From contig OZ024740.1 in NCBI GenBank assembly GCA_964016885.1, positions 307,830,001 through 307,894,000 on the forward strand: a stretch of 64,000 nucleotides of DNA, in the 5' to 3' direction. Each line of letters opens with the position of its first letter. Position 1 is the stretch's first letter. The DNA comes from Eledone cirrhosa. Lineage: Eukaryota. The position numbers and the translations under genes are program-made. Shown here piece by piece: positions 1 to 64,000 of the stretch. The notes below the pieces were generated by a model that was not told the DNA's origin, searched no databases, and saw only the letters and a list, made by a program, of their open reading frames with translations.

Positions 1-13
1 AAATTGTCTAGTG

Positions 14-289
14 CAGAGATGAGGAACCTGCAGCCTTCTAGAGGTTCAGTTGAAACTTCAGACCCCCATGCTGCAACCAAATACCAAAATCCTTTCCTAC
101 AACAAGCAGTCACAACAAAGTCATTAAAATTCTATTTTTCGTTTTTTAGATAATTAGTACATAGTAATTAGATTTTTACCAAATAATGTAGATTTTAATA
201 ATATATAATTAGGGTTTCTTGAATGTGGCCCTATTATATTACAAGTAACTTAATGCAGCCTTTCAACATGAAAAGGTTCCCCTCCTATG
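14..289. mobile_element. hAT-like MITE
   Basis: Ends CAGAGATGAGGAACCT...AGGTTCCCCTCCTATG form imperfect TIRs, flanked by imperfect 8-bp repeats gtctagtg/gtctaagg. Confidence 0.45.
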
Positions 290-390
290 GTCTAAGGCCA
301 AGTATTATTGTTTTAATAAATTCCTGACCTAATACAGTTCAATTTCTGAGTAACTGTGACAATGTTTGACATTGATGTAATTGTAATTGT

Positions 391-559
391 GAAGGCGCAT
401 GGCTTAGTGGTTAGAGCATTGGGCTGGCAATCGAAAGGCTGTGAGTTCAATTCTCGGACCGGGTGATGTGTTGTTTCCTTGAGCAAGACACTTTATTTCA
501 CGTTGCTCCAGTTTACTCAGCTGTAGAAATGAGATGATAGGACTGGGGTCCATATCATT
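391..559 (+). mobile_element. tRNA-derived CORE-type SINE (family A), tail-less copy
   Basis: A box TGGCTTAGTGG, B box GAGTTCAATTC, then CORE-like TGTTTCCTTGAGCAAGACACTT. Several other copies occur in the window. Confidence 0.8.
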
Positions 560-1494
560 AAATCACCCAAGACACCTCCAACGAGATATACTTTGGAGGA
601 GCCTGCATAAGTGTGAGCTGTTACACACAATTAATGTAATGATGAGACAGTAAATGACAACAAATGCACCATTGAAGATGATGCTAGAATATTTCATGTA
701 GTGGGCATATAAAATATAATTAAAAATACCTATGTGGTGAGATAAAAACAACATTATTTCAATGACTAATGCAATATTAATCACTTCAGATAGGTTTTAG
801 TCTTATTAAACCTCCTCTGCTATTTGTAGATATTACTGTACTTGCCAAAATAGTGGTGAGAGAATCACTAACTTGAGGGAATATATCGTAGATGAGTAAG
901 CAAGAAAAATTACCATATTTTAAAAGATTAAATCACTGAGTGTAATTATTCAGCAATGCCATACACATAAATAGCAATAGTTAAGTCAGTTTTAGCATAT
1001 TTGCTGTAGTAAGTACTAAATATCTAATAAGATTTGTTTTTTAAAATGAACACATTTTTCGTGCATACTCATGTATATGATACATCTACTTAGTGATTCT
1101 CTCATTGCAAGTACAATGATGTCTATGCATTATTGTGGATGTCTAATAAATAATACAGAAATATATAGAAAGTTTTGTTTTTTTTCATTATATTACGGAA
1201 ATTTTATTTTGTTATCTGTTATACATAAACATATTATGTCAACTATATTTTACAGACAGAAGTTATACAATGATGGAAATATGACAAAAAAGATAAAAAC
1301 AAAATTAAGTAATGAAAAAGAGGAAGGGGTAAAGAAGGGCAGATGCAACTGTATAGGAAAGTAGAGGAAAGGACTATAAATGCCATAAATGAGAGGAAAA
1401 GGAGGAAAAAACAAGGACTATTAGGCCATGGAAGAGAGGGGGTAGGGGAGAGGGTAATAAGCTCTATGCCTAGGGTGGGGCAGTGTTTCGATTG

Positions 1495-1835
1495 CTCTCC
1501 ACGGGACAAAACTGCAAAGGTATTTCCATGGACAATGGCTAGCAACACCCGCTGCAACAGCCACTCCACCTAGTGGGGCTTCTGACATTCTGATTTTACA
1601 GAGGAGCTTGGAAGTACAGGGTCTGAGGATGCCTGAGGTCTCAATGGTGACCGGTGTGAAGAGGAAGTGGCTGGACAAGCCCCGGTATTTGCTTGTCTTC
1701 CTGCCCTCTGCATCGTGGGCTGCAGTACTGGGGTTTGTGGCCGAAGCAACTAAGAATGTGTCACAGCATGTGGCGTCCCTGATGAGGGATTTACCTTCTT
1801 TGAATCGGAAGAGGGTAATTCTGTCAGGGTGCAGT
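1495..1835 (-). mobile_element. CRE-like non-LTR retrotransposon, 3' fragment (restriction-like endonuclease domain)
   Basis: ORF 1421..1894 reads PDRITLF..GKSLIRDATCCDTF...RKTSKYRGL..FLFTPVTIETSG; the adjacent frame gives LLQRVLLAIVHGN. This is the PD..D...K.KY...F.P...E..G pattern of RLE-bearing CRE-type elements. Confidence 0.7.
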
Positions 1836-2639
1836 TGTCTTTTCCTTACAGCATTTGTTTTTCTAAATAGATTTTTAAGGTTCATCATCATCATCTTCGT
1901 TTAACGTCTATTTTCCACGCTAGCATGGGTTGTTCATTACATTAAATAATCTAACATAAACTTTACTACATGGATGTTGTTGTAATTGATAAAATTTATT
2001 TTAAAATAAATTACTTGTAAACGAACAACAAAAACATTTTTGGAAATATCACAACACAATATCAGAATAATTCCAGGCTTAACACCTCTCACTGAACAAT
2101 GAAACCAGTTTACACTGGATGTTGAAGGATATGATTTTAGTTCATACAAATGGTTACATTATCAATATATGTGTAATGCAAATGTATGAAAGGAAAATCA
2201 GAAGAGCTGTCAGAATAACAAGCAAGGAAAATTACGTACAAATAAAAATCTTTTATTTACACTACATAAGATCAATGTAACAATACTACATAGAAAAATA
2301 TCATATACAAATTATCCAACATTAATTACAAAGGAAATAACTTATGTGATGTATGCATTTTTTCGGTTAAGTATTAATGAATGCGAGACCAAACAATAAA
2401 TACTTTGTGAAATTATTATTCTCTTTTATTCAAATGACATGCAACTATTTGTTCGTTGAAAAGAATTCATTACATAGGATATTATTGGCAGGAAAATCTT
2501 GCAAAGATACAAATCCAAGCAGCTTGGATTCAAGAGAATTATTGCCAAGTTTTATAATCTGCTGGCACATGATCAAAAGCTTCTATGTTTTTAATTAATT
2601 CAAGGGTTGGATTCAAAATTTTATAAACAAAGTAACAGG

Positions 2640-4420
2640 CTAATGTATCCAATAAAAGGGTGTAACTCAAGGGCAACACATACATCCACAGAGAGAGTGT
2701 TTGCAATGGATGCGGAAATTTCATTTCCTTAGTATGACATAAGGTGGGCTGAGTCCATTCTATTTATGATGAAAACAAGCAACACCATTAGTGATTCCAA
2801 AAGAAATCTTTCTAAACTAGTACAAACAATGATCAGTCTTCAATGTTGTGGAAGGTTTGCCTTTTTTCATCTCCAATTGATGGTAAGAACTATAGATCCA
2901 GTGTGCTGAAGACATTATATTGAGTTCCTTCCTTGACTATCTACTCAATGTTTGGTAGAGAGGAGACATCTAGTAATCCATTGCGAATTACTGTCTGTGA
3001 ATAACTGGCAACTATGTTTCTTATGATCTCCAAAGAGACTTACTCAGTTCAATAATACCCCCTTTTAGCAAACATGCTACTACAGAATTTATAAATTTCT
3101 GGTCATCATGAGAATGCCATCTAGGTTTAGCAGCTATAAGTTTGCAATCAATTGTAAGATTAGTAAACAGAGAAAAGGGTGAGATAGAAGCAGTTGTATG
3201 ACCACGGACAGTCAGAAAGGCTTAATCTCACTTAATGGAATCTCAACAGAAGGAAGTTTTGACCAAGGATGACAGATCTGGGATAACAGAGAATTTGACA
3301 CAAGCATAACAATCATTTGAGATTGACACTACAATAACCTTTAAAGTAAGAGAATTAACTGCTATTGAGACGTATACATTAGTTTGGTTTACTTTACTAG
3401 TTCCTTGTTAAAGAAAATTTCCAAGCTTCCAGTGTCCACTAATGCCTTTATTCAAATGTCCATAACAGCAGGTGAGAGTGAAATCGAGAAGCAGAAAATG
3501 CAGCTATTGTAGACACTATTGAAATCGATATACCTTCGCATAATGACTATTCTTACCCCAATTGTTATATAGTGTACCCTTGGCAGGACATCATAATCAT
3601 AGGTATCATTTTAGTCCAGAGAAAAAGCACTTAGGGATAACTGATGCAACTGTTGAAGTGTTATCTGTGAGAGCAGAGCTGCATTTATCTAGAGAGATTG
3701 TACAAACGAAATAGAGTGCTTTTGAGCAATTTCTAGAGTATAATCCTGCTCATAGGCAGTCTGAAGATACAAAGTTTCATTCTCAAGTAAACACTGCCTT
3801 ATCTAGAAGGAGGAAAGGTCATTAACTCTTTCATTACCATATTTCTAATGACATATAGTATATTTCAAATAATAACTGAAAAATTTGAAGGGATTTTCTA
3901 ATTATTAATTATTTCGCTATTTGGACAGTATTTGTAACATAAAAGGTTCTTATATCAAATTGTGTTGGAAGATTTTGATTTAAATAGGAACTCTTTAAAA
4001 TGAGTGATTTTTTTTTCATAGAACTAGAACTAAGTTTGGTGGTTGACATCAAAAGGGTTAATAAAGGCATTCCTTATACAATCATCTCTCTATTACTTAG
4101 CAGTTACTGTCAACAATGCTTGGTTAACAGCTGTAATGTTTGTAAACTCTTGTCAACAAGTAGCCAAAACATGCTGAGCATATACTTCTTTAGTTTGATG
4201 TATATAGCTTGCAGAACATTTGTAGTGGCACCATATGTAGATATATCAACAATATATTCATATATCCTTAGAGATATATAAGTGATCAACAGATTAAGCT
4301 TGTTGATATCTTGTCCAACTTCTAGCCTTGCAATGACATATTGAAAAGTTTTCTGATAGTGGAGTGGCTGCTTAACAGCATGTTTCATAGGGCCGAGCAT
4401 CCAAAATTTCAAGCTGAAGG
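2640..4420 (-). mobile_element. decayed Ty3/Gypsy LTR retrotransposon (gag-protease-RT start)
   Basis: ORF 4110..4556 contains gag-like HYQKTFQ...LLITYISLRIYEYIVDISTYGATTNVLQAIYIK; aspartic protease motif ALVDTGS at ~3425-3447 (minus strand); many stops. Confidence 0.65.
3822..4061. mobile_element. piggyBac-like MITE inserted in the Gypsy relic
   Basis: TTAA-CTCTTT ... AAAGGG-TTAA ends; related internal sequence at 5253-5904 and ~33650-33840. Confidence 0.55.
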
Positions 4421-4565
4421 AACTTCTCCACAATGTAAACGAAGAAATTGGCATAAATACGACTAGTTTACAGGTTTTATCGACATTTAACAAAGCATAT
4501 CTTGTGATTGCTATCAGCTGGAAGAGACTGAGATCACTGGAAACAAGGGAGGCCACTTTAGTTTC

Positions 4566-4754
4566 ATAATTGTTTCTACTTTTGGCACAAGGCCAGCAAT
4601 TATCCAGTACATTACTGGTACTTTATTTTATCAACCCCGTAAGGATGAAAGGCAAAGTTGACCACGGCGGCATTTGAACTCAGAATGGAAAGGGCCGTAA
4701 TTCTATGCGTCAAAGCATAACGTCCGACCCTCTACCAATACTGCCAATCCACCG
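4566..4754 (-). mobile_element. tRNA-derived SINE family B
   Basis: Head CGGTGGATTGGCAG, B box GAGTTCAAAT, central TTTGCCTTTCATCCTTACGGGGT and 3' end AAGTAGAAACAATTAT; at least 8 copies in the window. Confidence 0.8.
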
Positions 4755-5252
4755 AATGCCAGATAATAGCTCAGATTCATTGCAACACAACACTTCCAAC
4801 AAAATTAGTTGATAACACTATAATTCTATATAGAATCCAACACATACCTAAGATGCTTTACCAATATTAAAATCTAAACAAGAAATTAACAGTTACAACA
4901 TACATAAAATCAATTATAAAACATGCCAGGTTTCAATCATTGCATACTAGTTTTTTCTTAATCAGGTGGTCATGGTTTTACTACCATTCCCATGATGCTT
5001 TGCAACTCCTGCAAAGCCTCTGAACAATCCACCAATAATATTACCTTTCATATTCTGAAGATGGGGTTGTGAAGGTCTCAAAACATTAATAGATTTATGG
5101 GTTTAGGAATGCCAAATATAAAGAAATCAAACGTGAGCACTGCCGTGTTTTCAATATGTGTGTTTGTCTTAGTCGCAATGAACCGTCACACTGTTAATTA
5201 CAAAGTTTGAGAAGCTCAAATAACTGGATATTCTTTCATGTTAAATGTCTTA

Positions 5253-5904
5253 TTACCCGTTCTTAGTCATATTTCTCATGAAATACACCGCCAATAATTT
5301 TCAAATAATTTTGAAAATAATCAACAATTTGGAAGGATTTAGTAATATAACACATTTTCTCGTTATTAAGTAAATGTAAGATTGCTTTACAGATATTTTA
5401 TTTTTCAGCATAACCGTCATCGTAATACACACATCTAGGACCACATACAACAAAAGGCAGGCGAACCGTCAACAAAAGGCAAGCGAACCGTTGCCAGAAC
5501 AAAAGATAACAATATCGCGAGAAGCACTGGGAAAAGTCTCTAATAATTTTTGAGGCAAGCCAGCACACTCACAGCGTTACCTCGGGTGATTGGCGAGGCT
5601 TATGCGCTGGAACAGCCAAGCGCCTTCACGAGCATCACATTTTACCTCGGTTAGGCGAGACGCCAGTGAAGACAATAACCTCGCAATCCGACTCCCCCAA
5701 ACATCTCGAACGCCACAGGCTGGAAAATGTAGTTAACCGACCGGCAGATCACGGTATTTCAGGATTATTAAGTTGGTGTTTAGAACATAAGTAAGGTACT
5801 TACATAAAATTATGATGGAATGTAAATATAAACATTCTAATACAAACAGTTTTGTATCATAAAATCCGAGGTGATTTCAAGCGGTTTGCTATCAAACGGG
5901 TTAA
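5253..5904. mobile_element. piggyBac-like MITE interrupted by a CRE-like insertion
   Basis: CCCGTT...AACGGG-TTAA ends, similar to 3822-4061; the insert is flanked by a ttattaagt duplication. Confidence 0.5.
5372..5765 (-). mobile_element. CRE-like retrotransposon, 3' fragment
   Basis: Minus-strand translation (with frameshifts) YIFQPVAFEMFGG...DAREGAWLFQRISLA..RGNAVSVLA; flanking ttattaagt is a probable TSD. Confidence 0.7.
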
Positions 5905-6574
5905 GTTTCAGACATTCGGCAATCTTCATACATAAATCAAAATAAAAATGAACAATACCTGATTATTGTAATTGATATTAAGGATGGTAAGATTAAATTA
6001 TCTTTTATAATAATATTTATGAAAGAAAATAATTGTAATTTATTTAAATGAATGTAAAATTAAGTTGGATAACGATGTCTACTGACTAAATGCTCAATGC
6101 GTTCATTATGTAAAGCGATTGCCGAATTTATGTGATACTTAAAAGAGACATATCGAAAGGATATCAATAAATGATATACAGCTTTCTTTCTTTTTTTACG
6201 TGATAGAATACTGTTGAAAAGCTAGCACCAAAATCAAACATCATTTCTTGATTTTATGATTGATTTCTTACTTAAGTACGCAAAATTTGTTCTATAAAGG
6301 TTAAATGATGTTCTGAACAGCAGTAGCGCAGAAAGCAGTTAACCAAGTAATCATAGAATGTACTCTATTTTCGTAGTTTTTTTTTACACCATTGAAATAT
6401 AATTACCTGTAAAAAGAAAGTTGTGAAACGTAATAATAATAAAAAATAATAATAATAAACTCAAGCCCTTTACTTGAACCCCAAGATTATCAATGGCAGT
6501 TTTGCAGTTGCCACATCCACAGAATTATATGCTTGAATTTCTTTATATAAGAAATTGTATAAGAAAAAAATAGA

Positions 6575-7030
6575 GAGGAAAAAGTGGAAGAAGACACCTT
6601 CAATCACACGCCACAATAACGTGTGCTGAAGTTTCCTCGTAGAAATTTTATAGACAAGTCAACTAGCAACATTGCTTTAGGTAATAACGAAACTAAGACA
6701 CTAGAATAACTAAACACCCTCCCAGGCATCACCTGATACATCGGTAAGGCGAAACGCCGACAACCTAATTGCTAGTGGCCCAGCTCTTTCCGAAATGTCT
6801 CGAACGCCTCTGGCTGAAAAAAGGTGCAGGTATCCCTCAGGAAGTGGGAAGGAGAGCAAAAGAGTCGCAGACTGGCGTCCAAAACGAAAACATCTAACTC
6901 CTACCCAGGAGGAATGGGTAAGGCCATGAACCTTGGACAATTTGGTTGGTTCCAGAATTGAAAGGATATTGACTTAAGCTAGACCCTACTTAGCAATTAG
7001 GTTCAGCTCGGCATGGCGAGGGAAGTGACA
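6575..7030 (-). mobile_element. CRE-like retrotransposon, 3' fragment
   Basis: FPRHAELNLI...NILSILE and RLE motifs; the 3' UTR resembles the copy at 11400. Confidence 0.65.
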
Positions 7031-7559
7031 TGGTAGGAATACTTTTTTAAAAAACTAATCCGGAAACAACAAAGTGAGAAGGATTACATGTTACATACAT
7101 TGTCGACAAACATCAAGCGTCCTTCTATGGCTTATAGAAACGTTACTTGGTCTATTAAAATCACAAAATTTAATAAGTTCGTGTGTCGTGAGGAAAGGGA
7201 AAATATATTTAGAATGTCCAGACATAAATGTATTATGTCTGTCCATCAAAGTATATATATATGTGATAATAAAGTACCCAATTTATCGCCAAATTACAGA
7301 TGATTTATAAGTATTTTTTTTTGTAAAAATTACCATAAATAGGTTTGAAAGGGAGAAAAATTAATTTATAAATTGATTTAGAAATTATGATAAATAGATA
7401 ATGTGTGGTTTATTCACGGTTGTATAAATAAAATTACAACTTGTTTATAATTCTTATTCTTACAGAATGAAAATATAAGCACATAATAAATACAATTAAT
7501 TATTGCTATGAACTTCACAAATATAATGCACAAAAAATTATGATGAAAGCGAGGGAGAA

Positions 7560-8070
7560 AAAAATAACCTATCAATTCACCACCAAGTGCGACAATCGGT
7601 CACACACAAGAAGCAACAACGGAGAATTTTGAGGCAAATCAACACGTTCGCAGCATTACCGCTGGTGATGGCGAGGCTAAGATGCTGAAACAACCAAGTA
7701 CCCTCACGTACATCGCCTAACACCTCGGTAAAGTAAGCCACTAACGATGACAAGAACTTCGCTATCAGCGACCCAGCTTCACCAAACGTCTCGAACGCTA
7801 CAGGCTGGGAAAAAATAGTTATTTGATAGTTCCCAGTATTTTATGATTTTATTCCGTTCGGCAACAGAAACAGTGACCCTCACATTTACCGCGGTATCCA
7901 TGACGTGGGAGGGAGCAAAAGTGTCACTGACTTTGGAATCCCAGATGAGACATTTGCCTCTCACACAGGATCAACGGGTATGACCATCTGGTCTCCGCCC
8001 ATCAATTCTAGATAGTTCAGCCGTCTCCAGAACTGAGAGGATATTTATCCAGGCTACGACCCGCTTAATT
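7560..8070 (-). mobile_element. CRE-like retrotransposon, 3' fragment
   Basis: ORF 7779..7964 GKCLIWDSKVSDTFAPSH...AERNKIIKY; DGRRPDGH just upstream. Confidence 0.75.
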
Positions 8071-8390
8071 ATAAATAATTTCGGGGAGATCTATTTCTCC
8101 ATAACAATTTTGTACATGTACGAATTACCTAAGATGTACAATAAAATGACAGTTCGTTCCGTTTATTTTCATTTTCGTGTCGGCAATATTAATTGTTTGT
8201 CTACGCCAATGTAAACAGAAAAAACAAAAATCAAACAACTTATTATTTCCTTCAAACATTAAAAAATTAACATTATGTTCAATTGCAGCATTCATTTGGC
8301 GAGTAATGGTCTAATTCTAATTGTAGCTTTGGTCAATGTATGTTGCTTAGGACTTATAACTGGGAGGGGGGGGGGGGATATTTAAGCTGC

Positions 8391-8590
8391 AACAAGATAA
8401 TTTAACAAAAACTAATATCAAATCAAAATTATAATTTAAAAAAAAATACTTATTTTAATTTTTAGGGGAGGGATATATACATACATAAGGAACAAGATAA
8501 TTTAACAAAAACTAATATCAAATCAAAATTATAATTTAAAAAAAAATACTTATTTTAATTTTTTGGGGAGGGATATATACATACATAAGG
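8391..8590. repeat. 100-bp tandem duplication
   Basis: 8391-8490 is repeated at 8491-8590 with one mismatch. Confidence 0.9.
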
Positions 8591-8939
8591 AATAAATAAT
8601 ATAGATTTTCAAAAAGTAACACTATTTTGATAAAACGCATTAAGATATACTTAAGAATCTATCATCCCATATTTTTTTTCGTTGAAAACATTTCCGAAGA
8701 GTTATTAAAAATATTCACGATACATTTCCCAAAAAATCCTGTTCAAAATAGCAGAGGAAAGAGGAAAACAAAATACATTTTAATTTAAGAATTTTCCTTC
8801 GCGAAATTTCTATGGCAAAATACTTTGGTATACAATAGATATTTTAAGCTCTTGTACGAACATAAAAGTTAATCAATACATGCATATTTTATATTATAAA
8901 TGACAACTATGTTAACATTACATTTTTACAAAAAAGCAA

Positions 8940-9070
8940 CTTACCCTAAACTTGTGCTGTTAATGAAATAATAATAAAATTTGAAAAAAGAATAACAAAT
9001 AAAACAATAGTCGCACGCACCATCGCAGCGTTCTTGTCATTCACGAATACGGAACTACATATTGCCGTGA
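8940..9070 (-). promoter_or_regulatory. possible promoter and first exon of a minus-strand host transcript
   Basis: Local CpG cluster, an ACTACA-type motif (gaactacatattgcc) and a strong minus-strand donor G|GTAAGT at ~8945. No convincing downstream exon. Confidence 0.25.
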
Positions 9071-9299
9071 ACTAAACTATTTATTTTTCTTCTTAAATAA
9101 AAGTATAAGTTTAAAGGAAAGAAAAATTTGGTACAGTTGTAAGCGATAATATTTCATTGTAATTGCTTTTTGTTTTTTTAATCAAATACTAATAGAAAAA
9201 CAATGCAACTGGAACCACTTACATATTTATTTACTACATTATTATCTTCCATAGTAAGACATTATTAACAGTTAGTTGAATAATTTCAGGTAATAGATT

Positions 9300-9960
9300 A
9301 TTACCTCTTGGCAATACTCCCATGATTTCTCGAAGACCTGCCATAGTGGGAATATTCGATCGACAGTGCGAAAACCGTACTGTTCATCAGCTAACTTGGA
9401 TTTGACAATTTCCCTCCACTTCTTTGCCAAATATTTAGCATAAACTTTACTGGGGAAGCTTACCAAGGAGATCCCTCTGAAATTTGGAACAATCTCTCTT
9501 GTCTCCCTTTTTGAAAATTGGGATTATCCCTCCTGATTGCTATTGCTTAGGTGCCTTTACAGAGATCCAGGCCACCTGGCACACACAAGTCAGTCAGAGA
9601 ATACCTTTTTTATTTAAGGCTTTTAACATCTCGGGGTGGATTTCATCTTCTCCAGTGGCCTTGCCTCATTTGAGCTCTTTAATTGCTCTTGTGACCTCTG
9701 CCTCTGAGAGATTAGTCACCGCTCCCAGATGCACCTTGTGTATATCAGAAGATGCTGGTGTGATCGGGTTTAGGAGATCAGCAAAACATTCTCTCCACCT
9801 CGCGAGGATGCACCGCTCTGAAGAGAGGAGAACTCCAGGCACATTCTTGATAGCAGGTGTGGAGGAGGGCTTCCTCAACCTTTGCCCTCGCCTCAATCCT
9901 CCACTGCCACTCTTATTTGCCTTGCTGATCTGGTTCTCACCCTCAACTGTTTTTCTTTCA
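9300..9960 (-). mobile_element. decayed RTE-clade LINE (second family), RT N-terminal part
   Basis: ORFs 9666..9980 (ILARWRECFADLLNP...EVTRAIKELK) and 9272..9466 (KVYAK...EQYGFR..IFPLWQVFEKSWEY). Confidence 0.75.
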
Positions 9961-10502
9961 CAGGTGAGGCCTACAAACAACTGGGGTCAGCCTGACCACA
10001 AGAATCGGCCACAATATGTCAACTTATTAGTCGGCTATGTTGAGGCCCAAATCTTTGCCCAATACACTGGTCCCATCCCGGAGCTATATGGATATGGATA
10101 TTACATTGAGAACTGTATCAACACCACCTCATTAACTCAAGAACAGCTTGACTTATTCCTTTCTTCTACTCATTCAACCCTGCCCTCCATTTCACCTCCT
10201 TTATCTCTACCACTTCTCTAAATTTCCTCAACATCTTTGTTTCCATTAACCATTCCTATTGCTCCCTCATCACTTTTGCTTTCTTCAATCCCACTGATAC
10301 TCATTCTTACCCTGACTTCACCTCTTCCCACCCCAACCACCCCATCCTCTACTCCCAATTCCTTCGTCTCTGCTACCTGTGTAGTTGAACACATTATTTT
10401 GTGACTTGGGCGCAATACATGGTTAAACTGCTCACTTGACATAGATAGCCTCATAACCTGGTCCAAGCCACCCTCACCCATCACCATGGAGTCGACTGCA
10501 CC

Positions 10503-10790
10503 ACTTCGACAGAATTACAAAACAGCGTTATGTAGAATCCATACTTATCGTAGAAGATATGGAAAGGAGAATAGCAAATTGAAAAATGAAAAATTTGATT
10601 TGGGGACTGACTGTAAAGAGACTGTTGTATTATGTAAATACAACACTTTTTACAGATAGTCCCCAAGTCAGTTTTTCATTTTTCACTTTTCAGTTTTTCA
10701 ACTTGCTATTCTTATTTCCCTATCTTTTACGATAAGTATTGGTTCTACGTAACCCTCTTTTGTAATTCTGTCAAAGTTACCTGATGAGAC
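10503..10790 (+). mobile_element. degenerate fold-back element with hammerhead-core remnant
   Basis: Imperfect ~275-bp palindrome 10503-10777 followed by CTGATGAG at 10781. Confidence 0.55.
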
Positions 10791-11399
10791 CATCCTGTCT
10801 TGCATCATAATTGGATGATGGAGCTGGGCCATTGAAATATGTATAGTGATTGTACAGAATTTAAATTTACAGCATATCTTCCAGTATGGTCTCCTGTTGT
10901 CATTTTAAATACTTTACTCCGTTTCCTGCACCAACCACTGCATACCACATCTACGATGGGTGACGTCCATAACATCGAGTGCTTTATTAATTTGTTGCAT
11001 CATGATTTGGCTATCAAAACCACCAGTTCTATACTTAGCTGGTCAAAATAACTTCAATGGTTATTATATATATTGTATAAATAATAAATGATATATTGGC
11101 TGAATAGTATAGCTGGAATGATTGTGTTATTTTCCTTTAATAGTGATTATTGAAACGGTATTAAAATGAAACAGCATATATATACAAACTAAGGTACATA
11201 GCAGTGTATACACAGAAACTAAGTACATTTCATTGTTTCACTATTTTTCTTTTTAATTTTTACATATTGGGTATCAACAACTAATTCCGTTTTTTTTTTT
11301 AAATCAATGGAAGCAACCTAGAAAAATTACCGATTTTTCACCCCTATCCCCCACTTATTCCAATCCCCCTCCCAGCTATTATTTGGGACCCGAGGAAGA

Positions 11400-12200
11400 A
11401 GAAAGTGGGAGAAGATATGCACAGTCAATCACATGATACAAGGAGTCACTGGAGTTTCCCCTCTAATAGTTTTTTTAAGCAAGCCAACACATCCACAGCA
11501 TTGTCATGGGTGATTGCAAAGCTAAGAAACTGGAATAACAAAGCACCTTCGCAGGCATCACCTGATATGTCAGTAAGGTGAACTACCAACAATGACAAGA
11601 ACCTCAGTGGCCCAGCTCCCCCAAATGTCTTGAATGCGTCAAGCTAAAAAAACAGAATAAGTTTGTGTTTATAATTCTTAGTATTTTAGGATTTTATTCT
11701 GGTTAGCTATAGATGCAGTGATCCTCACCTTTACTACATAGGTAAGGCAAAACGCCAACAACCTCATTGTTAGTGGATCAGCTCCCCAACAAACGTCTCA
11801 AAAGCCTCTGACTGAAAAAAAAATAGTTTGCTGATAATTCCTAGTATTTTATTTCATTCTGCAGAGAACTCCCACCTTCGTCGCAACATCTAGGACGTGG
11901 GAGGGAGCAAAAGAGTTACTGTGGCATTCCAAATGAGACATCAATCTCTTACACAGGGGAAAAGGGTAAGTCTATCTGGCCTTTTTCCATCAAACCATGA
12001 CAATCTGGCTGGCTCCAGAATTGAGGGGATATTAACTGAAGCCGGAGCCTGCTTAATGGTTAGGTTCAGCTTAGTATGATAAGGGAAGTAATCTGGGTTC
12101 ATATGGCGAGACAATCCATGATTTGCTGTGGAGTCAATGGGCTTGTCATAACAACATCTAAACCCTTCACAGACATGACTCCTGTCTCTGAGTAGGTCAC
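11400..12200 (-). mobile_element. CRE-like retrotransposon, 3' fragment(s) with internal duplication
   Basis: ORF 11941..12252 HGLS...FPYHTKLNLTIKQA...IPSILEPARLSWFDGKRPDRLTLFP; the segment near 11570-11690 is repeated near 11740-11850. Confidence 0.75.
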
Positions 12201-12611
12201 CGATGTTTGCCACAGGCAATACATCAATCAAATGAAGAGAGGCAAGGCCCATAAATTTTAAAGGATCTCTTAAACTGGTGAGGATAACACAGGGGGTATT
12301 CTGTTTGAATTTTTTGCAAGTTGGTGCATGTGGGAGTGGGGAGGGGGATAAGAAGAGTGCAGCAAAGTGTTATAGCAGTTCTGGAAATAAAAGTTTAAAG
12401 GAAGAGTTTAGTGTAGATTGGAGTTAGGGTGAGACATTTCAAGGAAAGTGGGTAGGTGGGGGGGGGGGATTAGAAAAGGGCTTATAAATATACATATACA
12501 TACAGCCGCATAAAACATCTTCATCATCATGATACACATATATATAGACATAATTTCATACATCACTATAAAAACACATACTGATGTAAAAATATTCTTC
12601 ACTATATAGAT

Positions 12612-12757
12612 CAGTCATGGGCAAACTGTGGCCCATTTGACTTTCCGAATGGCATGCCTTATTTCAAAATTGCTTTGAATCTTTTAGTAGTGTGGCCCAC
12701 CTTATAATCATCCTCACCCTATGTGGGCCGCTGTTCGAAAAAGGTTGCTCATGCCTG
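12612..12757. mobile_element. hAT (Charlie-like) MITE
   Basis: TIRs CAGTCATGGGCAAAC/GGTTGCTCATGCCTG with a perfect 8-bp TSD atatagat. Confidence 0.8.
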
Positions 12758-12769
12758 ATATAGATGTTA

Positions 12770-12962
12770 TTCGACCTCTATCAGTTTCGACAACAAGTGG
12801 TGCAGTTGTTCGAACAATGGAACAATCTGCTCATGAAATTAACATGCAAGTAGCTGAGTGAAGTGTTTTGTTCAAGGACAAAATGTGCCTCCAGGAATCA
12901 AACTCTAGACTTTACTACTATCGTGAACAGAATACTCTAACCACTAAGCAATGTGCCTTCAC
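12770..12962 (-). mobile_element. family A-related SINE, degenerate
   Basis: Reverse of head GAAGGCACATTGCTTAGTGGTTAGAG and a CORE-like TGTCCTTGAACAAAACACTT. Confidence 0.6.
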
Positions 12963-13144
12963 ACTATATAGATACACAAATATGTAGACATAAAGTATAT
13001 ATCATTATATAGGCACACATTTTTATAGATATAAAACATCAATCATCATCATCATCATCATCATCATTTAACATCCGTCTTCTCTGCTCACATGGGTCAG
13101 ATGGGTCTTCAGAGACCAAGTAAGTACTTTAGTGGAGGTATCGA

Positions 13145-13533
13145 GCCTCTCAGGTCTCGAATAATTGACCCCCTCTCCCCAACTTATTAATTTTTCAGAT
13201 TTTTCCCACCCTCCACTTCCCACTCTTATCCTCCTGGCTTATTAAATTTTGCTAATCTATCTCTGGTGAAATGTTATTTTAAGTGGTAGCATTCCTGTGA
13301 CAATTTTCTTTTTACATAAAAAAACAGTATACATGACAAATAAATTACATTACAAGAATTCCTCTGTCATAAAATAAATAGGATGGGTTGGGATCTCAAA
13401 ATGTAAACTAAATGACTAATTCTGGTTTTTAAAAAAACATCAACAGAATCAACCTAGATAAATTACCGATTTTTAAAACCCCCATGCTTATTCCAACTCC
13501 CTCTTCCCCCTATTATTTGGGATCAGTGGGTAC
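13145..13533. mobile_element. non-autonomous TIR element (MITE)
   Basis: Ends CTCTCAGGTCTCGAATAAT / ATTATTTGGGATCAGTGG; related pieces at ~11300-11395 and, reversed, ~33480-33586. Confidence 0.5.
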
Positions 13534-13751
13534 ATTTTGGTTTACATACATGCATTTCATGATGACATCAGCACTAAGAAGGTTGTGTCATTGACACAGC
13601 TAAAGAGTCCCCTCAACACTAGTTTGACTGGCTTTCTATGGCTGGATGCCCTTCCTATCACTAACCACTTTACAGAATGTACTGGTTGCTTTTATCATGT
13701 AGATATGCCAATATATAAACACACACATGCATACACTATATATATATATAG

Positions 13752-14006
13752 CAAAGGAGGTGTGGTAAGGAACCAGGTGGACCATAACGCACCAGAGTAC
13801 TCAATACTTAGGGTAGTAGAGTGGGTAATAGTTTGCAATGGAATGATATGGACCCCAGTCCCTATCATCTCATTTCTACAGCTGAGTAAACTGGAGCAAT
13901 GTGAAATAAAGTGTCTTGCTCAAAGAAACAACACATCACCCGGTCTGAGAATTGAACTCACAACCTTTCAATTGCAAGGCCAATGCTCTAACCACTAACC
14001 CATGTG

Positions 14007-14009
<3 letters not shown>
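13752..14009 (-). mobile_element. family A SINE carrying the 3' tail of the 57371 fold-back element
   Basis: tRNA head + CORE (13832-14009) joined to an 80-bp tail (13752-13831) that matches 57371-57450 at 75/80 positions; (TA)n on both sides. Confidence 0.8.
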
Positions 14010-14100
<91 letters not shown>

Positions 14101-14134
14101 GATGATGATGATGATATATATATATATATATATA

Positions 14135-14492
14135 TGGAGGCACATGGGTTAGTGGCCTTGCAATTGAAAGGTTGTGAGTTCAATTCTTCAATTCTGTTTT
14201 TGTGCCTCTCCTTTGTTCTGTCCTATGCCAACAAAGAAAAGAATCCCCAGTCACTGAAGAGGTCACAGAATGTGTGACGAAAGAACTTTGACAATATATG
14301 AACAACCATCCTGTTGTGGAACCAACCAACCGGAAATTTATAAATTCTTAAATTTATAAATTTAATTTATAATAAATTGGAGTGAAAGCAACTGATGCGT
14401 GTGTTTCTTATTGGCAACATGACCCTCCCAAAGCATAACAATATCGGTTTCAACACACGTTTTCAGATAAAGAATCTTGCTAAACAAATTTC
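14135..14492 (+). mobile_element. family A SINE head fused to a Penelope-like pLTR remnant
   Basis: GGAGGCACATGGGTTAGTGG...GAGTTCAATTCT (14135-14188) is followed by sequence homologous to the 51770-52213 element, including its hammerhead and tail. Confidence 0.7.
14249..14293 (+). ncRNA. minimal type I hammerhead ribozyme motif
   Basis: AGTCA-CTGAAGA-GGTCACA gaatg TGTGAC-GAAA-G aa CTT-TGAC. Confidence 0.7.
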
Positions 14493-14966
14493 CATGTGTG
14501 TGTATATCACAGAAATGTTAACATGTCATGGAAGGTTATTGTAAGGAAAATATATGCATATTTTTATTATATAGGTATATTTGAGAAGTCAGCCACAACT
14601 AATTTTCTAATTGGTTATATGGCACCGAAAGATAGCAAATTTGACAGTGATGTTTGGTTTTGCATATGATGACTATATATCTCCTTATAATATATAACCA
14701 GCAATTTCTCTGTCTGTCTGTCCGACAGTGGAAACACGTGCGCGCGTGGTTGGTATCGCTCTCTCTCTCTCCAGCTATCCCTCTCTTTTAGTCTGTCTGT
14801 TTCTCTCACTCTCACTCTTTCTCTTTGTAACACACTAACATTCCTCCCCTCTATCGCTGTGACGAATGGGGAGATGGAGGAGGAGGAGGAGGAGAGAGTC
14901 ACTTCGTCACTTCACCTCTGCCTTTCTTTCTCTCCCCTCTCACTCCCTCATTACGTACAGACATTA

Positions 14967-15160
14967 GGGCGGTGGATTGGCAGAATCTGTAGAGAGTCGG
15001 ACACCATGCTTCATAGCATGGAGTTACGTCCCTTTACGGTCTGAGTTCAAATACCGCCGAGGTTAACTTTGCCTTTCATCCTCACGGGGTCGATAAAATA
15101 AAGTACCAGTAATGTACTGGGTAATTGCTGGCCTTGTGCCAAAAGTAGAAACAATTATTA
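14967..15160 (+). mobile_element. tRNA-derived SINE family B, full length
   Basis: GGGCGGTGGATTGGCAGAATC ... GAGTTCAAATACC ... AAGTAGAAACAATTATTA. Confidence 0.85.
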
Positions 15161-15368
15161 GAAACATTGCTTCATTTTTACATATCTAAGCATTAGTAAA
15201 ATAACTAATAATTTCAAAAGTAATTTTTCAATTCCAATTGTTATGAACAGCAAAACATTAATAATAATTTTGTTCTAAGAAATATATATACATTTCTGTG
15301 TGTGTAATATATATATATATACACACACAGAAATATATATACATTTCTGTGTGTGTAATATATATATA

Positions 15369-16990
15369 CAGTGCCCCGCAAAAGTTTACAACACATTAGG
15401 AAAAATGCGGTTTTAGGTATTTTTAATAAAGTTAGGGTAATGAAAATTTAACTACTGATAGAACATATAATGAGGTATTTAATGATACAATCATATTTTT
15501 TTTAAAGTAACAAAGAAATAACTCATGAAGAAAAATCAATATTTTTATAACTCAAAAATTTACAACACATTTTATATTTATCGCTTTTTTTCAAGAAAAT
15601 TCTTAAATTTTCAGATTTAAAATTCAGTAGAATGTTCTAGATTAGGTTTAAGGTAACTTCTAAGGACTATTAAAAACATTACGTCATTATTTGTCTGACA
15701 ACCATCCTGTAAACATTGACAACCATCCTGTAAACATTGACAATATGGGGAAAAATAAACTGATTGACCAAGACCTCCGTAAACGCATTGTAGACCTTCA
15801 TACAAATGGTGTTGGTTATAGAAAGATATCTTGTCAGTTAAATGTGCCATTGAGTTCAGTTGGTACTATAATTCGTCACTGGAAATCTCATCATTCCATC
15901 TGTCCTCTAATTAGTTCTGGTCGTCCTAGAAAGATAACGGAACGTGCAGCTCGGTTATTGATGAGAAAGAACCCCTGATGGCAACGAACCCCGGTGTACT
16001 CTTTAAAATCTTCAGGATGACCTAGAAGAAAGTGGAGTAAAAGTGAGCACAGATACAATTAGTCGTTCACTACGTCGATATAATATCTCCTCGAGGTCTC
16101 CAAGGAAAACACCACTTCTTACGAGGAAACACGTTCTTCGTCGATTAAACTTTGCAAATGATCTCATCAAACCTGCGTCATTTTGGGAAGACGTACTTTA
16201 GTCGGACGAAACAAAAATTGAACTTTTTGGTCGAAATGCTGTGGCAAAAGTCTGGAGAAAGTAAAGTACTGAATATTCGCCGAAGAATACTATTCCAACT
16301 GTAACATTTGGAGGTGGATTAATCATGGTCTGGGGTTGCTTTAGTGCCACAGGTGTAGGAAATATTGAAATAATAGAAGGAAGAATGGGTGGCGCTTATT
16401 ATAGAGGTATTTTGCAAAGGAATTTATATCAAAGTGCACATTCTCTCAGCTTAAAGCCAGGTTGGTTTTTTTCAACAAGATAACGATCCAAAGCATACTG
16501 CAAAGCTAACACAATCTTGGTTAAGTACGAATGGAATAAATGTTCTAAAATGGCCAAGTCAGTCTCCAGATCTTAACCCGATCGAAAATTTGTGGAGAGA
16601 ACTGAAACTCAGAATTCAAAAAAGGAAACCCCAAAATATCCCTGAACTAAAGAAAATTTGTTGTGAAGAATAGAAAAATATTAGCCAAGAAACATGCAAG
16701 AAGTTTGTAGGAGGCTACTCCAAACGCCTACAGGCTATAATTAGCAACAAAAGTTACGCTACGAAATATTAAGAGATGATTTAATAAATGTGTTGTAAAC
16801 TTTTGCGTTATAAAAATATTGATTTTTCTTAATGAGTTATTTCCTTGTTATTTTTTTAAAAAATATGATTGTATCATTAAATGCCTCATTATATGTTCTA
16901 TCAGTAGTTAAATTTTCATTACCCTAACTTTATTAAAAATACCTAAAACCACACTTTTCCTAATGTGTTGTAAACTTTTGCGGGGCACTG
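15369..16990 (+). mobile_element. full-length Tc1 DNA transposon with IR/DR-type long TIRs
   Basis: TA-CAGTGCCCCGCAAAAGTTTACAACACATT ... AATGTGTTGTAAACTTTTGCGGGGCACTG-TA; ~205-bp TIRs, each with outer and inner AAAA(G/A)TTTACAACACATT direct repeats. Confidence 0.95.
15745..16772 (+). pseudogene. Tc1 DD34E transposase, disrupted
   Basis: MGKNKLIDQDLRKRIVDLH...SGRPRK; SDETKIELF; FQQDNDPKH-...[15 protein letters not shown] with 34 residues between D and E; ends ATKY*. Has several stops and frameshifts. Confidence 0.9.
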
Positions 16991-17038
16991 TATATATATA
17001 TATACACACACAGAAATATATATACATTTCTGTGTGTG

Positions 17039-17089
<51 letters not shown>

Positions 17090-17622
17090 GAAATATATGG
17101 GCATTTCTCTGTTTGTCTGTCTGTCTGTCTGTCCTTCCCTAAAACTCAAATGTAGGTGCTACAGAAATATTACCTTCCCCTTCCTTTCTCCACTTTGGTA
17201 CTACCAAGAGAAACACTGTCGCTATAGAAACATTACCTTCCCCTCTCCAGTGACTTTGGTCACTGAGGCCGAGGGAATCGCTGGTTGCTATAGAGACACC
17301 TTGCACAAGCCAGAAGTAACCAGTTCGAGGCGGTTCTGACTTGACACCATGCCAAGGACCATTTGAAGATATATTTCCATCGTTATATCATAACGTTTAT
17401 ATTTCCGTCACTAATCTCTTTTTCTCCGTTTTCGTTTTAACATATATTTATTTCAAAGATTTCACCGTATAGATAACATATATATTTATACATGCATAAA
17501 GGACACACCGAGAGACGGTGAACATGTGGTGCCGAAAACATTTCTCATCCAAATCTCAACAATATCAGTATATACACTAGATTTGCTAGCAGAAAACCGC
17601 CCACCGGGTGGTTTTCTGCTAG

Positions 17623-17900
17623 TCTATATATATAAAACTGATGTTGTCTGTGTGTCCTCATTTTTGCAAAGTCTATACAAATCCACATTTCTAATCCGAT
17701 TGACTTCAAATTTACATTTATATATTCCTTGCGGTCTAAAGATTTTAACTGCCGCTTTTTTTTTCAATTTTCTGTTGTTAAAGGGTGTTAGGCGCCGGTT
17801 ATCCATCTCCATCGCGCTCTTATAATATCTGTCTGTATGCCTGGCTGTCTGCATAACGTCATTCTGACATATTATCTTCGCTACATTCACACACAGACAC
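17623..17900 (+). mobile_element. Helitron-like 5' end
   Basis: TCTATATATATAAAACTGATGTTGTCTGTGTGTC begins directly after a CTAG 3' terminus; similar start at 39645 and 42635. Confidence 0.5.
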
Positions 17901-18676
17901 GCGCGCGCACGCGCACACACACACATGCACGCGCAAACGCACACGCACATATATATATATACATATATACTTATATATACATATATATACACATATATAC
18001 ATATACACACACATATATACACATATACATATATATATATATATACATATACAAACACATATACACATATATAGATATACGCATATACACATAAAAATAT
18101 ATGTATATATATACACACACACACACACACATATATAATTATATATATTGACTGCTATTTCTTGTAAATAAACATTCACTTACATCCTGACGTCACTAGC
18201 CCCGTTTTTTCCCCCCATGTGCTTTTTCATAACTACACATGATGGCGAACTAGCCAGTTTTAGAATTCCCTTTTTCGGATTATAATACTGTGAGAGCCCT
18301 GGTTTTCTGTTGAGCTCTGCTGATGAATGAAATCCAACCGTGACCATCTCCACTGAAAGTTTTCATGAAATAGTCTTTTAAGACTATACAGAGCATTTGA
18401 TGTTATTCCAAATTGAAGGATAAGTGTTTTAAACTTTATTTTATCATGAGTTAAAGGTCTATTGATTTTTCCCTGGATTGCACTAAATTCTGTGGATGAA
18501 TTTATATCCTGATTCTCTTTTGAGATGAGTTTGAATTATTTTTCCTAAATCTTACGTTAACTACTTTTCTCATCTTGACGTTATAGTCGCATATATGTTA
18601 TAGAATGCTGTTAGCTTCTCGCTAAAACAATCTCTATACCTCTCATTTATATAATTATATATATATATATATATAT

Positions 18677-18845
18677 CATCATCATCATCATCATCATCGT
18701 TTAACGTCCATCTTCCACGCTTGCATGGGTTTGGACGGGAATTTTCCCATTTGAGGCAAGATTGGTTGTCTTGCTCGTATAGGACTGTCTGGCGGGTTTT
18801 CTACGACTGGATGCCCTTCCTATCACCAACCACGTTTACAGTGTG
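18677..18845 (-). mobile_element. RTE 3' terminal fragment
   Basis: (CAT)n + CGTTTAACGTCC...GCTTGCATGGGTTTGGACG matches the 3' end of the 53288 element; lies in (TA)n. Confidence 0.85.
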
Positions 18846-18931
18846 GTATATATATATATATATCAATATATATATATATATATATATATACATACATACA
18901 TACACACACACATATATATATATATATGCAT

Positions 18932-18964
<33 letters not shown>

Positions 18965-18966
<2 letters not shown>

Positions 18967-19230
18967 GCAATGCAACAAAAATCATAACTTCTGGAGTTCG
19001 CAACCGATTTTTACAAAACTTGACACATGGGCTACATTTGTCCTACAGATGAATGTGAACTCTCAGAATTGGCACATATTGAGTAGGGACTGCTGGGGGC
19101 AGGAACCCCCTTTTGGAAAAAGCCGATGATTTTGTAAAAGTATAGTTTTCGAAGCAGCACTGAAGTATTGACATAAATGGTATACATAACTGCTATTTAA
19201 TACCCGAGCAACGCCGGGTACCTCTGCTAG
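18965..19230 (+). mobile_element. Helitron 3' end
   Basis: Hairpin ACCCGAGCAACGCCGGGT followed by ACCTCTGCTAG|T, a canonical Helitron terminus. Confidence 0.7.
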
Positions 19231-19423
19231 TATATTATAAAGAGACAGGACCTGACAGCTGTGCTCTTGTCGTTTCAACAGCTAGTTCCAGATTGTAACT
19301 AGCTGTTGAAATGGCAAGAACGCAGGTCCGACTCTTTATAATATAGCCATACTCTACAACCACAAGTATGAAGTACTCTGTTGAGTAATGGTCTAACTAG
19401 TTTTAAACTGGTTCTATCCTGAT
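19231..19423 (+). mobile_element. fold-back element (Penelope-like pLTR remnant)
   Basis: Inverted arms 19231-19287 / 19297-19345, then a tail ACTCTACAACCACAAGTATGAAGTACTCTGTTGAGTAATGGTC similar to the 57371 tail. Confidence 0.65.
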
Positions 19424-19473
<50 letters not shown>

Positions 19474-19554
19474 AAAAAGTAAACAGAAATAACAAAGCAA
19501 ATGACACAGTACATTGAAGAAATAGATTAGTTTAGCACTTGAAATAGCAGGAAA

Positions 19555-19600
19555 AGGGTCATAACGTTTCGGACACTAGTCCTTCATCAGAAAATAGAAT
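19555..19600 (-). ncRNA. minimal hammerhead ribozyme motif in a Penelope-like pLTR remnant (~19475-19880)
   Basis: Minus strand CTGATGA-AGGAC tagt GTCC-GAAACGTTA; stem I is weak; homologous to 32551-32600. Confidence 0.6.
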
Positions 19601-20387
19601 TAGAAATGAAATCTAAAATAGAAAGATAAAGAGTGAGAAGAGGAAGGAATGGAAAAAAAAGGGGGAAAAGAACTCATGGTTGTATACAGTCAGCCATTTT
19701 GGATAAATATATATACATAGAGGAACCTCTGAACTCTCATTGATGAAGGTAAATACGGATATCAAGAGGGATGGAACCAGGATTTGAAGGGGTGCCAGAA
19801 TAAATGCTGGAAAGCATTTTAATCCGAAACAATGATGGTCCCAGCACATCACCCCATACAAAAACAATCCCACATGCACACACACGAATGGTGAATATTA
19901 GTATGAATGGTTAGCATCTCTATATTAATGTTTATAGCAATTGCCTGCAAGTACGAATTACCATATGCAAAACCACATAACATTGCCAAATACACCATCA
20001 TTAAGATAGTGTGTTTGCACTTTTGTATTGCCCATGGGGTGGCTGATGAAGAAGATAGATACTTTTGTTCATTCGTCTCACGTATTTCATTTTTTTTTTC
20101 CATGTAGAACTTTGCTATATAATAATTAATTAACTGACATATTCAGACAACATGAGTAGATTAGTTGCAAATAAGTTTACATGCATACATTTGATAAACA
20201 TATTTAGTCTTACTGTACAAATAGACCCTGTGGTAAAATAAAAAATTGAAGAAAAATCCAACTAGATTTTCCTATTTATTATTAACTCACCAGAAGCATT
20301 TACTTTATTCTACAGAGAGAAAGACATAGTGGATATCAATTACTAATGAACAATACAAGTAATAGGCAATGTAAACAGCTTTATGTT

Positions 20388-20740
20388 TCATCATCATCAC
20401 TGTTTAGCGTCTATTTTCCATGCTAGCATGGGTTAGACGAGTTGTCATGTTGTGAGATAGGCTAGGTCAGGTGACTATGTCTTGTTCATACAGAACTGAT
20501 TTGGGCTTGGTTTCTACAGTTGGATGCCCTTCCTAACACCAACCACATTTACAGTGTGGGCTGGGTACTTTTTGTCATGACACATACATGACCACTTTAC
20601 AGTGTGGGCTGGGTCCTTTTTGTTGTACCACTTTCACAACCACATTTACAGTGAATACTGGGTGCTTTTTGTTGTGTTGCCATCACGACCACTTTACAGT
20701 GTGGGCTGGAGGCTTCACTGGATGTATACTTCAGCTTGTC
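20388..20740 (-). mobile_element. RTE-type 3' UTR with 48-bp module repeats
   Basis: (CAT)n tail, GGATGCCCTTCCTAACACCAACC and 3-4 TTTACAGTGTGGGCTGGG modules. Confidence 0.7.
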
Positions 20741-20869
20741 CTCATCGGAGATGTATGTGAGTGGTGCATACTATACAAGTGTTTCAGCTTCAGCCCGTGC
20801 CGTGGGAAGTTGGGTCTTCTGTATTACTGTGTAATGGCAGAGATCTTGGTCCTGTGTCATTGCCTTTAA

Positions 20870-22640
20870 GAATACTGAATTGAAAATAGTGAGTTTGGGT
20901 TTTACACCCTTCTAATTACCGAATGCTGAAGCTGGTACATTACTGTACCAACTCCTGCAATTCTTGCACTTAATTCAGCTTCCTGCCTTCCATCACTCGT
21001 GAAAATGGCCCCAAGATACTTGAACTTCTCTACCTGCTTCAGTGGAACTTCACTCACATGTAGAGTGTACTGCGCTACCTCGAGAAGATGAGTGTCTCAG
21101 TCTTCGCAGTACTAATTTTCATTCCAGCCATGCAGCACTTGGCATCAAACCTATCAAGTGCAAGTCAGAGATCACCTTCTAACAAGTTAAGTAATACCAT
21201 GTCATCTGCAAATTCCAGCTAACTGATCCCACACTCACCAGTCGTGATACCGCTTTCAACTTGGGTGGGCATATCAAACCAGTTCATGAAGATTATTAAC
21301 AAGAGATATGATAGTACGTACCTTTGGCAGAGTCTGACACCCACATTGAATGGTTTAATTTAGCACCATTTATCCAAATACAAATACCACAGTATTTGTA
21401 TAGAAACAAGAAGTTGTCCACCAATCCCATACTCTCACAGAACCTTCCCCAACAGGTCCTGTAGAATGCAGCCATATTTTTTTTAACTCTACCAAGAAAG
21501 CATACACCTCTTGGCAGTACTCCCATGATTTCTCAAAAACCTACTGCAGTGAGAATATTCAGTCAGCTCTGCTGTGTCCAAGGCAAAAACCATACTGTTT
21601 ATCAACTAGCTAGGAATTGGCAATATTCCTACATCTCTTTGCAAGACACTTAGCTCAGAATTTACCAGGGATGCTTAACAAGTAGATTCCTGTATAATTG
21701 GAGCAATCTCTCTTGTCATTTTTGAAAATTGGGATTATCCCTCCTGATTGCCATAGCTTAGGTGCCTTTCCAGAGGACAAACCCACCCTGCACAGACGAG
21801 TCAGATAGAGAATACCGTCTCTGTTTAAGGCTTCTAACATCTCAGCCTGAATTACATCCATCCCAGCAACCTTGCCACATTTGAGCTCTTTAATTGCTCT
21901 TGTGACCTCAGCCTCCATGAGGCTACTCATCTCTCCCAGATACACCTTGTGTACATCAGAAGATGGTGTTGTCACCAGGTTTATTAGATCAGCAAAGTAT
22001 TCTGTCTACTTTGCAAGGATGCACCTCTTTGCTGAAAAGAGAATCCCAGACCCTGTGAAGGGTGGCCTGGATCTCGGGAAAGACATCTAAGCAATAGCAA
22101 TCAGGAGTATCAATTTCCAAAGTCCTCACATGTCTTAAATTTGGACGCCCTTATTGTCTCTGCTGTGATTTTTCATGCCTCCTTGTGCCGGAAGTGCAAG
22201 AAAGAGGACTTATTTATAAGCCAAGTTTTGTAGGCTTCCTTCTTTGTTCGGATGGCAGCTTTGACTTCTTGATTGAACCAAGGGGTCCTCCTGCCATACC
22301 AAACCCTTTTTTCTCACAGCATTTAACAGTTGAAGCAGAAACTGCTGATTTAAACAGTCTCCACTCTACTCAACGTCCTCAGTTTGCTCAGGGAGTTTTC
22401 TGAATTTGGATGCAATAGTATCTGCTTACCTAGTCCTGACTTTCTTATCCACAAATGCTTCCCACTTTATCCTGTAAGTCGACCTAGACCTGCCTGTTTT
22501 GTGGGCTTCTTTGGCTTTAGGTAGTCTCAAGCTGCAGATAACTTAATTATTAATCACTGTCCCTGTGTATCTATTGATGCCTTTGTGGTGGAAGAAGGTG
22601 TTCAAAATAGAGAGCCCATTACTAGAACAAAAGTCTAATA
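20870..22640 (-). mobile_element. decayed RTE-clade LINE (second family)
   Basis: ORF 21655..21975 EVTRAIKELKCGKVAGMDVIQAEMLEAL...IIPIFK..DCSNYTGIYLLSIPGK; FADD-like site near 21205; homologous to 9300-9960. Confidence 0.75.
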
Positions 22641-23160
22641 AGGCTGGTAGCATCTAGCTTTCTCCACTACTTCTTGATCGTTACCTGTAGGGTTGTGATG
22701 TTCCAGGTTCCAATTTTACAGTTTCCTCCGTTCTAAACCCACTTTTGGGCCTCCAGATTTTTGCATTCATCCCACACCTCCCAGAACAGGTTGCAGGTGC
22801 ATCACCAGTTTTTACAGCATGCAATGGAGACTGCAATTTATATTTTCAAACAGGCTCCTCTAAGAACTAAATGTGTCCCTCGTTAACCCGTACAAAGGAT
22901 GATGTGGTATGACTGCCTTTTTTGTGTATAACAATATAGCCATGTTCTTGGTCTTATTCATGCCAGTAACCAAGCTGGTACTTTTCTCAGACACACAAAT
23001 TTGTGAAATAATCACTCCAGATATTTTAGCAACTTATTTACATATAATTTGAAGTTGGTGAAAATCAGCAAAATATTGAATCTCGAATATAAGACCCACA
23101 CCCACCTTTTACTATTGTTTTTTTTTTCTTTTGAATATGTATATATATATATATATATAT

Positions 23161-23432
23161 AAATAAATATACACGGGTGTGTATGATTGTGTATAGAAGA
23201 TTGTACTAATAAAAGGAATTCCAACTTTGTCTGATTTATTCGTTTTATTTACAATCCTTTAAAATTTATAATGGTATTAGAATGAAATAATATGGTAGAA
23301 TATTAAATGTTAAGTGTTAATTGAACACTTAATATTTAATATTCTACCATACTATTTCATTCTAATACCATTATAAATTTTAAAGGATTGTAAATAAAAC
23401 GAATAAATCAGACAAAGTTGGAATTCCTTTTA

Positions 23433-23435
<3 letters not shown>
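23161..23435 (-). mobile_element. fold-back element in (TA)n
   Basis: Near-perfect palindrome 23207-23435 (~112-bp arms) with a unique 46-bp tail on the left; no hammerhead core seen. Confidence 0.7.
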
Positions 23436-23474
<39 letters not shown>

Positions 23475-24088
23475 TAATTCAGCGAGAATCGTATTTCGGC
23501 TGGTAGCAAAAGCGAAACGAAACGCAAAATCGTAGAAATGCTGGCAAGCGCTCAATAGTTAAAAAACTAGAGTAAACAATAAGTTAAAACGCCATATAAA
23601 CTGAAAAAGTGTTAAGAAGGCATTAACCACATAAGCCAAAAAGCAAATCAAGCTAAACAGGTCAAGCAAAATAAATGATAAAAACCGACTTGGACCCAAA
23701 TGGAATTGGTGGTAAAATCCAAATGTAGGGTTTCTATGACACCTAAATCAATAATACTGTCTGCTTAAAACTATAAGCTTTCAGCTTAAAGATCGAACAA
23801 GGTATATCACATTATCAACAGGTAATTTTGCTCTGTAACCAATTTTGCGAGTGACGCAGAAGTTAGTAAACGCACATGCGTAAGTCACAAGGGGAAATTC
23901 CCCATATTTTGGCAAATGAATTCAGTATGTGTATATCATACAAAAAATTGCATAGATAGCACAAATCGAATAAGCACTCAACCGGGTAGTTTTTAAAATA
24001 AACTTATGCAATTAATCTGTCAATAGAATTATTAACAGGTTAATTGTAAGACTCGGGAGATTAATACATTAATATATATATATATGTA

Positions 24089-24157
<69 letters not shown>

Positions 24158-24220
24158 GTATATATTTATGAAATCAGTAGCATCAATATCATTAAACATC
24201 TGCCTTACTACCTGGGTTGG

Positions 24221-24253
<33 letters not shown>

Positions 24254-24680
24254 TGCATATATATATACACATTCCATTCAGAGACAGATAGTAGTATATC
24301 TATCTCTCTATTTGCATATTTGGACCTATGCACACACATACGCTTTTTTTTTATGATATGTCTATTGTGTCCCTGCATGTCATGAGATACAACTAAAGTA
24401 TTGTCATCAGGAAGGGCATCTGTCTGTAAAAATACTGTCAAAAATTATGTAAAAATGACAATGATGATATATAAACAACTGGACACATAAACATACACAC
24501 AGAATATTATTTATTTTCTCACAAATGTGTGTGTTTAAACATAAAATAAAAATTCACAGCAATTTTAATTTTCTTGCTTAGAAAAGAATAAAATGCCCCA
24601 AAATATACAAATAGATGCAAAACAAGATTAATCTTAAATTTACAAATTGTAAGCAATGAGAACAAGTTTGGAAGGTTTCA

Positions 24681-24873
24681 TTAACCTTTTAGCATTTAAA
24701 CCGGCCATGTCTGGCTAGAGTTCTCACCTCTTTCTGTTAAGGTATTGTTCTCAAAATAAATAACATCAAAATCTCGTAGAAATACATATTATGTGAGATA
24801 ATTATGTAAGATAAATCCTTTACCACAAAAATACAATAGTATATATAGAGTAATGTAAATGCTAAAGGGTTAA
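24681..24873. mobile_element. piggyBac-like MITE
   Basis: TTAA-CCTTTTAGCATTTA ... TAAATGCTAAAGGG-TTAA; reverse copy at 59016-59237. Confidence 0.8.
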
Positions 24874-25569
24874 TTTAGATTATTTTTTTGTTTGTGTACA
24901 CACACACATGCACACTTACACACAGACAGACACACACATACACACATACAGACACACACAGACACATAAATAAATAAAAAGACATAATGAAATATATTCA
25001 ATTAAACAATTTGAGTTTCAAAATTTTGAATTTATGAGGGAAATTGTTTCTTTATCATGTTTATTGATTTTTCTGGAGATTCTGAGAAGTTCACTTGAGG
25101 TGTAATGTGCAATAGAAAATACAGGAGAAATATTGTCAATTAACATCACGAAAATAGCAATTTTACACGTATACTGTTTAGAAAGTTTAGGGGACTTCAT
25201 TCTTTGGCAACCATTAACTCACCACTGACCATACTGGGGCTTTCTCTATAGGATTCTTCTTCTTTTTTTTTTTTGTTTTCGAGTTTGTTGCAAAACCAAC
25301 TGGCAAGAAACTTAGTGGTAGATGCTGAGCAAGATGGTTGGATTAACATCCATGAACTTGGCTGGTCTTGCTGAGGGATCCAGCCAGATCAGTTGCAGAC
25401 AGTTGTTTCTGACAGGACCTGCTGGAAGGAGTGTTTGAAGAGTCTGCTGCCACGACCCTCTCAGGAATAAGTGGGCAGAGGAGGAGGCGGAGGAGAAAAA
25501 GAAGAGTTTCTTGAAATTTCATTTGAAAAAAACCCCAAAACAATTTCTATTCATTTCTTTATGAAGAGA

Positions 25570-26652
25570 AATAGGCATGGGTGATGATCACTGGGTGAAG
25601 AAGTGCTAGGTGAGGTCATTGGAAGGAAGCTGCAGTACAGGAAAATCAAGAAAATCCAGGACATAGGAGATTAGAACTTAACTTAGAATGCTGAACCTCA
25701 CAGAGGAGGAGATGAAGGGGCATTATGAGAGGAGGGAGGCTGTGCTGGAAATAATACATCCAACCACACTTAAAGTGGTCATATAGGTGTCACAACAAAA
25801 AGCACCCAGCCCACACTGTAAAGTGGTCGTATAGGTGTCACAACAAAAAGCACCCAGCACATACTGTAAGGTGGTCATATAGGTGTCACAACAAAAAGCA
25901 CCCAGCCCACACTGTAAAGTGGTCGTATAGGTGTCACAACAAAAAGCACCCAGCACATACTGTAAGGTGGTCATATAGGTGTCACAACAAAAAGCACCCA
26001 GCCCACACTGTAAAGTGGTCGTATAGGTGTCACAACAAAAAGCACCCAGCACATACTGTAAGGTGGTCATATAGGTGTCACAACAAAAAGCACCCAGCCC
26101 ACACAGTGAAGTGGTCGTATAGGTGTCACAACAAAAAGCACCCAGCCCACACTGTAAAGTGGTCGTATAGGTGTCACAACAAAAAGCACCCAGCACATAC
26201 TGTAAGGTGGTCATATAGGTGTCACAGCAAAAAGCACCCAGCCCACACTGTAAATGTGGTTGTGTAGGTGTCACAACAAAAAGCACCTAGCACACACTGT
26301 AAATGTGGTTGTGTAGGTGTCACAACAAAAAGCACCTAGCACACACTGTAAATGTGGTTGTGTAGGTGTCACAACAAAAAGCACCCAGCCCACACTGTAA
26401 AGTGGTTGTGTAGGAGTCACAACAAAAAGCACCCAGCCCACACTGTAAAGTGGTTGTGTAGGAGTCACAACAAAAAGCACCCAGCCCACACTGTAAATGT
26501 GGTTGGCGTTAGGAAGGGCCTCCAGCAGTAGAAATCTAGCCAGTAACAGTTCTATATGAGCAAGACACAGTCACCTGATTCAACTTTCCTTAGATGGGAC
26601 AACCCATCCTAGCATGGAAAGTGGACATTAAACGATGTTGATGATGATGATG
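25570..26652 (+). mobile_element. old RTE 3' end whose UTR holds an expanded minisatellite
   Basis: Decayed C-terminal coding (MGDDHWVKKC...), then the repeat array, then TTAGGAAGGGC...GGACATTAAACG(ATG)n. Confidence 0.7.
25763..26500. repeat. 48-bp minisatellite, ~15 units, partly in alternating A/B 96-bp dimers
   Basis: Unit ACACTGTAAAGTGGTCGTATAGGTGTCACAACAAAAAGCACCCAGC(A/C)C. Confidence 0.95.
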
Positions 26653-27146
26653 AACCCACACAAGCATGGAAAAATGGACATAAAATAATGATGATGATGA
26701 TTTATGACTTGGATTCCTTATCGTTCTTGACAAGAGTTTCAGCTAGTATGTCAATGGGTGTTTTGTGGTTCTTTTATTTTCCATATTCTCCACATTGTCT
26801 TTGGTTTGTCCATATATCTTGCTCATACTCTGATGTCATTAATCATTTGTCTATGCCAGGTGGTGCATTCTTCACCACAGAAGGACTTTGCATTTACAAT
26901 CATCATTCTATCTTGTTTACTTCTCAATTTGATTGTGTGTCCTCCTGATTGGTAGGTATCACCTGGCTGGTTGGTTTCCTGAAGTTGGTATGGCACAAAA
27001 AAAAAAATATAAATATATATATATTAAAATAACAGATTAAAGTTTAAGCAAAGAATCGCTGCTTTGACCCTTAACGGGATCTTCTGAAACTAAAAAAAAT
27101 CCCTATCGAGCCCTCTTTGGATTTTAGTCTTCACATTAATTATTAT

Positions 27147-27179
<33 letters not shown>

Positions 27180-27182
<3 letters not shown>

Positions 27183-27276
27183 GGTCCCAAAAATGTATAC
27201 ACACTTTGATTACCTGTACAGGCAATATTTATTAGAATGCTATTGAAGTGTGTATACATTATTTTGCGACACCCTG
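27180..27276. mobile_element. Tc1/mariner-type mini-MITE in (TA)n
   Basis: CAGGGTCCCAAAAATGTATACACACTT / AAGTGTGTATACATTATTTTGCGACACCCTG inverted ends. Confidence 0.65.
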
Positions 27277-27278
27277 TG

Positions 27279-27362
<84 letters not shown>

Positions 27363-27389
27363 TCAAAAGATGGTTAAAGGAGTTCAATA

Positions 27390-27460
27390 TATTTTATTAT
27401 GCGCATTTCAAAAACAAACATCATCAAACAATAATATTTGTGTTTTCATCAGATAAAACA
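27390..27460 (-). ncRNA. type I hammerhead ribozyme (mirror copy)
   Basis: Exact reverse complement of 27581-27651. Confidence 0.75.
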
Positions 27461-27580
27461 GGAGAACATGATATGAAGGCTAAAAAAACACTTGTTGATA
27501 GTGCAGTTTTAAATCAACATATGTTGATTTAAAACTGCACTATCAACAAGTGTTTTTTTAGCCTTCATATCATGTTCTCC

Positions 27581-27651
27581 TGTTTTATCTGATGAAAACA
27601 CAAATATTATTGTTTGATGATGTTTGTTTTTGAAATGCGCATAATAAAATA
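27581..27651 (+). ncRNA. type I hammerhead ribozyme, apparently intact
   Basis: Stem I TGTTTTAT/ATAAAATA; core CTGATGA; 16-bp stem II AAACACAAATATTATT/GATGATGTTTGTTTTT; GAAA; stem III T-GCGC-A; predicted AUA cleavage after 27643. Confidence 0.8.
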
Positions 27652-27795
27652 TATTGAACTCCTTTAACCATCTTTTGATCTTATATTATGCATACTCCAG
27701 TCCCACAAACTGTAGAGTGCTTCTTATCCGATATCTGCATTGCTTTATTGTACTACAATAAAACTCACCTCCTACATATATATATATATATATAT

Positions 27796-30531
27796 GTAAC
27801 ACTAACTTCAAAAAACGTGACAATCACCTGATCACCTATAGATCGGGGTAGATTATATCCTTACCAGGTAGATTATATCCTTACCAGAAGACGTGACAGA
27901 GTGTCTGTTGTAAACACTAAATCCCTCCCCCATGAAGAATGCACTTCCCAACATAGACTGATAATTAGCGACCTAATAGTCAGGACGAGACGTACTAGAC
28001 AACAGAAGAGGACTATCCTCAGGAGAAAAATATGGAAGCTAAAGGACCCCACAGCCAGAAATAAATTTAAAAGCATACTACTTGATGCTTTCGACAGTAA
28101 GGAAGAGGTAAGCAGACGAAAGAAAGTTCAAGCATGTTCTACAACGCGAGGACCAAAAACGTGAGGTGTTCAGGATTGCTAGGCAATGTGTCAAGGAAAA
28201 CCGTGATATTGTCGGGGAGAAGTGTGTACTTAATGATGACGGCGTACTTGCCATCACCGATGCTGATAGGAAGGTAGCTTGGAAGTGTCACTATGAAATG
28301 CTACTAAATGAGGAGAATAAATGGGAGAAAGACAGTCTCCCCCACATCGACCCAATAGAGGGACCAGCAGTGTTAGTCGAGGGTAGTATAATAAGTAAGG
28401 CAATCAAGGATATGAAGACGGGTAAGGCGGCTGGGCCTTCGGAAATAGTTGCTGAGATGCTGAAGGCATCTGGTACGGTGGGACACACCATGGTCACCCG
28501 GATAGTTAACCAAGTCGTACAGAATGGGGTTGTTCCGAAGGACTGGCGTAGCAGCATCATCGTTAACTGTTATAAGGGTAAAGGAGATGCCCTAGATAGG
28601 AGTAACTATAGAGGCATTAAATTAATCGACCAGGTCATGATAGTCACGGAAAAAGTAATAGCGCAACTAATCAGAGAGAGAATTGATCTAGATGAAATGC
28701 AGTTCGGGTTTGTGTCAGACAAAAGTACCACAGACGCTCTTTTCATTGTACGACAACTACAGGAGCAGTACCTAGCTAAAAGTAAACCCCTCTACTTAGC
28801 TTTTGTCGACTTGGAGAAAGCCTTCGACAGAGTCCCCCGTTCCATTATCTGGTGGGCTCTTAGAAAACTAGGTGTTGACGAATGGCTTGTGAGAGCTATA
28901 CAAGCCATGTATAAAGAAACAATCAGCAAGGTTAGAATTAACAACGAATATAGTGAAGAGTTTAGCGTAAAAGTTGGCGTCCATCAGGACTCTGTTCTCA
29001 GCCCCTTACTATTTATTATTGCCCTTCAGGCTATAACAGAGGAGTTCAAGACCGGCTGCCCATGGGAACTCCTATACGCAGATGACCTAACACTCATAGC
29101 TGAATCAATGGCCGAGCTAGAGAAGAAATTCCAAACATGGAAGCACGGCCTAGAATCAAAAGGCCTTAACATTAACCTGGCTAAGACCAAAGTTCTAGTT
29201 TGTAGGAAAGAAAATAATGCGGCGGTCCCTTCCGGGAAGTGGGCATGCTCAGTGTGTAGGAAAGGCGTAGGTAGAAACTCCATTTTGTGTCCCAAATGCA
29301 AAGTATGGGTACATAAAAGATGTAGTGGGATCACAGGTAAGTTAACTAAGAACATAGATTTTACATGTGGCCGGTGCTCTGGTGCAATAAGTAGCAGCAA
29401 GTGCCCAGAGAATACTAGCTCATTCCATTGCACAGATGGTTCTATAGAAATAGTGGACAGCTTCCGTTACCTGGGTGACAAAATCAGCAGTGGGGGAGGG
29501 TGCTCTGAAAGTACAGTAGCTAGAGTCAGAACTGGATGGAAAAAGTTCAGAGAGCTTATACCACTATTAGCCGCTAAAGGGTTCTCCCTAAAAATGAAAG
29601 GCAGGTTGTATGATGCCTGCATACGAACAGCAATGTTGCATGGCAGTGAGACCTGGGCATTGTGTGCAGAGGATATACGCAGACTAGAGAGGAACGAAGT
29701 TTGCATGCTCCGCTGGATGTGTAATAGTAATATACGTGAACGGCAAAGCATAAACGAACTAAGGAAAAAATTAGAAATAAGAGGGATTAGATGTTGTTTA
29801 CTCGAGAGAAGGCTACGTTGGTATGGTCACGTAATGCGCATGAAAGACGACTGCTGTATAACAAAGTGCAGGGCAATAAAGATAGACGGTAGCCACGGAA
29901 TAGGCAGACCCAGAAAAACCTGGGACGAGCTGATAAATTCCGACCTCACACACTTACACCTCTCCAAGACAATGTCACTGGACCGAGACCTTTGGCGCTA
30001 CTCAGTAATAGAGAAGACCCGCCTTACCTAAATACAAAGTAAAACCTACTACAGTCAGTAGGCATCTCTAACAAAATACACCCCCATCCCACCACCCCAC
30101 CCCATCCACACCGCCCCTTTCAATGTAAAGCTATGTTGGTGCCACAACATCCAGGCCGAAACAAATGAGATCGTGTCGGTGTCACGACAAAAAACACACA
30201 GTCCACGCTGTAATGTGGCCGTGTAGGCAACATGGTAAAAACCTCCCAGCCCCACACCGTAAATGTGGTTGGTGTTAGGAAGGGCATCCAGCTGTAGAAA
30301 ACCCGCCAGACAGTCCACGCTGTAATGTGGCTGTGTAGGCAACACGGTAAAAACCTCCCAGCCCCACACTGTAAATGTGGTTGGTGTTAGGAAGGGCATC
30401 CAGCTGTAGAAAATCCGCCAGACAGTCCTATGCGAGCAAGACAATCACTCTTGCCTCAAGTGGGAAAACCCTCGTCCAAACCCATGCAAGCGTGGAACAC
30501 GGACGTTAAACGTTGATGATGATGATGATGA

Positions 30532-30535
<4 letters not shown>
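27796..30535 (+). mobile_element. RTE LINE copy A, 5'-truncated
   Basis: Highly similar to 53288-56140; internal deletion near 28110; 20-bp duplication near 27850-27887; (GAT)n tail; in (TA)n. Confidence 0.95.
28166..30031 (+). pseudogene. RTE reverse transcriptase with PHD-type finger (endonuclease missing)
   Basis: NYRGIKLI, QFGF, FVDLEKAFDRV, VHQDSVLSP (QG mutated to QD), YADD, C4HC3 finger, YLG, LRWYGHV, GRPRKTW. Confidence 0.9.
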
Positions 30536-30557
<22 letters not shown>

Positions 30558-30564
<7 letters not shown>

Positions 30565-31295
30565 TTATATATTAATATATATGATAAACACAAAACGTGT
30601 TTGTATTGTAACAGACAAAGTTAGCTAGCAATGAAATAAACTAATTAAAGTGAATACAATTTGTCTGTCTCGATATAAGTCAATAAAGACAAGCTTATAT
30701 TGGCAAAAGCTGTGATTCCTGGAAAAATTTAAATTTCAAAATCCAAACCCGCTCCGTAGATGAATTTGAACTTCGAAACCCAAATATGGGTGTTATTTCT
30801 AGCACCAGGAATGCGGGATTGCTAGTTAGGCTGGCTACACCACATGTAATCAGACCTGCAAAATTTTTGAAGGTGGAATGTACTAATTTTACTGGATTCC
30901 TGTTGTTAAGCACAGAAGATTTGGATATTTCACTTTTTATTTCTAATCCATTTCGATTCTCTTTATTTTTCAATTCATGTACCATCGTTGCGAAACATAT
31001 TTGGGTTTTGAAGTTCAAATTCATCTACGGAGCGGGTTTGGATTTTGAAATTTAAATTTGTCCAGGAATCACGGCTTTTGCCAATATAAGCTTGTCTTTA
31101 TTGACTTATATCGAGACAGACAAATTGTATTCACTTTAATTAGTTTATTTCATTGCTAGCTAACTTTGTCTGTTACAATACAAACACGTTTTGTGTTTAT
31201 CATATATATTAATATATAACTTATATTTCACTGCTCAGAAATGCCTCTTTCTTTGAGCTGATTAATTGTAAACGACTAAGAGTTTAATCTCTAAA
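30558..31295 (+). mobile_element. fold-back element with ~230-bp arms and ~207-bp spacer
   Basis: 30561-30788 is inverted at 30996-31223; unique tail to ~31295; (TA)n on both sides. Confidence 0.75.
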
Positions 31296-31317
31296 TATAA
31301 TATAGTATATATATATA

Positions 31318-31362
<45 letters not shown>

Positions 31363-31374
31363 ATATATATATAT

Positions 31375-31690
31375 GGAGGCACATGGCTTAGTGGTTAGAG
31401 CAATCGAAAGGTTGTGAGTTCAATTCTCTGACCGGGTGATGTGTTGTTTCCTTGAGCAAGACACTTTATTTCACATTGCTCCAGTTTACTCAGCTGTAGA
31501 TATGAGATGATAGGGACTGGGGTCCCTATCATTCCACTGGAAAGTGGTTGTGGAAGTGCCACGGCAAAAAAGCACCCAGCACTCACTGTAAATGAGGTTG
31601 GTGTTAGGAAGGGCATCCAACTGTAGAAATTAAGCCAGAATCAGTTCCCGTCCTACCCTTGCAAGCAGGGAAAAGTGGATGTAAAATGAA
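31375..31690 (+). mobile_element. family A SINE with RTE-derived tail
   Basis: Head + CORE, then AAAAAAGCACCCAGC...GTTAGGAAGGGCATCC...GGAAAAGTGGATGTAAAATGA, as in the RTE 3' UTR. Confidence 0.8.
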
Positions 31691-31694
31691 ATGA

Positions 31695-32020
31695 ATATTG
31701 AATTGAGAATTGAGGAAGAAATTGAGGTAGTGTGCAGGAGAGAAGATTGCATCGGTATGGACATGTAATTTGCATGGATGATGACTAACGGGTGAAGAAG
31801 TGCCAGGGAATGTCAATGGAACAAAGTCGCAGTAGAGGTAGACCAAGAAAGAACTGGGCAGAAGTGGTGAGAGCTGACCTCAAATTGCTCAGATTCATAG
31901 ACGAGATGATGAAGAAACGTGTCAAGTAGAGAATGTTGTGCTGAGAAGGACCTATGCAACCCAAGCAAGTGTGGAAAAATGGATGTAAAAGCAAAGATGA
32001 TGATGATGATGATGATGATA
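31695..32020 (+). mobile_element. old RTE 3' fragment
   Basis: Decayed ERRL.RYGHV...RGRPRKNW-like coding and (GAT)n tail. Confidence 0.7.
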
Positions 32021-32031
32021 TATATATATAC

Positions 32032-32670
32032 ATCAGGACTGAGCAGAACTTGAATTTCTGTCTTGGGTCCAGTTTCCCTAATGGATTCAACTCCCCTCCA
32101 CAATTTCTTTAATAAATATTTACCTTGCATACATGCTCTCGTGCATGCTTCTATAACCCTAGCCACTGTCACCCCTACCTCCTCTGCTGTCACATGTGTA
32201 CACACATTCATCCATTGAGTTTCTTAAGCCTTTGTCAGAAATACACACCCTCACAGCTTTTTACAGACCAACAACAAACATACACACACCTCTGCACTTA
32301 CACCTATGCACACATATATCCTCACAGTTTCATACAGACAAACAACAAACACACACACTTATATGCACACATATTGACTCTAAATAGGAAAGGATTTTTC
32401 CTTTTCAGAACAATATAGACATCTTTGATCACAGCCTATCAACAGTTTTTCAAAAGATGGCAAAATGAACAGACCTGCTTTTTCTCAAATTTTTTTTTCG
32501 TTTCTGCCCTTGCCCAATTCTATATCTTTCTATTTCTTCTTTAATTTCTCATTCTATTTTCTGATGAAGGATTAGTGTCCAAAAAGTTAAGAGTTTTCCT
32601 ACAATATTAATAATATATATTTTCATTGAATTTCAGCGTCTGTTGTGTTTTTCCTGTTTAATTTTCACAT
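32032..32670 (+). mobile_element. Penelope-like element 3' end (ORF C-terminus + pLTR)
   Basis: 32032-32112 translates IRTEQNLNFCLGSSFPNGFNSPPQFL*, resembling the EQ.LIF.LGTL.P.G.N end of PLE GIY-YIG ORFs; hammerhead motif downstream. Confidence 0.65.
32551..32600 (+). ncRNA. degenerate hammerhead motif
   Basis: CTGATGAAGGATTAGTGTCC-AAAAAGTTA; the GAAAC core is mutated relative to the 19555-19600 copy. Confidence 0.45.
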
Positions 32671-32767
32671 ACATATATACATTATAGAAAGGTATATTTA
32701 TACACACACACATATACATACATATTTATATATATAGATATATATATTTATACACACACATATATAA

Positions 32768-33070
32768 AGAACCCCTTCGGTCATGAATGACAATAGGTTT
32801 TGTACCTAGAAAGTTCCCCTCTGAGGCACAAGTCCGGGCAAGGTAGAAGACCGACTGTTGTCTTTGCATACCAGTCTCCCCTCTCCATGCCACTGATATT
32901 GTTGAAGGGAAAGACAAAGGCCGATACAGCTTGTCATAGTAATGTTGCAACAGATTTCTACAGCTGAATAAACTGGAACAACATGAAATAAAGTGTCTTG
33001 CTCAAGGACACAATGCATCATCCGGTCTGAGATTTGAACTCACAACCTTACGATTGCAAGCCCAATGCCT
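32768..33070 (-). mobile_element. family A SINE with a third tail type
   Basis: B box + CORE, followed by GCTGTATCGGCCTTTG...CATTCATGACCGAAGGGGTTCT. Confidence 0.75.
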
Positions 33071-36000
33071 TGGCTTGATACTTCTTCTATAAATCTATCC
33101 CATTTCTGTTGGCACTACAACAAAATGCTTCCATTACCCTCAGTAGAGTAGTAAGAAGTATTGGTACCACAATAAAATACACCTACTACATTCTAAAGTG
33201 GTGGTATTGGCACCAGATCAAAATACACCCAGTTTAAAGTGGTAGTGTTGGTGCCATGACAAAATATACCTACATATAACACATTGTCTTATCTGGGAAG
33301 TGAACTCACAATCTTATGAGAATCCAACTCTCTGACCACTAAGCCATGCACCTTCACACATGAATATATAGATATATCCATATGGTTGATGAACACTGAA
33401 TGGAAAAATATATATAGGGTAGTCCAGAATTTCAATGTGGATACCATCAATTTTCGCTGGAGATAGATTAGATTAGCAAAATTGAATTAGTGGGGGGGGG
33501 GGATAAGAGCGGTATGGTTGGAAAAAATCTGAAAAATTAATAAGCAGGGGTGGAAGGTGGAGGTGATTATTCGAGATCCGAGAGTAAGCCAGACATGGAT
33601 CCCTTAATGACTTAACAAACATATTGATGACTGTTAAATGAATTTCCTTCACCCTTTTGTTACCTTATTTTTAATGAAAGGCACTGCCTATTCTTACTTG
33701 ACATTATGATTGAGGATTTTTAGATAAATATAAACACTTTCAAATAAACAGTTTTGCATTATAGAAACAGGAACAGTTTCAGATGGTTTGGTATCAAAAT
33801 GGCCTTTTGATACCAAACTACGTGAAACTTCTTGTTTCTATAGCTTTAGTTAAGCTATATGCAAAATAACAATAAGTGGTGATTTGTTGAACTGTTGTTT
33901 ATTGCATGAAAAAATTTACAAATGTAAGAAGGAATGATCTACACCTGAAGTCCAGGTCTTGTTACTTGCCTCACTAGAAGTCCCTTCACTGCCAACCAGT
34001 TCAATAACCAGTCTGCAGTAAAGTCCTTTCCATCAACGGTTCAGCTTTATGAGCTTCTAGCAATGCTCTACAATACACAGCTATTTGTTTTAAAGTGTTT
34101 ATAGTAGTGAAACACTTGGCAGTTGAGAAATTCTGATTTCTGGTTGAATATTTCTGCTACTTTATAGCCTGTAAATACTTCATGTAGCACTCAGGTGTCT
34201 TCTGCATTTCATTCTTGTGAAAATTGCATTTGGAAAATGTAGGTAATATTACTTCTTCTTCTGCCGAGTTTACACTCGCAAACAACATTAACATTGTTTT
34301 ATATAAGTAAAGTTGAGGAGAAGAGCTCTGTATTTAAATAGTTTATTGTTGTTTCTATAATTTAACTTCAACTGAAGGTGTTTTGCAGTCATCAAATAAC
34401 AATAATGTAAAAATAAATATAGAAGAGTGGGTTAAAAATAGGTCTGATTCAGTGGCATCTTTTAAGATCAGTATCTTGGAAACTTAGAAATATAAGTTTA
34501 TGAAATCTGTAGGAGGTAAATTTCTAAAATAAGATAAACTAAGAGAATTTAGTTTCTAAGAAATAAAATTTAAAAAAATTAAAAGTATTAATGTTCATTC
34601 AATTTCTGGATTTGTATTTAAGATACAAAATGATTTTGAAAATCAGTGAAGGATGAAAAGTCTTGTAGAGCATCAGAATGCAATGGAAGTTTTATAAAAT
34701 ATTCCTTCATAATCTATAGCATTAGGTTTCGGTGGTGGTGGTGGTGGGGAGATTTAAGGTACTGTAGAAATGCCCTGCTATTTGCCAGCTAGTTAATCTG
34801 AGATGAGAATGAAATGTTAAGCTTACAAGGAAATATGAACTTGCAATCCACTCAGCCATCACATTTCTTCATGTGAAAGTAGAAGCCATCAGTTTGAAGA
34901 CAAGTAAGCCCAACATGAATAAATTAGTGACTCAACAAAGTCTGTTAAATGAATTTCTTTAAAAGTTCTATAGTAGTGAAGCATCTGGCAGTAAAAAAAA
35001 GAAGCCAAATATAACCTCTAGATGTATAAGTTGAGAGATGGGTTAAGTATGGTTGCACTGGGAATATATTGGAATAATTTACCATTGTATAATATTTCAA
35101 TGTTTGGGATGTTTGAAAAGCTTCAATATATAATGAAAGTGGGTGCTTTCTACTGGAGGAATAAAGATATAGTGAGATTTATGGTGCAGAAGATTAGATC
35201 TAAAAAAACAAATACAAATAGATTTATGTAGGAATATAATATAAAATATTATCAACAGTTTAATGTAACAGGTTAACATTCTAATGTTATGTAGCATGAA
35301 TATCTATAAATTTATTTCTACCAGGTGCAAATATATAACAATCAAATTATCTTTCTTGCTTTTGTTTGAATTAAATTTCCAGTTATGAAGAAGAACTAAT
35401 TACTGTAGAATATTATTAAATCGTAACTGATTAGAGTGGGTGTGTTATGTTTGTACGAATGTTAGTTATTAATCTCTGATGATCCTTCATATTATAACAT
35501 TACAGTAGTAAGAAACTCTCGGGAGAGCTGGACAGCAGGTCTTCAGAGAAGAACTCAACCCCCACCCACTCAAGCGAGTTTTTCAGCCCTTAACTTATTA
35601 CACTCTAAGGAGGCCAAGCCACAATAACAAGACATTCTTAAAAAGTACAACACGGCACAATAACTGCATCACATTAAAAATGAAAGTCCTTAGTCTATTT
35701 CTGCAAAGTTTCATAACTACCTGTTCACTAATAAAGATATAAACATTTGAATCAATAAACTTGTTTTTAGATATTTTCTAAGTCATTGCAGAATATTAAG
35801 AGTTAAATAAAAAATATAAAGAAAGATAAACCTAAGAGAAGTTGATGTTGCTGAAGAATTAGTAGACAAATTGTGGATGTTTTTGCAAATCCATCTAATC
35901 TATGTCATAAAAAACTAAGGACATAAAGTCGGTGTGATGAATTTCTGGAAGAAAAATTCATATCTTTTTAAAACTGACCTTACTTCAAACTTTAGTTGTT

Positions 36001-37162
36001 TTTTTAATTAGATTTTTCTTCTTCTCCTTGATTTTTCTCTTTAAAAATTCCATTGATTTATATGAGTGGTTATTATAATCAATGATTTCATGTGTATAAG
36101 TAAGATTTTTCCATTTTCGTTTTTTACGAGAATTATGTGAGATGGCCTTCGTGGGGACTAAATAACAATATCCATAATTTTATTTGACTTAACAATATGC
36201 AATGAAAAACATAAAAGAATTGGTTTCCTTATTACCATAGCATCCATTGTATTGTCAATGTATAAAAAGTAAAATGCTTCAGATATATCTAGAATATTTG
36301 CAATATGTTACTTTTGTTGACTACCAGTAAAACTGTTCTATAATTATATCTGTGTGAAAAGAATTCATATTTTAAGTTACCTTTTAAAACATTACACCAA
36401 AATACTCATGGAAAATAGAGAAAGTATTATCCAAGACACTATACACTAATACAAAAACAATTTGCTTTACCTGAATAGTCATATGTAAATTTGGAAGGAA
36501 ATGATCATAATTTATGTATCTGTTATGCGTGAAATGAAGAAAACTCTTCTGTTTCCTTGAAAGAAATTATATAGGATGAAGTAAAATGGGTTCGAAATAT
36601 AGATAGAAATAAAATATAGTAAAAACTTATTCATGTACAAATTAGATTATCTTCAGTATTCGTGGTTATATTAGGTTTCTGGTCATGCCACAAGAGATAA
36701 ATTGCAGTAGAATGTTATTCTAAGTGTGAATTCTCAATCTTAACAGGTTTATTGTGAACAATGTTACATGTGTGTGGGTGTGTGTACGTACAAAGACATC
36801 AAACACAAATTTAGTGCCTACTTATAAAATATGCTAGTGTACTATATAGTGATGATAAAATATGCTAATGTACTCTATTAACTATAAAATGTGCTAATGT
36901 ATTATATTTGTAGTGCACCTGAGTACTGTACACAATAATTTTCATTAATATTATTACTAACTATAAAATATGCTAGTGTACTATATAGTAACTATAAGAT
37001 ATGCTAGTGTACTATAATATATGCTAGTGTACTATATAGTAACTATAATATATGCTAGTGTACTGTATAGTAACTATAAAATATGCTAATGTACTATATA
37101 GTAACTATAATATATGCTAGTGTACTAGATAGTAACTATAAGATATGCTAGTGTACTATAAT

Positions 37163-37322
37163 TGTTTCTACTTTAGGCACAAGGCCAGCAATTACCCAGT
37201 GCATTACTGGTACTTTATTTTATCGACCCCTCGGCGGGATTTGAACTCAGATCGTAAAGGGACGTAACTATGCTGGAAAGCATGGCGTCCGACCCTCTAC
37301 CGATACTGCCAATCCACTGCCC
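37163..37322 (-). mobile_element. SINE family B inside the satellite
   Basis: Family B head and tail; forms the 3' part of a TSD-flanked chimera. Confidence 0.85.
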
Positions 37323-37326
37323 AAAA

Positions 37327-37477
37327 CAGTAAAACTCCCCGACCGACACTGTTCTCGACTAAGGGTCGCGCTCCAGCTGCGTCGGCGCACAACGTGTGCG
37401 TGCGCGACATGCACCGTACGCTTCGCACCAGATAAATGAACCACCGCTCGACGACGGCCCCGTCCCTTCTCAATCGA
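37327..37477 (-). pseudogene. 28S rRNA fragment (retrocopy)
   Basis: Minus strand ...GCGCGACCCTTAGTCGAGAACAGTGTCGGTCGGGGAGTTTTACTG resembles conserved eukaryotic LSU GCGCGACCC...GACAGTG.CAGG.GGGGAGTTTGACTGGGGCGG (compared from memory); upstream TCTGGTGCGAAGCG also fits. Confidence 0.7.
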
Positions 37478-39644
37478 GTACTATAATATATGCTAGTGTA
37501 CTACATAGTAACTATAATATATGCTAGTGTACTACATAGTAACTATAATATATGCTAGTGTACTACATAGTAACTATAATATATGCTAGTGTACTACATA
37601 GTAACTATAAGATATGCTAGTGTACTACATAGTAACTATAATATATGCTAGTGTACTACACAGTAACTATAATATATGCTAGTGTACTACATAGTAACTA
37701 TAATATATGCTAGTGTACTGTATAGTAACTATAATATATGCTAGTGTACTACATAGTAACTATAAGATATGCTAGTGTACTACATAGTAACTATAATATA
37801 TGCTAGTGTACTACATAGTAACTATAATATATGCTAGTGTACTACATAGTAACTATAAGAAATGCTAGTGTACTACATAGTAACTATAATATATGCTAGT
37901 GTACTACATAGTAACTATAATATATGCTAGTGTACTACATAGTAACTATAAGATATGCTAGTGTACTGTATAGTAACTATAATATATGCTAGTGTACTAC
38001 ATAGTAACTATAATATATGCTAGTGTACTACATAGTAACTATAAGATATGCTAGTGTACTGTATAGTAACTATAATATATGCTAGTGTACTGTATAGTAA
38101 CTATAATATATGCTAGTGTACTATATAGTAACTATAATATATGCTAGTGTACTGTATAGTAACTATAATATATGCTAGTGTACTACATAGTAACTATAAG
38201 ATATGCTAGTGTACTACATAGTAACTATAATATATGCTAGTGTACTACATAGTAACTATAATATATGCTAGTGTACTACATAGTAACTATAAGATATGCT
38301 AGTGTATTACATAGTAACTATAATATATGCTAGTGTACTGTATAGTAACTATAATATATGCTAGTGTACTGTATAGTAACTATAATATATGCTAGTGTAC
38401 TGTATAGTAACTATAATATATGCTAGTGTACTACATAGTAACTATAATATATGCTAGTGTACTATATATTAACTATAATATATGCTAGTGTACTGTATAG
38501 TAACTATAATATATGCTAGTGTACTACATAGTAACTATAATATATGCTAGTGTACTATATAGTAACTATAAGATATGCTAGTGTACTACATAGTAACTAT
38601 AATATATGCTAGTGTACTACATAGTAACTATAATATATGCTAGTGTACTATATTGTAACTATAAAATATGCTAGTGTACTACATAGTAACTATAATATAT
38701 GCTAGTGTACTGTATAGTAACTATAATATATGCTAGTGTACTATATTGTAACTATAATATATGCTATTGTACTACATAGTAACTATAATATATGCTAGTG
38801 TACTATATTGTAACTATAATATATGCTAGTGTACTACATAGTAACTATAATATATGCTAGTGTACTGTATAGTAACTATAATATATGCTAGTGTACTATA
38901 TTGTAACTATAAAATATGCTAGTGTACTACATAGTAACTATAATATATGCTAGTGTACTGTATAGTAACTATAATATATGCTAGTGTACTATATTGTAAC
39001 TATAATATATGCTAGTGTACTACATAGTAACTATAATATATGCTAGTGTAGTACATAGTAACTATAATATATGCTAGTGTACTACATAGTAACTATAATA
39101 TATGCTAGTGTACTATATAGTAACTATAATATATGCTAGTGTACTATATAGTAACTATAATATATGCTAGTGTACTATATAGTAACTATAATATATGCTA
39201 GTGTACTACATAGTAACTATAATATATGCTAGTGTACTACATAGTAACTATAAGATATGCTAGTGTACTATATTGTAACTATAATATATGCTAGTGAACT
39301 GTATAGTAACTATAATATATGCTAGTGTACTATATTGTAACTATAATATATGCTAGTGTACTGTATAGTAACTATAATATATGCTAGTGTACTATATTGT
39401 AACTATAATATATGCTAGTGAACTGTATAGTAACTATAATATATGCTAGTGTACTACATAGTAACTATAATATATGCTAGTGTACTACATAGTAACTATA
39501 ATATATGCTAGTGTACTACATAGTAACTATAATATATGCTAGTGTACTACATAGTAACTATAATATATGCTAGTGTACTACATAGTAACTATAATATATG
39601 CTAGTGTACTATATAGTAACTATAATATATGCTAGTGTACTATA

Positions 39645-39820
39645 TCTATATATCTAAAACAGAGAATGTCTGTCTGTCTGATTCCTTACAACTCAAGAAC
39701 CACCCAACGGATTGTTTTCAAACTTTACACATTTAATACTTATGGTCGTGTGAGTGTTTTGAGCAAAAGAAATTTCAAATTTCCAATGCCCTAGGGACCG
39801 CATTAGGTGCCGAATGTCGT
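39645..39820 (+). mobile_element. Helitron-like 5' fragment in the satellite (copy 1)
   Basis: A|TCTATATATCTAAAACAGAGAATGTCTGTCTGTCTG start; identical to 42635-42810. Confidence 0.55.
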
Positions 39821-42634
39821 GTATAGTAACTATAAAATATGCTAGTGTAATTAGCATATTTAATATGCATATTTAAATATGCATAGTAACTATAATATAT
39901 GCTAGTGTACTATATAGTAACTATAATATATGCTAGTGTACTGTATAGTAACTATAATATATGCTAGTGTACTACATAGTAACTATAAAATATGCTAGTG
40001 TACTATATATTAACTATAATATATGCTAGTGTACTACATAGTAACTATAATATATGCTAGTGTACTACATAGTAACTATAATATATGCTAGTGTACTACA
40101 TAGTAACTATAATATATGCTAGTGTACTACATAGTAACTATAATATATGCTAGTGTACTACATAGTAACTATAATATATGCTAGTGCACTACATAGTAAC
40201 TATAAGATATGCTAGTGTACTACATAGTAACTATAATATATGCTAGTGTACTATATTGTAACTATAATATATGCTAGTGTACTACATAGTAACTATAATA
40301 TATGCTAGTGTACTGTATAGTAAATATAATATATGCTAGTGTACTACATAGTAACTATAATATATGCTAGTGTACTACATAGTAACTATAATATATGCTA
40401 GTGTACTACATAGTAACTATAATATATGCTAGTGTACTACATAGTAACTATAATATATGCTAGTGTACTGTATAGCAACTATAATATATGCTAGTGTACT
40501 ACATAGTAACTATAATATATGCTAGTGTACTACATAGTAACTATAATATATGCTAGTGTACTATATATTAACTATAATATATGCTAGTGTACTGTATAGT
40601 AACTATAATATATGCTAGTGTACTACATAGTAACTATAATATATGCTAGTGTACTGTATAGTAACTATAATATATGCTAGTGTACTACATAGTAACTATA
40701 ATATATGCTAGTGTACTTACTATATTGTAACTATAAAATATGCTAGTGTACTGCATAGTAACTATAATATATGCTAGTGTACTGTATAGTAACTATAATA
40801 TATGCTAGTGTACTACATAGTAACTATAAAATATGCTAGTGTACTGTATAGTAACTATAATATATGCTAGTGTACTATATAGTAACTATAATATATGATA
40901 GTGTACTATATAGTAACTATAATATATGATAGTGTACTATATAGTAACTATAATATATGCTAGTGTACTATATTGTAACGATAATATATGCTAGTTTACT
41001 ACATAGTAACTATACTATATGCTAGTGTACTGTATAGTAACTATAATATATGCTAGTGTACTATATAGTAACTATAAAATATGCTAGTGTACTACATAGT
41101 AACTATGATATATGCTAGTGTACTATATTGTAACTATAAAATATGCTAGTGTACTGTATAGTAACTATAATATATGCTAGTGTACTATATAGTAACTATA
41201 ATATATGCTAGTGTACTGTATAGTAACTATAATATATGCTAGTGTACTATATAGTAACTATAATATATGCTAGTGTACTGTATAGTAACTATAATATATG
41301 CTAGTGTACTATATTGTCACTATAACATATGCTAGTGTACTACATAGTGACTATAATATATGCTAGTGTACTGTATAGTAACTATAATATATGCTAGTGT
41401 ACTGTATAGTAACTATAATATATGCTAGTGTACTATATAGTAACTATAATATATGCTAGTGTACTATATAGTAACAATAATATATGCTAGTGTACTATAT
41501 AGTAACTATATGATATGCTAGTGTACTATATAGTAACTATAATATATGCTAGTGTATTATATATTAACTATAATATATGCTAGTGTACTATATAGTAACT
41601 ATAATATATGCTAGTGTACTGTATATTAACTATAATATATGCTAGTGTACTATATAGTAACTATAATATATGCTAGTGTACTATATAGTAACTATAAGAT
41701 ATGATAGTGTATATAATATATGCTAGTGTACTATATAGTAATTATAATGTATGCTAGTGTACTGTATAGTAACTATAATATATGCTAGTGTACTATATAG
41801 TAACTATAATATATGCTAGTGTACTACATAGTAACTATAAGATATGCTAGTGTACTACATAGTAACTATAATATATGCTAGTGTACTACATAGTGACTAT
41901 AATATATGCTAGTGTACTGTATAGTAACTATAATATATGCTAGTGTACTGTATAGTAACTATAATATATGCTAGTGTACTATATAGTAACTATAATATAT
42001 GCTAGTGTACTATATAGTAACAATAATATATGCTAGTGTACTATATAGTAACTATATGATATGCTAGTGTACTATATAGTAACTATAATATATGCTAGTG
42101 TATTATATATTAACTATAATATATGCTAGTGTACTATATAGTAACTATAATATATGCTAGTGTACTGTATAGTAACTATAATATATGCTAGTGTACTGTA
42201 TAGTAACTATAATATATGCTAGTGTACTACATAGTAACTATAAGATATGCTAGTGTACTACATAGTAACTATAATATATGCTAGTGTACTACATAGTAAC
42301 TATAATATATGCTAGTGTACTACATAGTAACTATAATATATGCTAGTGTACTACATAGTAACTATAATATATGCTAGTGTACTACATAGTAACTATAATA
42401 TATGCTAGTGAACTGTATAGTAACTATAATATATGCTAGTGTACTACATAGTAACTATAATATAAGCTAGTGTACTACATAGTAACTATAATATATGCTA
42501 GTGTAGTACATAGTAACTATAATATATGCTAGTGTACTACATAGTAACTATAATATATGCTAGTGTACTATATAGTAACTATAATATATGCTAGTGTACT
42601 ATATAGTAACTATAATATATGCTAGTGTACTATA

Positions 42635-42810
42635 TCTATATATCTAAAACAGAGAATGTCTGTCTGTCTGATTCCTTACAACTCAAGAACCACCCAACGG
42701 ATTGTTTTCAAACTTTACACATTTAATACTTATGGTCGTGTGAGTGTTTTGAGCAAAAGAAATTTCAAATTTCCAATGCCCTAGGGACCGCATTAGGTGC
42801 CGAATGTCGT
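42635..42810 (+). mobile_element. Helitron-like 5' fragment in the satellite (copy 2)
   Basis: Identical to 39645-39820, offset 2990 bp. Confidence 0.55.
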
Positions 42811-43506
42811 GTATAGTAACTATAAAATATGCTAGTGTAATTAGCATATTTAATATGCATATTTAAATATGCATAGTAACTATAATATATGCTAGTGTAC
42901 TATATAGTAACTATAATATATGCCAGTGTACTATATAGTAACTATAAAATATGCTAGTGTACTACATAGTAACTATAATATATGCTAGTGTACTACATAG
43001 TAACTATAATATATGCTAGTGTACTACATAGTAACTATAATATATGCTAGTGTACTACATAGTAACTATAATATATGCTAGTGTACTACATAGTAACTAT
43101 AATATATGCTAGTGTACTACATAGTAACTATAATATATGCTAGTGTACTATATAGTAACTATAATATATGCTAGTGTACTGTATAGTAACTATAATATAT
43201 GCTAGTGTACTACATAGTAACTATAAAATATGCTAGTGTACTATATATTAACTATAATATATGCTAGTGTACTACATAGTAACTATAATATATGCTAGTG
43301 TACTACATAGTAACTATAATATATGCTAGTGTACTACATAGTAACTATAATATATGCTAGTGTACTATATAGTAACTATAATATATGCTAGTGTACTGCA
43401 TAGTAACTATAATATATCCTAGTGTACTACATGGTAACTATAATATATGCGAGTGTACTACATAGTAACTATAAAATATGCTAGTGAACTATATAGTAAC
43501 TATAAT

Positions 43507-43596
43507 TGTTTCTACTTTTGGCACAAGGCCAGCAATTATCCCAGTACATTACTGGTACTTTATTTTATCGACCTTGTAAGGATGAAAGGCAAAGTT
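43507..43596 (-). mobile_element. 5'-truncated SINE family B in the satellite
   Basis: 3' ~90 bp of family B, flanked by duplicated actatatagtaactataat. Confidence 0.8.
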
Positions 43597-44849
43597 ATAC
43601 TATATAGTAACTATAATATATGCTAGTGTACTACATAGTAAGTATATTATATGCTAGTGTACTATATAGTAACTATAATATATGCTAGTGTATTATATAT
43701 TAACTATAATATATGCTAGTGTACTACATAGTAACTATAATATATGCTAGTGTTCTACATAGTAACTATAATATATGCTAGTGTACTATATGTATATTAA
43801 CTATAATATATGCTAGTGTACTGTATATTAAATATAATATATGCTAGTGTACTATATAGTAACTATAATATATGCTGGTGTACTATATATTAACTATAAT
43901 ATATGCTAGTGTACTATATAGTAACTATAACATATGCTAGTGTACTATATAGTAACAATAATATATGCTAGTGTACTACATAGCAACTATAATATATGCT
44001 AGTGTACTGTATATTAAATATAATATATGCTAGTGTACTACATAGTAACTATAATATATGCTAGTGTACTGTATAGTAACTATAATATATGCTAGTGTAT
44101 TATATATTAACTATAATATATGCTAGTGTACTACGTAGTAACTATAATATATGCTAGTGTACTATATGTATATTAACTATAATATATGCTAGTGTACTGT
44201 ATATTAAATATAATATATGCTAGTGTACTACATAGCAACTATAATATATGCTAGTGTACTGTATAGTAACTATAATATATGCTAGTGTACTATATATTAA
44301 CTATAATATATGCTAGTGTACTACATAGTAACTATAATATATGCTAGTGTACTATATTGTAACTATAATATATTCTAGTGTACTATATATTAACTATAAT
44401 ATATGCTAGTGTACTATATAGTAACTATAATATATGCTAGTGTACTATATATTAACTATAATATATGCTAGTGTACTATATAGTAACTATAAAATATGCT
44501 AATATTGTAACTATACTATAGTGTACTATAGTAAATGACTTGTTATATAAATGGTAGCAAGTTAGATTGTTTTTGTTAGAGAGATTTGAGAGTAGGAGAG
44601 TGAAAAAGAAAAGAAAATGTTCGCTTATTGTGATGTTACCAAATAATAGTCTCTGTTGTTGTATAATGTTGATAAGCTGAAGTACTTAATGTTACAAATA
44701 TTGTATGAAAAATAAAACTGTTGTTGTGTTTGATTCTCCTGTATTTGTTGATGATGGTGTGGTGGTGGAGTAAATGAGGGGTGGGGACGCAGGCTGGTAT
44801 TGGTTGGCAAAATAATGCAACTGCCAGCACTCAGTAGTGGATCTGAGTT

Positions 44850-44953
<104 letters not shown>

Positions 44954-45507
44954 GTATATAAAAGAAAAAAACCTGAAAAAGAAAAGGAAGTAGTGTCAGG
45001 TGTATAATGCACATCTGGAGTATTGATTGGAATGAAACTAAAGGACATTGCCAATTCAGTTGTATCACCTAAACACAAGGACAACAACAACAGCAGTAGT
45101 AGCAGTAGTAGCAGCAGCAGTAGCAGTAGCAACAGAAACTGCACATAAATCTTATGGATAAAGCAATCTAAAAATAATCAATGTTTCTTGTACAAGTCAT
45201 TATTTCTCTTCTTTATGTGCACTGTGCACTCTTGGGAGTTCTAACTGTTGTTGCATGTAGCAGGCAAGAGTACTACTAACACCAAAACTTTAGGATTTAG
45301 AGAATATCATTTCAACCAAGTGAGAAATAATGTAATATTAAGTTTGTTTTTATAGTAAAGTTATGAATTAAATTGCAGTATAGCTTGTAAGAAGGTAGTT
45401 CATACATTTGTAGATTAGTTATTAATGACTTATAGTACATAGAGATTTTTCAAAAGACAGAATAACTTTGGGATTATCTAATCCTATTTGGAGATATAGT
45501 AGTCCTT

Positions 45508-45790
45508 GTCTTCTTCTTCTTCTTCTTCTTCTTCTTCTTCTTCTTCTTCTTCTTCTTCTTCTTCTCTCCTCCTCCTCCTCCTCCTCCTCCACCTCCTCCG
45601 CCTCCCCCTCCTCCTTCTCCTTCTTCTTCTTCTTCTTCTTCTTCTTCTTCTTCTTCTCCTCCTCCTCATCCTCCTCCTCCTTCTCTTTCTTCTTCTTCTT
45701 CTCCCCCCCTCCTCCTCCTCCTCCTCCTTCTTCTTCTCCTTCTTCTTCTTCTTCTTCTCCTCCCCCCCCCCTCCACCTCCTTCCCCTCCT
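45508..45790. repeat. (CTT)n/(CCT)n polypyrimidine microsatellite
   Basis: Read directly from sequence. Confidence 0.95.
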
Positions 45791-45794
45791 TGAT

Positions 45795-46142
45795 ACCTCT
45801 TCCAGCCCATGAAGATTATGAACAGGAAAGGTGACAGAGTGTTCCCTTGGCATTGTCCAACACCCACATTGAATAGTTTTGCCAGCACCGTTTATCCAAA
45901 CACAAATACTACAACATTCATATAGAGACACCAGGGCATCAAGAATCTTCCACAACAGTTCCTGTGGAACATGGTCATTATAGCTTTTTGAGTTCTATGA
46001 AACAAGAAAACAACTTTTGGCAATACTCCCACAGTGTGAACATTTGGTCATTCAGGGCAAAAACTACACTGTTTGTCAGCTAGCTTAGACTTGACAATAT
46101 CTCTACATCTATTTGCCAGACACCTAGTATAGACTTTACCAG
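45795..46142 (-). mobile_element. RTE second-family RT fragment
   Basis: LFNVGVGQCQGNTLSPFLFIIFM motif; homologous to ~21290-21670. Confidence 0.7.
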
Positions 46143-46299
46143 GGTTATATATTAATGTGAACCTCATTAAATATCGATTTTTCAACATGAACCATTTTAA
46201 TATTATGATTATACATGTTAAAGAAAGTAGTTAGTTGGTGTATATATTTTGTACTAGTTAGCTAGCTTTTATATTCATCTGGCTTCACTTCCCATATGG

Positions 46300-47240
46300 T
46301 GATTATGTTGAAAGCATTTTGCATCACTCGGGTATATGGTAACAAATACAACTTCTTTTTTTAATATGAGTTCAAATTAAAACATAACACAACTGAAGTT
46401 CCAAAATACATGAAATTAAGAATTGGAGAGAATTGTGTTATCCTGTGAATGGTGCATCAGTAACTTTAGAATGTTCGCTCTCATGATGAGAGACTTTAGT
46501 GTGAGACATAAGGGAAACAAAAGTGTGCCATAAATGAAAATGTGAACTGGTGGAAAGAAACTCTCAAACAACAGTTCAACAACTTACAGCAGGCCTTGCA
46601 GTATCATCTATGTTTCTTGCTATTTGTGTGCTATTGTAAAAGTGAAGAGGTTGAATGAATGTGTTCTATATAAATTGACTGAACATTAGAAATTGCAGCA
46701 GCTAAAAGTGTGTTCAGTGGTGCTAATCTGCTGCAAAAAGGAAACTTTTCTGTACTGCATTGCTATTTAAGATATGAAGTGTATCTTGTTTGGCAATAAT
46801 AAATAATCTGGGTAATGGTTACACTAAAAAATGGATATGGTAATTGTATGGGGGTCTACAAAAGCATAATCCACTATTATTTTTCAGCAACAAGAAAAAT
46901 CAATTACTATAAATTCATACTGCCAAGAAATCGACTGTATGCACGAAAAACTAAAATCAAAACAGACAAGACTAGTTAACAGAAACGAACCAATTCTGCT
47001 GTATGACAACACTCAGCCACACATTTCTCAAATCCCTCTATGAAAATCTCCTCAAGAGATTACTACCTTTTCAAACACTTGAAATTGTTCATACTTAATT
47101 TATGAATCAAGTCAACCTAGCTGAAGCATATAAGCAGTTCATAGTCTCAGAAGAAACATTTTTTAAAACAGTAACATCTAATTAAACATCACATTAACAA
47201 AAGATAATTGAATGTAATGGAGCATATTCTGACCAAATAA
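46300..47240 (+). mobile_element. heavily decayed mariner transposase
   Basis: SYCQEIDCMHEKLKSKQTRLVNRNEPILLYDNTQPH, DYYLFKHL and IECNGAY motifs. Confidence 0.7.
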
Positions 47241-47393
47241 ATTTGCATAATCCCATTTATAATGTGTTTAAAGTGTTATGATATTTTATAGAATATATCA
47301 TTAACTGCAGCAGATACAATATTAACCAAGCTACCACACTAACCATGCTACATACACCATTAACTAAATAGCTATAATATATTAAACCACACA

Positions 47394-47396
<3 letters not shown>

Positions 47397-47462
<66 letters not shown>

Positions 47463-47469
47463 GGAGAGA

Positions 47470-47542
<73 letters not shown>
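47397..47542. repeat. (TA)n(GA)n compound microsatellite
   Basis: Read directly from sequence. Confidence 0.95.
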
Positions 47543-47543
<1 letters not shown>

Positions 47544-49094
47544 ATGGTTATATATTAATCATGATAAACTCATCTTAAAGTTTGTAAAAATTCATGTCAC
47601 ATTTAAAATAACAATCAAGATATTTGGGTGAGATTGTCATTCAACAGTTCTTGCAGCAGGGTCAATTATACAAGACTCTGCTTGTGTGCAGTTTAGATAC
47701 CAGCATATATAGAACTTTGATGAAATCCAAATTGGTTTGATGCTTTCAAACTAATATATATCTATTCCTTGTTGTTTCCATTGTAACATCAATGCTTGCT
47801 ACTCATATGAACTCAGTGTAATTCATTAGATGTCTTCTCGTATTGTATGTTTACATTGATTATTTGTTTACATTAGTTGGGTTTCAAAACATCTCATAGC
47901 TGTTATTTGGAATGGATTTTTTAAATGTTTTGTTTTTGTTCTATTTATTTTCTTCTCTATTTATCTGATCTATTGATTAGAATGTTGAATGTGCACTGTT
48001 CAACCGTATTCACTGGAAGCTTGACAACTATATAATGCACTTGTTTATGGCAGCTGATTTCAATAAATTTTTTCACTGGCAGATATATTATCTATGCACT
48101 TCATTGCAGCTATGTTCTGTGTAAGAGCATTTAAATATTGCATTTGAAGTGGTCTATCATTAGAATCGATTAATAACTAATCATGGGGGACCTAAAGCAC
48201 TAATTGTTATGTGAAAATTGTGTCCTATAATTTATGATTTATGCATTTTAGAGAGGTGCACTTATGCAGAACCTACCCAATTCATACTAACATGGACAGA
48301 TGATAGTAAGAAGGAGGATGGTATTGAGAGTAATTGTTTATGAAAATGATGATGATGTTCATGATGTGATTGTGGTTGTAGTTATTTAGCCTCAGATTAG
48401 TCTTGGTTGAACAGAACTATGACCAAAGGTGTTTCAACTATAGCACTCTTGTCTTCCAACAGTTTATTTCAGACTTTATTATCAAATATGTCCTTTTTAT
48501 AATCTAATGACTGCCATTTCTAGCATGCCAAACAACCACATAGAGTCTCATTCAGTCAGTGGTTCTAGAAATTTAGATTCCCTTTCTCGCTGGTCAAATG
48601 CCCATGTAAATTATCCCTTATTGACTTGCTGTTATGATAATTTATAATGATGATGATGATATTTCTATAAATGGACAATGATTTTCCCATATTTTATACC
48701 TGTGAATGTTTGAACTTTACTCAATGATTTAGAATAGGGTTTTGAAAATTTTGATTTATCTTTATACATCAAATTTATTGCTAGACCAGTGATGGCTCTC
48801 TTTCTTACCAGTTTGTCCAATTCCAGAAAGTTCTAAAACATCCCATTTAAAACTACTTTAGCTCCCCCTTTTCCTACACTCATGAAAATAGTAACACTCA
48901 GTGCTTCCGATCACTTGTGTGAAAAATATGGACCAGCATGTAAGATTAATTTTATGTTACTCTTCCTCTGCAGGACAACAATCACAAGCTGTTAACTCTT
49001 CTCCAATTTTTTTCTTTTTCTTTCATAAATCCAATATCTAATTTGCAGCTTGCTGAACACTCAAACATTGTTTTTAACTGGAAAGACTATCAAA

Positions 49095-49290
49095 TATAAT
49101 AATAGTTTCAGATTTAGGCACAAGGTCAGTCATTTTGGTTGAGGGGAAAGTCGATTAAATTGAGCCCAGTCAGTGCATGACTGGTACTTTATTTTATCGA
49201 TGGCATAAGGATGAAAGGCAAAGCTAACCTCAGCCGGATTTGAACACAGAATGTAAAGATCCTTAACTCTATGCCACAAAGCATAGTGTC
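49095..49290 (-). mobile_element. SINE family B, longer subtype
   Basis: GGCACAAGG...CTGGTACTTTATTTTATCGA...GGATGAAAGGCAAAG...GGATTTGAAC. Confidence 0.7.
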
Positions 49291-50162
49291 CATCAACTGC
49301 CATAACATGTCAATCAACTGCCATAACATGCTTTTATACATATACACTAAAATTTAGTTTTATCTTATATATGATAGCAACCATACCTGGTCTTATTATC
49401 TAATATATATAAACTATATACTAATTTGAATTCACTATTCTTGTATTTTAGATTTTCAAAATATACTGTATAGTATTCAATTTGTACAAGAATGTGGTTC
49501 ACTCAAAATTCTCACAATATTAGCCAACTAGAAGATTGTTCAAGTTGAGCTTTGGAAAAATGTGGTGGAAAATAAAAAATGATCGCATATAAAGTACAAA
49601 AAAATTTTTTTTTTATTCTTCCACTTTTTTTCTTGCTTGGAGAACATCCTTTTTTAAAATTTGTATTTATTTATTTATTTGTGTATTTTATTAATGTACA
49701 AATCTCCATCATTACTCTACATAAATTAAGTATTTTCTAATCACTAGCTTTTTCGAATGTCTATTACAGTGCTTGAAGGTATACAATAGTTTTTCTGTCT
49801 TGGGCTTAAAAAGAACTAATTTTTGAGTGTCATAGCCTAAGACTATCTATCTCCTTGAAAATATGTGCCTCTATGAAAAATGTCAGCTACTTAGGAAAAA
49901 AGCTGTAGCCGACAATTTGTGACATTCTTACACACACACACACGCATATCAAATGATGGTAGTTAAGACAGGATTAAATCACCATAATTGCTCATTGCAT
50001 TATATACATTTCTGTTACATGGTTACTCATGTGACTTCATCAGATTCTTATGCAATCATTGGTGCAGTTATGCAATCATTGTTATATGCTGGTGGCCATG
50101 CACATCCACCCAGTAGTGAAGCAGCCATAGCATACCACAATGATTGCATAACTACACCTATG

Positions 50163-50226
50163 ATTGCATAAGAATCTGATGAAGTCACATGAATAACCAT
50201 GTAACAGAAATATATATAATGTAATA
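50163..50226 (+). ncRNA. hammerhead ribozyme motif (mirror copy on minus strand ~49995-50056)
   Basis: CTGATGA-AGTCACATG aataac CATGTAACA-GAAA-TATATATA-ATGTAAT, with upstream ATTGCAT for stem I. Confidence 0.6.
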
Positions 50227-50269
50227 AGCAATTATAATGATTTAATCCCATCTTAACTACCATTATTTG

Positions 50270-50650
50270 GGCAGTATCGGTAGAAGGACGGACGCCATGC
50301 TTTCCAGCATAGTTACGTCCCTTTACGATCTGAGTTCAAATCCCGCCGAGGTTGACTTTGCCTTTCATCCTTACGGGGTCGATAAAATAAAGTACCAGTA
50401 ATGTACTGGGTAATTGCTGGCCTTGTGCCTAAAGTAGAAACAATTATTTGATAAATGGGCGGTAGATTGGCAGTATGGGTAGAGGATCGGAAGCCATGCT
50501 TTGACGCATTGAGTTACGTCCCTTGCCATTCTGAGTTCAAATGACGCCGAAGTTAACTTTGCCTTTCATCCTTACGAGGTTGATAAAATAATGTACCAGT
50601 AATACACTGGGGTCATAGCTGGCCTTGTGCCAAAAGTAGAAACAATTATT
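50270..50650 (+). mobile_element. two tandem family B SINEs (50270-50450, 50457-50650)
   Basis: Both end AAGTAGAAACAATTATTTG; nested duplications of attatttg(ataaat). Confidence 0.85.
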
Positions 50651-50812
50651 TGATTAATGAATACTCCGTCACTCATTATCAACTAACTTGGATAAACTAC
50701 TGACGTGTAATGCTTTGGATCGCTAGGACTTACTTATCATCAGAATGTTACTATGTAACAACTAAAATAAACCACACTCTTGTACAACTTATATATATAA
50801 ATATATATATAA

Positions 50813-51721
50813 GAACAAAGTGGAGGTGTTACATATGAGATTTATTGCTCAACCTGGTTACAAATGTTTCCCAGTCAGCCGGCTCATGATCTGGGGTCAT
50901 CCCAGACCAGACTCCAAGTCTGCCTGATCCTCAGACCAGTGTTAACACAACAAAAATCACATCAAATCTGTGGACGAACCAGCCAGACACAAACAACAAA
51001 CAAGCCTATAGAATGACCAATCAGGGGCCTACAACCCAACGAACACACGTATCCCAAGAATTACAAAAAATAAATGTTATAAACAAGAACAAAACCAAAA
51101 AGAAAAACAAAATATAAGTGACACACACATACATAAAAGACCTACGCACAGACACACACACCCACATGTAGAAATTGTACATGTACATACATATACATAC
51201 ACACACACACACACATACATACATATACATACACACATCCTCACACATACACATACATACATATGCACACACATACATATAAATACACACACATACATAT
51301 AGATACATACATTATAAAAACACACGCAAAAAATGAACCCTCGAATTCCTGGAGAAGTACATTATGAGGGAGGTTCATACGGGATTTGAAGAAACCCTTA
51401 ATGTCCGAAAGATCAGCATCAGGTGTGATGCAGTCCTTGGCGGTGGCACGGTCTAAAAGGTAAATACGCCACCGTAACCATTAGGTAAATGAGTGCATGT
51501 ACTGTACCATCCTTCACAGGTAAGTGTTGCTATCCGGTATTCGTATATCCTTAGAAGAAGATGCGCAGGTAGAATTCTCCATGGTACTCAGCTGTAAGTG
51601 CTCTACCCAGGGGGGAGCATTATACGTGTAAAAGGTTCAGTAAGTCCGAAGAAAACTAGTGAGAGTACCAATGCCAGCACTTGATGACATGGCACTCTCA
51701 CCAGTTTTCTTTGTGAACTTA

Positions 51722-51725
<4 letters not shown>
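50813..51725 (-). mobile_element. Penelope-like remnant with 5' fold-back and 3' hammerhead
   Basis: Imperfect hairpin 51641-51720 at the 5' end, internal microsatellite, hammerhead then AATAAA near the 3' end, (TA)n flanks. Confidence 0.55.
50854..50939 (-). ncRNA. type I hammerhead motif with long stem II
   Basis: CTGGT-CTGAGGA-[~57 nt stem II containing hairpin TCTGGGATGACCCCAGA]-GAAAC attt GTA-ACCAG. Confidence 0.7.
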
Positions 51726-51769
<44 letters not shown>

Positions 51770-51771
<2 letters not shown>

Positions 51772-52213
51772 TGTTATACTTTGGGAGGGTCATGTTGCCA
51801 ATAAGAAACACACGCACCAGTTGCTTTCACTTCAATTTATTATATATTTATAAATTTATAAATTTACAAATTTATAAATTTCTAGTTGGTTGGTTGGTTC
51901 CACAACCAGATAGTTGTTTATATATAGTCATAGTTCTTTCATCACACACTCTGTGACCTCTTCAGTGACTGGGGATTCCTTTCTTTGTTTCTGTGCCTCT
52001 CCTTTGTTCTGTCCTACGCCATTTTGTTTCTGTGTGTGTGTTGTGTGCTCAGTCTGCGCATGCGCCACATTTATAAATATATAATAAATTGAAGTGAAAG
52101 CAACTGGTGCGTGTGTTTCTTATTGGCAACATGATCCTCCCAAAGTATAACAATATCGGTTTCAACACACGATTTCAGATAAAGAATCTTGCTAAACAAA
52201 TTCAGAAACGAAA
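51770..52213 (+). mobile_element. fold-back element (family shared with 14192-14492)
   Basis: ~86-bp inverted arms 51770-51855 / 52069-52154, tail ATCGGTTTCAACACACG..., (TA)n flanks. Confidence 0.75.
51926..51970 (-). ncRNA. minimal type I hammerhead ribozyme
   Basis: AGTCA-CTGAAGA-GGTCACA gagtg TGTGAT-GAAA-G aa CTA-TGACT; perfect 5-bp stem I, CUA cleavage triplet. Confidence 0.75.
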
Positions 52214-52223
52214 TATATATATT

Positions 52224-52276
<53 letters not shown>

Positions 52277-52295
52277 ATTTATATATATATATATT

Positions 52296-52328
<33 letters not shown>

Positions 52329-52329
52329 A

Positions 52330-52495
52330 TAGTATAAATAAAGTTTCATACACTTAACATACATGTTTAATACACTTAATACAGTTTAATACATTTAACA
52401 TACATGTTAAGTGTATAAACTGTTTGTACTAAATAAACTCTATTGTAGTAGATTGAGCATTATTTTCTTTGATCGTTTATCTACAGACATCCTGC
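52330..52495 (+). mobile_element. small fold-back element
   Basis: Arms 52330-52360 / 52404-52431 (GTTTCATACACTTAACAT / ATGTTAAGTGTATAAAC) plus tail. Confidence 0.5.
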
Positions 52496-52686
52496 ATATA
52501 CATATGTATAGGCAGTCGATTGACTTTTGTCAAATCGGACCGAGGAAACAATGCTTCCATTAGTCTTTCCAATTGCTAATACTATCTATCGGTCGCAACT
52601 CCAGGTAGAAGGAGCAACGTGAAATAAAGTGTCTTGCTCAAGGACATAACGCATCACCTGGTCCACTCCGCCATACACCTTCACTC

Positions 52687-52783
<97 letters not shown>

Positions 52784-52846
52784 TATACATATGTATATGT
52801 ATATGTATATATATATATATTTATATATAATATATATAAATAATAT

Positions 52847-53237
52847 AGAGAAGACCCGCCTTACCTAAATACAAAGTAAAACCTACTACAGTCAGTAGGC
52901 ACCTCTAACAAAATACACCCCGTCCCACTACCCCCACCCCATCCACACTGCCCCTTTCAATGTAAAGTTATGTTGGTACCACAACATCCAGGCCGAAACA
53001 AATGAGGTCGTGTAGGTGTCACGACAAAAAAACACACAGTCCATGCTGTAATGTGGCTGTGTAGGTAACACGGTAAAAACCTCCCAGTTCCACACTGTAA
53101 ATGTGGTTGGTGTTAGGAAGGGCATCCAGCCATAGAAAACCCGCCAGACAGTCCTATGCAAGCAAGACAACCACTCTTGACTCAAGTGGGAAAACTCCCG
53201 TCCAAACCCATGCAAGCGTGGAATATGGACGTTAAAC

Positions 53238-53277
<40 letters not shown>
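52847..53277 (+). mobile_element. RTE 3' UTR fragment, tail-to-tail with the full-length copy
   Basis: Matches copy A 30009-30535; (GAT)n tail. Confidence 0.9.
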
Positions 53278-53279
<2 letters not shown>

Positions 53280-53287
53280 TATATATA

Positions 53288-56200
53288 TCATCATCATCAT
53301 CATCATCAACGTTTAACGTCCGTGTTCCACGCTTGCATGGGTTTGGACGGGGGTAGTCCCACTTGAGGCAAGAGTGATTGTCTTGCTCGCATAGGACTGT
53401 CTGGCAGGTTTTCTACAGTTGGATGCCCTTCCTAACACCAACCACATTTACAGTGTGGGTCTGGGAGGTTTTTACCGTGTTGCCTACACGGCCACATTAC
53501 AGCGTGGACTGTGTGTTTTTTTGTCGTGACACCTACACGATCTCATTTGTTTCGGCCTGGATGGCGCGGCACCAACATAACTTTACATAGAACGGGGTGG
53601 TGTGGATGGGGTGGGGGTGGTGGCGGGACGGGGTGTAGTTTGTTAGAGATGCCTACTGGCAAGGCGGGTCTTCTCTGTTACTGAGTACCGCCAAAGGTCA
53701 CGGTCCAGTGACATTGTCTTGGAGAGGTGTAAGTGTGTGAGGTCGGAGTTTATCAGCTCATCCCATGTTTTTCTAGGTCTGCCTATTCCGTGGCTACCGT
53801 CTATCTTTATTGCCCTGCACTTTGTAATACAGCTATCGACTTTCATGCGCATCACGTGTCCATACCAACGCAGCCTTCTCTCGAGTAAACAACATCTGAT
53901 CCCTCTTATCTCTAATTTTTTCCTTAGTTCGTTTATGCTTTGCCGTTCACGTATATTACTGTTACACATCCAGCGGAGCATGCAAGCTTCGTTCCTCTCT
54001 AGTCTGCGTATATCCTCTGCACACAATGCCCAGGTCTCACTACCATGCAACATTGCTGTTCGTATGCAGGCATCGTACAACCTGCCTTTCATTTTTAGGG
54101 AGAACCCTTTAGCAGCTAATAGTGGTATAAGCTCTCTGAACTTTTTCCAACCAGTTCTGACTCTAGCTACAGTACTTTCAGAGCACCCTCCCCCACTGCT
54201 GATTTTATCGCCCAGGTAACGGAAGCTGTCCACTATTTCTATAGAACCCTCTGCGCAATTGAAAGAGCTAGTATTTTGTGGGCACTTGCTGCTACTTATT
54301 GCACCAGAACACCGGCCACATGTAAAGTCTATGTTCTTAGTTAGCTTACCTGTGATCCCACTACATCTTTTATGCACCCATACTTTGCATTTAGGACATA
54401 AGATGGAGTTTCTACCTACGCCTTTCCTACATACCGAGCACGACCATTTCCCAGAAGGGACCGCCGCCTTGTTTTCTTTCCTACAAACTAGAACTTTGGT
54501 CTTAGCCAGGTTAATTTTAAGTCCTTTTGACTCTAGGCCGTGCTTCCATGTTTGGAATTTCTTCTCTAGCTCGGCCATTGATTCCGCTATGAGTGTCAGG
54601 TCGTCTGCGTATAGGAGTTCCCATGGGCAGCCTGTCTTGAACTCCTCTGTTATAGCCTGAAGGGCAATAATAAATAGTAGGGGGCTGAGAACAGAGCCCT
54701 GATGGACGCCAACTTTTACGCTAAACTCTTCACTATATTCGTTGTTAATTCTAACCTTGCTGACTGTTTCTTTATACATGGCTTGTATAGCCCTCACAAG
54801 CCATTCGTCAACGCCTAGTTTTCTAAGAGCCCACCAGATAATGGAGCGGGGGACTCTGTCGAAGGCTTTCTCCAGGTCGACAAAAGCTAAGTAGAGGGGT
54901 TTACCTTTAGCTAGGTACTTCTCCTGTAGTTGTCGTACTATAAAAAGAGCGTCTGTGGTGCTTTTGCCTGACACAAACCCGAACTGCATTTCATCTAGAT
55001 CAATTCTCTCTCTGATTAGTTGCGCTATTACTTTTTCCGTGACCTTCATGACCTGGTCGATTAATTTAATGCCTCTATAGTTACTCCTATCTAGGGCGTC
55101 TCCTTTACCCTTATAACAGTTAACGATGATGCTGCTATGCCAGTCCTTCGGAACAACCCCATTCTGTACGACTTGGTTAACTATGCGGGTGACCATGGTG
55201 TGTCCCACCGTGCCAGATGCCTTCAGCATCTCAGCAACTATTTCCGAAGGCCCAGCCGCCTTACCAGTCTTCATATCCTTGATTGCCTTACTTATTATAC
55301 TCCCCTCGACTAACACTGCTGGTCCCTCTATCGGGTCGATATGGGGGAGACTGTCTTTCTCCCATTTATTCTCCTCATTTAGTAGCCTTTCATAGTGACA
55401 CTTCCAAGCTACCTTCTTATCAGTGTCGGTGATGGCAAGTATGCCATCATCGTTAAGTACACACTTCTCCCCGACAATATCACGGTTTTCCTTGACGCAT
55501 TGCCTGGCAATCCTGAACACCTCACGTTTTTGGTCATCGCGTTGTAGAACATGCTTGAACTTTCTTTCCTCAGCTTCCCTTCTTGCTAAGTACACTTCTC
55601 TCCTAGCTTCCCTCCTGGCCACTTGATAGTCTACTCTACTTCCCCCATCCCGCCATACTTTCCAAGCCTGCTTTTTGGCCTTAATTGACCCCTCCACCCT
55701 ATTGTTCCACCACCATGTTACTCTCCTCCTGCCTACAGGCCTGCTCCAGCCACAGACTTCGTCTGTCGCCAACAGCAGGTTTGCTTTCAGAAATTTCCAC
55801 TGTCCCTCTATATTGTCCGATTCTAGATGCTCTTCCTTACTGTCGAAAGCATCAAGTAATATGCTTTGAAATTTATTTCTGGCTGTGGGGTCCTTTAGTT
55901 TCCATATTTTCCTCCTGAGGATAGTCCTCTTCTGCTGTCGGGTACGTCTCGTCCTGACTATGAGGTCGCTAATTATCAGTCTATGTTGGGAGGTGCATTC
56001 TTCATGGGGGAGGGATTTAGTGTTTACAACAGACACTCTGTCACGTCTTCTGGTAAGGATATAATCTACCTGGCTTGTGTGTTCCCCGGATCTATAGGTA
56101 ATCAGGTGATTGTCACGTTTTTTGAAGTTAGTGTTACAGATAGTTAGGTTATTTGCATCACAGTATTCCAGAATTCTGGAGCCTTCCTCATTTCTAGTAC

Positions 56201-57343
56201 CAAACCCATAGCCTCCATGGATTTCGTCGTAGCCGTCACAATGTTGTCCAACGTGACCATTTAGGTCGCCTGCAATAATTATATAGTCACTGTCAGATAT
56301 TTGGGAGGTAGTTAGCAACAGTGTCTCATAGAATCTGTCTATAGGGCAGTCCGGATTGGGGTGCGTACGCAGATATTACTGTCACCGTAGTTCTATTGAG
56401 GACAAGTCTTATTTTAATTATTCTGTCGTTCACTCTATTTACGTCTATTATCTTATCTGCCCACTTTTCTGCTACCATGATTCCTACTCCACCCAGCCCA
56501 TCGTCGTTTCCCACCCAGAAAAGCTTATAACATCGTTTTTTACCCTCAATGAATCTAGCAGACCCACCCCTCCACCTGGTCTCTTGAATACAACAAACAT
56601 CGACCTCCTTACGTTCAAGCATTTCTACAACCTCGTTAGCGCGACCCTTTAGGGTGCCTACATTTATGGTACCAACTCTGAAGTTTTGGGTTGCGTTTGG
56701 AGGGTGGGGGTGGTGGGGGGCGGGAGGAGATAGGGTTATGTTAGCCATCCGCGGACGAAACAAAGAGGAGTGCTCGCATTTTCGTCCACGAGGTGAATTT
56801 GACTTTAACTTTGGCATTTTCGCTCTGGGCGTCCAGATTTTTCTCTCCCTTCCACTCTCCAGGATTCCGCAGTCCGTCCGTCCATCCATCCATCCATCAT
56901 ATATCGAAGGCAACCGGGCAAGCGATAGTATAGGCCTCTGGCTTATGATTTGGTCCGCGTAATAATAATAATGGTGATGCGTGGGGGTGGGGGTGGGGGG
57001 CTCTGGCTTATAATAATGGTGGTGATGCGGGGGGGGGGGCTCTGGCTTATGATTGGTCCACGTATTAAGTATGGTGGCGTGTGGGGGCGGGAGGGAGGGG
57101 TGTGGGGTAGCTAGCTGGAAGGTTATGAATGTTTAACAAGCGATTTAACAAAAAGCAAAACTGCAAGATTTGTTCTGTTCAATACGACAAAAACACCGTA
57201 TTTAAACCTTAAATAGATAACAAAAAAATACAGATTTCGGATTTTGCGAAATTGGATGTTTGTTTGGACTATGTACGAAATTGAGCGTGGAAATGGAGAG
57301 AAGAATTTGTACTTTACGATTTACATGAGTCCATCATAGAAAA
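53288..57343 (-). mobile_element. near-intact full-length RTE LINE (copy B)
   Basis: 5' UTR, APE-RT ORF, 3' UTR with GTTAGGAAGGGCATCC module, (GAT)n tail, (TA)n on both sides. Confidence 0.95.
53643..56913 (-). CDS. RTE polyprotein: APE endonuclease + RT + PHD-type finger, split by one frameshift near 56340
   Basis: GTINVGTL..CIQETRW..SAYAPQ (ORF 56326..56913) continues as GDLNGHVG..SQVDYIL..SQHRL..FVDLEKAFD..HQGSVLSP..YADD..GRPRKTW (ORF 53643..56318). The true start codon is uncertain. Confidence 0.9.
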
Positions 57344-57370
57344 TATATATATATATATATATATATATAA

Positions 57371-57577
57371 CGAAGGAAATGTGGTAAGGAACCAGATGGA
57401 CCATAACGCACCAAAGTACTCAATACTTAGGGTAGTAGAGTGGGTAATAGGAACGAGTAGGACCCCGACGGCTGAGCTCAAGCCGTTTCGACGGCTAATT
57501 CTGGACTAAATGATTTAGTCCAGAATTAGCCATCGAAACGGCTTGAGCTCAGCCGTCGGGGTCCTACTCGTTCCTAT
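57371..57577 (-). mobile_element. fold-back element in (TA)n
   Basis: 131-bp palindrome 57447-57577 (65-bp arms, one mismatch, centre 57512) plus a 76-bp tail. Confidence 0.8.
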
Positions 57578-57594
57578 ATATATATATATATATG

Positions 57595-58540
57595 TCATCA
57601 TCATCATCATTGTTTTATGTCCATTTTTCCATGCTTGCATGGGTTGGATGGGTCCTTCTCAGTACAACATCTCTCCACACGTTGCAATCCTTTGTCATCA
57701 CCTCTTAAGTCTCAGTGATTTGAAGGTCTTTCTTGGTTTACCTCTACCGCATTTCCTGGCACACCTTCACCCAACAATGATTGTCCATGTGCATCACATG
57801 TCCATACCAATGCACTCTTCTCTCCTGTACACTACCTCATACTCCTCTTAAACCCAGCTTCTTCCTCAACTTGTCCAAGCTCTCCTTTTCTCTCACACTT
57901 ACATTGCACATCCAACGGAGTATAGTGTATCATCATCATCGTGTTTACGTTCGCTTTTCCATGCTTGCATGGGTTGGACGGGTCCTTCTCAGCACACTAT
58001 TTCTCCACTTGTCACATTCCTTCATCATCTACTCTGCCTGTCTTAGCAATTTGAGGTCCACTCTCATAACCTATGTTCCATCAATTTGCTGTGAACATGT
58101 ATGCAAAAGTAGAGGCAGAACGATTAGCATTCATAAGATCCCACTAGAAAGAATTACAAAAGTTTTCTCCTTACGTACAAAAGAATGACTGTATGATGCC
58201 TGTGTGTGAAGTATGATGCAGTATGATAGTGAAGCATGGGCTGTGACTACGGAGGACATGTGTAGACTGGAGAGAAATGAAGCAAGCATGCTTCATTGGA
58301 TATGCTATGCAAATGTGAGAGAAAAACAGATCTTGGATGAGCTGAGGGAGAAGCTAGGTTTAAAAGGAATTCAAAGTGGTGTGAAGGAGAGAAAACTGCG
58401 TTAGAATAGGCATGTGATGTACATAGATGATGATTGATGGGTGATAAATGCCAGGAAATACAAGTGAAAGGAAGCCACAGTAGAGGTAGACCAAGAAAGA
58501 CCTGGGAAGAGATGGTGAGAGCTGATCTCTATAGTTACTC
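57595..58540. mobile_element. cluster of old RTE 3' fragments in both orientations
   Basis: (CAT)n tails at ~57595 and ~57930; ORF 58213..58404 SEAWAV..DMCRLERNEASMLHWIC. Confidence 0.75.
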
Positions 58541-58549
58541 ACAGTAACC

Positions 58550-59570
58550 ATGAATGCCATCTTCTGGAGTTCCAGTTAAGCAATCTTTTACTCTGTGTAT
58601 TGATGTCATCCCTACTTATAGTAACTAGATCTTGGTTGTGTACTTCTTTAAGCTGTCTTTAGATATCATTAATCCACTCAATGTTTACATTGTGGTTCAC
58701 AGGTGTTCCCCATAGGTTGCTCCAGAAAGTCATAGTTTCATGTTGGTCAGGTGGTAAATCTTAAGCACTATCACCTGTTAGGCTTTAAAAATTTCCTTTT
58801 GACTACTTTCAAATAATCTGTTCTGTTGGAACTAAAATATTCTTTGTGTATATTGTTGGATTTTTACACTCTGCAATAATTCCTTGTTTCACCTGCTCCA
58901 TAACCATATATTGGTCTAGTCCTCTAAACCAGTATTTTCTGTTCAGCCTTTCTTTCTCCTCTTTCTTCCTTTTCTCCACACACCTCTATGCCAACCACCA
59001 ATACTGCAGAGGTCTTTAACCCTTCAGCATTTACATTACTCTATATATATTACAGTATTTTTGCAGTAAAGGCTTTACCTCACATAATTATCTCACATAA
59101 TCTATGAGATTTTGATGTTATTTATTTTAAGAAAAATACCTTAACATAGGTATGAGTGGCTGGTTATGGCTGGTTTGAACAGAAAGAGGTGAGAGAATTC
59201 TGGCCGGAATCAGGTGGTTTAAATGATAAAGGGTTAAACAGTGTTTTGATGTCATTTTCTGCCTTTCATTTCCACCAGGATTACATAACTTTGACTTTTT
59301 GTTTTACCATGGTCTGAAGTCTATTGTTTCTCTGATGATGCCTGCTGTTGCCTGTTAAGGATATCTTCCTTCAGTTATATCCTGAGTTACTGGGACTGCT
59401 ATGATGTTTATGGCAGTTATTCACTGCTTTGCATTCAGTTCTGTCTTTAGGTTGGCTCTTACTCTCCTGACACATTCTTTTTTTTATATTTTTTATTTTA
59501 GTGTAGCATGTTGTATACTGGTTTTATCATTAATCCATAGGACCTTGTAGATTCCATTCTGATCTAAGTC
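58550..59570 (-). mobile_element. decayed R4/Dong-like non-LTR retrotransposon
   Basis: Minus-strand QNRLFE...TFWSNLWGTPVNHNVNIEWI...LLNW resembles the pre-RT region of this clade. Confidence 0.55.
59016..59237. mobile_element. piggyBac-like MITE
   Basis: TTAA-CCCTTCAGCATTTA ... TAAATGATAAAGGG-TTAA. Confidence 0.8.
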
Positions 59571-59654
59571 TTTGATTATTTGATTGTTATTGTTATTGTT
59601 GATATTAAAAATAAAGAAATCATTATTATTATTATTATTATCATTGACAACATA

Positions 59655-59965
59655 CTTTGCAACATAGAGTTATGGCCCTTTATGTTCTGAGTTCAAATCC
59701 CGTCGAGGTTAGCTTCGCCTTTCAGCCTTACGGGGGTCGATAAAATAAAGCACCAGTAACGTACTGGGTTGATGTAATTGACTTTCGCCTCCCCCCAAAT
59801 TACTGGCCTTGTTTCTATATTAGAAATCATTTGGGCAGTGGTTTGGCTGTATCAGTAGAGTGTCAGACACCATGCTTTGCTGCATAGAGTTATGACCCTT
59901 TACGTTCAATGTAAGCAACTTAATCCCCTCAGCAAATTGTTGGCCTTGTACCTAAATTAGAAATC
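59655..59965 (+). mobile_element. two partial family B SINEs
   Basis: GAGTTCAAATCCC...GCCTTTCAGCCTTACGGGGGTCGATAAAATAAAG; second head GGGCAGTGGTTTGGC at ~59833. Confidence 0.7.
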
Positions 59966-60154
59966 ATCATCACCATTATCATCATCATCACCATCGTCAT
60001 CATCACCATCATCATCCTCAGCAGCCACATCATCATCATCATCATCACCACCTTCATCACCATCCCTATCATCACCATCATCATCACCACTATCATCACC
60101 ATCATCATCATCATCATCACCATTATTATAATCATCGCTATCACCCCCATCATT

Positions 60155-60203
<49 letters not shown>

Positions 60204-60270
60204 CCATCATCATAATCATCATAATCATCATAATCATCATAATCATCATCATCATCATCAGCATTATCAT
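59964..60270. repeat. (CAT)n imperfect microsatellite
   Basis: Read directly from sequence. Confidence 0.95.
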
Positions 60271-60781
60271 TATTTTTGTTGTCTGTTCTGCTTTATCGTG
60301 TTTTATGCTTGTTTGAATGTTGGTTAGTTTCCTGTTCTAAACATTCAGATACCGCTACTCCTAAGTCAAGGTAATATAATTGCCAATGCTTCCTCTCTAC
60401 ACGTTCCTGTTCTCACATCCTTGAGAGAATCAAATAAACGAAACAAAATAAATAAACAAACAACATAAAACATTAAACAAAGAACAAAACTGCCCATTAC
60501 TCTCTTATTGATAGGCAGCCATTTTCTTTTCAGTTGTGTTTGATGTCAACCTCTTTTCCTCACCTCATCTCACCTTTAGTCATTCACTGTCTATGTTTAC
60601 TTATGCATTGGTAATAATCTTACCCTAATATACATAAATTGTTTCCTTGCTCTGTAATTAAAATAATCTGCTGGCCTGGATGTGTTTACTGAACTATCCA
60701 AATTTCTGTGAGAGACAGAATATGTCACAAAGTTGACTAATATCCATGTACTGTCTGATATCTTATATGGTGGAGATAGTG

Positions 60782-61180
60782 TTAGTGGTCGCTGTAGTGA
60801 TGTTGGTGGTGGTTGTTTATGGTGGTAGTGGTGGTGGTGATGGTAGTAGTGGTGGTGGTGGTGGTTGCTTCTGGGGGTAGTGGTGGTGACAGTGATGGTG
60901 GTAGTGGTGGTGGCAGTGATGAGGATGGCAATGTTGATGGCGGTGATGGTGATGGTGAGGATAGTAGTAGTGGTTGCTTATAGAGGTAATGGTGGTGGTG
61001 GCAGCGATGGTGATGGAAGTGTTGATAGTAACGGTGGTGATGATTGTGGTAGTGGTGGTGATGGTGATGATGGTAGTGATAGTGGTGGTAGTGGATGTGG
61101 TGGTGGTAGTAGTAGTGATGGCTACTGTGGTTGTAATAGCGGTGATGGTGGTGGTTGTAATAGTAATGAAGTGGTGTTGA
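60782..61180. repeat. (GGT/GAT/AGT)n low-complexity trinucleotide tract
   Basis: Read directly from sequence. Confidence 0.9.
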
Positions 61181-61499
61181 TGTTGCATGCATATTAGTGT
61201 ATATGTCTGTGTTTGTATGTGTTTCTGTATAGGAAAGTAACAAGCCTAGGTTATAATCAGTGAAGCATCAAGCCTCCTCCCCTCCACTTCATTTCCAATC
61301 ACCACTGACTTGGAAACATAAACTCCAGTAATATCTCATTGTTTACTATGCATCTTTCTTGAATATATTTTATCATAAATTACTCACAACCTTATCATTA
61401 TCTCCTGAGTTAAGATTAAGTAGATATGGTAATTTAGGTGGAGAAATGAGAAGTTGAGCAAAAATGGAAGTTCACATGGTCAAATTGCTATATTATTTG

Positions 61500-61870
61500 A
61501 TGGAATCTGTAGAATTGAAGACAAAATACTTTGTGGATTTTTTTTTTTTCTGTCCCTCAAGACCACAGTGTGGTTGGAAAGAAAACGAAAAAGACCAATA
61601 AGTATGCAGATCTTGCAGGCATTACTATAACTGAGAACCATGTAGAGACAGAAGTCATGCCAATTGTCATTGGGGAACTAGGCATGGTCCCTAAATGCTT
61701 CATGTCTTTCATCAAAAGCCTTGGGATCCTCAACTTCAAAGGCAATGCCCAAATTTCTACCATCTGCCAGAATCATGCTCAATATTTCTGAGATCAGGGG
61801 CTAATCTAAGGCCAATTAACATGCTTCACCTAGCAACCTATTGCTAGAGAAACCTTACAAAAGGAAAAAT
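61500..61870 (+). mobile_element. R4/Dong-like RLE 3' fragment
   Basis: ORF 61531..61791 KTNKYADLA...VMPIVIGELGMVPK. Confidence 0.65.
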
Positions 61871-61899
61871 TATTATTATTATTATTATTATTGTTATTG

Positions 61900-62410
61900 T
61901 TATTGTTGTGTTATTTCGTTTAGATCGGTTCTGTTTCTCCATTGCCGGGTTCAGGCTTTGAACCTAGGACAATAGACATTTTCTTTGTAGAGAGAGATCT
62001 CATCTAAGAATGTGTGGTGTTCCTAGTAGACTGATCTTTTGTAGCTCATATTTGCTGATCTTGCAGGGAAGGATGCTATGGTGCAGGTCTGATGTTTTAG
62101 GTTTTAATCCTAATGCTCCTACAACCACAGGGATAGTGTTTGTGATCATCCTCCACATGCGGCTGATCTCTATTTCCAGGTGTTTGTATTTTGACAGTTT
62201 TTCCATTGTTTTTACAGATGTATTCTTGTCAGCAAGTACGGAAATGTCTATAACGCTACATGTCTCATCTGTTTTGTTTTTTATGATGATATCTGGTGTG
62301 TTGGCAGTGATTTCTCAGTCAGTTATCACAGGCAAATCCCACAAGATGGATATGTTGCCCTTTTCCTTGACTGTTTTTGGTTGATGTTCATACCATTTGT
62401 CAGAAGTTTA
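61900..62410 (-). mobile_element. R4/Dong-like RLE 3' fragment
   Basis: WYEHQPK..ILWD..ANTPDIII..IDISV..EKLSKYKHLEIEISRMW..IPVVVGALG..LQKISLLGTPHILR; ends at a (TAA)n-like tract. Confidence 0.8.
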
Positions 62411-62459
62411 GATGTCATGAGAGTGAATGTTTTACTCAAATAAATCAGAATTTTTGTCC

Positions 62460-62665
62460 TTAAGGTTGTGTCACAACTTGTTTCCTTAGAGCTCATTGAC
62501 CTTTTTGATCAATGCTGTCTTTCAGGAATCTTTCTATTCTGTTGGAAACAGTCCCTAACCCACCAATAGCAATGGGGGTTTCTTTTGCAGTGACATTCCC
62601 CAATTTCCTTATCTCCCTAGCAAGATCCTCTTACTTTTCAATCTTTTCCAGCTTCTTGTTCAAGT
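62460..62665 (-). mobile_element. R4/Dong-like RLE fragment
   Basis: EKIEK.EDLAREIRKL..PIAIGGLGTVS. Confidence 0.6.
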
Positions 62666-62726
62666 TTAGGGGTCAAATTTATGTTTGTTTTTGAAACACG
62701 CCCCTCAATTTTCTACAAAAATTAAG

Positions 62727-63678
62727 ATGGCGGACAAAAATATTGCATCCGCTAAACGGAATGGCAGACTGTCCATAGAGTGGAACAGCCAAAATTCTGA
62801 AAACAATAACAGCAGCAGTAGTAGCAGCAGCAGCAGCGACCAAAATTCATCTGGTGAAAAGAAAGCGGACTTTCCAGCTCTGCCAAGGTTTACCATGCTG
62901 AATGGTGCCACCCCCACCACAACGTTGGTAGGTGCGGCCAACACCACAGAAACAACGGAAACTAAAAACAAAATGAACACACACGACAGCAACAACATAA
63001 ATTACTACCAACAAGACCATCACCACCACCACTACCACAGCAACAACTGAAACAAAATATAATAATAACAAGAACAACAATAACAACAACAGCAACAACA
63101 GCAACAATGAGAATAACAACAACACCAGCATCAGTGCAAAACCAAATATGTCTTTTGTGAAAGCGGTGAACAAGAACAAAACGATCGAGGTAAGCCAGGA
63201 ACAACTGAATGAGGCCTGGCGAATGGTGAAGACAAATGGCAACAGGGTCAGCCTCACTCCCCCATCAAACACCATGCAACATCAGCAGCTATGTATGGTA
63301 TCATACTGTACAATTAGCACAAAAACACGCCGAGTGGAGCAGGCATCCGAGTCCCAGTTCCAAAAGGCTTTGGGAGATGTGTGGGCTCAGAAAACCCACA
63401 TCATACGTGGACAAAGATATGGTACAATGGAAGTGTTCTTTGGAACCCCACAGGAAGCCAGAAAGCACTCCATGGCTCCACTAAAGAGTGACGACCTCAC
63501 ACTAATCCCAAGTTACTGCAGACAAAGGCTCGTGAGAGTAAAAGCAACCCAGGTACCGCTGGCCATTGAAATTCCCTGGCTGATGGCTGCTGTCCTTGCT
63601 GACATTGAGGACAACACAAAGGTCATCAAGGTGATAAGAATAAAGCAGGACAACTGGTCCAGATCTGGAATAGGATGA
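62727..63678 (+). pseudogene. possible ORF1 (gag-like) of an L1/Tx1-type LINE, frameshifted
   Basis: AAGATGGCGG start, N/S/T-rich linker, then SFVKAV...MEVFF...RVKATQVPLAIEIPWLMAAVL...VIKVIRI, resembling ORF1 RRM-type domains; the two ORFs are in different frames. Confidence 0.45.
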
Positions 63679-64000
63679 AAGCCATTTGATGGGCCCGAGT
63701 GGCAGAGGCACATTGTGGCAACAAAGCCACAATCCGGCACAATGAATAAATCACCTGGTTTGGATGGTCTTCCCCCTACGAGCTTTACATACACATACCA
63801 GACTTGTTCGGTGACCTCTTGGCAGACGTCTACTGCAACTGGTAGCAGAACGGGAGAATCCCAGCTCTGTGAGCCAAGAAGCAGTGGCACTGCTGAGAAA
63901 GGACCTGAACAAGGATTAACTTTCTCAAATTTCATTTGAAAAGGAAAATCAGGGTGGAGAGAAATGCTCCCTTCCCAGCAATTTGTTGAAAGATGGGTGA

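What the first reader, a model, noticed from the sequence alone, without database searches (positions are those of the whole stretch)
13752..14009. tRNA/CORE SINE ending in a Penelope-like 3' tail: candidate PLE-mobilised SINE
Seen: 13752-13831 matches 57371-57450 at 75/80 nt. The match stops where the 57447 palindrome arm begins, so only the tail module is shared, and the whole unit sits in (TA)n like the fold-back elements. Established: SINE tails mirror the 3' end of their partner retroelement. Inference: either a SINE subfamily that uses a PLE RT, which I do not know to be described, or a one-off template switch or insertion of the tail next to a SINE.
Basis: partly seen in the sequence, partly recalled or inferred. 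Interest (0 to 1): 0.75.

Follow-up and report, generated by a model that had tools for sequence, protein, structure and literature searches.

The report
One-off SINE–Penelope tail chimera
The front half of a common short jumping gene (a SINE) is fused here to the tail of a Penelope-type jumping gene, but this fusion was found only once in the genome and likely arose as a local insertion accident, not as a new kind of mobile element.

Summary
The 75/80 match is real. The 80-nt piece is the optional tail of a roughly 3.1-kb Penelope-like element (PLE) with Hydra-clade motifs, not of a LINE. The junction occurs once in 3.0 Gb, against 60,846 tail matches and 38,180 SINE matches. Of 94 sampled SINE copies, 93 continue into a tail shared with the window's AP-endonuclease LINE. 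An inverted SINE head 126 nt away shares two rare mutations with this copy, so the SINE part was likely copied locally. Best reading: a PLE stub inserted into the (TA)n tract beside a resident SINE, and its 5' end was completed on that neighbour. A deletion next to an older inverted SINE pair is the main rival. No daughter copies were found. Earlier scan notes describe Hydra-clade stubs and a different tRNA-like, possibly PLE-borne family elsewhere in this genome (untested here); none matched this element by sequence. Ordinary by-product; low interest.

The parts
13737..13750 (.). (TA)7 tract at the PLE 3' end, the likely insertion target
   Evidence: Sequence; 74 of 80 sampled tail copies end in a microsatellite
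13752..13831 (-). 80-nt optional tail of a Hydra-like Penelope element (family A here), lying between the two positions where family copies end
   Evidence: 60,846 genome matches to a 32-nt motif; present twice as direct repeats around an RT + GIY-YIG ORF in 4 of 21 long loci; copies and inverted arms also end at its first bases
13832..14009 (-). 5' 178 nt of a roughly 330-nt tRNA-like SINE, cut just where its LINE-derived tail begins; rare alleles at SINE nt 11, 40 and 86
   Evidence: 38,180 genome matches; 93 of 94 sampled copies continue into the LINE-type tail; LINE homology starts about 6 nt before the joint; alleles
14010..14135 (.). Microsatellite spacer: (TA)n, (ATG)5, (AT)n; centre of the inverted SINE pair
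   Evidence: Sequence
14136..14187 (+). Inverted head of the same SINE copy with an intact 5' end, a 12-nt deletion, and truncation at about SINE nt 62; likely the remnant of the resident copy
   Evidence: Shares both rare alleles (nt 11 and nt 40) with 13832-14009
14195..14490 (+). Fragment of a second repeat family (B), joined directly to the truncated SINE head; likely another PLE end (5' inversion, hammerhead-like core near 14254-14282)
   Evidence: Matches 51769-52202 and locus L155; PLE identity inferred from sequence, no ORF sought
57371..57577 (-). Typical fold-back stub of PLE family A: inverted arm, direct arm, tail, in (TA)n
   Evidence: 21 of 31 position-ordered tail copies are short fold-backs
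53279..57132 (-). AP-endonuclease/RT LINE (RTE-like by recalled architecture) whose 3' UTR resembles the normal SINE tail
   Evidence: Pfam RVT_1 E 2.6e-32, Exo_endo_phos_2 E 1.7e-5 below its cut-off; 82% over 103 columns to the SINE tail

Best explanation
This is a single-copy fusion of the first 178 bases of an abundant SINE to the 80-base tail of a Penelope-like element, and it likely formed at this locus when a Penelope insertion into the (TA)n tract was finished by copying the neighbouring SINE backwards. Shown: the two parent families, the unique junction, and the shared rare mutations with the inverted head at 14136-14187. Inferred steps: (1) a normal SINE sat on the plus strand behind the (TA)n tract and had gained its private mutations; (2) the PLE endonuclease cut the tract and the RT copied the tail; (3) synthesis stopped after 80 nt and moved to the sense strand or transcript of the adjacent SINE, copying nt 178 to nt 1 before rejoining (TA)n; (4) the original SINE later lost its 3' part to a family B insertion. 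It is predicted to be immobile as a unit because it lacks the sequence beyond the tail end.
For: Junction unique. The nt-11 allele has 126 exact matches against 26,143 for the common allele; two of the 126 are the two heads here. The nt-40 allele accompanies it in 1 of 28 other loci and 0 of 9 further ones, so the pair is not a productive source haplotype and likely predates the duplication. Among 398 pairs of copies from different loci none shares two rare alleles. The plus head keeps the usual 5' end; the minus head lacks two bases of it. The tail is young (100% to another copy). The family routinely completes its 5' end on a second template: 58 of 80 sampled stubs are fold-backs. PLE capture of host DNA is described (PMC3846280, passages).
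Against: No microhomology at the joint and no usable target duplication in (TA)n, so the order of events is not readable. Only 3 of 80 stubs stop exactly at the tail boundary, and in the other two (L032, L119) short microhomology suggests deletion of the direct arm. Head-to-head SINE pairs form without this tail: 16 in the genome with spacers up to 15 nt; 0 of 13 examined has a family A tail at an arm end, and 2 of 13 share rare alleles. Gene conversion between arms could also equalise alleles. No other case of a PLE stub carrying an inverted copy of its flank was sought systematically.
Confidence: 0.55

Rival explanations
1. An inverted SINE pair already existed; a family A stub inserted at the 3' end of the minus-strand arm and the SINE tail (and perhaps the stub's own hairpin) was deleted, either during insertion or later.
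For: Head-to-head pairs are recurrent and often have one truncated arm. A full SINE followed by a PLE stub in the same direction occurs at L010, L020 and L046. Two other stubs lose their direct arm exactly at the tail boundary. The other arm here was also cut and joined to a repeat end.
Against: Both rare alleles in the overlap are shared and none is private to one arm, which fits a duplication later than the SINE insertion; no microhomology supports a later deletion.
Confidence: 0.33
2. The PLE RT switched in trans to a SINE RNA from elsewhere, like U6/L1 or Alu/L1 chimeras, and the neighbouring head is a separate insertion.
For: Same-sense SINE 5' part plus retroelement 3' end, near-complete SINE 5' end, flanked by (TA)n; such chimeras are known for L1 (PMC11838501, passages).
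Against: An unrelated neighbour would share the nt-11 allele about 0.5% of the time and nt 40 about 1 time in 37 on top.
Confidence: 0.05
3. The unit belongs to a SINE subfamily mobilised by the PLE enzyme.
For: The joint falls near module boundaries on both sides; Pol III boxes are present; non-autonomous PLE partners are known (PMC8557442 passages; 10.64898/2026.07.22.740005 passages).
Against: One copy in 3.0 Gb. 0 of 31 position-ordered and 1 of 80 sampled tails (this one) have a SINE 5' part upstream. None of 5 SINE copies ending at nt 178 in (TA)n has the junction bases or this copy's alleles.
Confidence: 0.02
4. The junction is an assembly artefact.
For: It lies among microsatellites and inverted repeats and is single-copy.
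Against: A 54-nt short-read contig in run X16 covers 13806-13859 without a mismatch at depth 4.2, while flanking repeat words stand at 25,000. It has 26 and 28 letters on the two sides, under the tool's 31-letter bar, appears in 1 of 3 runs of that sample among the listed pieces, and the sample may be the assembly's source.
Confidence: 0.03

Closest known systems
Hydra clade of C-terminal EN+ Penelope-like elements (Craig et al. 2021, PMC8557442; passages and sections 11, 12, 15 read)
   Same: The tail's parent has RWR, DKT, CxCX5C, no CCHH inside GIY-YIG, CxxC and CxH at the EN end, (TA)n targets, inverted 5'-truncated arms and a one-sided tail.
   Different: Unit is 3,126 nt, slightly above the '<3 kb' described; tail is 80 nt rather than 30-40; the hammerhead-like core reads U3/A8 and is not found by Rfam; no tree was built.
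U6/L1 and Alu/L1 chimeric insertions (PMC11838501, passages; PMC4476161, search listing only)
   Same: 5' part of a Pol III-type RNA element joined in sense to the 3' end of an autonomous retroelement, as a dead-end single insertion.
   Different: The partner is a PLE, and the captured part likely comes from the adjacent genomic copy rather than a free RNA.
tRNA-derived SINEs with LINE-derived tails, including mollusc CORE SINEs (PMC4758252; passages and section 13 read)
   Same: The parent SINE has a tRNA-like head and a tail 82% like a LINE 3' UTR, ending in (ATG)n.
   Different: This copy has lost that tail; the CORE domain was not tested; the mollusc CORE SINEs in that section pair with L2.
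Non-autonomous PLE partners: non-LTR retrozymes (10.64898/2026.07.22.740005, passages), Chlamys MRC1 (PMC8557442, passage), pLTR-framed host genes (PMC3846280, passages)
   Same: Show that PLE enzymes likely move pLTR-bearing sequences in trans.
   Different: Retrozymes and MRC1 are multicopy, and all carry pLTR sequence; this unit is single-copy, has only the tail and no flanking pLTR pair.

Membership tests
PLE-mobilised SINE family (proposed) | Multiple independent loci with the same head-tail junction | tested here: not met
   1 match in 2,995,841,428 bases; 1 of 40 scored hits
PLE-mobilised SINE family (proposed) | Daughter copies ending at a PLE initiation point | tested here: not met
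   0 of 5 SINE copies ending at nt 178 in (TA)n carry the junction bases or private alleles; exact-match search only
PLE-mobilised SINE family (proposed) | 3' end derived from a PLE | tested here: met
   Tail lies in the pLTR of RT + GIY-YIG elements
tRNA-derived SINE (parent family) | tRNA-related head with A and B boxes | tested here: inconclusive
   Box-like motifs present; sister heads 28.1 bits versus gathering 29; no hit for this copy
tRNA-derived SINE (parent family) | Dispersed short copies with a LINE-derived tail and simple-repeat end | tested here: met
   38,180 matches; 93 of 94 sampled copies have the LINE-type tail; not met by this copy itself
CORE-SINE superfamily | Central CORE domain | not tested
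   No CORE reference sequence was available from a tool; resemblance is recalled only
Penelope-like elements (EN+) | Single ORF with RT and GIY-YIG endonuclease | tested here: met
   RT fold by AlphaFold and Foldseek, including TERT at E 1.8e-4 among other RTs; weak GIY-YIG Pfam hits in 5 of 10 homologues, 1 above cut-off; 0 of 12 own ORF pieces hit Pfam at E 0.01; all sampled copies are broken
Penelope-like elements (EN+) | pLTRs in partial tandem or inverted arrangement with an optional tail | tested here: met
   Direct repeats in 4 of 21 long loci; fold-backs in 21 of 31; tail-less ends
Hydra clade | RWK-like, DKT, CxCX5C, no CCHH, CxxC/CxH motifs; (TA)n targets | tested here: met
   Motifs read from separate natural ORF pieces against the paper's list; RWR instead of RWK
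Hydra clade | Canonical hammerhead ribozyme in the pLTR | tested here: inconclusive
   Three stems pair in 97.1% of 208 cells, 1 compensatory change, not above shuffles (82 of 500); core is U3/A8; no Rfam hit
Hydra clade | Placement in the RT phylogeny | not tested
   No named reference set was at hand
Naiad/Chlamys | N-terminal endonuclease | tested here: not met
   EN motif follows the RT
Conventional LINE as source of the tail | Tail matches a LINE 3' end | tested here: not met
   Only a 10-nt chance hit (E 0.70) to the window's two LINE copies

The most novel reading that the evidence does not exclude
The locus records a Penelope reverse transcriptase jumping from its own RNA onto a SINE template, swapping the SINE's LINE tail for a PLE tail at the module boundaries in one step: a stillborn prototype of how a PLE-dependent SINE could be born.
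Probability: 0.3. Interest if true: 0.4.

Novelty: new member of a known kind. Interest (0 to 1): 0.15.

Why it matters
As it stands, little: it is one accident among about 60,000 PLE tails and 38,000 SINE copies. A real SINE family driven by a PLE enzyme would extend the SINE-LINE partnership rule; five searches of the held library listed no paper that by title or abstract start describes one, but this locus is not that family. Its modest value is as a footprint of how PLE insertions finish their 5' ends and as a possible example of module swapping.

Tried and rejected
Rfam scans of stubs and of the element gave only hairpin-driven miRNA-type matches below gathering. Pfam on 12 PLE ORF pieces gave nothing; a PDB sequence search gave nothing below E 0.27. 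Naiad was considered and rejected on domain order. The first pair count used a misregistered structure and was replaced. The first 5'-end classifier missed subfamily variants and was redone. Searches scored this copy as having a LINE-type tail; one search showed that the hit is an older fragment at about 13617-13693, 61 of 76 identical, too diverged to be this SINE's lost tail. The shared-allele column was off by one and was replaced. Laying contigs on 13150-14009 was swamped by repeats and showed no pre-insertion allele. RAD-seq run X19 gave no clear coverage of the joint. Runs with small word shares were not used. SINE copies ending at nt 178 (5 found) have no positional control and are not evidence of a hot spot. 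A genome-wide count of SINE-PLE joints at any position could not be run, so chimeras with distant junctions are bounded only by the samples. Supplements of the cited papers were not opened; Hydra reference sequences in the supplement of PMC8557442 could bear on the clade call.

Full report
Observation. The window's 13752-13831 matches 57371-57450 at 75 of 80 bases. On the minus strand the unit reads: (TA)n, 178 nt of a SINE with A- and B-box-like motifs, the 80-nt piece, then (TA)7. The match to the 57371-57577 element stops four bases inside its palindrome arm. The CORE label was not tested.

The tail. A 32-nt tail motif has 60,846 matches (up to 2 mismatches) in the 3.0-Gb genome. Two loci continued past the tail into coding sequence. 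A search with that continuation and 21 longer stretches showed the tail twice in direct orientation, 3.1 to 3.9 kb apart, in 4 of 21 loci; the L091 unit is 3,126 nt. The ORF pieces, all from broken copies and read separately, carry RT motifs followed by a GIY-YIG-type motif. Pfam found nothing in 12 pieces, but a model of one piece has an RT fold and 5 of 10 homologues scanned give weak GIY-YIG hits, one above cut-off. The motifs RWR, DKT, CxCX5C, CxxC, CxH and the missing CCHH follow the description of the Hydra clade (PMC8557442 section 11). A hammerhead-like fold with a U3/A8 core precedes the tail; its stems pair in 97.1% of cells but covariation is not above shuffles and Rfam misses it. 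Family copies end either at the tail's first bases or at its last, which fits the two-start-site origin of PLE tails shown in vitro for another PLE (PMC11167929, parts 1-2 of 4 read). The tail has no real match to the window's LINE. So the tail is Penelope-like.

The SINE. A 31-nt motif ending at the joint has 38,180 matches. Of 94 distinct copies in my loci that reach nt 178, 93 continue into a tail that ends in (ATG)n; these loci were chosen by similarity or by neighbouring features, not at random. That tail is 82% identical over 103 columns to the 3' UTR of the window's AP-endonuclease/RT LINE. The family's usual partner is therefore likely a LINE; the RTE label is recalled from architecture, not tested.

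The family test. The junction pattern has one match with up to 2 mismatches and one with a 0-11 nt gap at the joint: this locus. In two BLAST searches only the locus itself crosses the joint, 1 of 40 scored hits each; only the best candidates were scored. From the other side, 0 of 31 position-ordered tail copies and 1 of 80 sampled ones (this one; ORF-selected loci and self duplicates left out) have a SINE 5' part upstream. A hairpin inside the tail might let a transcript be copied from the joint; 5 SINE copies end at nt 178 in (TA)n, and none has the junction bases or this copy's alleles. A 54-nt short-read contig crosses the joint at depth 4.2; it falls under the tool's 31-letter bar and the sample may be the assembly's source, so it is supporting, not conclusive. 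Joints at distant positions could not be counted genome-wide.

Local origin. A second head of the same SINE lies inverted at 14136-14187, across a 126-nt microsatellite. The two heads share the alleles at nt 11 and nt 40. The nt-11 allele has 126 matches against 26,143, and nt 40 joins it in 1 of 28 and 0 of 9 other copies. None of 398 cross-locus pairs shares two rare alleles. One head was therefore likely copied from the other, or both from one local template. The plus head keeps the usual 5' end, has a 12-nt deletion and is joined to a second repeat family.

Mechanism. I favour (0.55) a PLE insertion into the (TA)n tract whose 5' end was completed on the adjacent SINE, giving an inverted duplicate: one event explains the joint, the inversion and the shared alleles, and the family habitually finishes on a second template (58 of 80 fold-backs). 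Against it, inverted SINE pairs arise without this tail (16 with short spacers; 0 of 13 examined has it; 2 of 13 share rare alleles), full SINEs often sit just upstream of stubs, and two other stubs lose their direct arm at the same boundary. Deletion beside an older pair is thus a serious rival (0.33). A switch to a distant SINE RNA (0.05), a family (0.02) and an artefact (0.03) are unlikely. These steps are inferred; only the parents, the uniqueness and the shared alleles are shown.

Comparison and novelty. It works like the U6/L1 and Alu/L1 chimeras (PMC11838501, passages) and like PLE captures of host DNA (PMC3846280, passages). Module exchange by template switching is a standing model for SINE evolution (PMC4758252, passages). 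It is not a member of any SINE family defined by a PLE tail. Searches listed no paper that by title or abstract start describes such a family; the library lacks most subscription journals. Earlier scan notes report Hydra-clade stubs, SINE snap-back palindromes and a different tRNA-like family that may ride PLEs in this genome; I had the Hydra reading before seeing them, took the tail-hairpin idea from them, and did not test the tRNA-like family. Verdict: real, explained, single-copy by-product; interest 0.15.

Noticed in passing
G000 genome-wide; window 57371-57577: PLE family A is mostly present as short fold-back stubs whose 5' ends cluster about 51-64 nt before the tail (41 of 80), near an initiator-like motif (recalled) and not at the predicted hammerhead cut; they may be copies of the RNA's 5' end.
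   Followed up: partly
L016, L019, L033, L046: In a few fold-backs the two arms carry different subfamily variants, which suggests two RNA templates primed from both sides of a break rather than snap-back; most arms match.
   Followed up: partly
window 14195-14490 and 51769-52202; L155: A second repeat family with a canonical-looking hammerhead core, 5' inversions and (TA)n flanks; likely another PLE end.
   Followed up: no
L154-L166, L126, L200, L201: Head-to-head and snap-back palindromes of the LINE-tailed SINE are recurrent (16 with spacers up to 15 nt), often with one truncated arm or a deletion near the centre.
   Followed up: partly
window 19231-19402: Older, diverged relative of the family A fold-back and tail (79% over 52 nt).
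   Followed up: no
window 27354-27686, 23204-23438, 30558-31226, 10503-10777, 49950-50269, 15283-17077: Further palindromic or inverted-repeat inserts, several in (TA)n, with no match to family A listed.
   Followed up: no
window 27791-30543 (+) and 52893-57132 (-): Two copies of an AP-endonuclease/RT LINE with an internal PHD finger, 94% alike; the minus copy has a 909-aa open frame and an inverted duplicate of its 3' end.
   Followed up: partly
window 25764-26503: Array of 15 copies of a 48-nt unit that also occurs in the LINE 3' UTR and the SINE tail.
   Followed up: no
window 37480-44501: 7-kb satellite of a 31-nt unit.
   Followed up: no
L091 788-930: Two similar bulged hairpins lie a few bases beyond each of the two family end points, as earlier scan notes reported.
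   Followed up: partly

What the first reader, a model, noticed from the sequence alone, without database searches (positions are those of the whole stretch)
37153..37487. TSD-flanked 28S rRNA-SINE chimeric retrocopy
Seen: between two copies of gtactataat lie a family B SINE and, 5' of it in the same orientation, a 150-bp GC-rich segment resembling 28S rRNA. The rRNA part stops at GGGGAGTTTTACTG, where 28S normally continues GGGCGGT, essentially the SINE's first bases (GGGC[A/G]GT). Established: LINE RTs make bipartite retrocopies by template switching (e.g. U6-L1). Inference: a microhomology-guided jump from the SINE 5' end onto rRNA in one insertion event. If multi-copy, it would be an rRNA-headed SINE.
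Basis: partly seen in the sequence, partly recalled or inferred. Interest (0 to 1): 0.7.

Follow-up and report, generated by a model that had tools for sequence, protein, structure and literature searches.

The report
Ribosomal RNA scrap fused to SINE
A 153-base piece of the animal's own 28S ribosomal RNA sits directly in front of a full-length short retrotransposon (SINE) inside a satellite array, once in the genome; it likely formed when a retrotransposon's copying enzyme jumped from the SINE RNA onto ribosomal RNA, a known kind of accident rather than a new mobile element.

Summary
The observation largely holds. Window 37327-37479 (minus strand) is 146/153 identical to the genome's own 28S rDNA. 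It lies 5' of, and in the same sense as, a full-length young tRNA-type SINE (37158-37322).

Two corrections. (1) Four extra T lie between the halves, so the join is not a clean microhomology join. The 7-nt match is still unusual: 7 of 9,326 rRNA positions equal it. (2) The 10-bp TSD is weak evidence, because the satellite unit, SINE tail and rRNA start can produce it with no duplication.

The junction is single-copy, so this is not an rRNA-headed SINE family. Best reading (about 0.75): one insertion with a template jump. Against it, the rRNA half carries 7 substitutions and the SINE half none (p 0.006-0.03). This leaves about 0.15 for a later SINE insertion that deleted part of an older rRNA copy.

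28S-retroelement chimeras are known from human L1 (PMC13174262). Six more exist in this genome. An unchecked scan note reports 5S-SINE chimeras on other DNA of this genome.

The parts
37327..37479 (-). 28S (LSU) rRNA fragment, 153 nt, sense; ends after the first base of a 5-nt hairpin loop (the P-loop/helix 80 by recall)
   Evidence: 146/153 identical to own rDNA L002:1501-1653; Rfam RF02543 alignment and structure line
37323..37326 (-). Four T belonging to neither partner
   Evidence: TTTT precedes only 2 of 543 exact-head SINE copies; 23 of 30 sampled heads are preceded by A
37158..37322 (-). Full-length tRNA-type SINE of a young subfamily, with a 25-bp internal deletion near 37230 that recurs in other copies; ATTAT tail overlaps the target
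   Evidence: 0 substitutions against L080, L090, L101; 543 exact 43-nt heads in the genome
37300..37311 (-). Pol III A-box-like motif
   Evidence: motif match, consensus recalled
37238..37248 (-). Pol III B-box-like motif
   Evidence: motif match, consensus recalled
37153..37162 (+). Candidate TSD copy at the SINE tail; up to 5 bases shared with the tail
37478..37487 (+). Candidate TSD copy at the rRNA start; 2 bases shared with the rRNA
36823..37160 (.). Degenerate left part of a 31-bp satellite, holding one 20-bp variant unit at 37009
37480..44501 (.). Main 31-bp satellite array (about 225 units), host of the insertion

Best explanation
This is a single-copy fusion of a 28S rRNA fragment to a full-length SINE, likely made in one target-primed reverse transcription event. 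Inferred steps: a LINE reverse transcriptase primed at the satellite's ATTAT site, which matches the SINE tail, and copied the SINE RNA to its 5' end. It then added four untemplated A, or copied a short U tail on the rRNA fragment. The cDNA end could pair over 7 nt (one G-T wobble) with the rRNA loop that follows the break, and the enzyme copied 153 nt of 28S before the 5' end joined the target through a 2-nt overlap. The product is predicted to be a dead end as a chimera, because the internal Pol III promoter would start at the SINE head and leave out the rRNA part.
For: Shown: (1) The SINE has no duplication of its own at its head. In this family 21 of 30 sampled copies have a 13-24-bp duplication, mostly beginning at or next to the ATTAT tail; 20 of them end within 22 nt of the head. 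Here the only partner lies beyond the rRNA piece. (2) Polarity and sense match known chimeras: 28S/L1, n=18, 83% sense, median 269 nt (PMC13174262 passages). (3) The class recurs in this genome: 6 of 14 other short 28S pieces overlapping this region are fused at their 3' end to a retroelement in the same sense. These are L039 (truncated copy of the same SINE), L038 (another SINE-like element), L041 (an RT-encoding LINE) and L032/L033/L035. (4) A pairing run of 7 or more with the SINE start occurs at only 7 of 9,326 rRNA positions, and at 1 of 1,402 in the 3' part of the LSU. (5) Extra bases at the 5' join are common in this family (11 of 20 copies with a near TSD). R2 RT adds up to 5 untemplated nucleotides before jumping (PMC4117753 passages). 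(6) A second SINE piece in the same array is inserted at the same satellite register with a 19-bp TSD.
Against: (1) The rRNA half has 7/153 substitutions against 19 rDNA copies that are invariant at those sites; the SINE half has 0/163 (Fisher p 0.006; p 0.026 if a 3-base cluster counts once; p 0.013 for non-CpG sites only). Relatives' rDNA contigs carry the rDNA state at 3-4 of these sites, so the changes are derived, and no diverged donor copy was found. (2) One derived G-to-T change makes a second TTTT eight bases upstream, which could have templated the insert if the rRNA copy was already mutated DNA. (3) The 10-bp TSD is shorter than the family's 13-24 bp and can be explained without duplication. 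(4) None of 16 short pieces from other 28S regions showed a recognised fusion (small local reference set). (5) The partner LINE was not identified.
Confidence: 0.75

Rival explanations
1. Two steps. An older tailless 28S retrocopy sat in the satellite. A young SINE later inserted at the ATTAT site just downstream, its cDNA end annealed to the genomic copy's GGGCGGT, and the rest of the rRNA piece was deleted, leaving a TTTT patch copied from nearby.
For: Divergence asymmetry of 7/153 vs 0/163. The 7-nt match fits DNA-DNA joining equally well. The TTTT repeats a derived variant just upstream. Solo 28S retrocopies with their own TSD exist (L028, 19 bp).
Against: It needs a young SINE to hit one of 172 equivalent sites in the array (one other hit seen) and to delete rather than duplicate. 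My rough estimate is under 0.01 expected events per genome, against 6 of 14 comparable pieces being fusions.
Confidence: 0.15
2. RNA-level ligation before retrotransposition, as for U6/L1: a cleaved, U-tailed 28S fragment was ligated to SINE RNA and the chimeric RNA was inserted.
For: Four T at the junction recall the 4-6 T of U6/L1 junctions (PMC6789731 passages). 28S breakpoints recur in this genome: three pieces end at L002 position 1588, two at 1575, and five start at 1484-1488.
Against: RtcB needed a 5'-OH partner and gave 0 of 26 full-length products with a 5'-triphosphate. This SINE is full length, and a primary Pol III transcript would carry a triphosphate (established knowledge). In U6 the T's are the RNA's own end. 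Ligation does not explain the 7-nt match.
Confidence: 0.07
3. A multi-copy rRNA-headed SINE family, of which this is one member.
For: A different 28S fragment does occur three times in front of another element (L032/L033/L035).
Against: The junction pattern matches once. Only 1 of 31 copies of the rRNA end motif at up to 2 mismatches continues into the SINE. The copy's diagnostic variant is unique. The promoter lies downstream of the rRNA part.
Confidence: 0.02

Closest known systems
[quoted passage not shown]
   Same: A sense 28S fragment of 50-482 nt fused 5' of a retroelement in one insertion; recurrent start region; ascribed to template switch or RNA ligation.
   Different: The partner here is a tRNA-type SINE in an invertebrate.
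U6/L1 and snRNA/Alu chimeric retrocopies (PMC6789731 and PMC4494074; passages read)
   Same: Bipartite, sense, host RNA at the 5' end, T-run at the junction.
   Different: U6's T's are genome-encoded and its partner is usually 5'-truncated. Here the T's are in neither partner and the SINE is full length.
SINE28 (PMC4994717; abstract and outline only)
   Same: Dispersed 28S-derived retro-sequence.
   Different: [quoted passage not shown] This is an internal fragment, in a single copy, fused to another SINE.
HaSE3 and SINEU, RNA-headed SINE families born by template switch (PMC3272025, PMC4494074; passages read)
   Same: Proposed origin: a jump from a SINE RNA onto a structural RNA.
   Different: Those amplified into families; this junction did not, and 28S gives no internal Pol III promoter (established knowledge).
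R2 end-to-end template jumping (PMC4117753; passages read)
   Same: [quoted passage not shown]
   Different: In R2 the microhomology is between the added bases and the acceptor's end. Here it lies between the SINE start and the rRNA just past the break.

Membership tests
Chimeric (bipartite) retrocopy | Host-RNA part 5' of a retroelement, directly joined, same sense | tested here: met
   a 4-nt insert at the join
Chimeric (bipartite) retrocopy | One TSD flanks both parts | tested here: inconclusive
   A perfect 10-mer is present, but a standard satellite unit with a 4-5-bp target deletion gives the same sequence; the needed 20-bp variant unit occurs once more, 144 bp away
Chimeric (bipartite) retrocopy | Neither part has its own TSD | tested here: met
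   No repeat of the head-proximal bases after the tail, and no second repeat around the rRNA part
Chimeric (bipartite) retrocopy | Both parts of the same age, or absent together at the empty site | tested here: inconclusive
   Divergence differs, p 0.006-0.026; no ortholog or allele was available
rRNA-headed SINE family (SINE3, SINE28, HaSE3 type) | Multiple dispersed copies sharing the junction | tested here: not met
rRNA-headed SINE family (SINE3, SINE28, HaSE3 type) | The head is transcribed together with the body | not testable with these tools
   No RNA run listed; the A/B boxes lie downstream of the rRNA part
RtcB-ligated chimera (U6/L1 type) | 2',3'-cyclic phosphate donor and 5'-OH acceptor | not testable with these tools
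   A full-length SINE head argues against a 5'-OH end (inference)
tRNA-derived SINE | A and B boxes, short length, simple-repeat tail, TSDs, high copy number | tested here: met
   Rfam found no tRNA match in L080; Repbase or Dfam family name not determined

The most novel reading that the evidence does not exclude
The TTTT is the fossil U tail of a 28S decay intermediate cut in the peptidyl-transferase P-loop. With the other fusions, which share breakpoints (one 28S fragment captured three times, at different times, by three subfamilies of another element), this genome would hold a readable archive of defined germline rRNA cleavage products that LINE reverse transcriptases pick up end-to-end.
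Probability: 0.2. Interest if true: 0.55.

Novelty: new member of a known kind. Interest (0 to 1): 0.3.

Why it matters
Alone it is a well-preserved example of a known accident: it shows that capture of 28S fragments onto retroelement 5' ends, catalogued for human L1, also happens with an invertebrate tRNA-SINE. It shows the step by which RNA-headed SINEs are thought to be born, caught here as a failed birth. The wider value is the set: at least seven 28S fusions from one stretch of 28S, with shared breakpoints. That set makes the question of template switch versus RNA ligation testable outside mammals.

Tried and rejected
Rfam on the window stretch gave only chance hits and no LSU call; identity rests on the genome's own rDNA.

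Ancestral rDNA state as the cause of the 7 substitutions: rejected for the sites covered, since contigs of X4 and X8 carry the present rDNA letters and so does X1.

A diverged rDNA pseudogene as donor: none found (in one search only 40 of 60 candidates were scored).

TTTT as part of the SINE consensus: rejected (2 of 543; about 6 expected from base composition).

Read support: no RNA holder listed. No contig piece spanned the junction in X1, X5, X4 or X8; X6, X7, X23 and X24 laid nothing. This is no test.

Partner LINE sharing the SINE tail: not found among the fetched loci or the window.

A ribozyme at the 5' end of the L032/L033/L035 partner: no Rfam hit.

Searches for a published cephalopod rRNA-SINE chimera listed none; PMC13282606 has no 'rRNA' or 'chimer' in its main text. 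A sequence look-up of earlier scan notes found nothing.

Full report
Anatomy. On the minus strand the locus reads: satellite, a 10-mer, 153 nt of GC-rich sequence (37479-37327), TTTT (37326-37323), a SINE (37322-37158), the same 10-mer, satellite. The host is a 31-bp satellite array, 36823-44501. The SINE resembles octopus SINEs by recall, and earlier scan notes call the genome octopus-like; I did not establish the species.

The rRNA part. A search of the own genome gave 41 matches, 40 of 60 candidates scored. The best non-self hits are 146/153 identical and lie in LSU rDNA (Rfam RF02543). In the Rfam alignment the fragment ends after the first base of a five-base hairpin loop, which I recall as the P-loop. 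The rDNA continues GGGCGGT; the SINE begins GGGCAGT. Counting contiguous pairing to the SINE cDNA end with G-T wobble allowed, a run of 7 or more occurs at 7 of 9,326 positions of 18S, 5.8S and the 28S span including its insertion. TTTT precedes 2 of 543 exact heads, and 23 of 30 sampled heads follow an A, so it is not part of the SINE.

The SINE part. It has A- and B-box-like motifs. It is identical to young copies L080, L090 and L101 except for a 25-bp deletion that recurs in copies of several subfamilies. Among 30 exact-head copies on one contig, 21 had a 13-24-bp duplication (at most 1 mismatch), 2 had only 7-9 bp and 7 had none found. Of the 20 with the duplication near the head, 11 had 1-22 extra bases at the 5' join. 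The window copy has no such duplication at its head.

The TSD. The 10-mer occurs at both ends and once more in the array. Up to five of its bases can come from the SINE tail and two from the rRNA start. A standard satellite unit with a 4-5-bp deletion yields the same string. A true 10-bp duplication needs a 20-bp variant unit, which exists 144 bp away. I rate the two readings about equal; both are compatible with one break. A second, truncated SINE in the array sits at the same register with a clear 19-bp duplication, which shows that the array is a normal target.

Copy number. The junction pattern matched once. Of 31 copies of the rRNA end motif at up to 2 mismatches, only this one continues into the SINE. 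A diagnostic variant of this copy is unique. It is not a family.

Context. The 41 matches are the window, 25 long rDNA copies and 14 short loci (one hit twice). Six of the 14 are fused at their 3' end to a retroelement in the same sense. L039 carries a truncated copy of the same SINE with a 2-nt overlap. L038 carries another SINE-like element and has the same 28S break as L039. L041 carries a LINE matching the window's RT ORFs. L032, L033 and L035 carry nearly the same 28S fragment (L002 1330/1336-1588) in front of the 5' end of three subfamilies of a short element, with different states of an rRNA expansion segment, which suggests independent captures. Sense for the non-coding partners is inferred from their tails. 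Of 20 loci fetched for other 28S regions, 16 were short pieces and none showed a recognised fusion, with only a small local reference set; the other 4 (long rDNA remnants, a tandem array, or R2-site copies) were set aside.

Against the simple reading. The rRNA half has 7 substitutions, the SINE half none (p 0.006; 0.026 with a cluster counted once). Relatives' contigs carry the present rDNA letters at the covered sites. One derived change creates a second TTTT just upstream of the insert. This fits a two-step history: an old 28S copy, then a SINE insertion with deletion joined at the 7-nt match. That history needs a hit on one of 172 sites plus a deletion; by my rough estimate it is several hundred times rarer a priori than co-insertion. 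I give it 0.15.

Mechanism. Most likely a LINE RT copied the SINE RNA from the satellite target, added four A or met a short U tail, was held on the rRNA loop by 7 base pairs, and copied on. Untemplated addition and jumping are shown for R2 RT (PMC4117753 passages). RtcB ligation needs a 5'-OH partner (PMC6789731 passages), which a full-length Pol III transcript would lack. All mechanistic steps are inferred; the partner LINE was not found. No read evidence for or against was obtained.

Known status. 28S/L1 chimeras are catalogued in human (PMC13174262 passages; its tables were not read). snRNA-Alu chimeras and RNA-headed SINE families are known. SINE28 differs (abstract; review passages). Searches listed no cephalopod case. 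An unchecked scan note describes 5S-SINE chimeras elsewhere in this genome. Verdict: real, single-copy, a new member of a known kind; interest 0.3.

Noticed in passing
L102, L103, L104 (= L035, L033, L032; G000 C4:287.78 Mb, C2:393.75 Mb, C4:102.72 Mb): Nearly the same 28S fragment (L002 1330/1336-1588) sits in front of the 5' end of three different subfamilies of a 0.4-0.65-kb element, mostly ATGT-tailed, with different expansion-segment states. This looks like three independent captures of a defined rRNA fragment, and is more interesting than the finding itself.
   Followed up: partly
L039:1528-1705, L038, L041: Further 28S fusions: to a truncated copy of the same SINE, to a GAT-tailed SINE-like element (same 28S break as L039), and to a 5'-truncated LINE.
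   Followed up: partly
L029, L031, L036, L037, L038: Five dispersed 28S pieces of different ages begin at L002 1484-1488, a possible cleavage or RT-stop hot spot. L029 also has a 5' inversion.
   Followed up: no
L028:1464-1681: Tailless 28S retrocopy with a clean 19-bp TSD.
   Followed up: partly
window 43507-43598: 5'-truncated copy of the same SINE in the same satellite at the same register, with a 19-bp TSD (43488-43506 / 43599-43617).
   Followed up: yes
L156:7150-8382; L002:1-1170: Assembled rDNA units carry an insertion of about 1.2 kb at the R2 target site (site recalled), starting with a short duplicated 28S stretch. L143 and L144 show a related 3' end.
   Followed up: no
L147 (G000 C6:50.98-51.26 Mb): Tandem array of a 70-nt 28S piece; already noted by the scan (e1-8813805).
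   Followed up: no
window 28112-30028 (+) and 53646-56375 (-): LINE ORFs with an RT domain followed by a PHD finger (Pfam); the longer one also has a weak endonuclease hit.
   Followed up: partly
L043-L071: A deletion of about 25 bp between short G-runs recurs in SINE copies of several subfamilies, perhaps an RT skip. Several loci also show tandem 41-45-nt repeats of the SINE head (L072; C1:435.16 Mb; C2:33.65 Mb).
   Followed up: no
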